This document shows, piece by piece, positions 1 through 64,000 of a stretch of DNA of 64,000 nucleotides. The position numbers and the translations under genes are program-made. The stretch covers positions 1 to 64,000 of the IMG/VR virus record IMGVR_UViG_3300043788_000023. The stretch is one strand, 5' to 3'. Source of the DNA: a virus. Under the pieces are notes generated by a model that saw only the letters and a program-made list of their open reading frames with translations, did not search any database and was not told where the DNA came from. How positions within the stretch are numbered: the stretch's first letter is position 1; every line of letters begins with the position of its first letter.

Positions 1-370
1 CGCCTACTTTGAAATCAGAGCAGCCATGCCCGAAGAGTTCGTCCTGAGTTGCGTCAAGTTGGGACGGCGGGGTGGAGCCGTGCAGGACGCCGTTTGTTGC
101 AGCGGCGAGACCTGCGATGTAGTAAGCGTGCGGGGTTGAGCGGATGGCGGAAACTTTGTTGGCGACTTTTTCTGCACGGGTCGGTTTCGGAGGAGCCAGA
201 GGTTTCATCCTTGCGACCTCGGCGTTCATTTCTTGACCGGGAAACTTCGCGTCCAAGTCGTATTTCACTTTTACGTAAAATTTGTGTTCGGGCATCAGGT
301 CAATGACCCTACCTCGTCCGTAGCCTGAGACACCGTAGCGTTGGTCCAGCACAATGTCCGTTTTGATCAC
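1..370 (-). CDS. Hypothetical protein, partial (runs off the window edge)
   Basis: GTG at 370 preceded by GGAGG; frame is open to position 1 (MIKTDIVLDQRYGVSG...); sigma70-like promoter directly upstream. Not in the ORF track. Confidence 0.7.
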   Translation of the reverse strand, partial: MIKTDIVLDQRYGVSGYGRGRVIDLMPEHKFYVKVKYDLDAKFPGQEMNAEVARMKPLAPPKPTRAEKVANKVSAIRSTPHAYYIAGLAAATNGVLHGSTPPSQLDATQDELFGHGCSDFKVG

Positions 371-386
371 TGTCGCCTCCAGTCGT

Positions 387-416
387 AGTATACAGCCACC
401 AGCCCCCGAATGTCCA
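387..416 (-). promoter_or_regulatory. Sigma70-like promoter TGGACA-N18-TATACT
   Basis: Direct read; the same -35/-10 pair with GCTG before the -10 recurs at 62462-62491. Confidence 0.6.
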
Positions 417-479
417 CTTTTATTGGCTGTGTAATCAACGGCTTGCCACACGGTATTATACCACGAAACCGAGGAAGCT

Positions 480-499
480 GCTACCCGTCCCATGTATAG
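480..499 (+). promoter_or_regulatory. Putative phage late-promoter motif GCTACCCGTCCCATGTATAG
   Basis: One of about 12 similar intergenic 20-mers upstream of gene starts; 17/20 identical to the copy at 43555-43574. Confidence 0.55.
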
Positions 500-538
500 G
501 GGGCTGTCCGGGCGCACGCCCGGTTTTCCAACAAAACC

Positions 539-2596
539 ATGAAATCCGTCACCGCAGACAAGCTGCCGAATATGCACAGCACCGACTTCAACGGCATTCC
601 CATCGTCGTTGAATGGCCGAAGGGCAGCGTCCGTGTGGGCAAGCATGACGACGGCGAAAGCTGGAAGATGGACATGAAGTGCGACTACGGCTATATCCCG
701 AACACGGTAGACGCCGACGATGACGATCATGTGGACGTGTACATCGGACCCAACAAGGACTCCGAGTACGCTTACGTGATGGAGCAAATGAAAGACGGGC
801 ATTTTGACGAGTTCAAGATCATGCTCGGGTTTGACTCTCTTGAAGAAGCCGAGAAAATGTACTTGGAGCACATGTCCGAAGATCGGCTGGGAGAGATCAC
901 GGAAGTCCCCTTTACCGAGTTCCTCGCCACTGCCACGAAAGTGATGCCGGAAGCCAAAGAGCACGAGGAAAAAGTCCACGAAGAACGTGCCGAGAAGCAC
1001 GAGGAGAAGCGCCAAGCTGCCGCTAACGAGTGGGGCGATATGATCCCCGGCGCTGAAGAAACTATTGAAAAGCCCAATGTTGTGCCGGGACCCGCGGAAG
1101 GCGAATCGTGGTACCACGGCCGACGTGGGGAGCACACGTTTGACCCGAACCGCCCGGCGTTCTTTGCCCGTGAGCGTGAAGGGGCGGGATGGTATGCGCA
1201 CGAGCGTGGGCAGGACGATGCTGAGCCTACCATCGGGGAGTACAAGCTAGACATCAAGAAACCAGCCAGGCTGCGTGACCTCATGGCAGTGGTGAAGAAG
1301 CTTGGCGTCACAGACGCAGACATCCAGCAGCACAGCCAGTACGAAGGCGAAAACGACGTTGACTATTTGTACGTGCCCGAGGTGCGAGACGCCCTCAAGG
1401 CAGGCGGGTTTGACGGCTTCGTCGGCTGGGACACACTGTCCAACGGTGATTTGCAAATCGCCGTCCCGCTGAGCACCGGGCAGATCAAGCACATCAAATC
1501 GGTCACAGCAGACGAGAAGCTCTCTCTGATTGACGCTTTCGTCAAACTGTACAAGCACGAGTTTGAGTACTTCACAAAGGTTGCCGAAGAAGTCAATGAC
1601 CAGCTTGCCGACGCTCTGCAAGAGGCGGGCATCAAAGCCGCCCTGACCTTCCGTGCCAAGAAGCCCCGCAAGCTCAAAGCGAAGCTTCTCAACCGCAGCA
1701 AGAGCAAGAACTACCAGTCCTTCCAAGACATCTACAACGACATCGTTGACATGGCTGGTGTGCGTGTGGCGCTGTACCTACCCAACGACCGCACCGCAGT
1801 AGGGCAGATCATTGAAAAGCTGTTCACTCAAATGCGTGCCCCTAAGAACTTCCCCGAGGACAAGGCCCCGGAAGATTCCATCGGTTACATTGCTACGCAC
1901 TACCTCGTTAGACTGAAGCCAGAAACTCTTCACAAGGATGAATACCAATATGCAGACACCAACGTCGAAATTCAGGTCGCGTCCGTGCTCATGCACGCGT
2001 GGGCAGAAGTCACCCACGACCTCCTCTACAAGCCCGAAAAAGGAACCCTCACCTCCGAAGAAGTAGCAATGATTGACGACCTGAACCGGGTCGTGCAGGA
2101 AGGCGAGGGCGTGCTTGAGAAGCTACAACAGTCAGTGGAGAACCGCAGTCACGAGGACTTGCGCTTTGAACTTTCCGCTGCGCTGACCAAGCTGGCGAAG
2201 AGGTTGGAGACCCAGTCCAAGGGGCAGGCGACCCGCAGGATCACCGCTAGTGACATCAAGACCGTCGCCAAGCAGGCGTTTGAAGACCTCTACGCCTCAC
2301 TGACGCAATACATGCAGGACCTTGGCTGGAATCACGCAGGGCACGACGCTTGGTCAGACCCGGACAAACCACAGGAACAGATTCATGTGTTCCACGACGG
2401 CTGGGTGCATCGTGCATGGGACGAGATTAAGGGCAACGGCAGCACGACACAGGAGCTTCAGGAGTACCTCGGGAAGCGTGGTATAGACGAGGCGAAGCAC
2501 GAGCGCACGCTGGAGGATCAGCCTCCTCTGCCCGCACACGTGAGCTACCTGAAGGCCAAGCTCGCTTTGTGGAAGGCACACAGTAAACCGATCTAA
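539..2596 (+). CDS. Polyvalent protein: inorganic pyrophosphatase + ART-like + RelA/SpoT synthetase domains
   Basis: PPase motifs EWPKGS, DYGYIPNT, DHVDV, DEFKI; ART-like WYHG...AFFA; RelA/SpoT motifs RAK, DMAGVRV, GYIATHY, EIQVASVLMHAWAEVTHDLLYK. Confidence 0.85.
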   Translation: MKSVTADKLPNMHSTDFNGIPIVVEWPKGSVRVGKHDDGESWKMDMKCDYGYIPNTVDADDDDHVDVYIGPNKDSEYAYVMEQMKDGHFDEFKIMLGFDSLEEAEKMYLEHMSEDRLGEITEVPFTEFLATATKVMPEAKEHEEKVHEERAEKHEEKRQAAANEWGDMIPGAEETIEKPNVVPGPAEGESWYHGRRGEHTFDPNRPAFFAREREGAGWYAHERGQDDAEPTIGEYKLDIKKPARLRDLMAVVKKLGVTDADIQQHSQYEGENDVDYLYVPEVRDALKAGGFDGFVGWDTLSNGDLQIAVPLSTGQIKHIKSVTADEKLSLIDAFVKLYKHEFEYFTKVAEEVNDQLADALQEAGIKAALTFRAKKPRKLKAKLLNRSKSKNYQSFQDIYNDIVDMAGVRVALYLPNDRTAVGQIIEKLFTQMRAPKNFPEDKAPEDSIGYIATHYLVRLKPETLHKDEYQYADTNVEIQVASVLMHAWAEVTHDLLYKPEKGTLTSEEVAMIDDLNRVVQEGEGVLEKLQQSVENRSHEDLRFELSAALTKLAKRLETQSKGQATRRITASDIKTVAKQAFEDLYASLTQYMQDLGWNHAGHDAWSDPDKPQEQIHVFHDGWVHRAWDEIKGNGSTTQELQEYLGKRGIDEAKHERTLEDQPPLPAHVSYLKAKLALWKAHSKPI

Positions 2597-2607
2597 AAGG
2601 GGAACCA

Positions 2608-2982
2608 GTGAAGTCCGACCGTACCCTCCTCGGCTGGTATACGTACATCAACGAACGCTTCTTTGACGGCGTGTGCCCCGACCGGGTGTGCGTGCGCTGG
2701 GCTGACCCGGATGAGACGGAAAGCCGTACTTGGGAGACAAAGTACTTCGGCGAGGCTTCCGAGGCGCTGGACGACGAGTACCACGACTACCAGATCATCA
2801 TGAGCAAGCCCCTCAACAAGCAGTGGATCGTCCGAACCTCCACGTTAGTTCATGAAATGATTCATCTTGCGACCGGATTGAAGGACGACCACGGCCCGGC
2901 TTTTGAGCGCTGGCGGATCAAGCTTGGTGAGCGGGGTATCTTCAAGAAGCACGCCCTGCGCAAGGGCTACACCCTATTCTAA
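2608..2982 (+). CDS. SprT-like zincin metallopeptidase
   Basis: TLVHEMIH...HGPAF motif; N-terminal YINERFF typical of SprT-like proteins. Confidence 0.8.
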   Translation: MKSDRTLLGWYTYINERFFDGVCPDRVCVRWADPDETESRTWETKYFGEASEALDDEYHDYQIIMSKPLNKQWIVRTSTLVHEMIHLATGLKDDHGPAFERWRIKLGERGIFKKHALRKGYTLF

Positions 2983-3000
2983 CCCCTCCAAAACCTCCTG

Positions 3001-3020
3001 ACTTTTCCCCTTATAATCAG
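3001..3020 (+). promoter_or_regulatory. Putative late-promoter motif ACTTTTCCCCTTATAATCAG
   Basis: Fits the 20-nt motif and also contains TATAAT; ends 7 nt before ATG 3028. Confidence 0.45.
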
Positions 3021-3027
3021 AGGGGTT

Positions 3028-6000
3028 ATGAGCCTACTGGACAAAAAGACGGCGCGGCAGTACGACAACGCCTCCACCCAGATCAACGTGCCCCCGGAGA
3101 TCGCCGCTGAGATCACCCGTATCGGGAAGGAACTGATACCGGATGAGCACTTGGCGGGCGACGGCAGGGTTGAGGTCATCCACGTGACCATCAAGTACGG
3201 CGTGGAGCCAGACCAGAGCACTCTCCAGCAAACGATAGCCGGGTACAAATCCTTTGAGGTTTCACTGGGCAAGACCGTGGTGTTCCCAGATGCCGAGAGC
3301 GAGGGCGTCCCGGTCGTGATTGAAGTCCACGGGCACGAGTTTGACGCTCTCCACAAAGCAATCGCGGCAGCCATGGGCACCCTGCCCGACGAGTTCGCCT
3401 ACACCCCGCACATCACCGTCGCATACGTCGCACAGAAGGAAGCGCAGCACTACGCCGGGAAGGACAACTTCGTCGGCATGAAGTTCGTCGCCGATGCTGT
3501 GACCCTGTCCATGTTTGACGACGACAACCAAGTTGACGTCCCGCTGAAGACAGCAGCATCTCCCTCACAGGTGACGCCGGAAATCCCCGAGGTCACGCCA
3601 CAGTACCAGCAGGAGCCTGAAGAAGAGGAAGAAGTTCAACGTGACGAACCTGCTACGGAAGAGAAGCAGGAGAAGCGGAAGCCGAAGCTTCTCCAACCGA
3701 AGCAGCCTAAGCAGAAGGCACAACCGAAGCCGAAGAAGCCTCCTGTTGAGACTACGAACTTCAAGAAGTGGTTTGGCAAGTCACAGGTGCGTGACGAGAG
3801 CGGTAAGCCGATGGTGGTTTACCACGGCACGACGCATGACTTTGAGGCGTTTGACCCAAACACAGCGAACCCGGAAAATCACTACGGCAAGGCACTGTAC
3901 TTCACGTCGTCCAAGACGGATGTGGCCGAGAACTATGCTACAGAGTCAGGGCCAGACCTAACCAGCCGCATTGACAATCGTTCCGAGCGGATCATGCAGG
4001 AATGGGAAGACCAGTGGGACGACGTCAAGAATGATCTCGGTCTCGGAGACATTGAGGAGTTCCCAAGCTACAGCGAAGAAGGCTACGGACGGGTGCAGGA
4101 AAGAGCAAAGCAGGAAGCCAAGAGGGAAGTCGCTGGGCAAAGCAAGGGCATGACCATGCCCGTCTACCTCAGCCTCCAGAACCCAGTCGTCGTGCAGAAG
4201 CGTGGGGGTACTCAGTTCCAAATCAACATTGACGAGGATGGCAACGAGTCCGGCAACGGTCTTGATATGTACAACGCCATGCACTTGGTCGGGGGAAACT
4301 TTAATGCCGATGTGCAAGGGATGTGGGGAGCGCTATTTGAGAACACTGACGGCGACTTCAATGCTTGGGATTTTGAGAAGGTAGTTCGTGGGCGGGACGA
4401 CGTTGAAGACGACGAAGGCAATATGGCTCCGGGCAGCTTTATTGCTCAAGTGTATCAAGAAATGGGCTTTGATGGCATCATTCAATCCGCCTACGAAGCA
4501 TTCGGCCCGCAGTCTCTCGGGCCTGGTTACGGTCAGACCAAGGGTATGACGATGGATGAGGACACCAAGCATTACATCCTCTGGGACCCAACCAAGATCA
4601 AGAGCGCTATCGGCAACCCCGGCAAGTTTGATCCGAAGAATCCGAGCATCACTGCCGGAAATCGTTCAGGCACAATCAACCAAGAGTTCTTAGCGACACT
4701 CAGCTACCGGGATTTTCCGCAGGGTGATGGGGGTACGGCTTATGCCGAGGATCGTGACGGCAGAGTCGTAGGGAGCGTAACCTATAGGCTGACGGGCGTA
4801 CGTTGGATCAACATCATTCTAACCGATGTGGATGCGAAAATTCTAGGCAACGGTGTCCTGTACGGGTTGTTCAAGTTCCTAGAGAAGGAATATGACCCGG
4901 CTCACGTTGTACTCTCAGACAAGATAAGGTCAAGACTAGCACGTGACTCAGGGATTATGTCCATGACTCCGGGTACCCCACGCAGGGCAGCCGTGACTGG
5001 CAAGCAAGTCCCTTTGGACGAGCTTCCGGGTGAGGTGAAGGCGGACTTCGTCGCGGAGATGGCAGAGCGCCTGAACAAGATCGGGTACAGGTTCCCGCAC
5101 GACCCCGACCGTGAAATAGACGAAGGAGACATCCAAGCCAACTTCTTTGGCATCGTAGACGAGCCGACGATCACCGTGTACGACGCTCCTGTTGAGAAGC
5201 TCTACAAGACATTCAACCGTAAGCCGAGCGAGGTTGCTGTTGCGAAGTACGTGGAGATGCTGAAGTCCGGCATGAACTTTGATCCCATCTTTGTGAACAA
5301 CGGCAAGTTCTACGACGGCGGGCATCGCCTTGAAGCCTACCACCAAGCTGGACGCAAGACCATCCCAGTCGCCGAGATAGGCCCGTACCTGAACGCACCG
5401 TTGGAATTCTGGCAGCGCTGGTTTGACAATGACCCAGATACGAAGATCGCCGCGATTGGCGACGACTATCATCAGTACGTAGGCTGGCTCCTACCTGATG
5501 GAAGTTTCCAGCCATTGCTCAAGGGTGAGAGCCACCGCCAAGGGGCTGTGCGCATCGGGATTTCCACCGACCCACAGAACATGACCGAGGCTTTTGATAG
5601 TGGAGCCGTGCGAGTCAGCGGTCACCAGTACACTGAACTGGAGTTCAAGGCACTGACGTCAAGCGCCATTTCCCTGCTCACGGACTTCATCCTCCAGAGC
5701 CGACAGAACGCCAAGGGCATCACCTTTGACTGGTTCCAGCCACGACGCAGGGAGCAGGAATTCCGCAGCGTGGACGACGCTCTGATGTTCCTTGACAACC
5801 CCCTCGCCGTCACGGCTTCCAAAGCCGCCGCTGGCGTGACAGGCGTGGGAGACCTCGGGCTGGCGAAGAAGATCATGCACGAACTTATGCCAGTGCTGGG
5901 CGTCCAGCTTCCCGAGCCGGAACTCAAGATCGTGAATTCACCACGCTCTAACTTCCTCGGGCGTGACATTTGGCCGACACGCTACGTGGAGAAGCCGTTC

Positions 6001-9000
6001 AGCCTGTCTTGGGACGACAATACAAGGGTGGAACTCCAGCGCTCCATCCTGAACGACGAAAATACGCTGCGCCGCGTCATTGCGCACGAGCTTTGTCACC
6101 ATGCCGACTTCTTGGTCAACGGCGTAGAGGAAGCCAAGAAAATTCACGACCTCTGGTCGCTGAAACGGTTCAACAGCAGTGATGGGCACGGAGCGCCGTG
6201 GAAGCAGTTCGCGCAGAAGTTCAACGCCAAGTACGGAGCAGACTTCGTTACCAAGAAGTCCGATGAGTCGTACGTGACAGAAGACATAGAACTGAAGCCG
6301 TTCCACATCCTGTTGGAACGTAGCTACGACGGCACGTTGGGCTACGAAGTCTCATCCCGTCTGTCGCCCAAGCAAAAGCGGTACTTGGACAGGCTGGCGC
6401 AGAGGCAGGGCAAAGAGGGTGAGTATCAGAACCGCATCATCATGACCAGCGACCGTGACTGGTTGAATGGTCCGCTCATCGGTTCCTTCTACCACGCACG
6501 CCCGAAAGAGCCAGAAAAGCAGAAGAAGCTTGAAGAACTTTGGGCGAAGGGTCAGGCACCGCAGCCCACGGGCGCGGCGAAAGAACAGGATGAGATTTTG
6601 AACAAGATGAGGCAAGTGCCTTGGCTCAACCAGAGGAAGTCCTCTCTGCTGACCAAGATGGCGGACGGCGGGGACGAAGTGGTTTGGGAATACGCCCAAG
6701 CCATGAAAGACCCCGAGAAGAATAAGAATTACCGCCAGAAGTGGGACGTGGTGCCAGCCGCACGCCTGAAAAAAATCTGGACGGACTATGCGAACTTGGG
6801 CTTCGTGCGTGACGAGGCTGGGATGCGCAGAATCGCAGGTCAAGTCCTTGACAACATCTGGAAGCTTCAAACGAACACGATCCTCACCGGGCACACGGAA
6901 GAAAGCCCGTCGCGCTACGGTTCCGAGATTCTCGGGCAGGAGTTGCCGGAAGACTACTTTGATCAGCTTGAAAGCTTCTTTGAGGATGATCGCGGATCAT
7001 GGCGCATCAGCGACTACGGCTTGGACTCGTTGCTTGGCATCGCGTACAAGCTTGAGGGCGAGGATAACGCCGAGAAGCAACTTCAGTTGGTTGACCGGGC
7101 GCTGCAAGTGACGCATCCGCGCAGCGACCTCGCAAACTGGTTCGTTGAGGGCGGAAGCTCCGCCTTGAGCCAACTATTCCATGGGATGCCGCTGACCGAG
7201 TTGGAGAAGGGACGCAAGCAGGGAGCCGCGCCGCAGCTTGAGGACTTGGAACAAGCCGTCACTGACAGCCGTTCCACCTCACTGCCCCAGATTCAGCAGT
7301 TGCCACACGGCGTGTCCAAGGAGTACGACCGCGTGCGCTGGGTCTACCAGCAGTTCCTTGACGCTCGTGTCCAGTCAATGTCGTGGCAGGACTTCCAGAA
7401 GAAATTCCCGAAGGAACGGAACTCTCCGCTGTTCACCAAGGTGCGCCAGAACCGTCCGAAGATTACGACCGAGGACATGGAACGCTGGATGGACGAGTTT
7501 GACGCCAAGGCGAAGGAGTACCAGAACTACGAGATTGAGCACGATACGTACAAGGACAAGGCTACGTCCTTCCGCGACGTGGAGCAGCTTGTCCTGAAAA
7601 TCAATCAGTCCGCCAGCGCAAGAGAGATCATCGGCGAAGACCCGATGCTGACGGAATTCCTCGGTCAGATCGCGCAAGGCAGCCAGCAGTCCGGGCACCC
7701 GGTGAGTGCGAATACCGTGGGCTGGCTGCGTGTGGACTTCATTGACGACGACTGGCTGTTGGTGGACGAGGTGCAGTCCGACTTGGTAAACGCCATGGAA
7801 CTCGGGAAGAAGTTCGTCACCGAGCCGACGCTGGAATCCCTGATGTCTGGGTACAAGAGCGACACCGTGAAGCAGAAGATTCGGGACATGGGGGCGACGG
7901 AACAGTCGTTCCAGATGTCCAAACGGAACATGCTCAGCCGTGGCTACACAGTTGAGAAGCTGGATGAGATGAAGCAACAGCTTATCAATTTGTTCAAGGA
8001 CTGGGCGGAGTACGGCATCGCCAGCCTGATTGAGATCGCACGCCGCCACGGCATCAAGAACGTGGCTATCCACACAGGCGAGACTATCGCTAAGCGTGAT
8101 CCCGACCTTGAGGCAGACAAGGCGATCATGTACTACGACCAGCTTGCGAAGTCCTTCGGCTTTCAGAAGCAGATGCTTGACGTGGGCGAACTCAAGGGCA
8201 ACTTCTGGGTGCGCACAGCAAGCGAGAAGACCGCAGGTAAGCGTGACGAGGCGGGCAGCAGCATGACGGTCGGCACCACAGACCCGAACTTCCCCATGCC
8301 AGTATTGATCCGCTGGGAACAGGGCATGCGCTGGCGTCAGGTGCTCAAGACTGTGAAAGCTGTCGTAGGCGAGATCGCCGGGCACAGAGTGGCGTGGCGT
8401 GACATCCACATCTGGGCATCCCTGTGGGCGAACCGTGAGGAACAGGAAAAGGGCTGGGCTGAGCAGAAAACGAAAGGCAAGTACATCATGTACGACATCC
8501 TGCACAACGGGACGTTCGTCAGCGTGGGTAAGCCAATCGCAGCGCCTCTGGGCGAGGGGATCATAGAAGCCTCGCACAAGGAGACGCCTCTCAGCGACAC
8601 CACGTTCCACAATCCAGAGATCGGCGAGGAGACCAATGCTTACGCCGACATGGAGGAAAAGGTTGAGGGGGACGAGGAGTTCCCTGCTTTGGAGACGCTT
8701 GCTCCGCAGATGTTTGAGAAGGAAGGAGCCAAGTCACTTCAGGCACAACTCATGGCGCTGCGTCCTCAGATGGCGCAAGTGGCACAAGGAATCTACGACG
8801 ATTGGGACTCTGGCGGCTACCGTTCGTCGGAGGGCGGCGACATTGAATTCGGAGAGGGCGGCATCTGCGACTCCATAGCACGTGAGATCGGCGGTATCAT
8901 CGCAAGCAAGATCAGGGACGTTGAAGTCACAGACGGCGGGCAGGACGGCGACGACCACGCATGGACGATTGCTTACCGTGGGAAGGAAGTTTACGGCATT

Positions 9001-11547
9001 GACATTCCGCACACGCTGTATGAACGTGGCGGCGGTTACTCGTGGACGAAGGTTCCGGGCGTGACGTTCAGCGCCGACGACGTGGAGATTTTCCCCTTGG
9101 ATGTTGACCCATCCGAGTTCGCTAAGGAAGGCGCAGCAGAAGGCGTGGAGTACAGGATTGAAGTTCTGGACTCTCACGGCGGCGAGCTTTTCTGTGAGGC
9201 GGAGGCTTGGCTCAACGACAAGCGCATCGGTGTAGTGAGCTTCAACGAGTCCGAGGAGCACGTTGAGCTTGAAAACACGGAATACTACCGGGAAGGACAG
9301 GACGAGTACGGCTCAAAGGAGTGGGAGCGGATCAAGGAGCTTCCGAGGAAAATCTGGATCAAGAACGTGGAGGTCAAGCCAGAGTACCGCCGCCAAGGAA
9401 TAGCCACGGGCATGTACGAGAAGATCAAGCAGGAGTTTCCCGGCGAGGAGATCACCAGCAGCGGCACGACGCCCGAAGGCGGCAAGTTCCGTGAGAAGCT
9501 GACCGAGCGTGGTGTGCTTGCACGCAAGAGCGCCCTACTCCAAAAGAAGGGAGTGTACGGCGAGCAGCAGAACCAAGTCCAGCACACCGACCATGAAGCT
9601 GTAGGGATGACCAAGACGCTGAAGAGCGATCCGTTCTCTGAGGAGATGGAAGCACTCCAGAAGGAGAACATTGAGCCGAACCCGATCATTGAGTCCGGCA
9701 GAATAGAGGAACACCCGCAGGCAAAGGGTGAGGATCAGTTGCAGCAGGGAACGAAGATGGAGAAGGCCAGCGCCAAGTTCAGGAAGGACAAGCGTGATAC
9801 CGTGCCCGGCCAAGTTTACCTCCTACACTTTGACATCAAGCCCGGCAGGAAGGTGCCTAACGAGCGGGAAGACGCCAAGAAGCCGTTCCACGCCCGCCAC
9901 TACCTCGGCTGGGCGACAGATGCGCAGGAACGCATCCAGCAGCACTACGAAGGCTCAGGAGCGAAGATAACCCAAGCCTTGAAGCGCAAGGGCATAACCT
10001 TCACTGTGGCTCGTGTATGGGACGGCGCTGACAGGAACTTTGAACGCAGGCTGAAGTCACAGGGCGGGCTTAGCCGCCATTGCCCAATCTGCCACAGCCT
10101 CGGGCTGATACCGGACTCCCGCTACCGAAAGCCGTCTCTGGAAGCGGTCGAGGCGGTGCCGGAGGAGATGCAGTTTGGCCCCGACTATGTTGAGAAGAGC
10201 GCAGCCAGTGTAGCCGCAGGGAATGTCCAAGCGGCACTGGACGAAATTGACACAATATACCCGCTCAACCCGCTGAACCAACGGGAGAACGTCGTGATGC
10301 AGGGCACCATCCCGGTGGCTGTTGTGGAGGTCGCGGAGCGTTCCGGCAGGCTACGACTCAGGGGAATCCGTTCCATGCAACAGGGGAAGGGAGGCGGGTC
10401 GCATGCCCTGAAAGAAATCCTCGCGATCGCGGACAAGCACGGCGTTGAGGTGGAACTCACGGCGTCTCCGTTCGGCCCCGAGGCTGAGCGCCTTGACAAA
10501 GACGCCTTGCAAGCGTGGTACAGGAAGCACAAGTTTGAGGACGAGCCGGGCTACGACCCGTCGCTAGGCTACATGGTACGCCAGCCCAAGTCGGCCGCGG
10601 GCGCTGTGGACATTGACTGGAAGAGAAGCATGTTTGAGCACTTCAAACTTGTTCCCGAGTTTTCATGGCACGAGGCGGGCGACGATACCAGCGAGGACGA
10701 GGAGATCGGCGAGTCAAACTGGAACCTGATGGTGGTGAACGCTTTTGACACGACCAAGAAGCAGAAGGGACAGCCGGGCAAGTGGGTGGGTTCCGCCGAC
10801 TTTGTGCTCCGCCACGGGAACCTTGAGTCCGCGAATACCGAGGTGGACAAGAGCTACTGGAGGCAGGGCATTGCCACGGCGATGTATCAGTACGCCGAGG
10901 GGTTCACTGGCTTCAAGGTGACACCGCACTTGACGCAGTCCGAGGCGGGTCGTGCCTTGTGGCAGCAGAAAGACAGACCGTTTGGCAAAAACTCTGCGGT
11001 GGACGTACGCAAAATAGTTGAAGAAGGCGGGGGGAAGTACCAAGGGATGATGGAGCACTTGGTTCTTTTCAATTCCCCAGTGACAGACTCCACGTATGCG
11101 TTTCCACTAGATAGCATTACACCTGAAGCCGTTCGTGAGCAGATTGAACAGGGGGACGCCAAGTTCAAGAAAAACGGGGCGCAGACGGTGTCCGGCGAGG
11201 ACGTGGTGTCCTACGTAGCGAAACTCAACGAGTGGGACAGGGACACGGCGTATCAAGTAGTAGGGCTGGATGCGGGTGGTGAATATGTCCTGAAGGACTT
11301 CCCGCTGAGCAAGTTGTCGGCAGGGGACGATTACGACCCAGATCAAGCGGAACAGTACGCAAGAATGGAAGGCTCGTTCCCGCCTATCGTGCTGGGGCTA
11401 GCGTCAAGGGCGCACCGTGACAAACCGATCATGGTGAACTACTACGTCATCCGTGACGGCAATCACCGTGTAGCAGCCGCCAAGCTTCGTGGCGATACCA
11501 AGATCAAAGCGTATGTTCCGCTAGACTCTACGAAGGAGAAGAAATAG
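3028..11547 (+). CDS. Giant polyvalent protein A (2839 aa): 2H phosphoesterase, ART, GNATs, two ParB-like, SprT, EVQSD domain, Cys-His module, GIY-YIG
   Basis: HVT/HIT pair (2H, ~3055-3545); NFKKWFG..VYHGT..YFTS (ART, ~3757-4650); DGGHR and DGNHR (ParB, ~5000-5440 and ~11180-11545); HELCH..HG (SprT, ~6085); RRQGIAT, QGKGGG, RQGIAT (GNAT, ~9135-9520, ~10210-10585, ~10600-10985); VYLLHF..HYLG..RIQQH (GIY-YIG, ~9780-10120). Confidence 0.9.
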   Translation: MSLLDKKTARQYDNASTQINVPPEIAAEITRIGKELIPDEHLAGDGRVEVIHVTIKYGVEPDQSTLQQTIAGYKSFEVSLGKTVVFPDAESEGVPVVIEVHGHEFDALHKAIAAAMGTLPDEFAYTPHITVAYVAQKEAQHYAGKDNFVGMKFVADAVTLSMFDDDNQVDVPLKTAASPSQVTPEIPEVTPQYQQEPEEEEEVQRDEPATEEKQEKRKPKLLQPKQPKQKAQPKPKKPPVETTNFKKWFGKSQVRDESGKPMVVYHGTTHDFEAFDPNTANPENHYGKALYFTSSKTDVAENYATESGPDLTSRIDNRSERIMQEWEDQWDDVKNDLGLGDIEEFPSYSEEGYGRVQERAKQEAKREVAGQSKGMTMPVYLSLQNPVVVQKRGGTQFQINIDEDGNESGNGLDMYNAMHLVGGNFNADVQGMWGALFENTDGDFNAWDFEKVVRGRDDVEDDEGNMAPGSFIAQVYQEMGFDGIIQSAYEAFGPQSLGPGYGQTKGMTMDEDTKHYILWDPTKIKSAIGNPGKFDPKNPSITAGNRSGTINQEFLATLSYRDFPQGDGGTAYAEDRDGRVVGSVTYRLTGVRWINIILTDVDAKILGNGVLYGLFKFLEKEYDPAHVVLSDKIRSRLARDSGIMSMTPGTPRRAAVTGKQVPLDELPGEVKADFVAEMAERLNKIGYRFPHDPDREIDEGDIQANFFGIVDEPTITVYDAPVEKLYKTFNRKPSEVAVAKYVEMLKSGMNFDPIFVNNGKFYDGGHRLEAYHQAGRKTIPVAEIGPYLNAPLEFWQRWFDNDPDTKIAAIGDDYHQYVGWLLPDGSFQPLLKGESHRQGAVRIGISTDPQNMTEAFDSGAVRVSGHQYTELEFKALTSSAISLLTDFILQSRQNAKGITFDWFQPRRREQEFRSVDDALMFLDNPLAVTASKAAAGVTGVGDLGLAKKIMHELMPVLGVQLPEPELKIVNSPRSNFLGRDIWPTRYVEKPFSLSWDDNTRVELQRSILNDENTLRRVIAHELCHHADFLVNGVEEAKKIHDLWSLKRFNSSDGHGAPWKQFAQKFNAKYGADFVTKKSDESYVTEDIELKPFHILLERSYDGTLGYEVSSRLSPKQKRYLDRLAQRQGKEGEYQNRIIMTSDRDWLNGPLIGSFYHARPKEPEKQKKLEELWAKGQAPQPTGAAKEQDEILNKMRQVPWLNQRKSSLLTKMADGGDEVVWEYAQAMKDPEKNKNYRQKWDVVPAARLKKIWTDYANLGFVRDEAGMRRIAGQVLDNIWKLQTNTILTGHTEESPSRYGSEILGQELPEDYFDQLESFFEDDRGSWRISDYGLDSLLGIAYKLEGEDNAEKQLQLVDRALQVTHPRSDLANWFVEGGSSALSQLFHGMPLTELEKGRKQGAAPQLEDLEQAVTDSRSTSLPQIQQLPHGVSKEYDRVRWVYQQFLDARVQSMSWQDFQKKFPKERNSPLFTKVRQNRPKITTEDMERWMDEFDAKAKEYQNYEIEHDTYKDKATSFRDVEQLVLKINQSASAREIIGEDPMLTEFLGQIAQGSQQSGHPVSANTVGWLRVDFIDDDWLLVDEVQSDLVNAMELGKKFVTEPTLESLMSGYKSDTVKQKIRDMGATEQSFQMSKRNMLSRGYTVEKLDEMKQQLINLFKDWAEYGIASLIEIARRHGIKNVAIHTGETIAKRDPDLEADKAIMYYDQLAKSFGFQKQMLDVGELKGNFWVRTASEKTAGKRDEAGSSMTVGTTDPNFPMPVLIRWEQGMRWRQVLKTVKAVVGEIAGHRVAWRDIHIWASLWANREEQEKGWAEQKTKGKYIMYDILHNGTFVSVGKPIAAPLGEGIIEASHKETPLSDTTFHNPEIGEETNAYADMEEKVEGDEEFPALETLAPQMFEKEGAKSLQAQLMALRPQMAQVAQGIYDDWDSGGYRSSEGGDIEFGEGGICDSIAREIGGIIASKIRDVEVTDGGQDGDDHAWTIAYRGKEVYGIDIPHTLYERGGGYSWTKVPGVTFSADDVEIFPLDVDPSEFAKEGAAEGVEYRIEVLDSHGGELFCEAEAWLNDKRIGVVSFNESEEHVELENTEYYREGQDEYGSKEWERIKELPRKIWIKNVEVKPEYRRQGIATGMYEKIKQEFPGEEITSSGTTPEGGKFREKLTERGVLARKSALLQKKGVYGEQQNQVQHTDHEAVGMTKTLKSDPFSEEMEALQKENIEPNPIIESGRIEEHPQAKGEDQLQQGTKMEKASAKFRKDKRDTVPGQVYLLHFDIKPGRKVPNEREDAKKPFHARHYLGWATDAQERIQQHYEGSGAKITQALKRKGITFTVARVWDGADRNFERRLKSQGGLSRHCPICHSLGLIPDSRYRKPSLEAVEAVPEEMQFGPDYVEKSAASVAAGNVQAALDEIDTIYPLNPLNQRENVVMQGTIPVAVVEVAERSGRLRLRGIRSMQQGKGGGSHALKEILAIADKHGVEVELTASPFGPEAERLDKDALQAWYRKHKFEDEPGYDPSLGYMVRQPKSAAGAVDIDWKRSMFEHFKLVPEFSWHEAGDDTSEDEEIGESNWNLMVVNAFDTTKKQKGQPGKWVGSADFVLRHGNLESANTEVDKSYWRQGIATAMYQYAEGFTGFKVTPHLTQSEAGRALWQQKDRPFGKNSAVDVRKIVEEGGGKYQGMMEHLVLFNSPVTDSTYAFPLDSITPEAVREQIEQGDAKFKKNGAQTVSGEDVVSYVAKLNEWDRDTAYQVVGLDAGGEYVLKDFPLSKLSAGDDYDPDQAEQYARMEGSFPPIVLGLASRAHRDKPIMVNYYVIRDGNHRVAAAKLRGDTKIKAYVPLDSTKEKK

Positions 11548-14500
11548 TGCGTTGGTACCACGGCACATCTAAGCAGAACGCCGAGAAAATCCTCAAAGAG
11601 GGTGTTCTCAAGCCGGGGGAGCACTCTGTCTATCGGGAGGATGTCCCACGCTACGATGCCGTGTACCTGACGTCCGACTGGCAGATCGCAAAATACTACT
11701 CCGAGGAACGTGGCAAAGATGGCGTGGTCTTAGAGATCGCTGCTAACGAGAGCAAGCTGATGCCGGACGAGGACTCCGTCTACGACGCCCTGCACGAGGG
11801 TGCTGTGTCGCTGGGAGGGAAGGCGAACAAGAGGCTGGGGCAAGCGATCCGTGAAGAGTGGTTCAAGTATTGGAAGTCCATTGACGGTGAAGGTGACACG
11901 TTTGAGGAAGCATGGGAAGCGTGGAGCAATGTGGAAGCCGAAGGCTCGTCGGGAATCGCCGAAGAGATGAAGGCTCTCACCGAGGAAATCCACGAGAAGA
12001 ACCCCGCTCTGTCCAAGGCAATCATCAAAGCCAGCGGCAAGGCTGCGCACATCGGACCCGCCAAGGTCGTAGGTATCGCCAAGAAGGCAGCCAAGAAGGT
12101 CAAGCTCGTGAAGACGCCGGGCTTCGTAATTGAGGTGCCACAGGAACGTCGCACGAAGTTCTTCGTCCGACCGAAGGCTCCGCTGGAATACTGGGCTTTC
12201 AAGAACCGTCCCCGTGTCTTCATCAACGAACCACTCATCTTCACTTTCGGCGGGAAGCCTGTGGCGCAAGCCGTGGTCGTCAGAGTTGAGGCACCAGGCA
12301 AGGGCGAAGGCGAGTACAAGCACTGGCACAAGGTGTATTGGAAGCCGACGAGCTTCAAGAAGTTCAAGGTGACTGCTGCCGAGAATCCGAAAGTGTTGTA
12401 CCACCTTAGCCGCCGCACGAACCGTCAATCAATCCTGAAGAGTGGGTTGCTACCGCTGCTCAAGGAGTACAAGGACATTGAGCGAGCGCCAGGAGTCTAC
12501 TTCTTCCAGAGCCTTGCCGCCGCGAAGGACTACGGCTTCTTTCACGCACAGTTTATCAACCAAGCCACCGACATCTGGGAGTGCCGCATCCCCGAAGGCT
12601 ACAAGCTGTACCGTGATCCTCACCCGGAGATGGCTGAATTTGATGCGTGGATGAGCCACGACGTTCTGCCCCCAAAGAACTTGAAGGTCGTGGACACGAT
12701 CCTTGTGTCAAACTCCACGGAGGACGCCCCGCCGCGCTACAAGGGCACGAAAGCCTCGCTGCTCAAGTCCGCCAAGGTCAAGCTGCCGACATTTGAACAG
12801 GTCGTATCCAAAGACCCGAACAATGAGTTCAACCTCGTCAACGATTACGAACACGGCGTAGCGGACATGTGGGAAGACCGCAGCCTCAATAACATGAGGG
12901 AATACTACGACGAGGTCGCGCCGAAGCTGGCGAACCTGAAGTTCCCACTCACTGTCTACCGTTGCTACGCGCTCAAGGAGGGCAACAAGGTTGATTACAA
13001 AAGCCTCGGCAGTTCTTGGTCACTCAGCAGCAGGGCGGCATATCTCGCTTCCCACGAGATGTTCAACGACGAAGAGTACGAGCAGCACAAGGTGATCACT
13101 GGCGTCCTGCAAAGCCCGGACGGCGTGGACTGGGTCAACACTGTGCGGGCGTGGATGACGCTGCCAGAAGAGCAAGAGATCAGACTGAAGCCTGGTGCGC
13201 AGGTCAAGGTGCAGGGCAAAGTGCGCACCGCGACCAGCAAGAAGTTCTACCACGGCACGAAAAAGAAGAACCTTGAAGACATCATGAAGAACGGGCTGAA
13301 GGTTGCGATGTCCGAGGCTCACACCGAGTGGAATCATGCGATATACCTTGCGTGCGACGTCTATACTGCTGCAAACTATGAGGGCATGCACGGAGGGGGC
13401 GAGCCGTGGGTGATCTTTGAGATTGACGGCAGGAAGTTGAACGAATACTATATGCGCCCGGACGACTATGACTTCCCCGACCTCTGGGCGCAAGAAGGAC
13501 GTGAGGAGAACTGGGCGCACCAGACATGGCAGACGAGCCTCAAGATGTCGTGCCAGATCGCCTATCTCGCTGACATTCCAGCAAGTGCTATTAAGGTGTA
13601 CGAGGGCAAGACTCGCTTTGCTTCTGGCGACGACTCTGAACTCAAAGGTGACATGACAGAAAATCCAGACTACTACATGACGGAAGGCTGCGGCATCTAC
13701 GCTGTTGACTTCGCCCGCAAGAACGGCGGAGAAATTTACGTCTTGGCTGCCGAGCGTGGCGACCAATGGAGTGAGGAAATCCCGTACGAGGTCACGCACG
13801 CCTTCGTGAAGAAGGACGGTAAGACCTACGACATTCGTGGTGAGCGCACGCCGGACAAGATGGCGTGGGAACTCAGCATGGGCGAGTACAGCGTCAAGGG
13901 TCCGTGGACGCCGGATGCGTTTGAAGCCAAGTTCATGGGCGACACCGATGATAAACCGCTGTTCGGCAACACCGCCGCTCTGGGCGACCAGCATCACCAC
14001 GCCGATGACATCCCCACACCGCTGCGCACAGTTCTGAAGCGCCCAGCAGTGATTGACTGGTACTCCGACTCGCCCGACGTGGCGGGGAAGCCAAAGCTAA
14101 TTGACATTGACCCGAAGACGCTCCTAACCGATCAAGCCACGGTCAGCAAGTCGCACCTTGACAAAATCTTGGCAAACATCAACAAGATAAACGAACCAAC
14201 GCCGAGCACAAGCGAGGAGCATTCGGCTCATCCAATGGTGCTTGGCACGTCCGAGGGCGACTTCATTTTTGACGGGAACCACCGCTGCGCAGCCGCTTTG
14301 ATGAAAGACTTGACCATCAAAGTCCTGTATCTTGACCTCACACCAATAGAGGATCGGGTGCCGGAGCTTTATCTTGGGGAAGAAGATGGGACCGGGGTGA
14401 AGAGTGCCGCCGCCAAACTCCCCAAGGGTTGGCGGGTCACCATCAAAGGGGAGGCAGTACCCGGAAGTCCCTACCCGTACTATTGGGGGCATCTCTGGAA

Positions 14501-17500
14501 AGACAATCAGTTCTACGGCACGTGCGGCGTCGGCAGTGAGTACCGGGACAAAGCACGTGAAGCTGCAATTGACTGGGCGTGGCAGGCATCCGGTCAGGAA
14601 CGACCCAAGACCGCTGCTGAAGACACACAGACGTTCTACCATGGCACGACGTGGGAAGCCGCGAAGGACATTGACAAGACCGGGATCAAAGCCAATAAGT
14701 GGAAGTTCGGACCGGGGAAGTTTGTGTGGGTCACGATTCATCCGGGTCAAGCCTACGAGTACGGACAGTCTATTTCATGGCACGAACTAGATCAGCCGGA
14801 ACGCAGTGCGGTCGTAGAGTTTGAGTGGCCCTACAAAGAAAGCGAGCCTGACCCCGAACATGAACCGCACGGAGACATGTACCGCCGAATTCCGTCCGAC
14901 ATTCCACGTTCAGCTATCAGGAAGATTCAGTGGTTTGAGAAGGGCAAAATAGTCAAGACTGCCAACCTCAAAAGCGCCGACCACGTTAACGAGGAAGGAT
15001 ACTGGGCGGGCGAAGGCAACGCCGCATCCGGCGTGCTGGCTGTGTGCCCGAGCAAGGGCACGGTGTGCTTCGCGTGGAGAAGTTCCGAGGTGATGAGTCC
15101 AAACTGCTGGGGCACCATCGGCGGCGCTGTGCAGAAGGACATGTCTCCACAGCAGTCTGCGAAAAAGGAGATGGCTGAAGAGACTGGGTACAGCGGTGGC
15201 ATCACCTTGACTCCGGCGTATGTGTTCACTGACCGTGGCTTCTCTTATCACAATTTTATCGGCGTCGTATCAAACGAGTTCACGTTCAATCCCAGCGAAG
15301 GCTTCGGCTGGGAGACGGATCACATCGTCTGGGTGCCATACCAAGAAGCGCTGGAGGACATGCAGGCGAACCCCGGTGACTACCATCCCGGCGTGTTGAA
15401 GCTGTTCGCCAACTCCAAGGATGTCATCGAGCGTGCGCTGAAGATCAAGAAAACGGCATGGAAGGAGATCGCTTGGAGCGACAAGGAAGGCGATCTGATG
15501 GGCGGCATCCTTGAAAGCGCTGCCGACCTGAAGGCTTGGGCGTCGCCGTCCATGGACGACGAACTGTTTGCCATGTACATGGAGATGTTCAAACGCAAGC
15601 GGGTGGCTGTGATTGATGCCATGAACGCTTGGAACCCCGGTCAGGGCAAGGGCACGGAGATGCTTGAACGTTTCATCGCCGAGGCGAGAGCGAAGAACTG
15701 CGACGCCATCGTGCTTGAATCCGGTAATGCCCCGAATCAGTTTGACATACACGCATGGTACCAAGAGTACGGTTTCCGTGACTTCGGTACGGCGGACGGC
15801 ATGCCGCTCATGGTAAAGTGGCTCAAGCCGGGAAAGAAAAAGTCGGCAGACGAGGAGATCATCAAGTCCGTGACGCCTGAGATTGACAAGCCGTACATTG
15901 ACGAAGGCGAGTGGCAGAGAATAAACAAGTGGCTCATCTCCCTTCAGTGGCGTGGACGCAATCCGTGGTACCCGGAGAAGTTCCCGTGGTTTTGCATCCG
16001 GCTGTTCTCGGACGGATGGGTTGCCAGCAACGATCTCATGAAGGAGACTCTTGCCGAGGGCAAAGACTTGGCTTCTCTGAAGAAGTACCTGTCCGAATTT
16101 GCAAAGGAGTACCGCACCAGCTTGGATGCGTTGCGTACACCGCCTTACAAGACACTTGACATGCAGACCGATGCTCTCACGAAGCGTGGAGCGTTTGACC
16201 CATCATGGATGAAACGGTGGGTAGAAGGGGACTGCTGGCTGTTTGCTTTGGCTCTGTCCCACCGGATGCCTGACGCCACGTTTGTAGGTCTTGAAAAGAA
16301 AAATGTGGTGCATCATGTTGGTTTGAAGAAGGGGGATCGGTACTTTGACGTCCGGGGAGAAATGGAAGCGGACGAGTTCAACTACGGGGCGGACGCTGAC
16401 GAGCCTTACGAGATCGTACCGATGGACTACGAGCAAGTCATGCGAGATGGGGAGTACTCAAGCTGGATAGGACATGAGGACGAATTCAATGCCCTACCTG
16501 AGATGAAGCAGGCTGAGAAAGCGGTTCGTCGGGTGTTTGGTCAACGCAAGGATGCCGCAGGCGTTATGGAAAGTCGCCAGCCATGCCCCAGCGGTAAGCG
16601 CAAGTTCTATGACGAGCGTTCGGCTATCGGCCCGCACAAGAAGTGGGACGAGGGCACGCCGAACCTACGTGCCTACCAATGCCCGAAGTGCGGATGGTGG
16701 CACTTGACCAGCAAACCCCAAAGGCAGCCAGTGATGGCGGGTGAATTTGACGAGTCCAACCGCCTCTACGAAGAGAGCGTCGCCAACGAAGGCAAAGCCC
16801 CCCAGAACCGGGGACTGTACGAAGGAAAGCCATTCTGGAGCGGGATCGCGGACGTTGCGGACGGCAGCATCATTGAGGTTCACACCTACGAGGAAGCCGA
16901 GCGTGGGGACTTCCATCACAGCTTCTATGTAAGTCATTCGTCACAGCAGATGATGAAGGAGGGGGACTACGCCTTCTTCTGGATTGACGAAGACGGCGGC
17001 AGGAGTGCTGTCCAAGTTGAATGGCCCACGGCAAATCAAGACGTCAAGATTCCGCCAGACCTAGCGAAGCGCATCTCAAGTCATATCCAGTTCCGCAAGA
17101 CTGCGGCGGCGCACACGCCGGAGTACGCGCAGAAGCTCATTGAGACGCTCAAGCAGACTGTCCACGAGGCAGACTTCAGGGTCATCGGTTCCGTAGGCGC
17201 TGGCGGTACATCAGAGAACGACTTGGACATTATGGTGGACATCCACCCGAACGCAGCCTTTGACGACGACAAAGCTTGGATTGAGACAAGTGGGTTGGTC
17301 GGAGCAATGAAGCTGATGGGCTTTGACAACATTGACACTTCAGAATTCAGCCCCGAAGAGAGCGTGGAAAAGTCGGAGACGAGCGGCAAGTATCTGGACC
17401 CGCAGGGTTCCAGCATTGAAAAATTCTTCAACCCAACGACACATCACACTGTAGAGTTTTGGTTCGCCGAGTCTGGTATGGAGAAGGAGGCGGACTGGAA

Positions 17501-19505
17501 GAGCAAGTACGTGCTGCCCACTGCCCTCGCACTTACCGGGCTGGGTGTGGGCGCTCCGCCAGTGCATCCCGGCAAGGCGACCCCTCAACAGATTGAACAG
17601 CGTGAACAAGCGGAAACTCCGGTTGAACAGGAGAAACAACCTCTTGATCCTGCGGACGTGACGGCTGCGTTGCGCACCGCGTCAAAAGCCACGGGCATAC
17701 CGCTGGCTGTTCTCTCCGCTATTGCACACAACGAGACAAGCTACGGGCTGGACGTTTCCCAAGGCGGCAGCGGTTCAAACGGGTTCATGCAGATGACGCC
17801 GGACGCCCTCGCAGAAGTGAACAAGGTCTACGGCACTGACTACATCATTGAGGACATGGATGACCCGGATACCGCTGCACTTGCGGCTGCACAATACCTG
17901 CATATCCTCTTGAAGAAATTTAGCAGGAATCTGGACGCTACAATCGCCGCATACAACACCGGACCAGCGCATGTCAACAAGGTGCTGGCGGATTACGGCG
18001 AAGTCACGCCGGAGACTCTCGCTGCCGCTGGTCACCAGCTTACATCAACCTATCTCCAAAAAGCGAAAGCCCGTATGGCTCCCAAGACAGGGGAGTGGAT
18101 CAAGAAGGCAGCGGGTTTTGTGTTCAAATCCTTCAAGAAGCTGTGGCACGTTGGCACGATGAATCCGAAGGACAAGCGTGACGACAGCTACGAGGGCGCA
18201 GGGCTGTCTGTCAGCGTCAACCCCGACGAGTGGCAGATGATTGCGAAGATCGGCGGTGACCTGTGGGAACTCACCAAGGCTGGCAACAAGTTTGTCAACT
18301 TCCACCGTTTGAACAAGGCGCAGCGGAAGCAGATCGCAGACTGGGGCATCAAGAACGGGTACGCCCAGCCTGCGAGCCTCTGGCGGCACTCATGGTTTGA
18401 TGACGAACTTGACGACGTGCGCTACTCCGACTACGTCACGAAGGAAGAAGCTGAGGCTGAACTTGGCGGCTACGGCGGGGACGAGAAGGTTGAACCCGTG
18501 AAGGGTGGGCTTACAGCCACGCCCAAGCTATCGCAAAAGTCCAAGCGTGGCAAAATTGACCCGCTTGAGGTGATAGACCTGCTTGTGACGGCGTACGCCG
18601 AGGACGAGCTTGACTGCGACGGTGTATGGTGGGCTGACGACCTTGACCCTGACAATCTGTCAGCACCACGAGGCGTGATCTTCCCGTCCAAGCTCTCGTC
18701 ATGGAAAAAGAGGAAGGTACAGTCGGCAGCAAAGACCGCAGCGGAATGGAAGAAGCTACCCCCAACGGCCGAGTGGATTCAGAAGGCGAAGCTATTCCTA
18801 AAGGACAAATGGGCGGAACGGCACAAGGAGCTTCAGCGTGAGGGTGTGCCGACAGACCTCAAGGGCGCATGCAAGTTCGCCTCGCTGTTCGCTTACAAGC
18901 TCTTCGGTGGAAAGATGGTCGGCACGGCGGAACATCAAGCCCTAAGCTTGGGAGGCGGTACGATACTTGACTTGACAGACCTCTTCAACCCCAACACGTT
19001 CAGCCACGACAAGAAGTTTTGGATGAACCCAGAACATGCAGAGTCAATGAAGTCAGTTGAGCCTCGTGTGAACCAGTGGGTGGACGAGTTCTTCCAGAAG
19101 TATTGGCAGGACTACTTCAAAACCCACACCTCGGCGAAGGAAGTCTACCTGTACCATGGCACCAATGACGAGCGTGTCCCCAGCATTCTGAAGGATGGTA
19201 TGCCCGCAGGAAGTTATTGGGGTACGGCGGAAATGGCGGACTGGTTTGCCAAGGGAGCTTCGGAAGAAGAGGGCATGCCCGTAATCTTCCGTGTGCCGCT
19301 GAGTCGCTTCAACACGTCTGCTTTGGCGATAGACAACGTCGCCATTCAGGAACCAATCACCGAGGCTATTGGGCGGAACGAAGAGGAATTGTACGCAGAA
19401 TGGGAAGCTGTACCAGGTGAGGGGACGTGGCAGGACAGCCTCCGAATCTATCACTCTGTGAAGTACAACGCCCCTATGAAAGTCACTGAAAAAGACCTCC
19501 TGTAA
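11547..19505 (+). CDS. Giant polyvalent protein B (2652 aa): about 7 ART-like domains, 3 Cys-His modules, ParB-like, Nudix, GNAT, Zn ribbon, nucleotidyltransferase, SLT transglycosylase
   Basis: Repeated [WFY]YHGT/YHLS/WHVG ART starts and one YR..SSWS..EQE ART; Nudix GG..SAKKEMAEETG (~15120-15190); GS..DLD nucleotidyltransferase (~17185-17230); ETS..GFMQM..AAYNTG SLT (~17700-17965). GTG start overlaps the upstream TAG and has AAGGAG 8 nt upstream. Confidence 0.9.
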   Translation: MRWYHGTSKQNAEKILKEGVLKPGEHSVYREDVPRYDAVYLTSDWQIAKYYSEERGKDGVVLEIAANESKLMPDEDSVYDALHEGAVSLGGKANKRLGQAIREEWFKYWKSIDGEGDTFEEAWEAWSNVEAEGSSGIAEEMKALTEEIHEKNPALSKAIIKASGKAAHIGPAKVVGIAKKAAKKVKLVKTPGFVIEVPQERRTKFFVRPKAPLEYWAFKNRPRVFINEPLIFTFGGKPVAQAVVVRVEAPGKGEGEYKHWHKVYWKPTSFKKFKVTAAENPKVLYHLSRRTNRQSILKSGLLPLLKEYKDIERAPGVYFFQSLAAAKDYGFFHAQFINQATDIWECRIPEGYKLYRDPHPEMAEFDAWMSHDVLPPKNLKVVDTILVSNSTEDAPPRYKGTKASLLKSAKVKLPTFEQVVSKDPNNEFNLVNDYEHGVADMWEDRSLNNMREYYDEVAPKLANLKFPLTVYRCYALKEGNKVDYKSLGSSWSLSSRAAYLASHEMFNDEEYEQHKVITGVLQSPDGVDWVNTVRAWMTLPEEQEIRLKPGAQVKVQGKVRTATSKKFYHGTKKKNLEDIMKNGLKVAMSEAHTEWNHAIYLACDVYTAANYEGMHGGGEPWVIFEIDGRKLNEYYMRPDDYDFPDLWAQEGREENWAHQTWQTSLKMSCQIAYLADIPASAIKVYEGKTRFASGDDSELKGDMTENPDYYMTEGCGIYAVDFARKNGGEIYVLAAERGDQWSEEIPYEVTHAFVKKDGKTYDIRGERTPDKMAWELSMGEYSVKGPWTPDAFEAKFMGDTDDKPLFGNTAALGDQHHHADDIPTPLRTVLKRPAVIDWYSDSPDVAGKPKLIDIDPKTLLTDQATVSKSHLDKILANINKINEPTPSTSEEHSAHPMVLGTSEGDFIFDGNHRCAAALMKDLTIKVLYLDLTPIEDRVPELYLGEEDGTGVKSAAAKLPKGWRVTIKGEAVPGSPYPYYWGHLWKDNQFYGTCGVGSEYRDKAREAAIDWAWQASGQERPKTAAEDTQTFYHGTTWEAAKDIDKTGIKANKWKFGPGKFVWVTIHPGQAYEYGQSISWHELDQPERSAVVEFEWPYKESEPDPEHEPHGDMYRRIPSDIPRSAIRKIQWFEKGKIVKTANLKSADHVNEEGYWAGEGNAASGVLAVCPSKGTVCFAWRSSEVMSPNCWGTIGGAVQKDMSPQQSAKKEMAEETGYSGGITLTPAYVFTDRGFSYHNFIGVVSNEFTFNPSEGFGWETDHIVWVPYQEALEDMQANPGDYHPGVLKLFANSKDVIERALKIKKTAWKEIAWSDKEGDLMGGILESAADLKAWASPSMDDELFAMYMEMFKRKRVAVIDAMNAWNPGQGKGTEMLERFIAEARAKNCDAIVLESGNAPNQFDIHAWYQEYGFRDFGTADGMPLMVKWLKPGKKKSADEEIIKSVTPEIDKPYIDEGEWQRINKWLISLQWRGRNPWYPEKFPWFCIRLFSDGWVASNDLMKETLAEGKDLASLKKYLSEFAKEYRTSLDALRTPPYKTLDMQTDALTKRGAFDPSWMKRWVEGDCWLFALALSHRMPDATFVGLEKKNVVHHVGLKKGDRYFDVRGEMEADEFNYGADADEPYEIVPMDYEQVMRDGEYSSWIGHEDEFNALPEMKQAEKAVRRVFGQRKDAAGVMESRQPCPSGKRKFYDERSAIGPHKKWDEGTPNLRAYQCPKCGWWHLTSKPQRQPVMAGEFDESNRLYEESVANEGKAPQNRGLYEGKPFWSGIADVADGSIIEVHTYEEAERGDFHHSFYVSHSSQQMMKEGDYAFFWIDEDGGRSAVQVEWPTANQDVKIPPDLAKRISSHIQFRKTAAAHTPEYAQKLIETLKQTVHEADFRVIGSVGAGGTSENDLDIMVDIHPNAAFDDDKAWIETSGLVGAMKLMGFDNIDTSEFSPEESVEKSETSGKYLDPQGSSIEKFFNPTTHHTVEFWFAESGMEKEADWKSKYVLPTALALTGLGVGAPPVHPGKATPQQIEQREQAETPVEQEKQPLDPADVTAALRTASKATGIPLAVLSAIAHNETSYGLDVSQGGSGSNGFMQMTPDALAEVNKVYGTDYIIEDMDDPDTAALAAAQYLHILLKKFSRNLDATIAAYNTGPAHVNKVLADYGEVTPETLAAAGHQLTSTYLQKAKARMAPKTGEWIKKAAGFVFKSFKKLWHVGTMNPKDKRDDSYEGAGLSVSVNPDEWQMIAKIGGDLWELTKAGNKFVNFHRLNKAQRKQIADWGIKNGYAQPASLWRHSWFDDELDDVRYSDYVTKEEAEAELGGYGGDEKVEPVKGGLTATPKLSQKSKRGKIDPLEVIDLLVTAYAEDELDCDGVWWADDLDPDNLSAPRGVIFPSKLSSWKKRKVQSAAKTAAEWKKLPPTAEWIQKAKLFLKDKWAERHKELQREGVPTDLKGACKFASLFAYKLFGGKMVGTAEHQALSLGGGTILDLTDLFNPNTFSHDKKFWMNPEHAESMKSVEPRVNQWVDEFFQKYWQDYFKTHTSAKEVYLYHGTNDERVPSILKDGMPAGSYWGTAEMADWFAKGASEEEGMPVIFRVPLSRFNTSALAIDNVAIQEPITEAIGRNEEELYAEWEAVPGEGTWQDSLRIYHSVKYNAPMKVTEKDLL

Positions 19506-19613
19506 TTTTCATGAAATTTTGTCAAGCACTTTATTTTCAAGTCGGAAATAAAAGACTTATCCCCCAAAAACCCGCATAAACACTGCCTAAAACGCATACC
19601 TCAAAAACGAGTA

Positions 19614-19622
19614 TGATATAAT
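19614..19622 (+). promoter_or_regulatory. Extended -10 promoter TGaTATAAT
   Basis: In an AT-rich intergenic gap; followed by GAGGAGG RBS and ATG 19656. Confidence 0.6.
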
Positions 19623-19655
19623 GGTGTTGTAGTACAAACTTGAAGAGGAGGAAAC

Positions 19656-19898
19656 ATGACTCACCTTACCAAGCGGAAATCACGGCTGGTCTTTACAACC
19701 GCCGACACTGTGCGGTATAAGGGACGTGACCGGGAGATCGTGATAGAGGTCTCGCCGTTCATCGCAACGTGCAGGCTAGCGGGTACCCGCACCCGTTACG
19801 AGATGTCGTGGTCGGGTATCTTCGCCCATGCCGCCCGTGTGTTCGCTGACAAGATTCGTGCGGAACGCAAGGCGAAAAGGAAAGGAGGAAGCCGATGA
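19656..19898 (+). CDS. Hypothetical basic protein
   Basis: Strong RBS; ATGA overlap with the next gene. Confidence 0.75.
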   Translation: MTHLTKRKSRLVFTTADTVRYKGRDREIVIEVSPFIATCRLAGTRTRYEMSWSGIFAHAARVFADKIRAERKAKRKGGSR

Positions 19899-20357
19899 AG
19901 GTCAGGCGTGGAGAGCGCAGCAACACATTCTGCGGCCCGGCAGCGTTGTCGCTGATCACTGGGAAGCATGTGGACAAGTGCGTGGAACAAGTCCACGAGT
20001 ACCGTGACGGTCTGGGCAAGCGCCGCAACGTGCGGGGCATGAGCAACTGGGAGATGACTTGGGGTGCTTGGCCGCATGGGGTTCCAGCAGAGTAAGCTTA
20101 ATGTGCCTAAGCAGAACCCGACCCTCGTTGCGCTCATGCGCTGGATCAAGAGGCAGGATTTCTGGGACGCAAAGAACGTCTACTTGGTCAACGTCACGGG
20201 GCACTACGTGGTCATGAAGGGCATCAAACTCTTTGACAACCGCAACCCCGAGGGCATCTTCTTCGGCAGGTACGAGCATCGCCGCTGGCGAGTGAAGCAC
20301 GTCTGGGAGGTCATGCGGCGAGACGCCTGTCCAGTTCCCGCTGCGTCTTACCGTTAA
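19895..20357 (+). pseudogene. Papain-fold (C39-like) peptidase split by a 1-nt frameshift
   Basis: FCGPAALS in ORF 19895-20095 and YLVNVTGHYVV in ORF 20064-20357; removing one G from GGGG at 20061-20064 joins them in frame. Confidence 0.6.
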
Positions 20358-21012
20358 CTTGGCGCTTGCTGGTCACGTCTCTGGTGTATTCGGGGAGGGG
20401 AATGCGAACGATCTTGATCTCGCCATTCTCCTCCACCAAGTCCTCGTAGGAATTCTTGAACGTGTAGTGCTTGGTTTCAAACGCAAACCAGAAGCCTTCA
20501 ATCTTCTCGTACCAGTGATCGGCATCCACGGCGATCCTCGGGTTCGCCCTCTTGGCGGGCGGTTCCTTGATCTTGTGGCGCTTCCGCCAAGCGGCGTACT
20601 CGGCACGGCGTTCCGCCTCAGTCTGCTTGCGTGCTTCCTGTAAGGTGCCATCCTTGTCCACGAAGAACGGGCCGTAGCGACGGTTGTGTCCGACGCCGAA
20701 GTTGTTGGGTACGACGTAAGACCAAACGTGTTGCCGGAGGTGGTAGCCACGGATCGTGCGGGCGTCTGCGAACTCGCAGATTTCAGCGTACACCTTCGCC
20801 CACGGGCGTCCACAGTTCGCCTTCAGGAACCTGCGGAGCGGGTTGAGGCGGTCGCCCTGCCCCTTGCCGCCGCAACGGCTGCGGGAGGACGGCAGGCGCT
20901 TGGGCAGGCTATCGGGATCGCAACTCTTGACCTTGGCACGGGAGAAAACCCCCCTGTCGGAGCCGCCGTTGCGCCCAGTGTCCAGCAGTAAATCTTTCAT
21001 GTCCTTTCTCAC
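20311..21012 (-). CDS. Hypothetical protein
   Basis: 233-aa ORF packed in a minus-strand operon with AAGGAG RBS. Confidence 0.75.
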   Translation of the reverse strand: MRKDMKDLLLDTGRNGGSDRGVFSRAKVKSCDPDSLPKRLPSSRSRCGGKGQGDRLNPLRRFLKANCGRPWAKVYAEICEFADARTIRGYHLRQHVWSYVVPNNFGVGHNRRYGPFFVDKDGTLQEARKQTEAERRAEYAAWRKRHKIKEPPAKRANPRIAVDADHWYEKIEGFWFAFETKHYTFKNSYEDLVEENGEIKIVRIPLPEYTRDVTSKRQVNGKTQRELDRRLAA

Positions 21013-21015
21013 GTC

Positions 21016-21597
21016 TTACTTCTCCTTTTTCTCCAGTCCGAGACGCTTCATCGTCCGTCCTATGTCCTTGCAATCCGCACACTCGGGCTTTCCGCAGTAG
21101 CCGTCGCGTCCTTTCTCCTTGTAGTCCCCGTACTTCTTGCGGACGTTCTTAGCCAGCCGGATCAAGCCCTCGTCAAAGGTCGTGCCCCCGGTGTCCAAGT
21201 CAACGTCGTGGTAGTGATGCCTCACCGTCACGGTGTCCCAGTCAGCCATCGGCTTCTTCCCGCCAGAGTAGGAGTAGCCGTACTCCAGCGGACCGAACTC
21301 CAGCCAGCACTCCACGTGCTTGTTCTTGCTGTCGTCCTCAACCACCGTCCCGTGACCGCCCGGCTTGTTGGTCTTGGCGTAGTGGATGCTGAGGTTCTCT
21401 TCTAGCGCGTGGCGGTGCAAGTGCCGATACATCCGGTAGCACTTGCCGCCGACATCACGGGTGATCCAGAAGCCTTCGGCTTCCAGCTTGTCAGCTTCCT
21501 TGGGCGTGACCTCGTGCCGTTCGGGGAGCTTGAGCTTCGGGTGCTCGTAGAGAAACCACCATGCTTCGTAAGCGTTACCGATCTTGTGTTTTGCCAT
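21016..21597 (-). CDS. Hypothetical protein
   Basis: 193-aa ORF with AGGAG RBS; C-terminal Cys cluster. Confidence 0.75.
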   Translation of the reverse strand: MAKHKIGNAYEAWWFLYEHPKLKLPERHEVTPKEADKLEAEGFWITRDVGGKCYRMYRHLHRHALEENLSIHYAKTNKPGGHGTVVEDDSKNKHVECWLEFGPLEYGYSYSGGKKPMADWDTVTVRHHYHDVDLDTGGTTFDEGLIRLAKNVRKKYGDYKEKGRDGYCGKPECADCKDIGRTMKRLGLEKKEK

Positions 21598-21714
21598 AGT
21601 CCTTCAACTCCTTCTTAGCCTTTGTGCGCACCTTGCGCCAAAACTGTTTCTTAAGTTTGGGGCGAAGATGCTTCGCCCATTCCGTAGGTACTCCACCAAA
21701 TGGTTTGCCCATGA

Positions 21715-22383
21715 TCAGTCCCAGAGCGAGCCGTAATGCTCAACGAAGAGCTTCATGCCCTCTTGGAAGATTTTCTCGTCACGCTCTTCAAGTAGACGGG
21801 AAGCCTTCATGCGGTCGTCGCGCACCTTTTCCCAGTCTTCCTTGCTAACGCCCTCGGGGCGACGCAGCGGGTACTCCCCGAGTTCCTCTTCGTAGAGTCC
21901 CTCGTCCATGCGGCGGTGCGCCTCAAAGGCAGCGACCATCTTGTCCATGATCGCGTCCCAGCGAGCCTCGGCGATGGCATACTCTGGCTTGTCGTGGTAG
22001 CCCTCGTCGTTCATGGGCAGGCCGTCAAACATGGAGCACGGGATGCCGTGCTTCTTCTCCTTGAGCAGACGGAGAACGCCCGGCATCATGTTGTCAAGCC
22101 ACCAGTCAACGCTCCACGCGGCACGGTCGTCCCAGCCACGAGTGAGACGCTGGTGGGCGAACTTGATCTCACGGTAAACGTCACGGGGGTTGCAGAGCCA
22201 GTGATTGACCCAGAAACGGCGGACGCCCCAGTACACACGAGTGCGCAGGGGATCAACCTCGGGGTTCTTGTCGAAGATGTCTTCGAATGGGATGAGACGG
22301 AAATCGTCCGAGACCGGACGATAGGGTTCATTGCGCAGCCAGAAGTCTAGGCGACGCAGTAGTGCCTTGAGTGTTGGGTACAT
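21715..22383 (-). CDS. Hypothetical phage protein
   Basis: 222-aa ORF, AAGGAGG RBS, protein-like composition. Confidence 0.75.
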   Translation of the reverse strand: MYPTLKALLRRLDFWLRNEPYRPVSDDFRLIPFEDIFDKNPEVDPLRTRVYWGVRRFWVNHWLCNPRDVYREIKFAHQRLTRGWDDRAAWSVDWWLDNMMPGVLRLLKEKKHGIPCSMFDGLPMNDEGYHDKPEYAIAEARWDAIMDKMVAAFEAHRRMDEGLYEEELGEYPLRRPEGVSKEDWEKVRDDRMKASRLLEERDEKIFQEGMKLFVEHYGSLWD

Positions 22384-22467
22384 GACAGTTAGTGCCCTCC
22401 TTAGGGTTCACTATAGAAATCTAATTGTCATGTGCTCCTCAAGAGGGGAAGTGTCCCCGTGCGTTCT

Positions 22468-22497
22468 ATAATACTGCGGCAAAGTCCAAAAAGTCAA
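22468..22497 (-). promoter_or_regulatory. Sigma70-like promoter TTGACT-N18-TATTAT
   Basis: Direct read, just downstream of the terminator; overlaps a CAGTATT motif. Confidence 0.55.
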
Positions 22498-22525
22498 GAA
22501 AAATGGGGCGGGAGATTCCCGCCCC
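22496..22525 (-). terminator. Intrinsic terminator
   Basis: GGGGCGGGA/TCCCGCCCC stem followed by ATTTTTCTT on the minus strand, downstream of the glycosyltransferase gene. Confidence 0.75.
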
Positions 22526-22603
22526 TGAAAGCCTCGGTGTCCACCCCACCTGAGGTCGAGCCGAAGCGCGGTATAAACCTGCTGTTATCAAAGAATCCGG
22601 TAG

Positions 22604-23530
22604 TTACATGGAACGGCGGCGTGGGTGCTTGTGGTGCCCGACTACTGGTTCCCCGTGCTTACCCTCATTCACCAGCTTCCGCATCCTCTCCGGGTTCCTG
22701 TACGCACCGTAGTACTGTCCTGCCAGCTTGTCGTTGGCTCCCGGCTCGCCCTGCCCTGCCCACATGCGTTCCTTCCAATGGACTTGAGCCTTGGTGCCTT
22801 CCGGGCCGATCTGTGGGTGCCAGACGTGCAGGACGTGCCCCGGCAGGGTCATGTGCAGCCCATACAGCGTGTCCATGGCACGCATGGCGGCATGATCCTC
22901 ACCGCCCCACCCACGGAACCTCTCGTCCCATCCGCCCACCGCTTCAAACGCCTCACGGGGGCAAATTTGAATCATCGCCCCGTACCAGTGACCCACGGTC
23001 GGATCGGTGTCGCCGAGAATGAACTCCTGCGGCAGCGGTTCGGGAAACTTGAGCGGCTTCTTGGGGTGAGACTGGAGCAAGGACTGGGATGCCGCTTCCG
23101 TCAGGCGGAAGAATTTGCGGTACGGCACAAACCAGAGCTTGCGTCCCCGCTTGCGTGCGTCCCTGATCTCCTTCGCACAGTGAAGGACGGAATCAGCCGA
23201 GATGTACCCGTCTGCGTCTACGATTACGAAGATGTCACCGCTTGCCTTGCTCGCTGCGTCGTTTACTGCCACGGACTTTGAAAAAGGAGCATCGGCGGCT
23301 TGCGGGTCTTTGCCGATGATAATCTCTGCGCCGGGAAGCTGCGCCTTCCAGTACCTCTTCAGCCACACGACATTCCTGAGTCGCTGAATTTGATCAACGT
23401 TGGCACGGAAGGGAATGAGTATGCTGATACCTTGCCCCTTGCGCCTGCTGAAAGCGAGCTTCACTCCGGCTGCCAAGACACCAACCAGTGCGATAATTTC
23501 TCCAGTGATCATAATGGTCTCGTGTGTCAT
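22604..23530 (-). CDS. Glycosyltransferase (GT-A fold, GT2/GT7-like) with N-terminal membrane anchor
   Basis: ISILIPFR, FSKSVAVN, DADG (DxD), GGWDERFRGWGGED motifs. Confidence 0.85.
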   Translation of the reverse strand: MTHETIMITGEIIALVGVLAAGVKLAFSRRKGQGISILIPFRANVDQIQRLRNVVWLKRYWKAQLPGAEIIIGKDPQAADAPFSKSVAVNDAASKASGDIFVIVDADGYISADSVLHCAKEIRDARKRGRKLWFVPYRKFFRLTEAASQSLLQSHPKKPLKFPEPLPQEFILGDTDPTVGHWYGAMIQICPREAFEAVGGWDERFRGWGGEDHAAMRAMDTLYGLHMTLPGHVLHVWHPQIGPEGTKAQVHWKERMWAGQGEPGANDKLAGQYYGAYRNPERMRKLVNEGKHGEPVVGHHKHPRRRSM

Positions 23531-24297
23531 TTCAGTTCCCTGCTTAGTGCGCGGAAAGCGTCGAACACTTGAAACTTGACGTCCTCCACTCGGAAGCGTG
23601 ATGCTTCCGCCATTTTACCGATCTCCCACTTCGTCTGAATGGAGGCGCTGTAATCTCTGAACTTGAAGTCTCCACCATCTTTGATGTTCGCCTTTGACAT
23701 TTCGACTCGGCGAGGTAAACCAAAAGCGTCTGCCACGATCATACCATGGAGCGATGAGGTCACAATCCGTCTGCAAGACCCGATCTGCCTGAGAACATCC
23801 AACACATCGTCGCCGGGATTGATGACCTTGATGACGGTGCCCGGAGGCATGAGCTTCTGGAACCTCGGGACAAGTTCATCGTCCGTGAAGTGCGGCAAAA
23901 TCCCCAAATCCCAAAGCTTCGGCTGCGCTCCCACAAGTTCGTCGGCGAGAATGCCGGGGTCGCCCAACGGGTAGTCGCCGGGAATCACACGGGCAGTCAG
24001 CGGGCCACGGAGCGCCAAGATTTGGGCAGTGATGCCGGACTTCATCTGGTGAACTTGTAGCCGTGAGTTCTCGTGCAGCATTCCAGAGCCAAGAATATAG
24101 CCATCCCACAGCGGTGGAATGTGCTCAAGGATTGACCCGATAGACGCGACCTGTGCGTGCGATACCGTGTCCCATTCAACGCGAATGTCTGCAAACCGTT
24201 CCAGCAAAAGGGGGGCTAGGGCGTCGCCGAAGTTCGGTACCTCGCGCCACCAGTATGCCTTTATGACTTTAGATTTGAAAGGGTTTCTGAGGAACAT
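23527..24297 (-). CDS. Polysaccharide pyruvyl transferase (ExoV-like)
   Basis: NFGD, RGPLT, GDPG and SSLHGMIVADAFG motifs. Confidence 0.85.
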   Translation of the reverse strand: MFLRNPFKSKVIKAYWWREVPNFGDALAPLLLERFADIRVEWDTVSHAQVASIGSILEHIPPLWDGYILGSGMLHENSRLQVHQMKSGITAQILALRGPLTARVIPGDYPLGDPGILADELVGAQPKLWDLGILPHFTDDELVPRFQKLMPPGTVIKVINPGDDVLDVLRQIGSCRRIVTSSLHGMIVADAFGLPRRVEMSKANIKDGGDFKFRDYSASIQTKWEIGKMAEASRFRVEDVKFQVFDAFRALSRELK

Positions 24298-24309
24298 CGC
24301 GTTCCGCCT

Positions 24310-24329
24310 CTGTTAACGGAACGCGCAGC
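24310..24329 (-). promoter_or_regulatory. Putative late-promoter motif GCTGCGCGTTCCGTTAACAG
   Basis: Fits the 20-nt motif, 12 nt before ATG 24297. Confidence 0.45.
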
Positions 24330-24371
24330 CTCAAAAATTTTTGACTTGCAAGAGGGTATGTCTGAGGGAGT

Positions 24372-24935
24372 TTATTCGGAAAGTTCCCCGGTAGGTTGCT
24401 CAACGCCCGCTTCTATGGCGGCATCCGCCTGTTCGGCTAGGGCGTCTTGCTGTGCCTGCCCGGAAGGTGTGTTGCCGAGGTCGTTGACTTCCGATCCACC
24501 AACCACTGCGGCTGAAGCGATGGCTGCGGGGGTCGGCTGCTCCGTAGCTTGCACGGGCTGGCCCTGCGGGGGTGCGTCCTCAAGCTCGTAGGAGAAGGTG
24601 AATTCCTTTGCGGTCTCAACAGTTTCGCCGTCCGCGATCTCCCACTTGATGTTGATGCGCTTCTGCTGGAAGGACTCCATCTCTTCCTTCGTCAGCACGA
24701 CCTTTTCGTCCAGCCTCCTGAGGAGGCTCGCCGCCAGCACCGAGAGGCGCTGGTTCTGACCGTAAATCTCACGGAACTGACCGATGAATGAGCCGATGAC
24801 CGTGTTCGGGTCGTTCTTGAGTTCGTAGTTCTCCTTCTCAAGCTGTTCGGCGTACTTCTTGCACGAAGAAAGCATCTGCTTCTTCAGCGCGTTGTTCTGC
24901 CGCACCGCGTCCAACCCCTTTGCTCGCCTGCCCAT
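24372..24935 (-). CDS. Hypothetical protein
   Basis: 187-aa ORF coupled by TAATG to the upstream gene. Confidence 0.75.
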   Translation of the reverse strand: MGRRAKGLDAVRQNNALKKQMLSSCKKYAEQLEKENYELKNDPNTVIGSFIGQFREIYGQNQRLSVLAASLLRRLDEKVVLTKEEMESFQQKRINIKWEIADGETVETAKEFTFSYELEDAPPQGQPVQATEQPTPAAIASAAVVGGSEVNDLGNTPSGQAQQDALAEQADAAIEAGVEQPTGELSE

Positions 24936-25198
24936 TATTCCTCCTCGGGGTCAAATTCCCCGTCAAATCTGCTGACATCAGTCCAAGAACCCTCGCCGAA
25001 TCGCTTCTCAAACTCGTTGAAGCAGTCAACGCAAATCCAGATCACGGTGTCGCCCGTCTCGCTGACCTGCTTATAGAACGCTGGCTTGCCACAAAGCTGT
25101 CCCCCAGCGTCAGCTACACGCTGCTCGTCCGTTATATCGGTGACGGCAAAGGTCTCCGCTGGGAAGTCTGACTTGAAGACCCTTTGACAGTTCGGCAT
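24935..25198 (-). CDS. Hypothetical protein with Cys residues
   Basis: 87 aa, TAATG overlaps on both sides. Confidence 0.7.
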   Translation of the reverse strand: MPNCQRVFKSDFPAETFAVTDITDEQRVADAGGQLCGKPAFYKQVSETGDTVIWICVDCFNEFEKRFGEGSWTDVSRFDGEFDPEEE

Positions 25199-25836
25199 TA
25201 CTGCTCCGATTCGTCCTTGACGATCTTAGCAGAAGTATCAACGATAGTCTGCGCTGCGGCCGCTTTTTCAGCGAGAACCTTGCCCAGCTTGATGTCAAAC
25301 AACGGGTCAATGTAGTGCTCCATCCCGTAGGGATCACGGAATGTAAGCTCGGTCAGCTTGGTGAATGCCTCGCCGTCAACGACGAACGCCGTGCCGATGG
25401 GGAGGGTCGGAAAGTGAATGATTTGCATGGGTTGCTCCTTCAGTAGAATACTGGGGGTTTGAAATTTTCGCAGATATTCTTGGGCAGCAGCGACGTTCCG
25501 ACTTTCAACGTAGCCTATGAACACGTTGCAAGGGCGACAAAGTAGCGAACGAAATTGCCCCGTGACGTGGTCATGATCTACACACAGCCCCTCACGATGC
25601 CTGCGGGTGCCTTTGTCCAACTTAGGAATTTCGCCACACAGGGCACATCTCCCATGTTGTTTCGCTTTCTCTTTTTGGAAAAATTCTTCGGTTATGCTGT
25701 AGCGATTGCGAAGAGTGTAGTCACGTCTTACGGACGGCGGTCTAGCCTTTTCCTGCTTCGCTATTCTCGCTTTGACTTCGGGGCGTGCCTTATACTCTCG
25801 GTTCTGTACACGGCGAAGCTCCTGATTTTCAGTCAT
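25198..25836 (-). CDS. Endonuclease VII-type HNH protein reading in frame into a 76-aa downstream gene (own start at 25428)
   Basis: YSIT..QHGRCALC..LCVDHDHVTGQFRSLLCRPCN motif; internal AAGGAG RBS and ATG at 25428. Confidence 0.75.
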   Translation of the reverse strand: MTENQELRRVQNREYKARPEVKARIAKQEKARPPSVRRDYTLRNRYSITEEFFQKEKAKQHGRCALCGEIPKLDKGTRRHREGLCVDHDHVTGQFRSLLCRPCNVFIGYVESRNVAAAQEYLRKFQTPSILLKEQPMQIIHFPTLPIGTAFVVDGEAFTKLTELTFRDPYGMEHYIDPLFDIKLGKVLAEKAAAAQTIVDTSAKIVKDESEQ

Positions 25837-25852
25837 TTACGTAGATACTGCG

Positions 25853-27604
25853 TCAGAGGGCTTCCTCTTCTATATTCTTTGGGATCGGCTGCGGGATAGG
25901 CACGCCGTGGTCAGTCAGGTACTTTTCCGCAAGCTTCTTGATGTGATCCGGGTCAATCTGAAGCTGGGTCACAAGGTCACGGTTCGGGTCTATGATGCCC
26001 TCAATCTGCTGCTTCTTGACACCCAGCACATCGGACACGACTGGGTCTGAACCTTCGTCCGCCAGCAGGTAGTAGCTGGTGACAGGCTCGTCCTGACCGT
26101 CGCGGTGTAGTCGCCCCTCGCACTGTTCGTGGACGCCTGGTGACCAGTCAAGCTCGCCGAACACACAGACGTGGCACATGTCCTGCAAGCCGTCCATGCC
26201 CTGCCCGGCACGGAGTGAGATGATCATGACCTTTGACCTACCGCTGAGGAATTCCTGCTTGGCAGCTTCTTTCTGCGCCGGGCTTTCGGTGCCCGTGTAC
26301 ATCACTGGGTTGAGGTTCGTGACATTGAATGGGTACGTCGTGCTGCCACGCAACTTCTCCAGCCAAATCTCGTACACGTCACGGTGCCAGCCGTACAGGA
26401 CGACGGGCGTATTGTTTTCCTCAACGAGGAAACGCACGAAGTCGGCGACGAACGGAGCCTTGGCGATGCCCGTAGCTTGGCGCATCTTCATGTCAAACTC
26501 GCCCGCCGCTTGCATCTTCTGACCCTTGAATTCTTGGGACTGGCGCAGAATCAGCTTGGCAAGCTCAATAGCCTGCCCCTTGAGGCGCTTGAAAGCCTCG
26601 GGGTTGGACTCAATCCACTGCGGCACACGGATGATGCCGGGAAGCTCACGAGACACTTCCTTGCGGGTGCGGCGAAGCATGACGCCTGTCTCACGGGCGT
26701 AGACACCGAACGCTGGCGGGTCTGCGATCACATACTTCTGCCCACGGAACTCACACCACTCACGGCTGAACTCCTCCCAGTTGCCCAGCGCATCCGGGGT
26801 GATGACATCGCACACGCTCCAAATTTCGCCGCCGTAGTTGTAGATGGGAGTCGCGCTCAGCCCGAGGCGGTAGTCCACGCTGTCTGCAATGTGCTTGGCG
26901 GCCTCGTACTTCTGTGTTCCCCTGTGGCGAAGCTCTTGGCATTCATCAAAGACCACGGACTTGACGATACCGCTCAGCGTCTCCGCCCAGCCGCCCAGCT
27001 TGTGGTAGTTCGTGATGATGACATCCGGCAGCCTGCCCTTCTTGTCAAGAATGTCGTAGGGCGTGCCCTTCTTCAGGATGTGGCTCCGCAGATCAGTGAA
27101 CTTCTCAAGTTCAGACGCCCACTGGAACGGGAGGTGCGAGAGCGTGACGACCAATGCAGGTCTGAGCTTGGGGTCCACGAACCCGCAGAACGACACGGCT
27201 GTCTTGCCCAGCCCGACATCATCCGCCAACAGTAGGCCGCCTGTGGTCAGCCACATGTTCGCGGCCAGCCCTTGGTACTCACGGGGCGGGAGCTTCAACG
27301 GGAAGACCTTGTCGTTACCTTCGCCACGCAGAAACTTGTCCACCAAGCTCATGCGTTCACGGTGCTGGTTTGCTCGCTCTTCAAGGAAGTGCTCGGACGG
27401 GCGCACGTCCATCGGATAGCGCTGGAGAAAAACTTGAAGGTCTAGGCAATTCTCGGGAGTCGCCTTGAGGCGGTGCTTCTTGCCGTAATGCGTGGAATCT
27501 ATCTTGGGGAACCAGCGCTTGAGACGAATGGAGACGTGAGGCTCCGTCTCAATTTCCCAAGCCTTGATCGCCTTATAATACGTGGCTGTGCCGTAGAGTT
27601 TCAC
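25853..27604 (-). CDS. SNF2-family helicase
   Basis: LLADDVGLGKT, DECQ, SATP, MLRR, GQGMDGLQ, QCEGRLHRDGQ motifs. Confidence 0.92.
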   Translation of the reverse strand: MKLYGTATYYKAIKAWEIETEPHVSIRLKRWFPKIDSTHYGKKHRLKATPENCLDLQVFLQRYPMDVRPSEHFLEERANQHRERMSLVDKFLRGEGNDKVFPLKLPPREYQGLAANMWLTTGGLLLADDVGLGKTAVSFCGFVDPKLRPALVVTLSHLPFQWASELEKFTDLRSHILKKGTPYDILDKKGRLPDVIITNYHKLGGWAETLSGIVKSVVFDECQELRHRGTQKYEAAKHIADSVDYRLGLSATPIYNYGGEIWSVCDVITPDALGNWEEFSREWCEFRGQKYVIADPPAFGVYARETGVMLRRTRKEVSRELPGIIRVPQWIESNPEAFKRLKGQAIELAKLILRQSQEFKGQKMQAAGEFDMKMRQATGIAKAPFVADFVRFLVEENNTPVVLYGWHRDVYEIWLEKLRGSTTYPFNVTNLNPVMYTGTESPAQKEAAKQEFLSGRSKVMIISLRAGQGMDGLQDMCHVCVFGELDWSPGVHEQCEGRLHRDGQDEPVTSYYLLADEGSDPVVSDVLGVKKQQIEGIIDPNRDLVTQLQIDPDHIKKLAEKYLTDHGVPIPQPIPKNIEEEAL

Positions 27605-27621
27605 TCTACGTCAATACTGAA

Positions 27622-27855
27622 TCAGATGGCGTGCATGAGTTTGAGGATTGACCAGGTGGCGAGGACGGTCAGCAGGTCGTAGGTGATGGCGGCTGACCAG
27701 CTTCCGCCAGACATAGCGAAGACGATACCGCCGATGACGGCTCCGCTGTAGACAATGATGTACTTATTCCAAGATTTTGGGGTCACTTCGCGGAAGAGGA
27801 AGTTCAGCATCCCCATCCCGACTCCTGCGCCTTCTTGTCTAGGGCGTTTGCCCAA
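27622..27855 (-). CDS. Small membrane protein
   Basis: Two hydrophobic segments; start uncertain. Confidence 0.55.
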   Translation of the reverse strand: MGKRPRQEGAGVGMGMLNFLFREVTPKSWNKYIIVYSGAVIGGIVFAMSGGSWSAAITYDLLTVLATWSILKLMHAI

Positions 27856-27922
27856 GAGGTCAGCCGGACGAACCGGAGTGCCCGGATCAACAGGATCACA
27901 GCCGCCATTCTAAGCGTCTTGA

Positions 27923-28117
27923 TCATACAGGTTTGATGCCGGGAGTCGGCAAAGGGGTGCAAGCTTCTGCCTTGCAGCGGGGGCAGTAAGCGGGGTCGCA
28001 GTATCCCGACTCAAAGATATAGTGCGGGATCGCCTCAATGTCCTTCTTGAACTTGGCACAGTTCTCGCAGACATCAAGGTTGAGATTTTCGTAGTGCCTG
28101 TAAACGTGTTCGCTCAT
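27923..28117 (-). CDS. Small Cys-containing hypothetical protein
   Basis: CxxC pairs; ATGA overlap. Confidence 0.6.
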   Translation of the reverse strand: MSEHVYRHYENLNLDVCENCAKFKKDIEAIPHYIFESGYCDPAYCPRCKAEACTPLPTPGIKPV

Positions 28118-28485
28118 AGGAAACTGTTCAAGTATACCACGTAAAGCGGCTTGCCAAGGATTTCCTTTGGAAGGTCACGGTGCTTGGCTCGTGTGGTGAT
28201 CAGGATGATTGCCTTGACTTCGTCGTTCTTTGCGTAGCGCCAAAGCTGGCGAGTCACAGCAGCCAACCCCGCACCGCCCCGTGAGTCATTTGTCTTGCAC
28301 TCAATCCCGATGCCGCCAGCCGCAATGAAGAAATCCACACGGTCGCTTTTGTTCAGTGGGTACTCTGGCGTGAATGGTGCCTTCAAACCTTCAAGACATT
28401 GGGCGACACCTGCCTGAAGTTCCTTCTCGTCTTTGTAGCGGAAGCGGTAGAACACCAGCGCACTGGCTAGTTCCTCAGCGGTCAT
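28114..28485 (-). CDS. Putative PD-(D/E)xK nuclease-fold protein
   Basis: E..RVDF..GIECK..Q..Y pattern. Confidence 0.6.
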   Translation of the reverse strand: MTAEELASALVFYRFRYKDEKELQAGVAQCLEGLKAPFTPEYPLNKSDRVDFFIAAGGIGIECKTNDSRGGAGLAAVTRQLWRYAKNDEVKAIILITTRAKHRDLPKEILGKPLYVVYLNSFL

Positions 28486-28724
28486 TCAATTCTCCACGGC
28501 TCTTTTATCCTGATCTTCCAGCAGTTATCGGTGATGGGGAAGTTGTGCTTACAAATCCAGCACTGTGCCTTGTCGCCCATCATCCACGCCCCGAGACCAC
28601 TCTCCGTGAGGATCACGATCTCCTCAGAACCACATTTGGGACACTTCAGGTCTTCGGCGGATTCTCCGCCGATGCCTTCGGGATAGCGTGTGTAGATGCC
28701 GTAGGGTTGTTCTGCGAATTCCAT
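28482..28724 (-). CDS. Zinc-ribbon protein
   Basis: CPKC...CWIC; CAGTATT motif 8 nt upstream. Confidence 0.7.
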   Translation of the reverse strand: MEFAEQPYGIYTRYPEGIGGESAEDLKCPKCGSEEIVILTESGLGAWMMGDKAQCWICKHNFPITDNCWKIRIKEPWRIE

Positions 28725-28869
28725 ACGATTCCAATACTGCGTAGGAACTCACGATCTTGCATCGTAATCGTGTGCAGGCGGACGCATCTCTTACATTGGC
28801 AAGAGCGGCCGAACGGATGAGGAAAAATCATGCGTGACCCCCTGCCTTGCGACAGGAAGTCACGCTATG

Positions 28870-29088
28870 TCAGCACGTGATCGTGATGTTCGGGATCGGC
28901 AGCGGCATGCCCGTTGTGGATGGCTGTACGTAACCGCCAGTCCCGATCCAGACAGGCTGCGGGTACGGCGGATAGTACGGTTGCCACGGGTTGTAGGGCA
29001 CCAACTGATGGCCGCCCCTGCCGCATGTCGGGCAATGACCGCACGCAGGACACGGCTTGGGTGCGCAGTGGCAGCAGTTAGCCTCCAT
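28870..29088 (-). CDS. Small Cys/Pro-rich protein
   Basis: CPACGHCPTCG followed by a Pro/Tyr-rich tail; GGAGG RBS. Confidence 0.55.
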   Translation of the reverse strand: MEANCCHCAPKPCPACGHCPTCGRGGHQLVPYNPWQPYYPPYPQPVWIGTGGYVQPSTTGMPLPIPNITITC

Positions 29089-29794
29089 AGCCCACCTCCG
29101 CTGTTACGGATTCCTCACCCTTGGCTTCCGCCTTCGGCTCTTCTTCCGTCGCTCCGGTTGACAAGTCAATCGTGAGTTCGGACTGCAATGAAGAGCTAGG
29201 CCCGTTCGTTGTCGTCATCGTGTAGCTCGGCGAAGAAGTGCTGGTCAGCGTAGTGCTCAACCCGCTGAGGCTAGACGAGGACAGTGACAGGTCACTGGTA
29301 CCGCTTGACAGCGAGATGTTGCCGGATGTCGCGGGGTACGTGACCGTGCTGGCGTTGTTGATCGCACCGCACGTGTTGATCGCGTTGGTGGTCGTGAACT
29401 GCCCGCCTTGGAAGTTCCCGTTTCCGCCGACGAGACCGCCGCTGTTGTAGACGTACGAGGTCTGCGGGCTTCCCACGGTCAAAGTCCACGTATTGCCATT
29501 CCAGTAGGGGTTGCCGTACCAGACCCATTGGGGGTAGGAGTAGACGTAACGCACGTTCTGGGGGGCTTCTGTGCCGTTTATGAGGGCTTTTAGAGAGCGA
29601 TCCAGCATGTCCAGCCTGGCTACCTCTGACAGAAGTTCCGTGTGGGTTCTTTGGGCTTTGGCGAGGGCTTTCTCGGCTCTCACCAACGCCGCCTTCTTAG
29701 CCGCAAGCTCCTTGGAGCAGACGGCAGCTAGCTTTCCGTACTTCGTAGACCGCTTTTTGGGGGTCTTCACTGCCTTTAGTTTTGATTTTGCCAT
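29078..29794 (-). CDS. Hypothetical protein (coiled coil plus Ser/Thr-rich tail)
   Basis: Start moved to ATG 29794 (MAKSK) after GAGGT. Confidence 0.7.
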   Translation of the reverse strand: MAKSKLKAVKTPKKRSTKYGKLAAVCSKELAAKKAALVRAEKALAKAQRTHTELLSEVARLDMLDRSLKALINGTEAPQNVRYVYSYPQWVWYGNPYWNGNTWTLTVGSPQTSYVYNSGGLVGGNGNFQGGQFTTTNAINTCGAINNASTVTYPATSGNISLSSGTSDLSLSSSSLSGLSTTLTSTSSPSYTMTTTNGPSSSLQSELTIDLSTGATEEEPKAEAKGEESVTAEVGYGG

Positions 29795-29904
29795 GTGGCA
29801 CCTCTGAAATTGCATGTGACAGCTTGAAAATTGTGCTTAGTTATCAAACTGACCATCGCTTTCGGAGGTTCAATACTGTAAAATCGTTCAAATGGGGGAA
29901 ACAG

Positions 29905-30234
29905 ATGCCCGGAATCAATGATGACACAGTAGAAAGACAGGAACTCCATTGCCACGCCTGCAACGGGTACGTGCAGTTCGCCCTAGACACCTCAATCAAC
30001 GGGAATCACGTCCTCGCCTGCCCGAACTGCGGGCATGAGCATTGCCGGGTGGTTTACAACGGGAAGATTAGCGACGTGCGGTGGGATCAGCGGAACGGGG
30101 CGGGAAACAACCTGCCTGTGTACTACCTCACAACCTCGGTCACTTACACGACGGCATCAACCGTGTACGCGACGGGGAGCAATACGATGTACCTGATGTC
30201 GGCCTCAACCGGGACGGGCTGGGTCGGCTACTAG
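29905..30234 (+). CDS. Zinc-ribbon protein
   Basis: CHAC...CPNCGHEH; likely ATG 29905 after GGGGG. Confidence 0.6.
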   Translation: MPGINDDTVERQELHCHACNGYVQFALDTSINGNHVLACPNCGHEHCRVVYNGKISDVRWDQRNGAGNNLPVYYLTTSVTYTTASTVYATGSNTMYLMSASTGTGWVGY

Positions 30235-30434
30235 CCGACGATGAGGGAGTTTCCGTCGTCCGAGAGACTGAGACGTGGACGACGGTCGGTGACGCCTGCT
30301 GCGGTTGCGATGGCCGCAAGTTCCGCCTGAACTGCGGCGGCTGCGGCATGGTGCGCGGTACACGCCGAAGCTTGGGCTGCCTGCAAAGGAGCCAAAGCCG
30401 TCTTCTGGTCTGCCGTCAATGTGATAACTTTCAT
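30231..30434 (-). CDS. Small Ala-rich protein downstream of the tail fibre
   Basis: ATGA overlap with the tail fibre stop. Confidence 0.65.
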   Translation of the reverse strand: MKVITLTADQKTALAPLQAAQASACTAHHAAAAAVQAELAAIATAAGVTDRRPRLSLSDDGNSLIVG

Positions 30435-33400
30435 GATTTGTTCTCCAAGTCCGTAATACGGTCTTTCAGCGATTTATTCTCGGCAGCCAATTCCTTGACT
30501 GCGTTGACCAAAGCCGCAAGAATCGGGCGAGTGTCCAGCGAGAGATAGTCGCCTTCCTGCCCGATGGCTTCCGGTATCGCCTTCTGCACGTCCTGCGCGA
30601 TGAAACCCGCGAACTCCTGAGTTGCGGAGAAGCCCGTGATCTTCTGACCCGCCTCGTTCCACGTGTAAAGCTGGGGATTGATGGCGGTCACGGCGGCAAG
30701 CCCGCGAGCGAATGGCGCTACGACATTCTTCAAGCGTTCGTCAGATGTCCCGGTGAGAACCGTGGTGATACCGTTCGCGGTCTGGATGCTTGTGATGGTA
30801 GCGAAGGGGCCAGCCGAGACGCCCGCCACGTTGTTCATCCACAACCCGTTGGGGTCAACTGCCGAAATCACAACGGCGTTTGCTTGTGGGGTGGGGGCAC
30901 TGTTGTTTGCGATCAGTTGTATGCCCGCAGCACCGCCAGTGTCCTTAATCTGAACTCCGCTTGAAGGCCCGCCGCCGTCGCTTTCGAGCAGCAGGAAGGC
31001 TCCTGTTTGACCACCTTGACCCGCAACGATGGATATTCCGTTGGGGGTTTGATCCGTGATACCGATTCCGCTTCCACCCGCAGTGCCCGAATTTCGGATG
31101 AAAACTCCGCCAGCATTCGTGACATCAATAAACACTCCACCTTCGCTGCTGTCTTGGATTTCTATGCCACCAAAACCGCCAGTCAGGTCATTGTTCTTGA
31201 TGAGGATGGAATCCCCGGAACCATTCGCTTCAATCTCAACGTTGCAGAAGGTGCCCGTAGGAAGCGTGGACACCACGAAGTTGTTCGGGATGTGGAAAAA
31301 GAAAATACCGTTAGAGGTGCTCGTGGGCGTGAAGTCGCACTCGCCCGACCAGGTGAAACCAAGTTCCCCGCCCGAGGTGAAGTTCATTCCCGGTCCGGTG
31401 GTTGACAACTCGGTGATACTCACCCCTGTATTCGTATTGTTGTCGGTGACAGTCCAGCCGCCCAACGACGTGGTAGCCACTGCTCCGCTGCCCGTGGAAT
31501 TGGTGGTCACTCCCCCGTTGCCCGTGTCTGTGATGTGGGTGCCGCCCGCGCCCGTGTTATTGAGGAGTATGGAGCCAGTGGACGTCAGGTTTATGGCAGT
31601 GACAGGACTCAACTCAACGAACGTGACATCCTCAAAAGGAATATCGTTCGCCCCGGTGTCGCTGGTCGGGGTGATCGTGTCCGTACCGGAAATCAGAGGC
31701 GTCGCGTTCGGTGCTGTGAATAGTGCGACGTAGGTGGTGTTGATCAGCGTGTAACCGACCTGGGTGTAGACGTTGTTTTGCGTGTCTGTGACGCCGATGC
31801 CTACCATGGCGTGATGTTGCCCGCCAAAGGCGACCGCGAGCGTGCTACCCGCCAACGTAGTTGTGTTGAAAGCGGCAAGCGGATTTCCGCCATTGCCGAA
31901 GTTGCGGAAACCGTTCGTTTGAAGAATAGCTGGCGTCGTCTCAAAGAAGGCGATCAGGGTCGCCCAGTCCGCTGTTGTGATAGTTTCCGAAAAAGTAGTG
32001 GCGGTTGGGGTGGTGAGGGACTTGGCCGTCACCAGCATCTCATCGGCACTCCTCACCACGTTCCACGACGGGTCAAATGCTGTTCCGATAGGAACCGTGA
32101 CTGCAAGCGCCCACTCAAGGATACCGGACGGGCTTCCGGTTACGCTGGTAGTCGTCCCGCTTCCTACCGCTTCCACCGCGTTGTCAAACGCGAGACCTGT
32201 CGTACCCACGGCAAGCGCCTCAACGACTGGCGCGACTGCCAAAATTTCTTCCGCTGCATTGAGAACAATGCTACCCCCAGAACCGTAGTACGACATTATG
32301 ATCGTGTGCCACGGACCGGGGCTTGCCTGCGTCCAAGACGAGGTGTATGGACCGATGGTCGGAGCATTCTCCGAAGCCATGTCCATCTGGACGTTGCTGC
32401 TAAATGGAAGCGTCTGGGACTGAAGCTGTGTGAATGAGTCAGTCAGGTTCGCGGGCGGATGATAAGCCACGTCAAAAGCCAGCAAAAGTTCCTTGTTCGT
32501 CAAGGTGTAGAGTGTCTGGGAAGACCAAGACGTGCTGTTTCCGCTGTTGAGCAAGACTTGTTCAATCCCAACTGCGTCTTGGATTTCGGCAAAGAGCACG
32601 GCGACGTTCGTATTGGTAACGAACGTCATTGAGATCGTCAGGGTACCCGAGGACTTGGCTTGGCTCGTGTACAGGGTAAACCCGTGAGTGTCACCACCGC
32701 CGATAAAAAACTTTTGCAGGTTCCAACTGTTTCCTTGGTTGTCCGTGAAAGTGAGCGGGCGAGTCGCAGTCTGGTCTAACCCAACGAAAACCACAAGCTG
32801 GTTCCCAGCCACTACGTTTGAGGGGTAAGAGAAACTGTACGAAGTGCCGCTGCTCAAGAAACTGTCTTGCTGAAGAACGGTTGGAGAAACACTCGGCTCG
32901 GTTGTGATGGTGACCCCGAACCCGCCTGAATCTGTGATGGCAGTCCCGCCTGCGGTGTTGACAGCGAACGCGTCCGTGGAGTTGTTCCAAGTCAGCCCCG
33001 AAGCGCCTCCGAACGAACCCAAATTGTTGTACTGAATCTGCTGGTTGGTGCCGCCCGGTGTGCCTCCACCACCCCCACCGCCCGCTTGCCAGATTGGGTC
33101 CAAACCCACACCTTGGCTCGTGAGAACCCAGCCCGCCGTGCCGAGAGTGGACAGCGTATAGACATCGCTGCCGCCGTTTCCGATAACCACTGAGTGTGCC
33201 AAGAGCGGACCGCCAGTGTTCGTTACCGTGCCCGTGCCACTGACCGTAACCCACGAAGCCGCAGTTGGGCTTGTGGCTTGCAACACTTGGCTGGTTGAGG
33301 GAGGAGTGCTGCTGACCACCACGTTCCAGAGTTGCGTCGCTTCTACGGTACCAGTTCCCGACTGCGCGATGTGTGCGCCGGAGCCTACTGTCATCGTGGC

Positions 33401-34780
33401 GGTCGTGTTGGTTCCCGTCGTGATGGACGTGAATGTTGAGCCTCCGCTCGGCGTCTGCCAGTTGGCGGAAGTCGCGCTGGTAGCCGTGAGAACCTGCCCG
33501 GTGGTCGGAGCCGCAGCGTTTTTGACGACAACCGGGGAGCCTGTTGTTGCGAGCGATGTCGCCTCCACTATGCCCGTTCCGCTGGGCACGATGGACGCGC
33601 CGGAGCCTACGGTCATCGTAGCCGTCGTGTTGGTTGCTGACGTGATGGCGCTAAACGGTGCAGCGGTGGCGGTGATGGCTCCTGTGCCCGAGGCGATAAT
33701 CGCCGCGCCCGTACCCACAGTCATGATTGCGTTGTTGTTGGTCCCCGATTGAATGGCGCTAAACGACGAACTGCCGCCTCCGCCTGGCGTCTGCCAGTTC
33801 GCTGCGTTGAAGGCGGTCGCTGTGAGGACTTGCCCGGTGGTTGGCGGTGTGCTGCTTATCACGACGCCGAACAGTTCGTTCGCGTTGATCGTGCCCGAAC
33901 CAATGAAGGTGATAGCAGCCCCGGTGTTGACCGTCATGCTCGCCGTGCTGTTGGTGCCCGAGGTCAAGGCGCTGAACGAGGAGCCGCTGCCAGCATTTAT
34001 CCACCGTATCCCGGTCACCGTGGAGCTAAGAATCTGCCCGCTCGTTCCGACCGAGTTCGTGCCGTCCGCCAGCGTCCCGGTGATGTGCTCGTTGACCACA
34101 GTGTTTGTGCCGGAGAAGGATGGAGAAGCCAGAGGTGCTGCACCCGTGATCTGACCCACGGTGTAATCGCCAGTATTGGCGCTCACAGCCCCGGTGCGCC
34201 CGAATACGGAAATGACTTGGCCTGTCGGAGTGGCGGCCGTGAAAAGTCCTGTGCTTGCCGTGTAGCTAGTGAAGAACTGACCCGAAGGAGCCGTGAAGCT
34301 TTGCGCAAGCTGAGGCGTACCACTGATTTGGGCGTAGGAGTAGTCGCCAGTCTGCGGAAGAACCACACCGCTGCGACCGTTGAAGGACGTGACAGAGATC
34401 GTGTTGATGTCCGACGTCGTGAGGGCACGGAAGGTTGGCGCAGCGGAACCAGATGTCGGACCCGCGAACACCGTGTGGGCGCTCTGGTTCGCCAGTGATA
34501 GCGATAGGGTACCGCTGGTGACAACGGGCGACCCTGACACAGTGAAGATTGGGGGTGCGGCTAGGCTGACGCTGGTGACAGCAGTTGGGGGCATCAACCA
34601 CTGCAAATTGGCGGTGTTTCCGTTGTAGACCGAAGAAACGACTAGACTCTGACCGATCTGCGGGATGGTCGTAGGCAGCAGGTAGGTGAAGCCACCCCCG
34701 GAGGGCTGGCAACCGAAGGCGAAGGTGCCTCCCGAAGTGCCTATAAGTACGAGATTTCCGTTGACTCTCTGATCCGCCAT
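30431..34780 (-). CDS. Tail fibre with C-terminal intramolecular chaperone (Peptidase S74-type)
   Basis: G/T/S-rich repeats; SDERLKN..GFIAQDVQKAIPEA..LVNAVKEL coiled coil; likely start ATG 34780. Confidence 0.88.
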   Translation of the reverse strand: MADQRVNGNLVLIGTSGGTFAFGCQPSGGGFTYLLPTTIPQIGQSLVVSSVYNGNTANLQWLMPPTAVTSVSLAAPPIFTVSGSPVVTSGTLSLSLANQSAHTVFAGPTSGSAAPTFRALTTSDINTISVTSFNGRSGVVLPQTGDYSYAQISGTPQLAQSFTAPSGQFFTSYTASTGLFTAATPTGQVISVFGRTGAVSANTGDYTVGQITGAAPLASPSFSGTNTVVNEHITGTLADGTNSVGTSGQILSSTVTGIRWINAGSGSSFSALTSGTNSTASMTVNTGAAITFIGSGTINANELFGVVISSTPPTTGQVLTATAFNAANWQTPGGGGSSSFSAIQSGTNNNAIMTVGTGAAIIASGTGAITATAAPFSAITSATNTTATMTVGSGASIVPSGTGIVEATSLATTGSPVVVKNAAAPTTGQVLTATSATSANWQTPSGGSTFTSITTGTNTTATMTVGSGAHIAQSGTGTVEATQLWNVVVSSTPPSTSQVLQATSPTAASWVTVSGTGTVTNTGGPLLAHSVVIGNGGSDVYTLSTLGTAGWVLTSQGVGLDPIWQAGGGGGGGTPGGTNQQIQYNNLGSFGGASGLTWNNSTDAFAVNTAGGTAITDSGGFGVTITTEPSVSPTVLQQDSFLSSGTSYSFSYPSNVVAGNQLVVFVGLDQTATRPLTFTDNQGNSWNLQKFFIGGGDTHGFTLYTSQAKSSGTLTISMTFVTNTNVAVLFAEIQDAVGIEQVLLNSGNSTSWSSQTLYTLTNKELLLAFDVAYHPPANLTDSFTQLQSQTLPFSSNVQMDMASENAPTIGPYTSSWTQASPGPWHTIIMSYYGSGGSIVLNAAEEILAVAPVVEALAVGTTGLAFDNAVEAVGSGTTTSVTGSPSGILEWALAVTVPIGTAFDPSWNVVRSADEMLVTAKSLTTPTATTFSETITTADWATLIAFFETTPAILQTNGFRNFGNGGNPLAAFNTTTLAGSTLAVAFGGQHHAMVGIGVTDTQNNVYTQVGYTLINTTYVALFTAPNATPLISGTDTITPTSDTGANDIPFEDVTFVELSPVTAINLTSTGSILLNNTGAGGTHITDTGNGGVTTNSTGSGAVATTSLGGWTVTDNNTNTGVSITELSTTGPGMNFTSGGELGFTWSGECDFTPTSTSNGIFFFHIPNNFVVSTLPTGTFCNVEIEANGSGDSILIKNNDLTGGFGGIEIQDSSEGGVFIDVTNAGGVFIRNSGTAGGSGIGITDQTPNGISIVAGQGGQTGAFLLLESDGGGPSSGVQIKDTGGAAGIQLIANNSAPTPQANAVVISAVDPNGLWMNNVAGVSAGPFATITSIQTANGITTVLTGTSDERLKNVVAPFARGLAAVTAINPQLYTWNEAGQKITGFSATQEFAGFIAQDVQKAIPEAIGQEGDYLSLDTRPILAALVNAVKELAAENKSLKDRITDLENKS
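33250..33985 (-). repeat. About 4 degenerate protein repeats in the tail fibre
   Basis: F[ST][AS]I/LT[ST]GTNxTAxMTVGxGAxI...GxG repeated, with TGQVLTAT..ANWQTP spacers. Confidence 0.75.
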
Positions 34781-34791
34781 GCGATTGAGCC

Positions 34792-34811
34792 TCACAAAAG
34801 GGAACGGAAGT
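34792..34811 (-). promoter_or_regulatory. Putative late-promoter motif ACTTCCGTTCCCTTTTGTGA
   Basis: Shares TAACTTCCGTTC exactly with the copy at 59168-59189. Confidence 0.55.
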
Positions 34812-34824
34812 TAGACCGCTGGCT

Positions 34825-35001
34825 CTACTTCCCGCCCGTCAGCAGGCGGACGAACTTCATTGAGACGTGCATCAATTTCAGGATGTCCGCGAGGTAGTGG
34901 ATCAGGACGTTCGTGATGATGGTGATGGCAAGGGACACGCCGATGCTGATCAGGAAATGATCGGCGTGCGCCTTGACGTAAGCCTTGACCCTAGACCACA
35001 T
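34825..35001 (-). CDS. Small membrane protein (58 aa)
   Basis: MWSRVKAY..FLISIGVSLAITIITNVLI..; TAATG coupling; below the ORF-track cutoff. Confidence 0.6.
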   Translation of the reverse strand: MWSRVKAYVKAHADHFLISIGVSLAITIITNVLIHYLADILKLMHVSMKFVRLLTGGK

Positions 35002-37121
35002 TAGCCGATGACGATGTAGTTGAACACGATGGACGTTCCGGGCGTCGTGTTGACGTGGACCGTGATGCCCGATACCGATGTCGTGACCCAGTACGCGACG
35101 ATGCCCGCCACGCTTGGATCGCTCGTCGGCGTGACAACCACAATCGGAGCCGACGCGAACGAACGGCTGAAGTTGAACGTGCCCGTTGTTGCCGGGTTGG
35201 TGACTGTGATCGTTCCACGGACGTCTGTGTTACCCGTGAACTGAATGTTGGCACCGAGGGAGAAGTTACCGTTGGTACCCGTGACGAGAGCCGCGCTGGC
35301 TGTGATGTTGCCCGCGCCGGAGGTCTCAAGCAGGATGCCGCCCTCAACGCTGCCGACGATGAGAGCGTTCGCCGCCGCGTTGTCTTGCAGAGCCACGCCG
35401 TCCGATGCCAAGGCAGTGCCGACATTGACGCCGCGTGCGGTGTTGGAACCGGAGATGAGGACGCCGCCCACGCTTTCGCTGATTGACAGTGCGCTGCCGT
35501 TTCCGATAACCGTGGCGGGCAGAGTTACTGTGCCCGTGAACGTCGGGGAAGCCTTTGGAGCCAACAGGGCATCCGCTGCGTCCACATAAGCCTTGGTCGT
35601 CGCGTCGGTCGGGTTGACCGGGGTGGGGACAGTGACCGTGCCCGTGAACGTCGGAGACGCCTTAGGAGCGAGGCTGGAGAGCAGCGTGCCGGAGTCAACC
35701 ACGTTGCTGTTCGCATCGTAGGTAACCACATCGCCAGTGACGGTCGCTCCAGTGTTGGTCAACTGAACCGCGTTGCCGTTGCCCTGCTTGGAGTTGATCT
35801 GCGAGATCGCCAGCGTACCACCAAGGTCAGCAAATGCGACCGTGACGTTGCTGGACAGAGCGTGACCATTGACCGTTGTAGTCTTCGGTACAAGCAACCC
35901 TTCGGCCGTTGTTGCACGGCTTGTCTCAACTCCGACTGCCGCGTCGGCGTAGGCCGTCGTGGCGATCTTGGTCGAGTTGTCAAGAGCCGCTGCCGTAGGC
36001 GCGGTCGGCGTGCCTGTGAGAGCCGGGGAAGCCAGAGGTGCCGCGCCCGTGACCTGTGCCACGCTGTAGTCGCCGGAAGCCGGGAGCACCGCGCCGCTGC
36101 GACCGTTGAAAGATGTGACTCCTGCTGCGCCGCCGAGGCTGCTGAGCAGGACACCAGACGACACAACGTTTCCGTTGGAGTCATAGATGACCACATCGCC
36201 AGCAGCGATGACGCCCTGCTGAACCGGGGCGTTGATGACCGTTGCCGTGCTGATCGTAACCGCCCCAGTGTTTGCGAGCAGGCGACCGTTGTAGATACCG
36301 CCGTCAACCGTGATGGATGTGTGGGCGAGAATGTTGCCGTTGAACAGCGTGCCAGCGTTGGCTGCTGCGGTCATTGAACTTCCGCAGACGAAGACCACGT
36401 TTGCCGCAGTCGCGCCGTTCGTCAGGGCGATCTGTGATGCGCCCGTCAGGGTCAGCGTTGTTGCCATGAGGAACACGTAGGTGCCCGCGCCGTTCAGCGT
36501 CAAGGTTCCACCGCTGATGGTCATGGTGCCGCTGAGTGTGCTGTAGACGCCCGGAGCCAAAACTTGGGCGTCAAGTGCCGTGGGGATGGTCGTGCCCGGA
36601 CCCATCGCTTGGTAAGCCGCGATTGCCGCTGCCAAGTCAGTCTGGTTCTGAGCAACTGCCGTGACGACTGTCGTGCCGCCGTCAAGCGTCCAAGCCGGGG
36701 TGCCCGGCGTGATGGTGTTGGTCGGGTAGGAACCGATGTTCCCACCGTTGATCACCGTGCTGGAACCGTCAGAGTTCGTGACAGCCGATGCGCCGAGGAT
36801 CGTGTAGCTTGCCGCCGTCAACAGAGCCGTGGTGACAGGCGATGGCGGTGCGCTGCCAGTCGTCAACTGCACCTTGGAACCGTTGCCTTGGACACTGCCC
36901 GCGTTGAAGCTGCCGACCGTGAGGTTGGCGTTCGGGCTTACCCAGTTCAGGAATATGTTGTTGCCGTTAACCGCCTGCGCGGACAATGCCTGCCCAACGA
37001 TGGGCGGGATGTTCGGCAGCAGGAATGTCAAACCGCCAGCGATACCTTGGGCTTGAAGCGTTGCCTGTCCGGCGACGCTACCTGTGAATGTAATCGAGTT
37101 CACTACTGGATTGTTTGCCAT
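35001..37121 (-). CDS. Fibre-like virion protein with DUF3494 ice-binding domain
   Basis: ASYTILGASAVTN..LAPGVY..LTNGATAANVVF..GNILA..GRLLANTGAVT (~36225-36835); fibre motifs LASPALTGTPTAPT and ATTKAYVD. Confidence 0.82.
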   Translation of the reverse strand: MANNPVVNSITFTGSVAGQATLQAQGIAGGLTFLLPNIPPIVGQALSAQAVNGNNIFLNWVSPNANLTVGSFNAGSVQGNGSKVQLTTGSAPPSPVTTALLTAASYTILGASAVTNSDGSSTVINGGNIGSYPTNTITPGTPAWTLDGGTTVVTAVAQNQTDLAAAIAAYQAMGPGTTIPTALDAQVLAPGVYSTLSGTMTISGGTLTLNGAGTYVFLMATTLTLTGASQIALTNGATAANVVFVCGSSMTAAANAGTLFNGNILAHTSITVDGGIYNGRLLANTGAVTISTATVINAPVQQGVIAAGDVVIYDSNGNVVSSGVLLSSLGGAAGVTSFNGRSGAVLPASGDYSVAQVTGAAPLASPALTGTPTAPTAAALDNSTKIATTAYADAAVGVETSRATTAEGLLVPKTTTVNGHALSSNVTVAFADLGGTLAISQINSKQGNGNAVQLTNTGATVTGDVVTYDANSNVVDSGTLLSSLAPKASPTFTGTVTVPTPVNPTDATTKAYVDAADALLAPKASPTFTGTVTLPATVIGNGSALSISESVGGVLISGSNTARGVNVGTALASDGVALQDNAAANALIVGSVEGGILLETSGAGNITASAALVTGTNGNFSLGANIQFTGNTDVRGTITVTNPATTGTFNFSRSFASAPIVVVTPTSDPSVAGIVAYWVTTSVSGITVHVNTTPGTSIVFNYIVIG

Positions 37122-37143
37122 GTCTTTGTTTTCTCCAAATCCT

Positions 37144-37163
37144 CTATAAAACTGTGCGAAAGT
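37144..37163 (-). promoter_or_regulatory. Putative late-promoter motif ACTTTCGCACAGTTTTATAG
   Basis: 20-nt motif in the gap upstream of ATG 37121. Confidence 0.45.
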
Positions 37164-37171
37164 CTAAATCC

Positions 37172-37909
37172 TTACAGGTTCCTCACGTAAACCCAGATGA
37201 GGTTTGAGCTTGTGAGAAACTGAACTTGCCCGTTCGCCTGCGTGAACACGGACGACGGAAGAACTAGGAACTCCACCGATCCGGCTCCGAGGGGAATGCT
37301 GTAGTCGTCCACGTCGGATTTGCGACCCGTGCAAGCGTCGGGCGCAGAGTAGAGCGTCACGTTCGCCTCAGAGTCAACGTAAGCTGCCCAGAACGCGGGC
37401 GTATGCGGCTTTGTGTTAGAGTTTGACGCGAGGGAGATAAATGCCCCTGCCGTGTTGCTCGCCGTTCCCGTGTCAGCAGCGGACACGTAGTCGGCGTGAG
37501 CGAAGGTGAAGCTGAACTGGGTTCCAGTTGCGGACGTAACCGTAACGGACTGACCATTCAAGAAAGTTGCGGTGGTGAGACCAGCGAGATTCACAACTTC
37601 GCCGACTGTGAACGTGTTGACCGCCAAGAGGGTTGCCACGTTGGTGGTAATTGCCACGTTGGTGATTGTCGCTGAGTCGCCAGCGAAGTTCACTACTGAA
37701 CCCTTCGGATACGTTACGCTCATGTTCCAATTCAAGGCGCTCGTCGCGGGGTAGCAGTAGAACGTCACGAGGTCACGGTTCGTCGCCGTGTAGAAGTTGC
37801 CGTTCGCCGGATCGGTCTGAGTGTAGACCGGGTTGAGAGCGGTTCCGCTGCCCGGCCCAGTGGGCAGGAGCGTGAGCGCTGGAGTGTTCGGTACCGATGT
37901 CATTGGCAT
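37172..37909 (-). CDS. Probable virion structural protein (beta-rich)
   Basis: T/A/N-rich, in tail gene context. Confidence 0.65.
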   Translation of the reverse strand: MPMTSVPNTPALTLLPTGPGSGTALNPVYTQTDPANGNFYTATNRDLVTFYCYPATSALNWNMSVTYPKGSVVNFAGDSATITNVAITTNVATLLAVNTFTVGEVVNLAGLTTATFLNGQSVTVTSATGTQFSFTFAHADYVSAADTGTASNTAGAFISLASNSNTKPHTPAFWAAYVDSEANVTLYSAPDACTGRKSDVDDYSIPLGAGSVEFLVLPSSVFTQANGQVQFLTSSNLIWVYVRNL

Positions 37910-37913
37910 AGTC

Positions 37914-38096
37914 TTATTCCTTCTTGTCCTTGATGGAAGCTTTGAACTTCCTGAATTCCTTCCACTCCGTGTCCCAGAAATGCTCGGCCAGCTTGTCCCA
38001 CAGGGACTTCACAAATGAACCGATAGTCAGTCCACCGCCGATGAGCAGGTAGTGGATGACACGGTCGTCCAAGTCCATGTGAGGATGCGGGATCAT
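37914..38096 (-). CDS. Small single-TM protein
   Basis: Likely start ATG 38096 (ATGA overlap); YLLIGGGLTIGSFV hydrophobic segment. Confidence 0.55.
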   Translation of the reverse strand: MIPHPHMDLDDRVIHYLLIGGGLTIGSFVKSLWDKLAEHFWDTEWKEFRKFKASIKDKKE

Positions 38097-38719
38097 TGAA
38101 TTATCTTTGACATCCCCAAAGCCGTCATATAGGTTCCCGTAAAGTTCGCGGCGTCTGTCAAGCTTGTTCCAGTTGTGTTGTCCACGAGCGCAACACCGCC
38201 GAATCCGTATCCGGCAGGCAGCGTCATTGTGGCTTGGTTGCGCAGTGTCCCGGTGTTCGCGGTGAAAACCGGAAGGATGTTGAGTGTCTGGCAGCATAGA
38301 GCACTGGGTAGCCAATTACCCGACGTGACTGTGATAGCGCCTGTCGTAACAGGCGACGCCGCTACCACTGCCCCGATGTTGTTCGTGGACTGTGTCGCAA
38401 CGCCCGAATACTCCCCGAGGACGGCGCAGATGTTGGTAGCCGTCGTAGCGTGTATGACGACCGAGGTCACACCCGTGGGGGCGACGCTTGTCGTAAAGGC
38501 TAGGAACATGCTACCGCAAGTGTTTGCTACCCCTCCTGCGCCCAACGACCAAGCGTTGGAGGCAGAGTCCGTGATAGAGGTGATGTTCGAGGTACCGTTG
38601 AAGGCAAGAAACGCCAGATAAAGGGCGTTGTTGGTCGTGCTGGTATAGGTGATCGTCAGGGTCGTTGCCGTCCCTGCTCCAGTTGAAGCTGTTGCGCCAC
38701 CTACGTATGCTATCGCCAT
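38093..38719 (-). CDS. Probable tail or receptor-binding beta-sandwich protein
   Basis: T/A/G-rich; ITDSASNAW resembles the TDNQGNSW and TDTQNNVY modules of the large fibre. Confidence 0.65.
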   Translation of the reverse strand: MAIAYVGGATASTGAGTATTLTITYTSTTNNALYLAFLAFNGTSNITSITDSASNAWSLGAGGVANTCGSMFLAFTTSVAPTGVTSVVIHATTATNICAVLGEYSGVATQSTNNIGAVVAASPVTTGAITVTSGNWLPSALCCQTLNILPVFTANTGTLRNQATMTLPAGYGFGGVALVDNTTGTSLTDAANFTGTYMTALGMSKIIQ

Positions 38720-38741
38720 CGGATCGCCTCTTCAGTTCCTC

Positions 38742-39038
38742 TTACTTCGCTGCTGGTGCAGCCGGGGTAGCAGGTGCCGCTACCGGAGCCGGGTTTGCCT
38801 TCACGTACAAGTACGCCGCGAGACCACCGCTGCAAATAGAAACGAGGATGAGCAGGTCAATTTCGCTGTGCAGACCGTTGGTCAGATTGAACTTGCTGTA
38901 GTCAAGCACCGAAGCGCCGACCACGGACGAAAGACCGGACCACGCGCCGTGCAGAGCCGCCTTACCTGCTGCTCCGACATAAACGACCCAACGCTTTCCG
39001 TCAGCCTCAGCAGCCTTAAACCAAGATGAAATGGACAT
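38742..39038 (-). CDS. Small membrane protein (holin-like candidate)
   Basis: Hydrophobic helices; GGAGG RBS. Confidence 0.55.
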   Translation of the reverse strand: MSISSWFKAAEADGKRWVVYVGAAGKAALHGAWSGLSSVVGASVLDYSKFNLTNGLHSEIDLLILVSICSGGLAAYLYVKANPAPVAAPATPAAPAAK

Positions 39039-39048
39039 GGGAACCCTC

Positions 39049-39068
39049 CTACAAAGGGAGGCGATAGG
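39049..39068 (-). promoter_or_regulatory. Putative late-promoter motif CCTATCGCCTCCCTTTGTAG
   Basis: 20-nt motif 10 nt before ATG 39038. Confidence 0.55.
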
Positions 39069-39114
39069 CAGGAAACGGCATCGCTAATTGCCGCTTTTTA
39101 GGGGATTTATAAGG

Positions 39115-39840
39115 CTAGTGCTGGTCGTAGTGGATTAGCTCAAAGCGACCGTCTTCGTGTTCAACGATGGCAGTCAGGGATTCTACCCAGTCGCCACAGT
39201 TAAAATACCCAGTGTCTTCGTCCAACGCCGGGGTGTGGATATGCCCGCAGATGACGCCGTCCGCGCCCTCGCTTTTGGCAAGCTCAAGCAGGGACTCTTC
39301 AAAATCCCCTACATAGGCGACCGCTTCCTTGACCCGCCTCTTGATGAGAGCCGAGAATGACCGGAACTTCATGCCGAACAGCCTGCGGAACCAGTTCACG
39401 GAGGTGTTGAGCCGGACGAGCCAGTCGTAGAGGAATGAGCCTACCTTGGCAAGCCACTTGGCGTGCCCCATGACCGGGTCAAAGAGGTCACCATGGATGA
39501 CCAAAAGCTTGCGACCAAGCAGCCCCGTGAAGACGCACTTTTCCACGATCTCGATGTTGCCGAGTTCAAAGCCTTCAAAAAACCTGATTTCCGGGTCGTG
39601 GTTGCCTGGTAGGATCACAAACTTGGTGCCTTTACGAGCCTTGCGAAGGATTTTCTGGATGACTGTGTTCGCCTCAAGGGGCCAAAAACGTGAACGCCTG
39701 ACCTCCCACAGCCCGAGGAAGTCGCCGACGATGTACCAAGTGTCGGCTTCGTTGTCCCGTAGGAAGTTCAGCAGAGCCGAATAGTTGCACGCCCCGCCGA
39801 GGTGAGTGTCGCTGATGAAGATAGTCCGGTAGTGTGGCAT
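39115..39840 (-). CDS. Calcineurin-like metallophosphoesterase (UDP-2,3-diacylglucosamine hydrolase-like family)
   Basis: SDTHLG, GDF, GNHD, HGD, GHIH, NCGDWVE motifs. Confidence 0.85.
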   Translation of the reverse strand: MPHYRTIFISDTHLGGACNYSALLNFLRDNEADTWYIVGDFLGLWEVRRSRFWPLEANTVIQKILRKARKGTKFVILPGNHDPEIRFFEGFELGNIEIVEKCVFTGLLGRKLLVIHGDLFDPVMGHAKWLAKVGSFLYDWLVRLNTSVNWFRRLFGMKFRSFSALIKRRVKEAVAYVGDFEESLLELAKSEGADGVICGHIHTPALDEDTGYFNCGDWVESLTAIVEHEDGRFELIHYDQH

Positions 39841-39880
39841 CTGCTTATTAGATGAAAATACGTGTTACAGTCAGGTGAAT

Positions 39881-40672
39881 TTACTCGCAACTCTGGATGA
39901 ACGACCCGATGAGCGCGGGGGTTACGGGCGAGCAGGAGTTGCCTAGCGCCCTAAGTCTGTGTGTCCAATCGGGAATCCCATAAACTGTTCGGAAGCCTCG
40001 GGCGTAGGCAGCAGCTTCGGATTCTTCTGAATCACCGTCCGAACGAGCATTTCCTGCGCCCAGTTCATGCTGCCAGTAACGCCAGTCTTGGCACGCTTGC
40101 GCCACCTTCCTTTGGACGTCTGGTGGAAGCGATCCCCCGCCCACTCCTTCTCCAAGGCGTTGATGTAGGTCGGAGTTGTCGTGACTGTTGTCGTGAGCGA
40201 GGATGAAAACACGTTCCCTTTTGAACGGCGCACCGAAGGTTTCAAGACCCACCACGGACGCCCAGCAGGAGTAGCCTGTTCCTTCCAAGTCACCGATGAC
40301 CCGATCAGCGCCTTTATTCTTGAGGTCAGGAACGTTCTCAACGAGGACCCAACGGGGTCGGAGTTCTCGGACGATGCGGGCGTACTCAAACCAGAGACCG
40401 CTTCGCTCAAAGAGTCCACGTTCTTTGCCTCCGGCTGCACGGCTGAGGTCTTGGCAGGGGAAACCACCGCTGATGAGGTCAACTGGCTTGAGGTTGTGCT
40501 TGCCAACATCTTTGACGTTGGGGAATCTTGGGACATCGGGCCACCTTTTGGCGAGGACTTTATTGCAAAAGGGGTCTTTCTCAACTTGCCATAGGGTATC
40601 AAACCCAGCCCATTCCAGACCGAGATCAATGCCGCCAATGCCTGTGAAGAGGCTGCCATGAGTCAAACCCAT
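39881..40672 (-). CDS. DNA (cytosine-5) methyltransferase, main (alpha) chain
   Basis: LFTGIGG (I), GGFPCQDLS (IV), ENV (VI), KRERVF (VIII), LGNS (X). Confidence 0.9.
   Translation of the reverse strand: MGLTHGSLFTGIGGIDLGLEWAGFDTLWQVEKDPFCNKVLAKRWPDVPRFPNVKDVGKHNLKPVDLISGGFPCQDLSRAAGGKERGLFERSGLWFEYARIVRELRPRWVLVENVPDLKNKGADRVIGDLEGTGYSCWASVVGLETFGAPFKRERVFILAHDNSHDNSDLHQRLGEGVGGGSLPPDVQRKVAQACQDWRYWQHELGAGNARSDGDSEESEAAAYARGFRTVYGIPDWTHRLRALGNSCSPVTPALIGSFIQSCE
39943..40536 (-). CDS. Overlapping alternative-frame (beta) chain of the C5-MTase
   Basis: ATG 40536 with AAAGGT RBS; ends in motif IX-like PTPEASEQFMGFPIGHT. Confidence 0.7.
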   Translation of the reverse strand: MSQDSPTSKMLASTTSSQLTSSAVVSPAKTSAVQPEAKNVDSLSEAVSGLSTPASSENSDPVGSSLRTFLTSRIKALIGSSVTWKEQATPAGRPWWVLKPSVRRSKGNVFSSSLTTTVTTTPTYINALEKEWAGDRFHQTSKGRWRKRAKTGVTGSMNWAQEMLVRTVIQKNPKLLPTPEASEQFMGFPIGHTDLGR

Positions 40673-40705
40673 GAGCCTTAATACTGCGAGAAGGGCGCTA
40701 TCGGT

Positions 40706-40924
40706 TTAGAACGAGCAGTCTGGGACAAGACGCCATGATTTCAGGAGCGTCTCTGGTATGTAAAGCGTGTTTTTGTGTGCGGCCGCCCACACTCGAAGCT
40801 CCTCGGATCGGAGGTATTGGTCGGGAGTCAACCCAAGCTCCCTGACCTTAAGCTCAAAGGCACAGACGGTGGGCGGTGCTACTTCTGACTGGTCTTTCCC
40901 CCAGTTGGGGTTTCCTCGTGGCAT
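40706..40924 (-). CDS. Hypothetical protein
   Basis: 72 aa, AAGGAG RBS. Confidence 0.7.
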   Translation of the reverse strand: MPRGNPNWGKDQSEVAPPTVCAFELKVRELGLTPDQYLRSEELRVWAAAHKNTLYIPETLLKSWRLVPDCSF

Positions 40925-40933
40925 AGGTCTCCT

Positions 40934-42298
40934 TTACGCTATAGCTGCACGCTTCTTGTACGGCTTCCTCTGCTTGGGGGCACGCTGGTTCTTGAGAAAG
41001 CACTCGGCAAGCTGCTTGAGGCGAGCACGGCACCGGGAAAACTCTTGCTCGGTCACGCCCATGTACTCCGCTGCTTCCCCCATCGCCCCGCATGCTTCCA
41101 GCGCCTCTATCGCTGGAAACACGGTCGGGTCTTCCTTGCGCACGTACCGCTTGAATTCCCCCGTGTACAAGGCGTCATCGTGCTGCTTCTGCGCTCGCTC
41201 TGCTGCTGTGGACAAATGCTGCGAGTTTGAGTGAATGAATTCGTCGCTGCTGGTCGTCGGGTCTGCCTCGTCCAACGAGACGCCGAACGCAATGTTTCCG
41301 GGTCGGCACACAGGATTCTTCTGGCGCTTGCTCTGTACTGTATTGAACTTGTTGGCAAGGCAGAAATTGATGTAGTTACGGAAGCGACGTTCAGACGCAC
41401 CGTACTGTTGGTATGGATCAAACGTCTCAACCACATCTGCGCATCCCAGCGGTCGCCCGTTGGCACCCGGCGACCTATGCTTAGATGCTTGCGGGAGCCA
41501 CTTCATGTGGATCAACAAGTCCTGCGTCCAGTCTTCAACGTCCTCATCCACCACGAAGCGGTTGAGGCGTTTCTTCACCCAGTTGAGCACGTACTTGGGG
41601 TAGCGGTCGTAGAACTCGTCAAAGTTTCTCGGCACCACGAAGCCGTCGTCACCCACGAAATGACCATCCGCACTTTGCACGAACGGGTCACCCGTATAGT
41701 CAAAGTCAATCTTTTCCTCTTCAACCGCTTCGCCTGACACAGACACGGGTTCTGGCGCAGGTATCGGAGGAGGTGCGGGGAGTACTGCGACGGGCTGCGG
41801 AGTGGGTTGGACTACGACTTCAGGTTCGGCAATCTTCGCCTTCTTTTCCAAGATCGCTAGGCGACGTATCTCTTGTTCACGGAGCGCAAGCTCCATCGCA
41901 ACCGGGTCAACGGCAACTGCCCAGCCATTCGCTGCTACTCCGGTGATCGTTCCTACAATCGGGCGTCCCCACGGAGCCGCACCCTGCAAGGACTTCTTGC
42001 CGTCCCAAGCGACTACGGGAGCGCCAGTAAGATCATCGTTATCCGCAAGCACGACGTAACTTGGGACGACCTGCTTTTTCCAAGGGCGAAGGTTCTTGTA
42101 CAGAGTCCTCTCGGGTTCCTCGGACGGCTGGGGTCTCCGGGGTCCCGTCAGGTTATAGACGAGAGATATGAGTGCGGCGTCCCCGGAATGAAACTCGTGG
42201 GCGTCCGGGTATATGAACCGCAGGGTGACGCTTTTGTCGGGATTTTGGAGTGCATAGACTGGCACCGACTTCCCGCTGATGACATCCTCAGTAGACAT
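40934..42298 (-). CDS. Sigma-factor-like protein with an extra N-terminal domain
   Basis: FDEFYDRY..DVEDWTQD..FRNYI (region 2-like) and MGEAAEYMGVTEQEFSRCRARL (region 4 HTH); GGAGGA RBS before ATG 42298. Confidence 0.65.
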   Translation of the reverse strand: MSTEDVISGKSVPVYALQNPDKSVTLRFIYPDAHEFHSGDAALISLVYNLTGPRRPQPSEEPERTLYKNLRPWKKQVVPSYVVLADNDDLTGAPVVAWDGKKSLQGAAPWGRPIVGTITGVAANGWAVAVDPVAMELALREQEIRRLAILEKKAKIAEPEVVVQPTPQPVAVLPAPPPIPAPEPVSVSGEAVEEEKIDFDYTGDPFVQSADGHFVGDDGFVVPRNFDEFYDRYPKYVLNWVKKRLNRFVVDEDVEDWTQDLLIHMKWLPQASKHRSPGANGRPLGCADVVETFDPYQQYGASERRFRNYINFCLANKFNTVQSKRQKNPVCRPGNIAFGVSLDEADPTTSSDEFIHSNSQHLSTAAERAQKQHDDALYTGEFKRYVRKEDPTVFPAIEALEACGAMGEAAEYMGVTEQEFSRCRARLKQLAECFLKNQRAPKQRKPYKKRAAIA

Positions 42299-42368
42299 AA
42301 TCCTCCGTAGACACGTCAACCACGCCGGGAGTCGGTGCCCACGGGTAGCGTGTGGAAAAGTGTGAAGC

Positions 42369-42569
42369 TTATTTCAATCCAAATGGGCGCAAAGTATCCC
42401 CGGCGAGAAGGGCTTCTTCTGCCTCGATGCGCTTCTTCAAGTCTACCATCATGGGGCACCTCTCGCCAAGACCACAAGTTGTGTCTTGAACATGGCTGGC
42501 ATAGAGGGCTTTCATGAGTTCGACTGCGCGGGGTCTTTGACGCTCGGATTGAATGATAGTTTTGGTCAT
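42369..42569 (-). CDS. Hypothetical protein
   Basis: ATG 42569 downstream of a sigma70-like promoter. Confidence 0.55.
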   Translation of the reverse strand: MTKTIIQSERQRPRAVELMKALYASHVQDTTCGLGERCPMMVDLKKRIEAEEALLAGDTLRPFGLK

Positions 42570-42591
42570 CAGTCCGTACCTTGAGATAGCT

Positions 42592-42620
42592 ACATTACAG
42601 TAGATGCTGGGGGATGTCAA
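42592..42620 (-). promoter_or_regulatory. Sigma70-like promoter TTGACA-N17-TAATGT
   Basis: Consensus -35 and 17-nt spacer. Confidence 0.6.
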
Positions 42621-42632
42621 CTGGTTGCAGGA

Positions 42633-42908
42633 TTAAATCTTTTTGTTGAGGCCTTCTACTTCGGGTGCTGCACACTCAATGACGGGTTCCAAGGCTTCTA
42701 TCTTAGCATAGGGGGAGGAACCGTTTGCTGCTGCGGCGTTTGCGAAGGGGAGGACGAACTCGGCGTCACGGAGCCTGCGTTTGATCGTTGTAGCTGGGAG
42801 GCTGGCGATGGTCTCGGACAACTCGGCTACCGCCGCTGAAAGGGCTTCACGGCAAGCTGCCGCTGTAATGCAGACGTTGGGGATCGGTGCTTCTTTTCCG
42901 ACTGCCAT
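42633..42908 (-). CDS. Hypothetical protein
   Basis: TAATG coupling to the upstream gene. Confidence 0.6.
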   Translation of the reverse strand: MAVGKEAPIPNVCITAAACREALSAAVAELSETIASLPATTIKRRLRDAEFVLPFANAAAANGSSPYAKIEALEPVIECAAPEVEGLNKKI

Positions 42909-43306
42909 TACTTTTTACCCCCGAGGACAGAGATCAACTGCTGGAGGATGCTCTGGAAGTTGACCATGATGGAGTTCTGGTTAGCCATGAGGACATCTTG
43001 CTTGGTAGCCATCTCACGTACCAGCCCAAGTTCTTCGGCGGCGACTTCAGCTTGGTGGTGGATCGCCTCGGCAAGCTGGTGAACGCTCTGAGCGAGTTCA
43101 CGCTGCGCCTGCACTTGGCTTTCAAGGTGGGCTTTCAGTTCGGCATTGCTGTCATTGATCGCCTTGGTGTTGGCTTCAAGTTGACGATTCGTGTTGTTGT
43201 TTTGGATTGAGTTCCAGATGAAAAGCCCTGCACACAGGATCACAGCCCCGGCTGAGGGACCGAATTCCTTGATGAGTTCAACTGGTTCGGCTTGGAATAA
43301 TAGCAT
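42908..43306 (-). CDS. Membrane-anchored coiled-coil protein
   Basis: N-terminal TM followed by heptad repeats. Confidence 0.65.
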   Translation of the reverse strand: MLLFQAEPVELIKEFGPSAGAVILCAGLFIWNSIQNNNTNRQLEANTKAINDSNAELKAHLESQVQAQRELAQSVHQLAEAIHHQAEVAAEELGLVREMATKQDVLMANQNSIMVNFQSILQQLISVLGGKK

Positions 43307-43515
43307 CAGCTTCCCTTGAGTGCGTTTGCTTCAGCTTTGATCTTAGCTGCGGCAACAAGGGCATCCGCGAGTACGAGGGCGGCGGCTAGTGTAGCGTCAG
43401 CTTTGATTTCTGCCTTAATCTTTTCCGGCATGGCGCTCATCCTAAAGTGCTGGACGATTGTCGTGATCAGCGCGACGACTGCTGTTACGCCCGCTATTAG
43501 GGTGTCGTAAGTCAT
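43306..43515 (-). CDS. Small membrane protein
   Basis: MTYDTLIAGVTAVVALITTIV; likely start 43515. Confidence 0.6.
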   Translation of the reverse strand: MTYDTLIAGVTAVVALITTIVQHFRMSAMPEKIKAEIKADATLAAALVLADALVAAAKIKAEANALKGS

Positions 43516-43554
43516 AGGTTTTCCACCTGAACGAGGCAGAACACACATGACCCG

Positions 43555-43574
43555 CTACAAATGGGACGCGTAGC
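43555..43574 (-). promoter_or_regulatory. Putative late-promoter motif GCTACGCGTCCCATTTGTAG
   Basis: 17/20 identical to 480-499. Confidence 0.6.
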
Positions 43575-43581
43575 ACGGGAA

Positions 43582-45726
43582 TTACCTTCTTCCCCGCCTG
43601 CTCCAAGGGCTTACAGGGTTGGCTCCAGAGTAAGAAGCGTTGTGTTGTTGGGCTTTTTTGAGCTTCTCCATGATCTTCAAGACCTGCATGGGAATGCCGT
43701 CCATGCCGATTAGCGGAACCGGGGGCTTGGTAGCTTGGGACTGCATGAGCAGGCTGAGACCGGAGGGGTCCATCATCTGACCCTGTTCCAGCAACCAGCG
43801 CTGGGCGAGGAAGGCGCAGAGCATGGCAGCGTCCGCCATGTCGTCGTGAGCACCCTTTTCCTGTGGTGCCGCGACACGGATGCGGTACTTGGCGGCGACC
43901 TCAAGTTCAACAAGCTTCAGTTCTTGGATGAACTTTGGCACGTAGGGGAAAGAGCAACGTTCGGACTCAATATAACCACGCAGGGCGTACGCCATTTGCG
44001 AGTTGATCGCGGGTGTCAAGTTGACCAATTCAAAGTTCCTGATCTTCTTCAGTTCAAGAAGCTGGACAAGCTGCTGACCTCCGTGTTGGTCGGTTGCACC
44101 CTTGAAGCACGGAAGAATCTTGTTCATCTCATCCATCCACGCAAGGATGTCCTCAAGCGGGAGAACTTGGTAGTTGGAGTACTTGCCTTGCCCGATGCCC
44201 TGCTTGACGCCGGGCCACACACCATCTTCGCCGACCATCATGCGGTCAATGTAGTCGTACACCAGTTTGATCGTGCCGCCAGGTCCGCCAGGTTCAAGGT
44301 GGGCGATAGCGAGCGCCGATGCGTCATTGGTCATGCCAAGGTCAAAGCCCCAGAAGTAGTTCCTACCGACCTGTATCTGGGAGAAACGCTCAAGGTTGAG
44401 GCGTGCGCTGCTCATAACAGGCAAGCCCTTTTCGTCCCACTGGCAGTCAGTACACTTCTTGACGGAAGCCTCGGTCACGTACGATTCAGACGACTCAAGG
44501 AACTTGCCGCCGTACTCAGCCCTGAACGTGAGCGGGTTCTTCTTGTACTCGGACTTGAGGAACTTTGAGAGCAGCTTCGGGTTCATCTCAGCGCTTGGGC
44601 AGTTGAGTGTGAAGATCGGAGAGTCAGTCTTCATGCCTTCTTCCAGCGCCAGCTTGTGAAGCTCGTACATCTTACCGATCCTCTTCAGGGGCGAAGAGAT
44701 TGACAGAATCATGGAGTCTTGAATACCCACAGCCTCATTCTCGCCTTCAAATTCAAGGTTAGGCTCGGTGCCTTCCGCTTCTTCAAAGCGCACGTTGGAA
44801 TCTCCACCGAAGTCAGTGCCCATCGGCTGCTCGGGAAGATCGCTAGACTTCACTTCTTTTTCGTGGTGGAAGTCTGCGGTTGACGGTGAGGCGGCGGCGT
44901 ACATGTCGTCCGACGTTGATCCCTTTGCTGAACGGAAGTGAGCGAACTCGTCAAGCGCAAGGAAGATGGACGACGGCGAACGCACGGCGTTCGTGGTGCA
45001 AGGTAAGCACGACACGGTAACCGTGGGCGTGGACTCCTGCTTCTCACGGTCAGAGAGTGTGACGAATGCCAAGTCCTTCGCGTTGGTGTCCTTCAGGTAC
45101 GGGGCGAAGAAACTCTCAGCCTTGAGCACCTGTTCACGAAGCTTTTTGAATAGACGGTGAGCACCGTTCTCGTCCTGCGCAAGGAAGGTGAAGTCAATGA
45201 TGGAGCCGGGAAACAGACCGAAGTGCTCCTGTGGGGAGCGGATGTTGAGCAGCAGATACAGCTTGTACGCAGCAATAGCGGCAACCAATTCCGATTTGCC
45301 GCCACGGCGTCCGGCGAAGATGCAAGCCTCGTTGAAGCCCGCTTCTCCGGGTATGCCCCCCATGTTGGGAATCTCACGCCAGTCGTTGACGTTGCAGCGC
45401 TGCTCGTTGTAGGCGATGTGAAGGTACTCTTCCTCGGTCACATCGGCGTGTTTCTTCTTCTCACGGTACACGTCGTACATCGGTACCATGCCCCAGCCGG
45501 GGATGCGGGTCGCCCAGTCAGGCTTGTAGTCAAAAGGGACGCCGTAGATGCACTTGACGATGACCCGCTGCACGGGACGCAGAACGATGCCGATACCGCC
45601 CGGACCCTCAATGAAATCAATGGCATTTTGCAGCTTTGATGGGTCTTCAATACTCGCAGCGATAGCCTGCCCGAAGACGGAGTCTTTGGCGGATTTGCCG
45701 AAACGTTTGTTCCTAGAGATAGCCAT
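43582..45726 (-). CDS. terL: Terminase large subunit
   Basis: Walker A GRRGGKS, Walker B LALDEFAHF, coupling ISSP, nuclease GFDLG..ND and HDDMADA. Confidence 0.9.
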   Translation of the reverse strand: MAISRNKRFGKSAKDSVFGQAIAASIEDPSKLQNAIDFIEGPGGIGIVLRPVQRVIVKCIYGVPFDYKPDWATRIPGWGMVPMYDVYREKKKHADVTEEEYLHIAYNEQRCNVNDWREIPNMGGIPGEAGFNEACIFAGRRGGKSELVAAIAAYKLYLLLNIRSPQEHFGLFPGSIIDFTFLAQDENGAHRLFKKLREQVLKAESFFAPYLKDTNAKDLAFVTLSDREKQESTPTVTVSCLPCTTNAVRSPSSIFLALDEFAHFRSAKGSTSDDMYAAASPSTADFHHEKEVKSSDLPEQPMGTDFGGDSNVRFEEAEGTEPNLEFEGENEAVGIQDSMILSISSPLKRIGKMYELHKLALEEGMKTDSPIFTLNCPSAEMNPKLLSKFLKSEYKKNPLTFRAEYGGKFLESSESYVTEASVKKCTDCQWDEKGLPVMSSARLNLERFSQIQVGRNYFWGFDLGMTNDASALAIAHLEPGGPGGTIKLVYDYIDRMMVGEDGVWPGVKQGIGQGKYSNYQVLPLEDILAWMDEMNKILPCFKGATDQHGGQQLVQLLELKKIRNFELVNLTPAINSQMAYALRGYIESERCSFPYVPKFIQELKLVELEVAAKYRIRVAAPQEKGAHDDMADAAMLCAFLAQRWLLEQGQMMDPSGLSLLMQSQATKPPVPLIGMDGIPMQVLKIMEKLKKAQQHNASYSGANPVSPWSRRGRR

Positions 45727-45728
45727 GT

Positions 45729-45748
45729 CTACTAAAAGGCTTGAAAAT
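45729..45748 (-). promoter_or_regulatory. Putative late-promoter motif ATTTTCAAGCCTTTTAGTAG
   Basis: Divergent copy ending 2 nt before the terminase ATG, no RBS. Confidence 0.4.
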
Positions 45749-45924
45749 TGGGGTTTTTAGAAGAAGGAGGTGGGGCTGCGGCGTAGATTAGGTGCGCAGC
45801 CCCTTTTATCGACCGCCACGGGGTAGAGGTGCCGCATGGCGACCCATATCTCAAATTGGAGCGCCGCGTTGCTTGTGTGCGCCACAGGAAGCTCCTAGAA
45901 AGCCGCCAGCAGCCGCAGCGCATG

Positions 45925-46185
45925 TTAGTGCATCAAGAGAAGGGCAACTACTGCGCCCAGAGTCCATCCCAGCCAGTCCGTGAGGTTATCAAGGAAAGTC
46001 TGCGGTGGGTTCTTCTCGTACTTCGCATCGTACCAAAATTCTTTGACGGCGGCAAGTAGCGCTACGATGACGGTCGTGAACAAATGATGCGGCGTGTGTT
46101 CAACGATCAAGGCGGCGACACCGAAGTGCGCCCAGAAAGCTACGAACTGAATGTTCTGCCCCGCCTTCGCAATCCAAGACGCCAT
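45925..46185 (-). CDS. Small membrane protein
   Basis: Three hydrophobic segments with H..KE..D residues. Confidence 0.7.
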   Translation of the reverse strand: MASWIAKAGQNIQFVAFWAHFGVAALIVEHTPHHLFTTVIVALLAAVKEFWYDAKYEKNPPQTFLDNLTDWLGWTLGAVVALLLMH

Positions 46186-46188
46186 AGG

Positions 46189-46545
46189 TTACCGTCCGTT
46201 GCCCAGTTTGCCAAGCACTGAAGCGACGTGTGCTTGCGCATCGGCGAATTCTGTGTCCCAGCTTGACTCACGCACGACGGCTTGCTTGCGACCAAATCCA
46301 TCAACGTGGCGGATCATGCCCCCAGTGCGCATCGTGCGTGTCGGGGACTCATTCTGATCTTGAAAGGACATCGGGTCTTCAAGCCAAAGCTCAACGACCG
46401 CTTCTTCCTCTTCAGAACTGACAGCGGACTCAAGGAAGTTATCAGCCTCGTCCACCACGTCTTTCCAGTGACGAAACTCAACGGGGTGACCGTCAGCGAC
46501 GGCTCCGGTCTTAACGAAGCCGGAACCTGTGATGCGAACGATCAT
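46189..46545 (-). CDS. Hypothetical protein
   Basis: ATGA coupling in the operon. Confidence 0.7.
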   Translation of the reverse strand: MIVRITGSGFVKTGAVADGHPVEFRHWKDVVDEADNFLESAVSSEEEEAVVELWLEDPMSFQDQNESPTRTMRTGGMIRHVDGFGRKQAVVRESSWDTEFADAQAHVASVLGKLGNGR

Positions 46546-46841
46546 ACGCGGGTCTCAAGCTCCTTGATGATCTCCTCAAGGGTGAACTGCGCCTTGTAGG
46601 GCATCTCGGACTGAATCTTGCGAGCCTCAGCATTGATCTGCGTCAGAACCTCACGGACGATCTTGTCCACGAGCGGCTTGAACTCGGGGTAGCGCTGCAA
46701 TCCCATTAGCGGCTTGCTTTGTTCAGACGTCTCCAAGCCCTCTGGTGCCTCGGAAGAGTAATCCGCCTGCTTGGTGTGGCGAGCGATTGCCTTCTCGGCT
46801 TGTTTGCGGATTATCTCCGCCCGTGCTGTCAGGTCTGCCAT
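46542..46841 (-). CDS. Hypothetical protein
   Basis: 99 aa; contains KQAD motif. Confidence 0.7.
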   Translation of the reverse strand: MADLTARAEIIRKQAEKAIARHTKQADYSSEAPEGLETSEQSKPLMGLQRYPEFKPLVDKIVREVLTQINAEARKIQSEMPYKAQFTLEEIIKELETRV

Positions 46842-46842
46842 G

Positions 46843-49800
46843 TTACTCCCTTGTACCGCAGACGAACTTGTACTTCATAACCAGAGAATCGGTGTCAATC
46901 GTTTCCGGGCGAACGAACACTTCGTACACGAATCCGCCCTCCGGGTTGTCGTTCCACACCGCAGCTTGCGCCCAAGCTTCGTTGATCGCAGCCTTGATGT
47001 CGCCGTCGTTGAGCTTGTCCATCAGCCACTTGACACGACCGCCCTGCGTGGTCTGACCCGGAGGCAGGATCGCTCCAGTGCCCTGTTCAATGATGTCAAG
47101 TTGAAGCTCGCCCATGCCCGGCACCTTGTCAAGCAGCGGGCGTGTCGTGACCTTGAACGCTGCCACGAGTGTGGCTGCGATCTCACCGCAAACCTTCTTG
47201 AGGAACAGAGCGAACTGTTTCGTCTCGTCGCCCTCGGCCGCCGTCTTGGATGCTACTGCCATCGCAGCGCCGGGGATGCCCTCGTACTGACCGTAGAATT
47301 CGTCCGTGAACATCGCACCACGGATGTCGTTCTCCTTGCGGAGAGGCGCACCTTCCAGAACTTCAGGCTTGCCGTCACGTCCGATGCCCATTCCGCTTGC
47401 GGGTGATGTGGATGAATAGTCTGCCGCTGCCATGGCGAGAGGTTCAACTTCGCCAACGTCAGCAGGAAGCTGAATCATCTCAACGATGTTGGTGTCAAGA
47501 GCTTCGTCAAGAATGCCCTCAAGTTCGTGACCGCCGTCGCCGACGATCTCAGGTGCCCCAGCGCCACTCATCGGCTGGTTGGTTGCGTTCGGATAGTCCA
47601 CGATCTCGTGCTGGATTTCCGGGTAGAATTCCTTCACCACTTGTCCGGGGAAGAAGAAATTGAAGCCTGCTTCCTTCTCAACCTGTTCTTCTGTCTTTGC
47701 CATACCGTCTCCTGCCTTTTTCACGCCGCTGCCTCCCGCCATATAGGCTTCCTCGTCCCAGCGCATGCCGTACTGTGCGAGGATTCGTTCGGACTCTGCC
47801 CGGTCAGGACCGCCCATGACGTTGACCATGGGGTCGGGCATCTTCATCGTTTGGATCGCGATCTGAAGTTGGTGCCACTCAGGGCTGCCCTTTTGGGGCA
47901 TGCTCTTTGCCGAAGTGACACGAACGGTCGTGTTCTTGAGGGAGGATTGTACCTGCTCAAACTCCTCAAACTTCTTGCCCTTGGTCCCAGCGCCCAGCGT
48001 GTCGTAGAACATGTAGGTGTCGCTTTCGGGCGTGTAGTCCACCTGCAAATTCAAGGCTGCTGCAATGTCCATCATGAACGACGGAAGCTGTTGTTCAAAG
48101 GAGTCCATGTAGCCCTGCGGGTTCTTCCTCTTCAACTCTTGGAAGTGATCGTTGAGCTTGTTCGCAACCACTTCTGGGGTGAGCGGGTTCTTCGCATCAG
48201 CATTGATACGTGTCTCAACAGAGAAGGCTACCTTGCCAACCTTGTATGCCTTCTTGACGGATGCGCTGTACATCTTGTTCGCGGGCCAAGTCTCAAAGCG
48301 AATCGCCGGGTATCCGTTGACCTCACCACGCATTGCCCACGTGAAGTCCTTGGTATTGTGCTCCGGGTCCAGTGTCGGGTAGTGCTCACGGGCTTCTTCG
48401 AGATTTGAGAACACCTCGTAGCCCTTATCACCGACAACTTCCACAAGCATCTCGTAAGACCAGCCCTTCCACTCCGCAGTCTTGACGGAAGCCTTGAGGC
48501 TCCAGCGCATCTGCTTGTGTGCGAGCACGCCTTCTTTCAGAAGCTCGTTGAGGATCGGCCAAGAAAGGTTGGTGTACTTGCCACCACCGAGTGCCTTCTC
48601 AATCTCACCTGTGGTCTTCGCACCGTGACTGAGAATCTCCAGCACAAGGTTGCGCTTCGCCGGGTCGGCTGCTGCCTTCTTTGACTCTTTCCTGAACTGA
48701 ATTTCAATGGACTCACTTGAAGTGCCCGGCTGAACTTCAGTTGCTCCTTGAGCGCAAGCATCGAACAAAGCATTGGATGCCGCTTCGCCCTTATGCTTCC
48801 TCATGATCTGTTTCACCAGACGGTCGTAGGACCCCTGATCCATCAACTTCCAGTAGCGAAGTTCTTGACCGCCAAACGCCCCCTTCGGATTGTGGTAGCC
48901 TTTGACCAGCACTTGACCTTCGGGAATTCCCGGCAGCGCTCTCTGGTGCCGCATGGTAGTTACCGAGTTGACAGGCTTCTTTGGCTCACGGGCACGCATA
49001 CGATCCTGTTTTTCCTGCACGGACTCAACCTGACCCATGTCAATCTCTGCTGTCTTGATGGCAGCCTTCTTTGACGATTTCTTTTGGTCGGAGTTCCACC
49101 CGCACTTGCACTGGTAGGACTCTTCGTGATTTGACTTCGTCGCTTCCTTGCCGCAGCGTGGGCACTTCATTGAGAAGCCGCCTGCGGTCTTGCCAAATTT
49201 CGTAGAAGCGTTCTTGATGAAGGTACTTGCTTCCTTGAACGTAGAGAACGAAGCCTGACGCTGCGTTCCACGGAATGTGAATCCCACATGGAACTGCGGT
49301 CCTTCAAGGTCTGTACCGCCGAACATACCGCCGCCCTGACCGGATGTGATCTTGCTGTCATCCTCACCACCGATGGGTTCGGCAGCTTTCTTAGCGCCGA
49401 CGTTGATGATGATCTGTGTGCCGGGCTTTGCGGAAACCTCAGTCGCCGGAGCCTCGCCGTTGAGCTTGGCTTCCGATTGCTCCACCGCATGATTGACCTG
49501 ATCTTGCTTGACGTCAATAGGCTTGCCAACTTCCATCTCCGCCTGTGTCTCAATTGCCTCACGGATCGCGTTCACGTTCTGGCGCTCCGGGGACTTGATG
49601 CCGCCATCAGTCACGGGGACGCCGCTCTCCTCGTGTTGGTTCGCATTGAGTTCGTCGTTGGAGGCTCCTGCTTCCGGTCCCTCAATGTGGGCTTGACCGT
49701 ACGCGTTCTCAATCGGCTCCATCATCTTGGAAAGTTCGCCGTCGCTGTGTATCAGTTCTGCCGCCAAGATGTGAACCGTCTCGCTCCAGTTCTCGTCAGC

Positions 49801-50400
49801 AAACTTAATCTTGGCTGAACTTGTCTTTGAGGAGGCTGCTTCCCCGATCTCGGCTTCGTACGGCTTCTCGTAGTGGGGCAGTCCCAGCGCCGTCAAGTGC
49901 TTGCACTTGCGGTGACCGATCCAACCAGGGCAGTCGCAGCCCCAGTAGCGCCTGCTCTTGTTCTGCGCGATGGTGTAGAGCCTTCCCGAAGACTCGGACT
50001 TGATGTAAAAGCGGTTCGTCCAGTTGGTGTTGTCGGGCAGCAGTTGTCCATCAAACTCACGACCGTTGATGACTATGGCTGCCGGGTTGAACGGCGTGTC
50101 GTCCGTGGTCTTCGGCGGTTTCCTAGCACGTGGCGGTTTGCCCTCGGATTGAGATCGTGGCGTTTGGTACTGTTCCTTAGGCTGATACGACGGAGCGGGG
50201 GCTTTCTTCTCCGCTGCTGGCTGGGACGAGGCTGACGGGACGGCGATGTTGAGGGGCTTCATGCCAGCAGAGACACGCATCTCATTGAGGGCGTCAATCT
50301 CTTCCTGCTCGACCGGGTGTCCTTCAGTGAGCTTCCACATCAGCGTCTTCGTGAAGACGGTGATTGCCTTGCTCATGTCCGCTATTTTGTGCTGGCTCAT
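46843..50400 (-). CDS. Large modular protein (1185 aa), probable virion or head protein; SWIM Zn finger, Zn ribbon and wHTH-like modules
   Basis: WGCDCPGW..CKHL; CPRC..CKCG; LEILSHGAKTTGEIEKALG; many KxA linkers; operon upstream of the terminase. Confidence 0.75.
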   Translation of the reverse strand: MSQHKIADMSKAITVFTKTLMWKLTEGHPVEQEEIDALNEMRVSAGMKPLNIAVPSASSQPAAEKKAPAPSYQPKEQYQTPRSQSEGKPPRARKPPKTTDDTPFNPAAIVINGREFDGQLLPDNTNWTNRFYIKSESSGRLYTIAQNKSRRYWGCDCPGWIGHRKCKHLTALGLPHYEKPYEAEIGEAASSKTSSAKIKFADENWSETVHILAAELIHSDGELSKMMEPIENAYGQAHIEGPEAGASNDELNANQHEESGVPVTDGGIKSPERQNVNAIREAIETQAEMEVGKPIDVKQDQVNHAVEQSEAKLNGEAPATEVSAKPGTQIIINVGAKKAAEPIGGEDDSKITSGQGGGMFGGTDLEGPQFHVGFTFRGTQRQASFSTFKEASTFIKNASTKFGKTAGGFSMKCPRCGKEATKSNHEESYQCKCGWNSDQKKSSKKAAIKTAEIDMGQVESVQEKQDRMRAREPKKPVNSVTTMRHQRALPGIPEGQVLVKGYHNPKGAFGGQELRYWKLMDQGSYDRLVKQIMRKHKGEAASNALFDACAQGATEVQPGTSSESIEIQFRKESKKAAADPAKRNLVLEILSHGAKTTGEIEKALGGGKYTNLSWPILNELLKEGVLAHKQMRWSLKASVKTAEWKGWSYEMLVEVVGDKGYEVFSNLEEAREHYPTLDPEHNTKDFTWAMRGEVNGYPAIRFETWPANKMYSASVKKAYKVGKVAFSVETRINADAKNPLTPEVVANKLNDHFQELKRKNPQGYMDSFEQQLPSFMMDIAAALNLQVDYTPESDTYMFYDTLGAGTKGKKFEEFEQVQSSLKNTTVRVTSAKSMPQKGSPEWHQLQIAIQTMKMPDPMVNVMGGPDRAESERILAQYGMRWDEEAYMAGGSGVKKAGDGMAKTEEQVEKEAGFNFFFPGQVVKEFYPEIQHEIVDYPNATNQPMSGAGAPEIVGDGGHELEGILDEALDTNIVEMIQLPADVGEVEPLAMAAADYSSTSPASGMGIGRDGKPEVLEGAPLRKENDIRGAMFTDEFYGQYEGIPGAAMAVASKTAAEGDETKQFALFLKKVCGEIAATLVAAFKVTTRPLLDKVPGMGELQLDIIEQGTGAILPPGQTTQGGRVKWLMDKLNDGDIKAAINEAWAQAAVWNDNPEGGFVYEVFVRPETIDTDSLVMKYKFVCGTRE

Positions 50401-50408
50401 GGTTCCCC

Positions 50409-53400
50409 TTACTGTTCTTCTTCGTCTTCCACGAGTACGATGTCAGCTAGGTCGCCTGCGCCGAAGTCAAACTCAACTGACTCGGGCTGGCTCTCGCCAC
50501 ATGCTTTCTTATCCGCTGCAAAGTGATCCGGGTTGACCGTGTCGGTCGCTGCGGAGTCATCTGCCACGTCCGCCTTGTTATAGTCCACTTCGGACTTCGC
50601 TTCGCTCATGTCACCGCTGATGTCTGCGGCGAGCTTAGGCATCTGCATGCCAGCCGCAAGACCCTTGCGGGTCATGAAAGCCTTGATCGGACCCATCGCC
50701 TTCGCGATAGACTTGTCGTTAATCAAGGGCGAAGTCTCTGGGAATGACTGACCACGCTTGGCGTTCATGCCTTGCTCAATCAGTGTCATAAGCTGTCCGC
50801 ATGCTGCAACTGGAGCACGCCAGTAAGCCCAGCCATCGCTGTGGCTGTTGACCTGATCCTTGAACTCGTTCAAGAAGCGTACTGCCTTCCCGAGAACGGG
50901 GTCATTGCCGAGGACACGCAGAGCGTCCTCAATGTCGTAGTCGTTCATGAAGTGCAGCGCCGTCTTGTCCGAGGATTCCTTGGACTTGTGGCAGTCCTCG
51001 TTCACTTCGGCGTTCCAGCGGATACCGCAGTCTGCGCAGCGTCCATCTTTCCACTCGTGCTTGCCAGCAATTTTCACAGAGGCACCCTTCTGGAACTCGG
51101 CGTCTGCAACAGCCTGCGCATCACTGGTCGTCAGCCCTTCCAACTCCAGTTCATGCACCCGCTTGGCGTAACCGGGCGGGTCGTTGGGGGCATCCATGAA
51201 TTCCTCTTCAAACTCCTGCTGAGGAACTAGCTCGGGATGTTCCTTGACGCACTTGGCGCATAGTTCGCCTTCTTCCAACTTAATGGCTTCACGCTCGTCG
51301 GCGAGTTCGCCGCAGTTGTGGCACGTGATGCTGTGCTTGTCAACCCAGCTTGGCTGATCCTGAGACCAGTCTTCATGCGGTTCACGCAAGTGCATGCCCA
51401 ACGAGGGAAGGTCTTCCGCTGTCTTCTTACCAGCTTCCTCAACCGAAACGGTCGGGTGCTGAATGTCCTTGTCAACCGTGTCCGGGCTTACGGTCTCAGC
51501 TTTCGCTTCAGCCGCATCGCCTGAGATGTCTGCGCCGGACTTTTGCCCCGGAGGCGGTGCATCGGGTCCGGTTGTGTCCTTGATCTCCGCATCGGTCTTC
51601 GGCTGGATGATGCCCTCGCCGCCCTTCCAGTTTGCCGGGTTGTCTGCGGTGTCGGCTTTCTTACCGCTGCCAAGCCGTTCCTGACCCGGCGCTGGCTTGC
51701 CCTTTTTCACACGCACGATGTTCCGTTCGTTGACGAGTCCGGGCGTGCCGTGCCGTCCGCCCATGTTGAGTACCCAGCCGCCCGGTTCAGCCGAGTGCAT
51801 GACTGCTGTTCCGGTTGCTTCCTTCCACTCTTGACCGCCACGTCCCATACCTGCGGGGATCATGATCGTGACACGGTCGCCGTGCTTGATAGACTTCAAA
51901 AGCTGTTCGCGGTTGATCATCTCGTCTTCGTAGAGACGCTTCACGCCGCCAGCCTGCTTGATGTCTGCGCCAGCTTCCGGCTTCGGACGATCAGTTCCTT
52001 CCGAACGCTCGGTGTTGTAGTCCTGATGGCATTCAACTGTGTCGCTCGGCCCGTTCTCTTTCGTGGACGGGTTCGCTGCGCTGTCAATGTCGTAGCCGTT
52101 GTCGGCCGTGTCGGCTTTCTTCTCAACAGAACCGTAGCGAGCTTCGTCCGCTTCGTCCATAACCGGGGCGGAGCAGCACGGATCGTCCTCGTCAACCTCC
52201 ATGCCGCACTCAAAGCACTCACGCTGTGGAATCCACATGCCGTTCTCGGAATCCCAACGTGCGCCCATGTTAGGGCATCCGGTCTCGTGGCAGGGTGTGC
52301 CGTTGATCTGCATCATCTCGCACTGGTCGCAGCCCATGCGAGGAAGTTCTTCCTCGCTCTCAATCTCGCCTGCTACGTCTTCAACGAAGTCGGCGTACTT
52401 GGCATTGATGCCCCACGAAGATTCGTGGTGCTCTTCTCCCTGAGTCGGAGCATTCTCAAGGTCGGTCTCCTGAGACTCGGCTTCGCTGTCGGAGATTTCC
52501 TTCTCGTCTTCCGGTTCGGTGCTGCGGAACGCCTCGGGGAGGTCTTGCACGTCCTTCTTGTTCGGACGTCCCTTCGGTGTCTCGCTCTCGCTGCCTTCTC
52601 CCGTGGTCTCACTCCAGCCGCCCTGATCTTCCGTGTTGGAAGGAGCCGGGTTGCTGGGGTCGGTGTCAACGTCCACGAGCGGTGCTGGACCCATGTCCTC
52701 GGTGATCGCATCCCAGATGGAATCAATGTCAAGCTCAACCGCTACCTTCGGGCGGAACTTGTCAAGCAACGATTCCTTCTTAGCACGAGCCTGCTTCGCC
52801 TTGTGCGACATTGCCACGGTCGGCTCGTCAATCTCGGTCGCAACCACGTCAGCGACGTAGCTCGCCATGATTTCCACGTTGGAGCGCTTCGTCTTTGACG
52901 GAATCTCGGCGCTGCCCCACTTCTCGTTAGACCTGCGGGTGAGCGGGTCTTCACCGTATCCGCCAGCCGCAATCTCTTTCTTGTGATCGGCTGCTGCGTG
53001 CGGTGCGTACTCGTCATTGTTCCCCATCTTGTCGGTGATGTAGTCCTTCACCTTCTGGGGCGGCATGTTGTGCTTGTCAACGAACCCACCGTTGTATGCG
53101 GCGCTGTAGGCGCTGGACAGACGGGTCGGGTCTACACGCAACGTTTCCGGGTGAGCGGAGTTGCGCTGACGATTGCTCGGGTTGTTCGCTGCGGCTGCTG
53201 CCTTGCAGGTGCAGCCTTGGCATGAACACTCAGCGCCAGCCTTCTTGCAGCCTGGGCAGATGCCGTTTGCGTCAATGTGTGCAACCTTCTTGCCGACCTT
53301 GGACTCGTCCGCCTTACTGCGCGGTACACCAGTCTCGTCAACGGCGATTCCGATTGGGTCGCCATCCACCTTGCGGTGTTCTGGATCGTCTTCCCCGACG

Positions 53401-54449
53401 CTTTCCTTCATCGCGGGAGCGGAGGCTTCCTGCTCGGCGTGAGCTTCGGTGCCAGGCCCGACGTTCGTGAACGGGGTCTCGTGCGGTGCGCAAGCTTCCT
53501 TCTCCTTGGAACCGAACGGAGGAGCCTGCTTTCCACCGAATGCCTCGGCAGAAGCTTCACGGGGCACGCCCGGCGTCGCTTCCGGTGCCTTGAATCCGCC
53601 CTCGCCCTGTGCGCCATCGGCGCTGGGCAGTAGGGAGTTCTCAAGCGCTTCGTTCAGGGAGTCAAACACATCAAGTTCCTGAGGGTCAAGCGTCTGCTTG
53701 GTGATGTCGTCGGCAGTCTTCCTGTTCAGGAGGATCGTCGCCTTCTTGTAGCTTCCCTGCTTCTCAAGCTGCGGGAACTGCTTCAGCGGGTTCTCGGTCA
53801 GAAACGGGTAGGACAGCTTCGGCGTGATGTCGGTGACATCCACCTTGGTTGTGTCCACGTTGGTCATCAGCGCGTTGAAGGCGCTGGAGACTGACGGGTT
53901 GTAGTACGCTGAAAAAACTTGGTGGCGCAGGTTGTTCTTGAGTTCGTCTGCGTCCTTGCTGAAGTGGAAGCAGATGTACTCACGGGAGTTCATCCAGTTC
54001 GGAGCGAACACCACGAGGGATGCTTCCTCGCCTGTGCGGATGTCCTTGAAGAGTGATTCCTTGAGGGAGTCAAAGTCTGCTTGAGAGTACTCGTCAAATT
54101 CGGATTCGCCGATCTTCTTGTCAACCAAGTCAGCGATTTCCTCACCGCCCCATCCGAAGATGCGGACGAGAGCGCCATGAAGCAACGCTGTGGGGAAGTT
54201 CTTCTTGTCATTGCACACCTTGGCGGGGACGACCATGATGCGACCGAGGGAGATGTTGGCACGGAAGCCGTGGCAGAAGACTTCAAACGACTGGATGTTG
54301 CCGGACGAGCGGGCTTCCTTCTCGCCAGCCTGCACTGCCTCAACGACCTTAGCGAGGAGTTCTTCGCTGACCGTGAAAATCTGGTAGGACTTGCCAGCTA
54401 CGCTGTTGCCGCTGACGCCCGCCTTTTTCTTGATTTCCTTTGCCATCAC
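50409..54449 (-). CDS. Large acidic modular protein (1346 aa), probable head or scaffold-like polyprotein
   Basis: Globular N-terminal ~245 aa, then acidic and Cys-rich modules separated by KxA motifs. Confidence 0.75.
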   Translation of the reverse strand: MMAKEIKKKAGVSGNSVAGKSYQIFTVSEELLAKVVEAVQAGEKEARSSGNIQSFEVFCHGFRANISLGRIMVVPAKVCNDKKNFPTALLHGALVRIFGWGGEEIADLVDKKIGESEFDEYSQADFDSLKESLFKDIRTGEEASLVVFAPNWMNSREYICFHFSKDADELKNNLRHQVFSAYYNPSVSSAFNALMTNVDTTKVDVTDITPKLSYPFLTENPLKQFPQLEKQGSYKKATILLNRKTADDITKQTLDPQELDVFDSLNEALENSLLPSADGAQGEGGFKAPEATPGVPREASAEAFGGKQAPPFGSKEKEACAPHETPFTNVGPGTEAHAEQEASAPAMKESVGEDDPEHRKVDGDPIGIAVDETGVPRSKADESKVGKKVAHIDANGICPGCKKAGAECSCQGCTCKAAAAANNPSNRQRNSAHPETLRVDPTRLSSAYSAAYNGGFVDKHNMPPQKVKDYITDKMGNNDEYAPHAAADHKKEIAAGGYGEDPLTRRSNEKWGSAEIPSKTKRSNVEIMASYVADVVATEIDEPTVAMSHKAKQARAKKESLLDKFRPKVAVELDIDSIWDAITEDMGPAPLVDVDTDPSNPAPSNTEDQGGWSETTGEGSESETPKGRPNKKDVQDLPEAFRSTEPEDEKEISDSEAESQETDLENAPTQGEEHHESSWGINAKYADFVEDVAGEIESEEELPRMGCDQCEMMQINGTPCHETGCPNMGARWDSENGMWIPQRECFECGMEVDEDDPCCSAPVMDEADEARYGSVEKKADTADNGYDIDSAANPSTKENGPSDTVECHQDYNTERSEGTDRPKPEAGADIKQAGGVKRLYEDEMINREQLLKSIKHGDRVTIMIPAGMGRGGQEWKEATGTAVMHSAEPGGWVLNMGGRHGTPGLVNERNIVRVKKGKPAPGQERLGSGKKADTADNPANWKGGEGIIQPKTDAEIKDTTGPDAPPPGQKSGADISGDAAEAKAETVSPDTVDKDIQHPTVSVEEAGKKTAEDLPSLGMHLREPHEDWSQDQPSWVDKHSITCHNCGELADEREAIKLEEGELCAKCVKEHPELVPQQEFEEEFMDAPNDPPGYAKRVHELELEGLTTSDAQAVADAEFQKGASVKIAGKHEWKDGRCADCGIRWNAEVNEDCHKSKESSDKTALHFMNDYDIEDALRVLGNDPVLGKAVRFLNEFKDQVNSHSDGWAYWRAPVAACGQLMTLIEQGMNAKRGQSFPETSPLINDKSIAKAMGPIKAFMTRKGLAAGMQMPKLAADISGDMSEAKSEVDYNKADVADDSAATDTVNPDHFAADKKACGESQPESVEFDFGAGDLADIVLVEDEEEQ

Positions 54450-54458
54450 TTTTCCCCT

Positions 54459-54959
54459 TTACTTCTTGGAGTCGAGCTTCTCGACTTCGCGACGAATCTC
54501 TTCGTCTCTGGCAGACATGATGTCCCGCCAGTGGTTCAGGATGCTGTTGATGGTCGTCTCGTCAAGCTTGACCATCTTCATCGCTTCTTTCACGCACTCG
54601 GCGGTTTGACCCATGACGTACTTGAACTTCTTGCCGTCCAAGTTCAGGAAGTCCTTGTGGCTGAGTGTGTCAGCTTCCATGATTTCCTTGCCAAGTTCAC
54701 GGAGCGCTTTGACCTGCGTTTCGTATACCTTGACCTTCATGCCTTCAATCAAGTTGACATCGTTGCTGTACTTGATCATCAGCTTGCTGATTGAGGCGAT
54801 CTCTTCCGCGATGAGCCTCTTGATCTTCGCTGGAGGCGTCGTCTCGTCCTGAATCATGGAGATGATTTGACCCAGTTTGGAGTCACGCTCCTGCTCGGAC
54901 TGTTCCGGTTGACCGCTGACGTTACCTGCTTCGTCAATGTTTAGCTTCCACTCTTCCAT
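54459..54959 (-). CDS. Hypothetical helical protein
   Basis: 166 aa within the operon. Confidence 0.75.
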   Translation of the reverse strand: MEEWKLNIDEAGNVSGQPEQSEQERDSKLGQIISMIQDETTPPAKIKRLIAEEIASISKLMIKYSNDVNLIEGMKVKVYETQVKALRELGKEIMEADTLSHKDFLNLDGKKFKYVMGQTAECVKEAMKMVKLDETTINSILNHWRDIMSARDEEIRREVEKLDSKK

Positions 54960-54962
54960 GGC

Positions 54963-57182
54963 TTATTCCAAATCCACCTTAAAGTGATCGTTCATCTCCA
55001 CGTCGTCCCTCTTGGGTCCGCTCGTGTCAATGTCTTGCATTTCGTGCGATCCGGTCAGGTCAAACTCATTCAGTATTGCGTGACCGTCTGTCGCCTTCTT
55101 CTCTCCGGCGTGCTTCTCAAAGCCGGGGTACGACAAGAGGTGCTGGTCATCCGGCACCGATGCCACGACTTGCGTGACGGGGCGGCGCTGTGGGTCTAGC
55201 ATCCTCACCTGCTCGGGCTTGAAGCCAAGCTTGCCGACGAGGAATGCACGATCCGACTCGGATACGGCGATCTTGCCGGGGCGCTTCTTCATGTCTTCAA
55301 CGAAGCCCGCTACTGCCTTGCGAGCCTCAACTGATCCGACCTTGTTTGCTGCGCTCTTGTAAATCTTCGCAACGCTGTGCCCTGCTTGGTGCAGCGTGCG
55401 AACCTTGGCAGCAGTAACCGTGACTTCCTTGGTTTCTGCCTGCTTGCTGCGCACCTTGTCAACAGTGCTGCTGGCGAACTTCCCGCCAACACGCCCAGCC
55501 TTGGAGCTTGTCTTGCCGCTCTGCTGGTATGCCAGCAATTCCTGCTGGCTGATGGGCTGGACTTCACCGCACGAGGTGCAGAACACCTCGCCGTGCTCGT
55601 CATAGCTAAAGTCACGCTGATCGCCGTCGCAGTTCACGCACGGCCTGACGCTCTCTGCCGCTGCCTCTTCGTAGTCAACTACTGGAGCCAGCGCGTTCTT
55701 GTGGAATTCGCAGCTTGCACACTTTTCCTTGCCCTCGAAAGCCGCATTGCGGATTCCGATGCTGTTCAGGAACGACAAGTCCTTGCTTGCGACCACGATC
55801 TTGTCCTTCGCGTTCTTCCTGAGCGGTTGGACGAAGCCCCGGAACGCAAAGCTCACATCCACGCTTCCGAACTTCTCTTCTGCCCACTTGTAAATCTGCT
55901 CAAGCGATGCACCCTTGGCGTGCAGCTTAGCCACGTGCTCGGAGGAGAAGCGCTTGCTTGATTCACGATTGTCCCCGAAGTTGTAGCTTGCACGCTTGGA
56001 TTGATTGCGGACCTTGGCGTCTGCCGCCTTGACCACGTTGGTCTGCTCGGCGACCTTCGGGTTCTGCACCCGCTTGTCATCGCCGTTTGCGAGAACTACC
56101 AGCGCCGCGTGCTTCCTGTTGTTGGGTACGCCCGGCGTCAGGTGGTTCACGATCTGTGAAAGCTCCTCTGCGCTGGCTACGAGCGGGAGGTGGTACAGGT
56201 TGCATGTCTTGTTGCGTGCGTCCTTGTTGAAGTAGACGCAGCCATCGCATGCAGCGACTTGCTTCACGCTGTGTGCTTGTGGCTTGATGCCAGCACGATC
56301 CCACGCCTTCTTCTGTTGCACGCAGGCGTTGCTGGAGCCGACCTTCTCCACGGGCACTGAGCGATACTGCTCGTTGTCAAAACGGTAGTTAACTGGATCA
56401 GTTGAAGGTTCAACCCTCCAGTCGCTAGGCATTCCTGACCAGCGGGATGCCAACTCATTCGCAGCCTCTTCCGCTTCTTCTGCTGTTGCGAAGCGCTGTG
56501 CGTTTGAAGTGTTCTCCTCCATGACCACCTTGAAGCTGTTAGCAGTCTTGCTGCTAGCCGTGTGATCGTAGGTCGGGCTGGACTTGTCCATGTAGGTGTT
56601 CGGCTCAAGATACGCCAAACCCATCAAGCCAGCGTTGCGCTGGAGATAATCCGTTGCGGACTGGTGATTGAACAGTTCAATCTCCGCAAGCTTCTGAAGC
56701 TGTGCGGCGACCTTCGCCGGAGAATTACCTTGGTTGAGCAAGTCACGGATGTACTTGAACACATGCGCGTCTGAGACTTCTTTCTTGCCTGCGCTGTTCT
56801 CTGCGAGGTTGTTGTTGGTGTACGCCTTCTCAATGCTCTCGGTTACTTCGGTCATCAAGGAATCGTTGTCACCGTCCTTGGACTTGTAATCGTTCATGCG
56901 GCGGTTCGCCGTAACGGCATTGATGCGTGGTGTCGCAGCTTCCTTCTCAGCCATGCGCTCTTCGTAGGTGTGGGCACCGGACTTCGGTCCCCAGACCGGG
57001 GTGTGGCGGCTCGCCGATTCGGCGATGTCGTCTTCAAATTCGGTGTCCACGTACTGGTGTGACCAGTCCGCAACATCTTCGCCGGACTTCTTGGCGTCTT
57101 CCATGCCGAGGTCTTTCCAGTTCGGTTCACGCTCGTCAAGGATAGCGTCAATGATGTTCGTGTATGGTTTCTTGTCTGCCAT
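54963..57182 (-). CDS. Modular protein (~739 aa) with Cys clusters and duplicated helical module
   Basis: Start ATG 57182 after GGAG; repeated VxxLHxxGxSxxxIYK..GSV..F.GFV module. Confidence 0.75.
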   Translation of the reverse strand: MADKKPYTNIIDAILDEREPNWKDLGMEDAKKSGEDVADWSHQYVDTEFEDDIAESASRHTPVWGPKSGAHTYEERMAEKEAATPRINAVTANRRMNDYKSKDGDNDSLMTEVTESIEKAYTNNNLAENSAGKKEVSDAHVFKYIRDLLNQGNSPAKVAAQLQKLAEIELFNHQSATDYLQRNAGLMGLAYLEPNTYMDKSSPTYDHTASSKTANSFKVVMEENTSNAQRFATAEEAEEAANELASRWSGMPSDWRVEPSTDPVNYRFDNEQYRSVPVEKVGSSNACVQQKKAWDRAGIKPQAHSVKQVAACDGCVYFNKDARNKTCNLYHLPLVASAEELSQIVNHLTPGVPNNRKHAALVVLANGDDKRVQNPKVAEQTNVVKAADAKVRNQSKRASYNFGDNRESSKRFSSEHVAKLHAKGASLEQIYKWAEEKFGSVDVSFAFRGFVQPLRKNAKDKIVVASKDLSFLNSIGIRNAAFEGKEKCASCEFHKNALAPVVDYEEAAAESVRPCVNCDGDQRDFSYDEHGEVFCTSCGEVQPISQQELLAYQQSGKTSSKAGRVGGKFASSTVDKVRSKQAETKEVTVTAAKVRTLHQAGHSVAKIYKSAANKVGSVEARKAVAGFVEDMKKRPGKIAVSESDRAFLVGKLGFKPEQVRMLDPQRRPVTQVVASVPDDQHLLSYPGFEKHAGEKKATDGHAILNEFDLTGSHEMQDIDTSGPKRDDVEMNDHFKVDLE

Positions 57183-57183
57183 G

Positions 57184-57501
57184 TTAAAACTCCAGATCGT
57201 CGAGGATGTGCGCGAGGAACGCGGCGGGTCTGTCATCCGGTGCTGCTTGGATTGACTCGCCTTGATTAACCTCGTTGCCCACGAGCTTCACGATTCTGTT
57301 GCCCTGCACCTTCCAAAAGTCCTTCGTTGACGGGCACTCGTAGACGTTGCCTGCAACGCGGCGCATCATGTAGCTGTCAATTTCAAACTGCACGTCACGG
57401 GGGATTTCCATCATTGATGCAAAGTGGTTCTTTGAAAAGATGGACTCGTTGGGCTTCTCGCCCTTCAGACCGTGCGCTGTCTTTGAAAATACCTTTTTCA
57501 T
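57184..57501 (-). CDS. Hypothetical protein
   Basis: 105 aa; KTAH and RRVAG motifs. Confidence 0.75.
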   Translation of the reverse strand: MKKVFSKTAHGLKGEKPNESIFSKNHFASMMEIPRDVQFEIDSYMMRRVAGNVYECPSTKDFWKVQGNRIVKLVGNEVNQGESIQAAPDDRPAAFLAHILDDLEF

Positions 57502-57510
57502 GATGTCCCC

Positions 57511-58392
57511 TTAGCCGTTCTGTCCCATCAGATATGCCGTTGTCTGAAGAGTTGCTCCAGTGACCTTAACGACGCGTATCCACTTCCAAACCAGTCCCGA
57601 AGGGTTCCACAGAGCGCTGACCGTTGAAGCGTTGATAGAGACTTGGGTTTCGGAAAACTGACCGCCAGCAGGAGCAGTCCATGCTGCGCCAGTGAAAGCG
57701 CCTGAGATGTTGACGCCAACAGCCGCGCCGCCAGACTGATCGCTAACAGGCGGAACCCACTGAGTCTGTTGAAATCCGTTGGTCATCGCAAAGCCGGGTT
57801 GATTGATGGGGAGCGCTCCGCTGATTGCGAAGTGCGTAGACTGTCCCGGTCCGAGTGGGTTCACAGTGCCGCCTGGCGTTCCGATGCCGTCAATGAGGCG
57901 CATGGGTTGGTACTGAGGTCCGGTCTGCAATACTTCGGTGTTGGTGACCAGCCCAACGTAGACGTTGTAGCCTGTCACGTAAGGTGCCTGCGCAGCAGTG
58001 GGCGTGGCGGGTGCTACGTAGAGATAATTGCCTGCGAGCACTGCAAGAGAGGATTCGGTAGAGGCCGAGGTCTCGCCCCACTTGGTGACGAACGTGGTCT
58101 TGACGAAAAAGGTCGTGGCGGGAAGCTGGCTGACATCACCCGGAGGTGGGTAGAGATTGAGACCAGTGTTCGCTTGCGGCAAAGATGCGAACTGGCTCAG
58201 TGTGGGAGCCGCACTGGGTGCGCCGATTCCAGTGCCATCAATCGGCGCGTTCGGATCGTTTGAGCCTTCAATAGTGACTGTAGCTTCAAGGTTCGTGAGC
58301 ATCACCGACAAGTTGACGAGGTTGCTGACGTCAATCCATGCGCCGTTGGCGGGAGCGGTGGAACTGAAAATCTGGATGTTTTTTATCTGCAT
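57511..58392 (-). CDS. Probable virion structural protein
   Basis: Beta-rich; VKTTFVTKWGETSAS..GYNVYVG module typical of phage structural proteins. Confidence 0.65.
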   Translation of the reverse strand: MQIKNIQIFSSTAPANGAWIDVSNLVNLSVMLTNLEATVTIEGSNDPNAPIDGTGIGAPSAAPTLSQFASLPQANTGLNLYPPPGDVSQLPATTFFVKTTFVTKWGETSASTESSLAVLAGNYLYVAPATPTAAQAPYVTGYNVYVGLVTNTEVLQTGPQYQPMRLIDGIGTPGGTVNPLGPGQSTHFAISGALPINQPGFAMTNGFQQTQWVPPVSDQSGGAAVGVNISGAFTGAAWTAPAGGQFSETQVSINASTVSALWNPSGLVWKWIRVVKVTGATLQTTAYLMGQNG

Positions 58393-58418
58393 GCCGTTTG
58401 ACCCCTAACCTAACCCCT

Positions 58419-58438
58419 CACCTACAGGGCGTGATAGT
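58419..58438 (-). promoter_or_regulatory. Putative late-promoter motif ACTATCACGCCCTGTAGGTG
   Basis: At the head of the 58.4-45.9 kb operon. Confidence 0.45.
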
Positions 58439-58499
58439 TGCGAAAAGCGGTTTCTATTGGTGAAACGGCACGTTCACCGCTGCCAGAGCCGTAAGTAGA

Positions 58500-58598
58500 G
58501 TCCTGCCGTCCCTTAAACCCGGCTTCTTAGTCGGGTCTCGACGTGAGGCGTGATCCTCCGAAGGGTGCCGGGGCTGGCAGGACGGTAGTCCCGGCATC
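58500..58598 (+). ncRNA. Candidate structured RNA with pseudoknot
   Basis: Two hairpins with G-U pairs on the + strand; the loop GGCAGGAC is complementary to upstream GTCCTGCC. Confidence 0.35.
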
Positions 58599-58639
58599 TA
58601 AACTTGGGTAGCAAAATGAAGCGCCTTGTGCTAAAAGCG

Positions 58640-59149
58640 CTACTGGTCGTCCTTCTTGGGGTTGCTGTCGGGTGTGCGGTCTACGCTTTCTTCGCTCTTT
58701 GGAGTCTCGTCTACGCGTTCGGCTGGCTCGTTACCACTTTCGTTTACCTGCTCCAAAGCCTTCATCAGTAGCCCCGGATCGTCCTTGAAGCACTCCATGC
58801 CGCGGTTGCATGTGGTGCAGAGGAGCCGCTTCTGGTAGCCGAAGACGTGGACGTGGGTGTCGCGGTGGTACAGCGTGAGGGAGGCTCCGCAGATGAGGCA
58901 CTTCTTGTCCTGCGTGCGCCAGAGTTCAAGGTAGTCGTTCGGCGACATCCGCCACTTCTGCTCAAGAAGCTGCTCAAAGGCGGCGACCTTAGCCCAGAAC
59001 GACCCGGTGTAGGCGTTGTGACAGGTCTTGCAGTAGTCCTGCCTGCCAGAGGCGGTGCGGCGGTTCTCGCCAAAGGCGTCCAAGGGCAACCACTTGGAGC
59101 ACTTGTTGCACCACTTCTCTTTGTCGTTGAAAAGCCGTTTGCGTCCCAT
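58640..59149 (-). CDS. Zn-finger plus degenerate endonuclease VII-like protein
   Basis: KWCNKC..YCKTC; QDKKCLICG..LLCTTCNRG..FKDDP; lacks the VDHDH motif. Confidence 0.7.
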   Translation of the reverse strand: MGRKRLFNDKEKWCNKCSKWLPLDAFGENRRTASGRQDYCKTCHNAYTGSFWAKVAAFEQLLEQKWRMSPNDYLELWRTQDKKCLICGASLTLYHRDTHVHVFGYQKRLLCTTCNRGMECFKDDPGLLMKALEQVNESGNEPAERVDETPKSEESVDRTPDSNPKKDDQ

Positions 59150-59167
59150 GATACCCCTGAGGAATCC

Positions 59168-59187
59168 CCTAATTAAAGAACGGAAGT
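59168..59187 (-). promoter_or_regulatory. Putative late-promoter motif ACTTCCGTTCTTTAATTAGG
   Basis: Back-to-back with the + strand copy at 59202-59221. Confidence 0.5.
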
Positions 59188-59201
59188 TAAGATATTTCTC
59201 C

Positions 59202-59221
59202 GCTATCCGTGCCCTTTGCAG
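59202..59221 (+). promoter_or_regulatory. Putative late-promoter motif GCTATCCGTGCCCTTTGCAG
   Basis: 20-nt motif upstream of ATG 59249. Confidence 0.55.
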
Positions 59222-59248
59222 AGGACACTTCCTCCAAGGTTCAATTCA

Positions 59249-61168
59249 ATGGCTAACAACATTGTTCTACAGCCCGCCAGCGCCAATAACGGCGACGCAT
59301 TCGCCCTAACAGGCGTCTCTAGCGTTTACCACCAGCCGTCAGCGTTTCAGCCCATCGGCGTGACTGTCTACAGCACCGCCAGCATCCCGGCGAACGCGAA
59401 CAACGCCCTCGCAGGCAAGGCGCTCGTTATCTCCGGTTTCGCCGCAGCAGGCAACAACGGCACGTTCCTCGTCCTCTCGTCCACAGCGACGACCGTCACC
59501 ACCAACAACGCAAACGGCGTGGTTGTCGTGGCAGCCGGACTCGCATCTTATTCAGCGCCGGGGTTTCCAGTTCATTGGTCATCCAAGATTGAAAAGCTCG
59601 CAAACACCAACCAAGGCGACAACGTCAGCGTGAACCTCGCTGGCGGTGAGACCCTCGTCGCAATCGCATTCGGTCTGAAGAGCCTGTGGCCCTTTGACCA
59701 GCTTCACGGCACGGAACCTTACTACCCGCAATTCGGCAACAGCGCTGGCACCAGCGGCAACTACCCGAATGGTGGCTTCGCCATCGGTGAACTCGCTGGC
59801 TTGAACGACTTCAACGCCAACCCTGTGATTTCGGACAACTCGTCCGTCACTCCTGAGTCGCCGTTTGACGCACAACTCGGTACGGCAGCCAACTACGCAC
59901 TGCTCGCAGCCTCGGGCATCACGAACACTGGCTCTTCCGTCATCACTGGCGGAAACGTCGGATCATTCCCGACCGCGACCATCACGCCTGGTGCATGGAC
60001 CCTGACTCCTCCGGCAGTGGTTGACAACTCCGACGCAGCAGCAGCACAAGCTGCGGTGGTTCCGGCAGTCACCTACTTCAACGGCTTGACTGCAACTCAG
60101 TCCGGTCTCGCCAACCTCTCCACCAACGATGGTGGCGGTGGCGCAGGTGTTTACCACGCTGGCGTGTTCGTCGGCGGCGCACTTGACATCCCGACCAGCA
60201 TCACGCTGGATGCGCAGGGCAACCCGAACGCTACGTTCGTGTTCCGCTCCGCTTCCACCACGACGCTTGAGTCTGGCGCATCCATCATCCTCGCAAACGG
60301 CGCACAGCCGCAGAACGTGGTCTGGATCGTCGGTAGCTCTTTCACCTCTATCTTCGCCGTTACCTCCAATATGGTCGGTACGATCATTGCCCACACGTCA
60401 GTCACGCTGGGCGGGGGAACCTTGAAGGGTCGTGCAATCGCTCAGACTGGCGCGATCACCATCTCGTCGGCGGACAACATCACCGTGTCCAGCATCGGCG
60501 GTAGCGTCAACAACTGGACGCTTGTCGCACACATCAACCTCGTGGACTCGGACTACACCGTTGCGTACCCCTTCTCCGGACCTTTGGCGAATGGTACCCT
60601 GAGTCCGTTCGTGCCATCCAATCCGTACCAGTCCAGCAAGTGGAGCATTGACGGCTACTACCCGAGCCTGTACGTTTGGGTCGCCACGGCTGCAAACGCT
60701 GGGACGTACAACATCAACCTCAACTCCGTTTATCAGAACGGCATCATTGAACCTGCGGACCTCGCGGCTGGCAAGCAGATTTTTGACGGCGGCGTGAACT
60801 TCCAAGTCTTCAAGTTCACGGGCGCTGGCAACCCGGAAGTCTCCTTCGCTATCGGAACGTCATCGGCGGCGGTTGCAACTCCCGGCCCGATCACGACAAC
60901 CGCAGCGAACGGCGACGCCCTCATCTCTATCGGCTTGATGAAGAACGGCAACGTCTTCAGCGCAGGCACGCAGAATGTGGGCGGCGGTGTGGCAACTGGT
61001 GCGGCAATGACCCAGATTTCTACAGGCAAGCTGGTTGGTTCCGAAGCCCACTACATGGTGGAATACGGGACGACTGCTCCTGGTTCGGCTGGTTCCTTCA
61101 ACCCGAACTTCTCTAACCCCCTCGGGTACGAGATGGTCATCGCGTCAATCGGCATCCTGTCCACCTAA
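59249..61168 (+). CDS. Probable virion protein with internal DUF3494 ice-binding domain
   Basis: LGTAANYALLAASGITNTGSSVITGGNVG..TLDAQGNPNATFVF..LANGAQPQNVVWIVGSS..GTIIA..GRAIAQTGAIT (~59876-60486); likely start ATG 59249. Confidence 0.85.
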   Translation: MANNIVLQPASANNGDAFALTGVSSVYHQPSAFQPIGVTVYSTASIPANANNALAGKALVISGFAAAGNNGTFLVLSSTATTVTTNNANGVVVVAAGLASYSAPGFPVHWSSKIEKLANTNQGDNVSVNLAGGETLVAIAFGLKSLWPFDQLHGTEPYYPQFGNSAGTSGNYPNGGFAIGELAGLNDFNANPVISDNSSVTPESPFDAQLGTAANYALLAASGITNTGSSVITGGNVGSFPTATITPGAWTLTPPAVVDNSDAAAAQAAVVPAVTYFNGLTATQSGLANLSTNDGGGGAGVYHAGVFVGGALDIPTSITLDAQGNPNATFVFRSASTTTLESGASIILANGAQPQNVVWIVGSSFTSIFAVTSNMVGTIIAHTSVTLGGGTLKGRAIAQTGAITISSADNITVSSIGGSVNNWTLVAHINLVDSDYTVAYPFSGPLANGTLSPFVPSNPYQSSKWSIDGYYPSLYVWVATAANAGTYNINLNSVYQNGIIEPADLAAGKQIFDGGVNFQVFKFTGAGNPEVSFAIGTSSAAVATPGPITTTAANGDALISIGLMKNGNVFSAGTQNVGGGVATGAAMTQISTGKLVGSEAHYMVEYGTTAPGSAGSFNPNFSNPLGYEMVIASIGILST

Positions 61169-61186
61169 GCCTTTTGGCAAACAACG

Positions 61187-61221
61187 AAGGGCGGGCCTAA
61201 AAAGCCCGCCCTTTTTCTTTT
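61187..61221 (+). terminator. Intrinsic terminator
   Basis: AAGGGCGGGC/GCCCGCCCTT stem followed by a T-tract. Confidence 0.85.
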
Positions 61222-61346
61222 GGATTCTCCGAAAAACTCCAGTATTGGGTATTATTGCAGTGTGAGGGACTACTCAGCCTTCGGGCTACACTTGTCCAGT
61301 ATCCACTATACGCCAAATTTTGCGTAGTTCAAGAGGAAAAGGACAA

Positions 61347-62084
61347 GTGAGCGAAAACACCCCGTATTTTGATAGCATCACATCGGCTCGATCAATGCTG
61401 CTGAACGAAGAAGAGCAGCTTGAAGGCACCACCACAATCAGCCTTGAAACATGCGCTGACATGACAGAGGAAGACATCCTCACCTACGTCATGGAAAACT
61501 TCTCGGAATTCCTGAAGTTCCTCCGCTACCTGAAGAAGGAAGACCAAGAGCTTCTGCTCTCGTACTACCTGCTGAGCAAGACCCAAAACACCCTCGCCAT
61601 CATCCACAAGTCCACGCAGACGGTCTGCTCGTTCCGCATCCGCATGGCGGTCAAGACGCTGGCTTGTTTCATCATGATGGGGGAGCCGACCGTTGACCAC
61701 ATGCACGGCATCCTTGAACAGGCAGGGATGGAAAAAAGTCTGGAGAAAATTGATCTGTCAGAGATCATTGACCTCTACGCGAAGACACGCTCATTCCAGC
61801 GGATCGCAGAAGTCCACGGGCTGCACCGCCCCGACATACGCCGTGCCATGAGCCGGGCGTCCAAGGCGCTCATGGAATCCAAAGACCCGAACGAGCACGC
61901 CCTCGGCGCATACATCCACAGCTTGATTGACAAGGCGAATCCGTCAGGGGTGGGCTACAGCAAGAGGAAGATGCAGAAGTTAGGGCACATCTACAGGGTT
62001 GATCCGCCGCTACTCGGTGAGTTCCGAATCAAGGTGTCAGACCCGGACTTTGACCACATGTTCGTGAGCCGGGCGAACCGCTAG
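61347..62084 (+). CDS. Protein with two sigma-region-4-like HTH segments
   Basis: LKKEDQELL..YY..KTQNTLA..TQ..SFRI and RSFQRIAEVHGLHRPDIRRAM; likely GTG start at 61347. Confidence 0.6.
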   Translation: MSENTPYFDSITSARSMLLNEEEQLEGTTTISLETCADMTEEDILTYVMENFSEFLKFLRYLKKEDQELLLSYYLLSKTQNTLAIIHKSTQTVCSFRIRMAVKTLACFIMMGEPTVDHMHGILEQAGMEKSLEKIDLSEIIDLYAKTRSFQRIAEVHGLHRPDIRRAMSRASKALMESKDPNEHALGAYIHSLIDKANPSGVGYSKRKMQKLGHIYRVDPPLLGEFRIKVSDPDFDHMFVSRANR

Positions 62085-62455
62085 ACTTTTTCTTTGGCGG
62101 ATTTCTCGGCTTCTTCAACCTTCTCAATCAGTTGTTCCGCCATCACTTCGGTCACAATCATCTCAAGCTGGTCGCTCGGAATCTTGGCGTACCAGTTGCC
62201 GTTCCACTGAATAGGCAACGACAGCTTCCGTATCAAGTGACCCAATTCCTGCTCCATCGCATAGTGAAACCCGCAGCCCATGTAAAGCACCTTGGACAGT
62301 TTGCCGATGCGGGGGGCGATGTCGGTCAAGAGCCGCATCTGCATTTCCTCACGCCACTCGTTGTACTTGTCGGCTTCGGCGAGAAGGACGGCAGAATTCT
62401 CACGCCACTTTTCGTAGGTCATTTCCGGCAGCTTCAATTTGTTGTCGTCGCTCAT
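62081..62455 (-). CDS. Hypothetical protein
   Basis: 124 aa; -10 element 6 nt upstream of the ATG (probably leaderless). Confidence 0.7.
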   Translation of the reverse strand: MSDDNKLKLPEMTYEKWRENSAVLLAEADKYNEWREEMQMRLLTDIAPRIGKLSKVLYMGCGFHYAMEQELGHLIRKLSLPIQWNGNWYAKIPSDQLEMIVTEVMAEQLIEKVEEAEKSAKEKV

Positions 62456-62461
62456 ACCATC

Positions 62462-62491
62462 AGTATACAGCGAGCGGGGAGGTATTGTCCA
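62462..62491 (-). promoter_or_regulatory. Sigma70-like promoter TGGACA-N18-TATACT
   Basis: Matches the promoter at 387-416. Confidence 0.6.
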
Positions 62492-62658
62492 GCCCTAAGA
62501 CGTTGAAAACAAGGTTCTTAATCTTTGGGGATGCGGAAAATCAGACTCAGGAGGGAGACCCAAATCCAGTCTATCGCAAGGAAGATGCCTAGAACGCAGA
62601 GCACGAGAAAGGCGCAACCGAACGCCAGCAGTAAGTCGGAGAATAGGTTGAACAGCAT

Positions 62659-62844
62659 TTATTGAATTGGCTCTACTCGGTACTCTCTCAATAACCCCGT
62701 TATGACGCCGTCTTTACGGTTTTGCTTTCTTGCCCAGCGTTCCGCTGCCCCAAATGTCATAAACTCGGCACGTTTCCCGTTCTTGAGATCGGCGTCGTAC
62801 TCACACTTCATCAGCAGGTTGATCCACACGATCTTGAATTTCAT
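62659..62844 (-). CDS. Hypothetical protein
   Basis: Abuts the upstream gene stop. Confidence 0.6.
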   Translation of the reverse strand: MKFKIVWINLLMKCEYDADLKNGKRAEFMTFGAAERWARKQNRKDGVITGLLREYRVEPIQ

Positions 62845-63258
62845 CTAAGCTTTTCTCGTCGGGAAGTCGGTTCTGTTGTCTGGCTTTTCCTTGGGTTTAG
62901 GTTCGCCCTTCTTGGGGGTGGCGAAGTCAATCACCACCACTGACACGGGGATGCCCTGCACTCCAAGGCTCCCTCCGGGGGTTGTTTCCGTTGCGAAATT
63001 GGCGAAGTCCAGAAAGAAGGCGTCCACCGAATCTTTGTGAAGATACACGGTGAGGTACGAATGTTCCTCGCCGTTGAGCAAATCCGTTTCGCCGCAGATC
63101 GCAACACGCACGGCAAGGTGTTCAGACAGCACGTACCGCTTGATCAGTGCCTCTCTCGCCGATAGGAGTTTCTCCATCGTGTGGTCGGGCTGCGACTGCG
63201 CGGCGCAAGAGGAGGTCAGCACCAGTGCTAGGGCAGCGGCTATCAGGACTCTTTTCAT
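62845..63258 (-). CDS. Exported protein with signal peptide
   Basis: MKRVLIAAALALVLTSSCAAQ; GGAGG RBS. Confidence 0.7.
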   Translation of the reverse strand: MKRVLIAAALALVLTSSCAAQSQPDHTMEKLLSAREALIKRYVLSEHLAVRVAICGETDLLNGEEHSYLTVYLHKDSVDAFFLDFANFATETTPGGSLGVQGIPVSVVVIDFATPKKGEPKPKEKPDNRTDFPTRKA

Positions 63259-63260
63259 GA

Positions 63261-63500
63261 CTACTCCTCCAAAAAGGACTTTAGGGCGAAACTCATGACC
63301 GCGATTAAGAGAAATGCAGCAAGTGCAGCGTACTCGGCGGCACGGTCGGGTGCTACTCCAAAGATAGAGTAGAATACGCTGTAAAGCAAGAAATTAACGA
63401 CCAGTGCGAAAAGCACCAAGATCATCCGGTGAGGGGAACGGACACGGTACGAGACGCTGTGATGTTCTTTGGCGGCGGTTAGGGTGGTGGGTGGCTTCAC
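63261..63500 (-). CDS. Small two-TM membrane protein
   Basis: Two hydrophobic helices; GGAGG RBS. Confidence 0.6.
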   Translation of the reverse strand: MKPPTTLTAAKEHHSVSYRVRSPHRMILVLFALVVNFLLYSVFYSIFGVAPDRAAEYAALAAFLLIAVMSFALKSFLEE

Positions 63501-63501
63501 G

Positions 63502-63981
63502 TTACCTCCGTCCTACGAACTGCGACTTGAACTGTTTTTCGGCAACGCCATAACGGGCGGTGACGTAGTTGCTGCCGCCGCCAGACTCACGAGAATCCTG
63601 ATTGTACTCGTCGTTGCCGACAATCTCGCCGCCAGTGCCACGAGTCCAGACCACACGGTTGAGGCGGTTGAAGAACTCTCTGCCCATCGCATTAGAACGG
63701 GCACGTTCTACGCTGTGGTTGTTCTCGGAAACCTGCCAAATGACAAGGCGCAAATCCTTCTTGAAGCCGATGCCAGCTTCGTTGCCGACCGGAATGACGG
63801 TCGCACTCTGTTTGAGTGGGGCAAACTGGCTCTTCTTCGGAGCCTTCGGCTTACGGCTGCGCTGCCACGTAAACCCCTTGCCCTCAATTTCTTTCTTCTC
63901 GTTTGGGAAGATGGCGTCCGTAATTTCATAACCACCGTCAACGTCGCCGATGTACTGGCGCATGCTGCCGTTGGTGAGCAT
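63502..63981 (-). CDS. Hypothetical protein
   Basis: 159-aa ORF at the head of a minus-strand run. Confidence 0.65.
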   Translation of the reverse strand: MLTNGSMRQYIGDVDGGYEITDAIFPNEKKEIEGKGFTWQRSRKPKAPKKSQFAPLKQSATVIPVGNEAGIGFKKDLRLVIWQVSENNHSVERARSNAMGREFFNRLNRVVWTRGTGGEIVGNDEYNQDSRESGGGSNYVTARYGVAEKQFKSQFVGRR

Positions 63982-64000
63982 ATTCTCAAGAGAGGCGTGG

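Follow-up and report, generated by a model that had tools for sequence, protein, structure and literature searches.

Three large proteins encoded upstream of the terminase carry the tripeptide K-x-A about 2.4 times as often as expected (67 vs 27.5 for the 1185-, 1346- and 757-aa proteins pooled, z 7.5, Poisson 1.5e-10). We consider it reasonably probable that K-x-A is the P3-P1 signal of the head-maturation protease family of this phage lineage, and that the three proteins are prohead-internal substrates that are cut many times. The dense K-x-A noted in the original prediction was confirmed for these proteins, and their Lys and Ala composition fails to explain it.

K-x-A in the gene block beside the terminase

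The source of the three proteins is an uncultured soil jumbo phage with a contig of 170 kb, and the block lies within the window, the whole 64,000-nt stretch of DNA that was analysed. All of its genes are on the reverse strand. The first gene encodes a conserved small protein of 105 aa (57184-57501), whose synteny is kept in Tunturi_5 and four metagenomic loci. It is followed by the most K-x-A-rich gene of the contig, encoding 739 aa (54963-57182) or 757 aa if translation starts at the upstream ATG (57236), a conserved small protein of 166 aa (54459-54959) with a syntenic counterpart of ~167-171 aa in relatives, the 1346-aa protein (50409-54449), the 1185-aa protein (46843-50400) and a small protein of 99 aa (46542-46841). 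The conserved start MADKK of the 739-aa form is visible in the homologue alignment. The large terminase subunit (43582-45726, reverse strand; phrog_9 and phrog_2 terminase large subunit) is directly downstream, with 41% identity to Tunturi_5 TerL and 6 K-x-A vs 4.1 expected.

Under a composition null, we found 22 K-x-A vs 9.7 expected in the 1185-aa protein (z 4.3), 24 vs 10.9 in the 1346-aa protein (z 4.3) and 21 vs 7.0-7.2 in the 757-aa protein (739 aa from the conserved start; z 6.0), and a local-composition null gave 28.5 expected for the three together. K.A ranks first among 1605 gapped dipeptides in these proteins (runner-up z 3.4), and the ratios of KA, K..A, K...A and A.K are all 0.8-1.3, so that the excess is specific to spacing and orientation. 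R.A, Q.A and E.A were not enriched (E.A 8, 8 and 10 vs 10.8, 14.6 and 6.5 expected), and the enriched motif ends in Ala and not in the Glu of a cleavage-after-Glu code. The DNA pattern AAR-NNN-GCN was enriched in the coding frame only (22/4/1, 24/8/0 and 21/1/1 across the three frames), the sites use all four Ala codons, and no internal sequence repeats accounting for the excess were detectable. Composition, local composition, a DNA-level motif and internal repeats were thus ruled out as its origin by the nulls, the frame test and the repeat search. After overlapping KKAA-type sites were merged, 64 distinct sites were left. When motif density was compared gene by gene across the contig, as the original prediction had proposed, the three large proteins ranked first to third among 141 genes.

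The tetrapeptides listed in that prediction were all present in the genes named, although RVAG of the 105-aa protein is not K-x-A. The 739-aa protein was enriched as claimed, but the 105- and 99-aa proteins grouped with it were not: the former has one K-x-A (residues 7-9), the latter two vs 1.0 expected (not significant) and the 166-aa protein one vs 1.1, and none of the small proteins of 99, 105, 118 and 166 aa was individually enriched. The tail fibres indeed lack the motif, but trivially, because their Lys content is ~1%.

The 757-aa protein contains HTH-like and zinc-ribbon-like modules and has 95 metagenomic homologues. The 1346-aa protein has a conserved N-terminal domain (~residues 12-290), downstream of which are acidic linkers and variable modules that are Cys-rich or small. 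In the 1185-aa protein the variable modules (SWIM-like CxC..CxH, zinc ribbon) come first and the conserved domain is C-terminal (~residues 894-1185; 44-84% identity in relatives). Both conserved domains are held by a single protein, gp350, in Tunturi_5. Some modules are homologous to stand-alone small actinophage proteins. The three proteins gave no Pfam family at threshold, and Pfam and PHROGs were empty except for phrog_22197 on one module; a domain search of 40 relatives returned only DnaJ_CXXCXGXG, Anti-TRAP and DUF7249, each in one member. No effector or enzyme domain (methyltransferase, helicase or other) was recognised in the three proteins or these 40 relatives, and no match was obtained in a PDB sequence search with the three proteins, with Foldseek for the 739-aa model or in an Atlas search with the 1185-aa C-terminal domain.

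Throughout the clade K-x-A stays at roughly twice its expected frequency, including in regions without sequence conservation. In the 757-aa family the ratio was above 1 in 95/95 homologues (median 2.3) and was 2.88 in unalignable regions vs 2.08 in conserved ones, with the sites scattered over 74 alignment columns (median 2 sequences per column). Sixteen syntenic genes of six relatives contained 285 K-x-A vs 147 expected, and 74 neighbouring genes contained 77 vs 74; Tunturi_5 gp348 and gp350 had 18 vs 7.3 and 16 vs 9.0, respectively. The 1346-type N-terminal domain was always N-terminal in 106 cluster representatives. Among 75 representatives with this domain clustered at 50% identity, the variable parts held 958 K-x-A vs 495 expected (ratio >1 in 73/75), the ratio was the same at every divergence tier, and K.A was the first dipeptide in the 35 most distant.

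The head-maturation protease and other head-module proteins

The phage encodes a head-maturation protease of 312 aa (contig 85797-86735, outside the window; phrog_18299, E 1e-18), and its homologues in Tunturi_5 (gp331) and phage G (gp19) bear the same annotation. One search gave 477 protein clusters for this family, to which Tunturi_5, a cultured phage, and phage G, with 0.5 Mb, also belong. The protease itself has 7 K-x-A vs 2.1 expected, and its family has 639 vs 220, clustered at the two ends (first 60 residues and C-terminal tail). Conservation reaches 97% at K5/A7 and 85% at K43/A45, in flanks where it is only 32-55%. The catalytic core is thus bordered on both sides by conserved K-x-A, at residues 5, 43 and 55 on one side and within the C-terminal tail on the other. 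This arrangement holds across 28-90% identity and is shared by Bacillus phage G gp19 (28% identity, E 7e-18). Motif sites therefore flank the protease's own catalytic domain, which at the level of sequence is the arrangement of a putatively autoprocessing enzyme. It parallels T4 gp21, which has sites near its termini, and phiKZ gp175 and SPN3US gp245, which process themselves.

Invariant Ser and His residues are present in the family. In a wide VIA-align search with the protease model (pLDDT 54), T4 gp21 (5jbl) came first with Z 3.6 and the VZV protease reached Z 3.2, both below a trustworthy level. Foldseek with the same model returned nothing significant, the VZV and HCMV proteases being among the weak fold matches, and the Atlas neighbours with Pfam families (Peptidase_S78, S77) are leads only. 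The predicted assignment to an assemblin/gp21 fold is thus weak.

The capsid propeptide had been suggested as a further place to look, and the motif was indeed found at the capsid N-terminus: in the major capsid protein (phrog_2522, E 1e-43) K-x-A occurs just twice, at residues 19 and 26, both times within the first 28 residues. The Tunturi_5 capsid protein shows the same placement, and that of phage G has no N-terminal K-x-A. Among the matches listed, at least 120 capsid homologues are 83-97% identical, so conservation of the N-terminus is uninformative. Of the seven K-x-A in the Tunturi_5 portal, three lie within residues 1-65, and this portal gave no tblastn match in this contig.

The other K-x-A-enriched proteins are head-module proteins. 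They include a 1479-aa protein of this contig (14 vs 7.1), the scaffold-position gp332 (16 vs 5.6) and the 'ejection protein' gp328 (19 vs 8.8) of Tunturi_5, and phage G gp21 (7 vs 2.8), with weaker trends in a 1952-aa (20 vs 13.3) and a 717-aa protein (15 vs 9.9) of this contig; the contig homologue of the 'ejection protein' was not enriched (7 vs 7.7). Head-module proteins therefore have an excess of a short P3-x-P1 motif that other proteins lack.

Site context and alternative readings

The residue after the motif, which would be P1' if the cut follows the motif (only then does Ala count as P1), is S/A/G/D/E/N in 43/67 sites vs a background of 45%; in Tunturi_5 the motif is often K-x-A-S, and K..S is enriched. 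A five-residue extension, [LIFM]-x-K-x-A, was not significant here (13/67 vs 14.7%). Of 52 module boundaries, taken from the ends of BLAST HSPs against relatives, 22 have a K-x-A no more than 8 residues away vs 13.7 expected (P 0.008). Conservation is slightly higher for lysines of the motif than for lysines elsewhere (0.54 vs 0.41, p 0.05), with no such increase for the motif alanines, and the local hydrophobic context of the motif lysines is the same as that of other lysines.

Some of the structural context would fit a motif without any function of its own, contained by consensus in recurrent small folds such as HTH-like helices and zinc ribbons and therefore inherited with them. Three sites of the 757-aa protein lie in a recurring HTH-like 'G-x-S...I-Y-K-x-A' element, strong conservation is seen at several sites that are located within predicted helices or flanked by zinc-ribbon cysteines, and the AF2 model for the 739-aa protein (mean pLDDT 56.6) places about half of the sites in helices or strands, with no preference for coil or low-confidence regions. 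We nevertheless regard such a by-product as quite improbable, because the proteins have no detectable internal repeats, the excess is greater in the unalignable regions and spread over many columns, it recurs in 73 of the 75 distant representatives, whose variable cargo is unrelated, and unrelated proteins have the motif too, namely the protease (at its termini), the capsid protein (at its N-terminus) and scaffold-position proteins. The missing preference for exposed linkers, together with a density that is kept despite positional turnover, would equally suit any selected short linear motif, for example one read by another protease (host or embedded) and not by the head protease, or a lysine binding or modification signal used in loading, DNA contact or cross-linking. 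We consider this unlikely, since K-x-A also borders the head-protease core on both sides in distant relatives, occurs at the capsid N-terminus and is enriched in scaffold-position proteins, a combination that is a known signature of prohead-protease substrates (PMC9026906), and domain searches of the three proteins and 40 relatives revealed no further protease.

The original prediction went further and proposed that one protease acts on both the head proteins and the effector polyproteins 27 kb away, tying the effector locus to head morphogenesis. These effectors are two polyvalent proteins of 2839 and 2652 aa (3028-19505, forward strand) with the Pfam domains ART-PolyVal, SprT-like, GNAT, 2H, PARP/Tpt1, NUDIX and SLT. 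They contain 12 K-x-A vs 15.2 expected and 24 vs 20.9, respectively, neither has a K-x-A-enriched 300-aa window, and the relaxed motif of the prediction is not enriched either; they are classical polyvalent proteins without K-x-A excess. The part of the claim concerning the large proteins beside the terminase stood, indirectly, in that these look like head-protease substrates by the motif flanking the protease core, its presence at the capsid N-terminus and the clade-wide ~2-fold excess, and the tie to the effector locus was not borne out. The start of the 2839-aa protein, MSLLDKKTA, makes a short N-terminal leader ending in K-x-A conceivable, and the SLT lysozyme-like domain of the 2652-aa protein is typical of virion-borne proteins. 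Processing of the effectors by the same protease is still very unlikely given the absence of any excess overall, by window or with the relaxed motif; moreover, K-x-A within the first 12 residues was found in 11 genes vs 7.3 by chance, which is not significant for a shared N-terminal leader, and the 2839-aa protein bears a SprT-like metallopeptidase domain of its own.

Proposed processing and relation to known systems

We therefore retain the head-maturation protease as the preferred reader of K-x-A. The recognition signal would consist of Lys at P3, any residue at P2 and Ala at P1, cleavage would follow the Ala, and the enzyme would be the head-maturation protease of the lineage. The 757-, 1346- and 1185-aa proteins would be packaged into the prohead, where many of the ~64 sites would be cleaved, and the products may be small domains that are kept or injected, or peptides that are expelled as with the T4 core proteins. 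We found no report in the literature linking K-x-A (Lys-x-Ala) to a prohead or maturation protease, and neither the Tunturi paper, which is without proteomics, nor the phage G paper reports processing sites.

A P3-x-P1 grammar with a small P1' residue is common to T4, phiKZ, SPN3US and the herpes assemblins (PMC9026906, PMC10052503, PMC4498786). In T4, gp21 cuts the scaffold protein gp22, gp67, gp68, the internal proteins, Alt, gp23 and gp24 at the motif L/I-x-E (PMC9026906), and it has motif sites at its N- and C-terminus; phiKZ gp175 and SPN3US gp245 autoprocess C-terminally (PMC9026906, PMC10052503). The present system resembles that of T4 in a three-residue code over-represented in certain proteins (in T4, head-internal ones), in a protease with motif sites near both of its own termini and in gp21 being the best, although weak, structural match of the model; the core proteins that are cut many times and the capsid protein that sheds an N-terminal piece in T4 would have likely equivalents here. 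It differs in that P1 would be Ala and not Glu, and P3 Lys and not Leu/Ile, and in that the putative substrates are chains of 750-1350 aa built of shuffled small modules, which have no T4 counterpart. The proteases phiKZ gp175, 201phi2-1 gp268 and SPN3US gp245 recognise S/A/G-x-E or A-x-E and favour Ser at P1' (PMC10052503, PMC9026906). These are likewise jumbo phages with many head-internal or ejection proteins and redundant sites per substrate, and C-terminal autoprocessing (here the sites only) and a small P1' residue would be shared. However, P1 would be Ala here, no sequence similarity to the phiKZ-type proteases was detectable, and the capsid protein and protease are related to those of Bacillus phage G and Tunturi_5 instead.

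Cleavage after Ala is known from the herpesvirus assemblin (MEROPS S21), e.g. PrV YLQA|T and VQA|S (PMC4498786). If the cut follows the motif, the present rule would share with it Ala at P1 and a P1' residue that is small or Ser (as in the K-x-A-S of Tunturi_5), and by analogy the contig protease may be likened to assemblin as a capsid-maturation protease freed by self-cleavage on its flanks. P3 is nevertheless hydrophobic in herpesviruses and Lys here, assemblin substrates have few sites each, and the VZV and HCMV matches are weak. Among giant packaged proteins, P1 DarB is a head-packaged antirestriction protein with an N-terminal capsid-targeting signal (PMC9024508), and Tunturi_5 gp350 is annotated 'DarB-like'. 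Like the polyvalent and DarB proteins, the three proteins are very large and multi-module, lie near packaging genes and have a constant N-terminal domain with variable parts downstream. Unlike them, they have no recognisable enzyme domain, whereas multiple such domains per polypeptide are found in the proteins at 539-19505.

More tentatively, and with a rather low probability, the three proteins may be head-packaged 'bead-string' polyproteins, in which a constant N-terminal loading domain would precede ~20 shuffled small modules (zinc-ribbon, HTH and other), and K-x-A cutting in the capsid would free mini-proteins to be injected with the DNA as first-wave effectors. The constant ~290-aa N-terminal domain of the 106 representatives is compatible with a capsid-directing signal. 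Such delivery, if true, would be a strategy distinct from both the T4 internal proteins and the polyvalent proteins.

The phage head proteases whose cutting rules were compared here (T4, phiKZ, SPN3US and P1) cut after Glu. A Lys-x-Ala rule, if true, would represent a specificity new to this protease family, whose members are widespread among jumbo phages of soil. Two kinds of giant protein occur in one genome, K-x-A-rich strings of domains without known domains and enzyme-rich polyvalent proteins without motif excess. If the rule holds, a conserved block of three large 'dark' proteins beside the terminase would join head biology, and the mature contents of these large heads would become readable from sequence.

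Lys-x-Ala excess in the gene block upstream of the terminase

The window covers the first 64 kb of a single phage contig of 169.6 kb, whose large terminase (43582-45726) is 41% identical to TerL of the acidobacterial jumbo phage Tunturi_5. Directly upstream of the terminase, on the minus strand, lie in transcription order the genes for proteins of 105 aa (57184-57501), 757 aa (54963-57236; with the conserved start at 57182, 739 aa), 166 aa (54459-54959), 1346 aa (50409-54449), 1185 aa (46843-50400), 99 aa (46542-46841) and 118 aa (46189-46545). This gene order is shared with Tunturi_5 and four metagenomic jumbo-phage contigs, and gp350 of Tunturi_5 (1080 aa) joins the 1346-type N-terminal domain and the 1185-type C-terminal domain in one protein.

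The original prediction held that a Lys-any-Ala triplet (K-x-A) punctuates the proteins of this block, and every tetrapeptide it listed is present. With expected counts taken from shuffles of each protein, K-x-A occurred 22 times in the 1185-aa protein (9.7 expected, z 4.3), 24 times in the 1346-aa protein (10.9 expected, z 4.3) and 21 times in the 757-aa protein (7.0 expected, z 6.0), pooled 67 vs 27.5 (Poisson tail 1.5e-10). A null of local 43-residue composition gave 28.5 for the three pooled, and Lys/Ala composition as the sole cause is contradicted by both nulls. Among 1605 gapped dipeptides K-x-A was the most extreme in the pooled proteins (z 7.5, runner-up z 3.4), and the excess was limited to this spacing and order (KA, K..A, K...A, A.K and others at ratios of 0.8-1.4). 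The DNA pattern AAR-NNN-GCN was enriched in the reading frame only, with four of four Ala codons used, and BLAST detected no internal repeats in the three proteins. By K-x-A enrichment these three genes ranked highest among the 141 ORFs of the contig. The predicted punctuation held for the three large proteins and failed for the small block proteins, which showed no individual enrichment; its reported absence from the tail fibres is true but trivial, because their Lys content is about 1%.

The K-x-A excess is a property of the family, supported by four independent sets, and in the block it is position-independent, frame-specific and clade-wide. Tunturi_5 gp348 and gp350 carry 18 (7.3 expected) and 16 (9.0 expected), often as K-x-A-S. 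K-x-A exceeds expectation in each of the 95 homologues of the 757-aa protein (median ratio 2.3), with a ratio of 2.88 in the unalignable, poorly conserved regions of their alignment (350 vs 121) and 2.08 in the conserved regions; since their K-x-A occupy 74 different alignment columns with a median of two sequences per column, the sites turn over while the density stays. In six related loci, the 16 genes syntenic with the block contained 285 K-x-A vs 147 expected, and the 74 other genes 77 vs 74. When the first 300 residues of the 1346-aa protein were used for an exhaustive search, this domain was recovered in 106 cluster representatives, N-terminal in all, in proteins of up to 1683 aa. When the part after residue 290 was counted in the 75 representatives of at least 600 aa, these variable parts held 958 K-x-A vs 495, the ratio exceeding 1 in 73 of them and being equal in the nearest and the remotest third; among the 35 remotest representatives K.A was the top gapped dipeptide (z 12.1).

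Modular architecture of the three large proteins

The three large proteins are chains of small modules with acidic or Pro-rich stretches between them, including Cys-rich zinc-ribbon-like units, a SWIM-like CxC..CxH and a recurring HTH-like element, and Pfam gave no domain at threshold in them and, in 40 relatives, only DnaJ_CXXCXGXG, Anti-TRAP and DUF7249, each in a single member. [quoted passage not shown] Of 52 HSP boundaries, 22 had a K-x-A no more than 8 residues away (13.7 expected, P 0.008). A preference for coil or low-pLDDT segments was not seen in the one model obtained, K-x-A surroundings were no more hydrophilic than those of other lysines, and several sites are conserved within helices. 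If all sites were cut, the median fragment would be 28-47 residues, which fits multi-site degradation, as in T4 core proteins and phiKZ propeptides, at least as well as release of folded domains.

We also observed that a module at about residues 1165-1277 of the 1346-aa protein (50661-50957 for about 1165-1263) matches phrog_22197 and is 31-38% identical to free-standing proteins from Arthrobacter and Microbacterium phages, which are hypothetical and about 95 aa long; at least one "bead" is thus encoded elsewhere by a small gene of its own. Two copies of the octapeptide KKADTADN are present in the same 1346-aa protein (residues 777 and 930; 52098-52121 and 51639-51662), both preceded by a Gly/Ser-rich stretch, and the octapeptide looks like a duplicated linker bearing the motif. 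In the 757-aa protein the HTH-like element ..H.KG.S...IYK.A..K.GSV...A..GFV is duplicated (55806-55946 and 55272-55412), with a third, looser copy near residue 170; these elements are folded best in the model (pLDDT 80-88) and hold three of its K-x-A sites.

Head-maturation protease, capsid protein and head module

Outside the window, the minus strand encodes a 312-aa protein (contig 85797-86735) matching phrog_18299, "head maturation protease" (E 1e-18). Its family of 477 clusters contains 639 K-x-A vs 220 expected, nearly all in the first 60 residues or the C-terminal tail, and conserved K-x-A flank the conserved core on both sides: K5/A7 and K43/A45 are conserved at 97% and 85%, the flanks at merely 32-55%, and the tail sites shift position within the family. 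In Bacillus phage G, gp19 (28% identity, E 7e-18), whose annotation is head-maturation protease (PMC12484599), has the same layout: one K-I-A at residue 9, K-T-A and K-I-A shortly ahead of the core, and K-V-A-S and K-I-A-S beyond it. The protease model had a pLDDT of 54 and Foldseek returned no significant match; a structure search of 48,161 chains was headed by T4 gp21 (Z 3.6), with VZV protease in third place (Z 3.2), and neither score is high enough to be trusted. A cluster of Cys and His residues (C182, C189, C192, C203, H205, C228, H230) is invariant in the family, and some sources label its members "uncharacterized Zn-finger protein"; a zinc-binding insert would be an unusual feature for a prohead protease.

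In the 319-aa major capsid protein (contig 81879-82838, minus strand; phrog_2522, E 1e-43), where the original prediction called for a check on a propeptide ending in K-x-A, K-x-A is confined to the N-terminus, at residues 19 and 26 only (LLKTA↓GGRQKLA↓AS, arrows at the putative cuts). The Tunturi_5 capsid protein has the same two, and phage G gp27 lacks both. Further enriched proteins are head-module proteins: on the contig the protease (7 vs 2.1) and a 1479-aa protein (14 vs 7.1), with weaker trends in 1952-aa (20 vs 13.3, p 0.05) and 717-aa proteins (15 vs 9.9, p 0.08); in Tunturi_5 gp332 (16 vs 5.6) and gp328, "DNA ejection protein" (19 vs 8.8); and in phage G gp21 (7 vs 2.8).

The capsid protein shares 72% identity with its Tunturi_5 counterpart and 35% with gp27 of the 0.5-Mb phage G, which, together with the protease identity to gp19, links these soil jumbo phages to the head lineage of phage G. 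A tblastn search of the 169.6-kb contig with the Tunturi_5 portal (gp7) gave nothing at E 1e-5, and the contigs of relatives measure 240-455 kb; the genome may be incomplete in this contig, or its portal may be very divergent. A 108-aa HNH endonuclease gene (contig 80645-80971, minus strand) lies within the head/tail structural module, flanked by capsid-side genes and the gene for a 465-aa protein.

A putative cleavage code and its reach

The original prediction extended the same protease to the effector polyproteins and thereby tied their locus to head morphogenesis. The three adjacent polyvalent genes (539-19505, plus strand) encode proteins of 685, 2839 and 2652 aa with InPase, RelA/SpoT, 2H phosphoesterase, ART-PolyVal, SprT-like peptidase, GNAT, PARP/Tpt1, NUDIX and SLT domains. 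The motif gives this link no support, because K-x-A counts are at expectation (6 vs 5.1, 12 vs 15.2 and 24 vs 20.9), no 300-residue window stands out, and the relaxed motif of the prediction is not enriched. The sole hint is the early K-x-A of the 2839-aa protein (it begins MSLLDKKTA), but 11 genes carry one that early vs 7.3 expected. We reject the predicted effector link.

In the three large block proteins the residue after K-x-A (P1' if cut there) is S/A/G/D/E/N at 43 of 67 sites; such small P1' residues and the P3-x-P1 grammar match the T4, phiKZ and SPN3US systems. A five-residue extension of the motif, [LIFM]-x-K-x-A, was not significant at these sites (13 of 67 vs 14.7%). T4 gp21 carries a motif site at its residue 9 and is processed C-terminally (PMC9026906), and phiKZ gp175 and SPN3US gp245 cleave themselves at the C-terminus (PMC9026906, PMC10052503); the K-x-A layout around the protease core mirrors these patterns. 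With a cut after the motif, Ala at P1 would match herpesvirus assemblin, which cuts after Ala (YLQA↓T, VQA↓S; PMC4498786), and would differ from the Glu rule of T4 (L/I-x-E), phiKZ (S/A-x-E) and SPN3US (A-x-E) (PMC9026906, PMC10052503) and of phage P1 (E120↓S121; PMC9024508). Within the literature library searched, no paper links a prohead or maturation protease to K-X-A or Lys-X-Ala, and the Tunturi and phage G papers contain no processing data.

By analogy with T4, phiKZ and SPN3US, the head protease would recognise Lys at P3 and Ala at P1 and cut after Ala; it would cut its own flanks and free itself, trim the capsid protein and, within the prohead, cleave the three large proteins at many sites. 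The products may stay in the head, be injected or be expelled. We propose K-x-A as the putative prohead-protease cleavage code of these phages.
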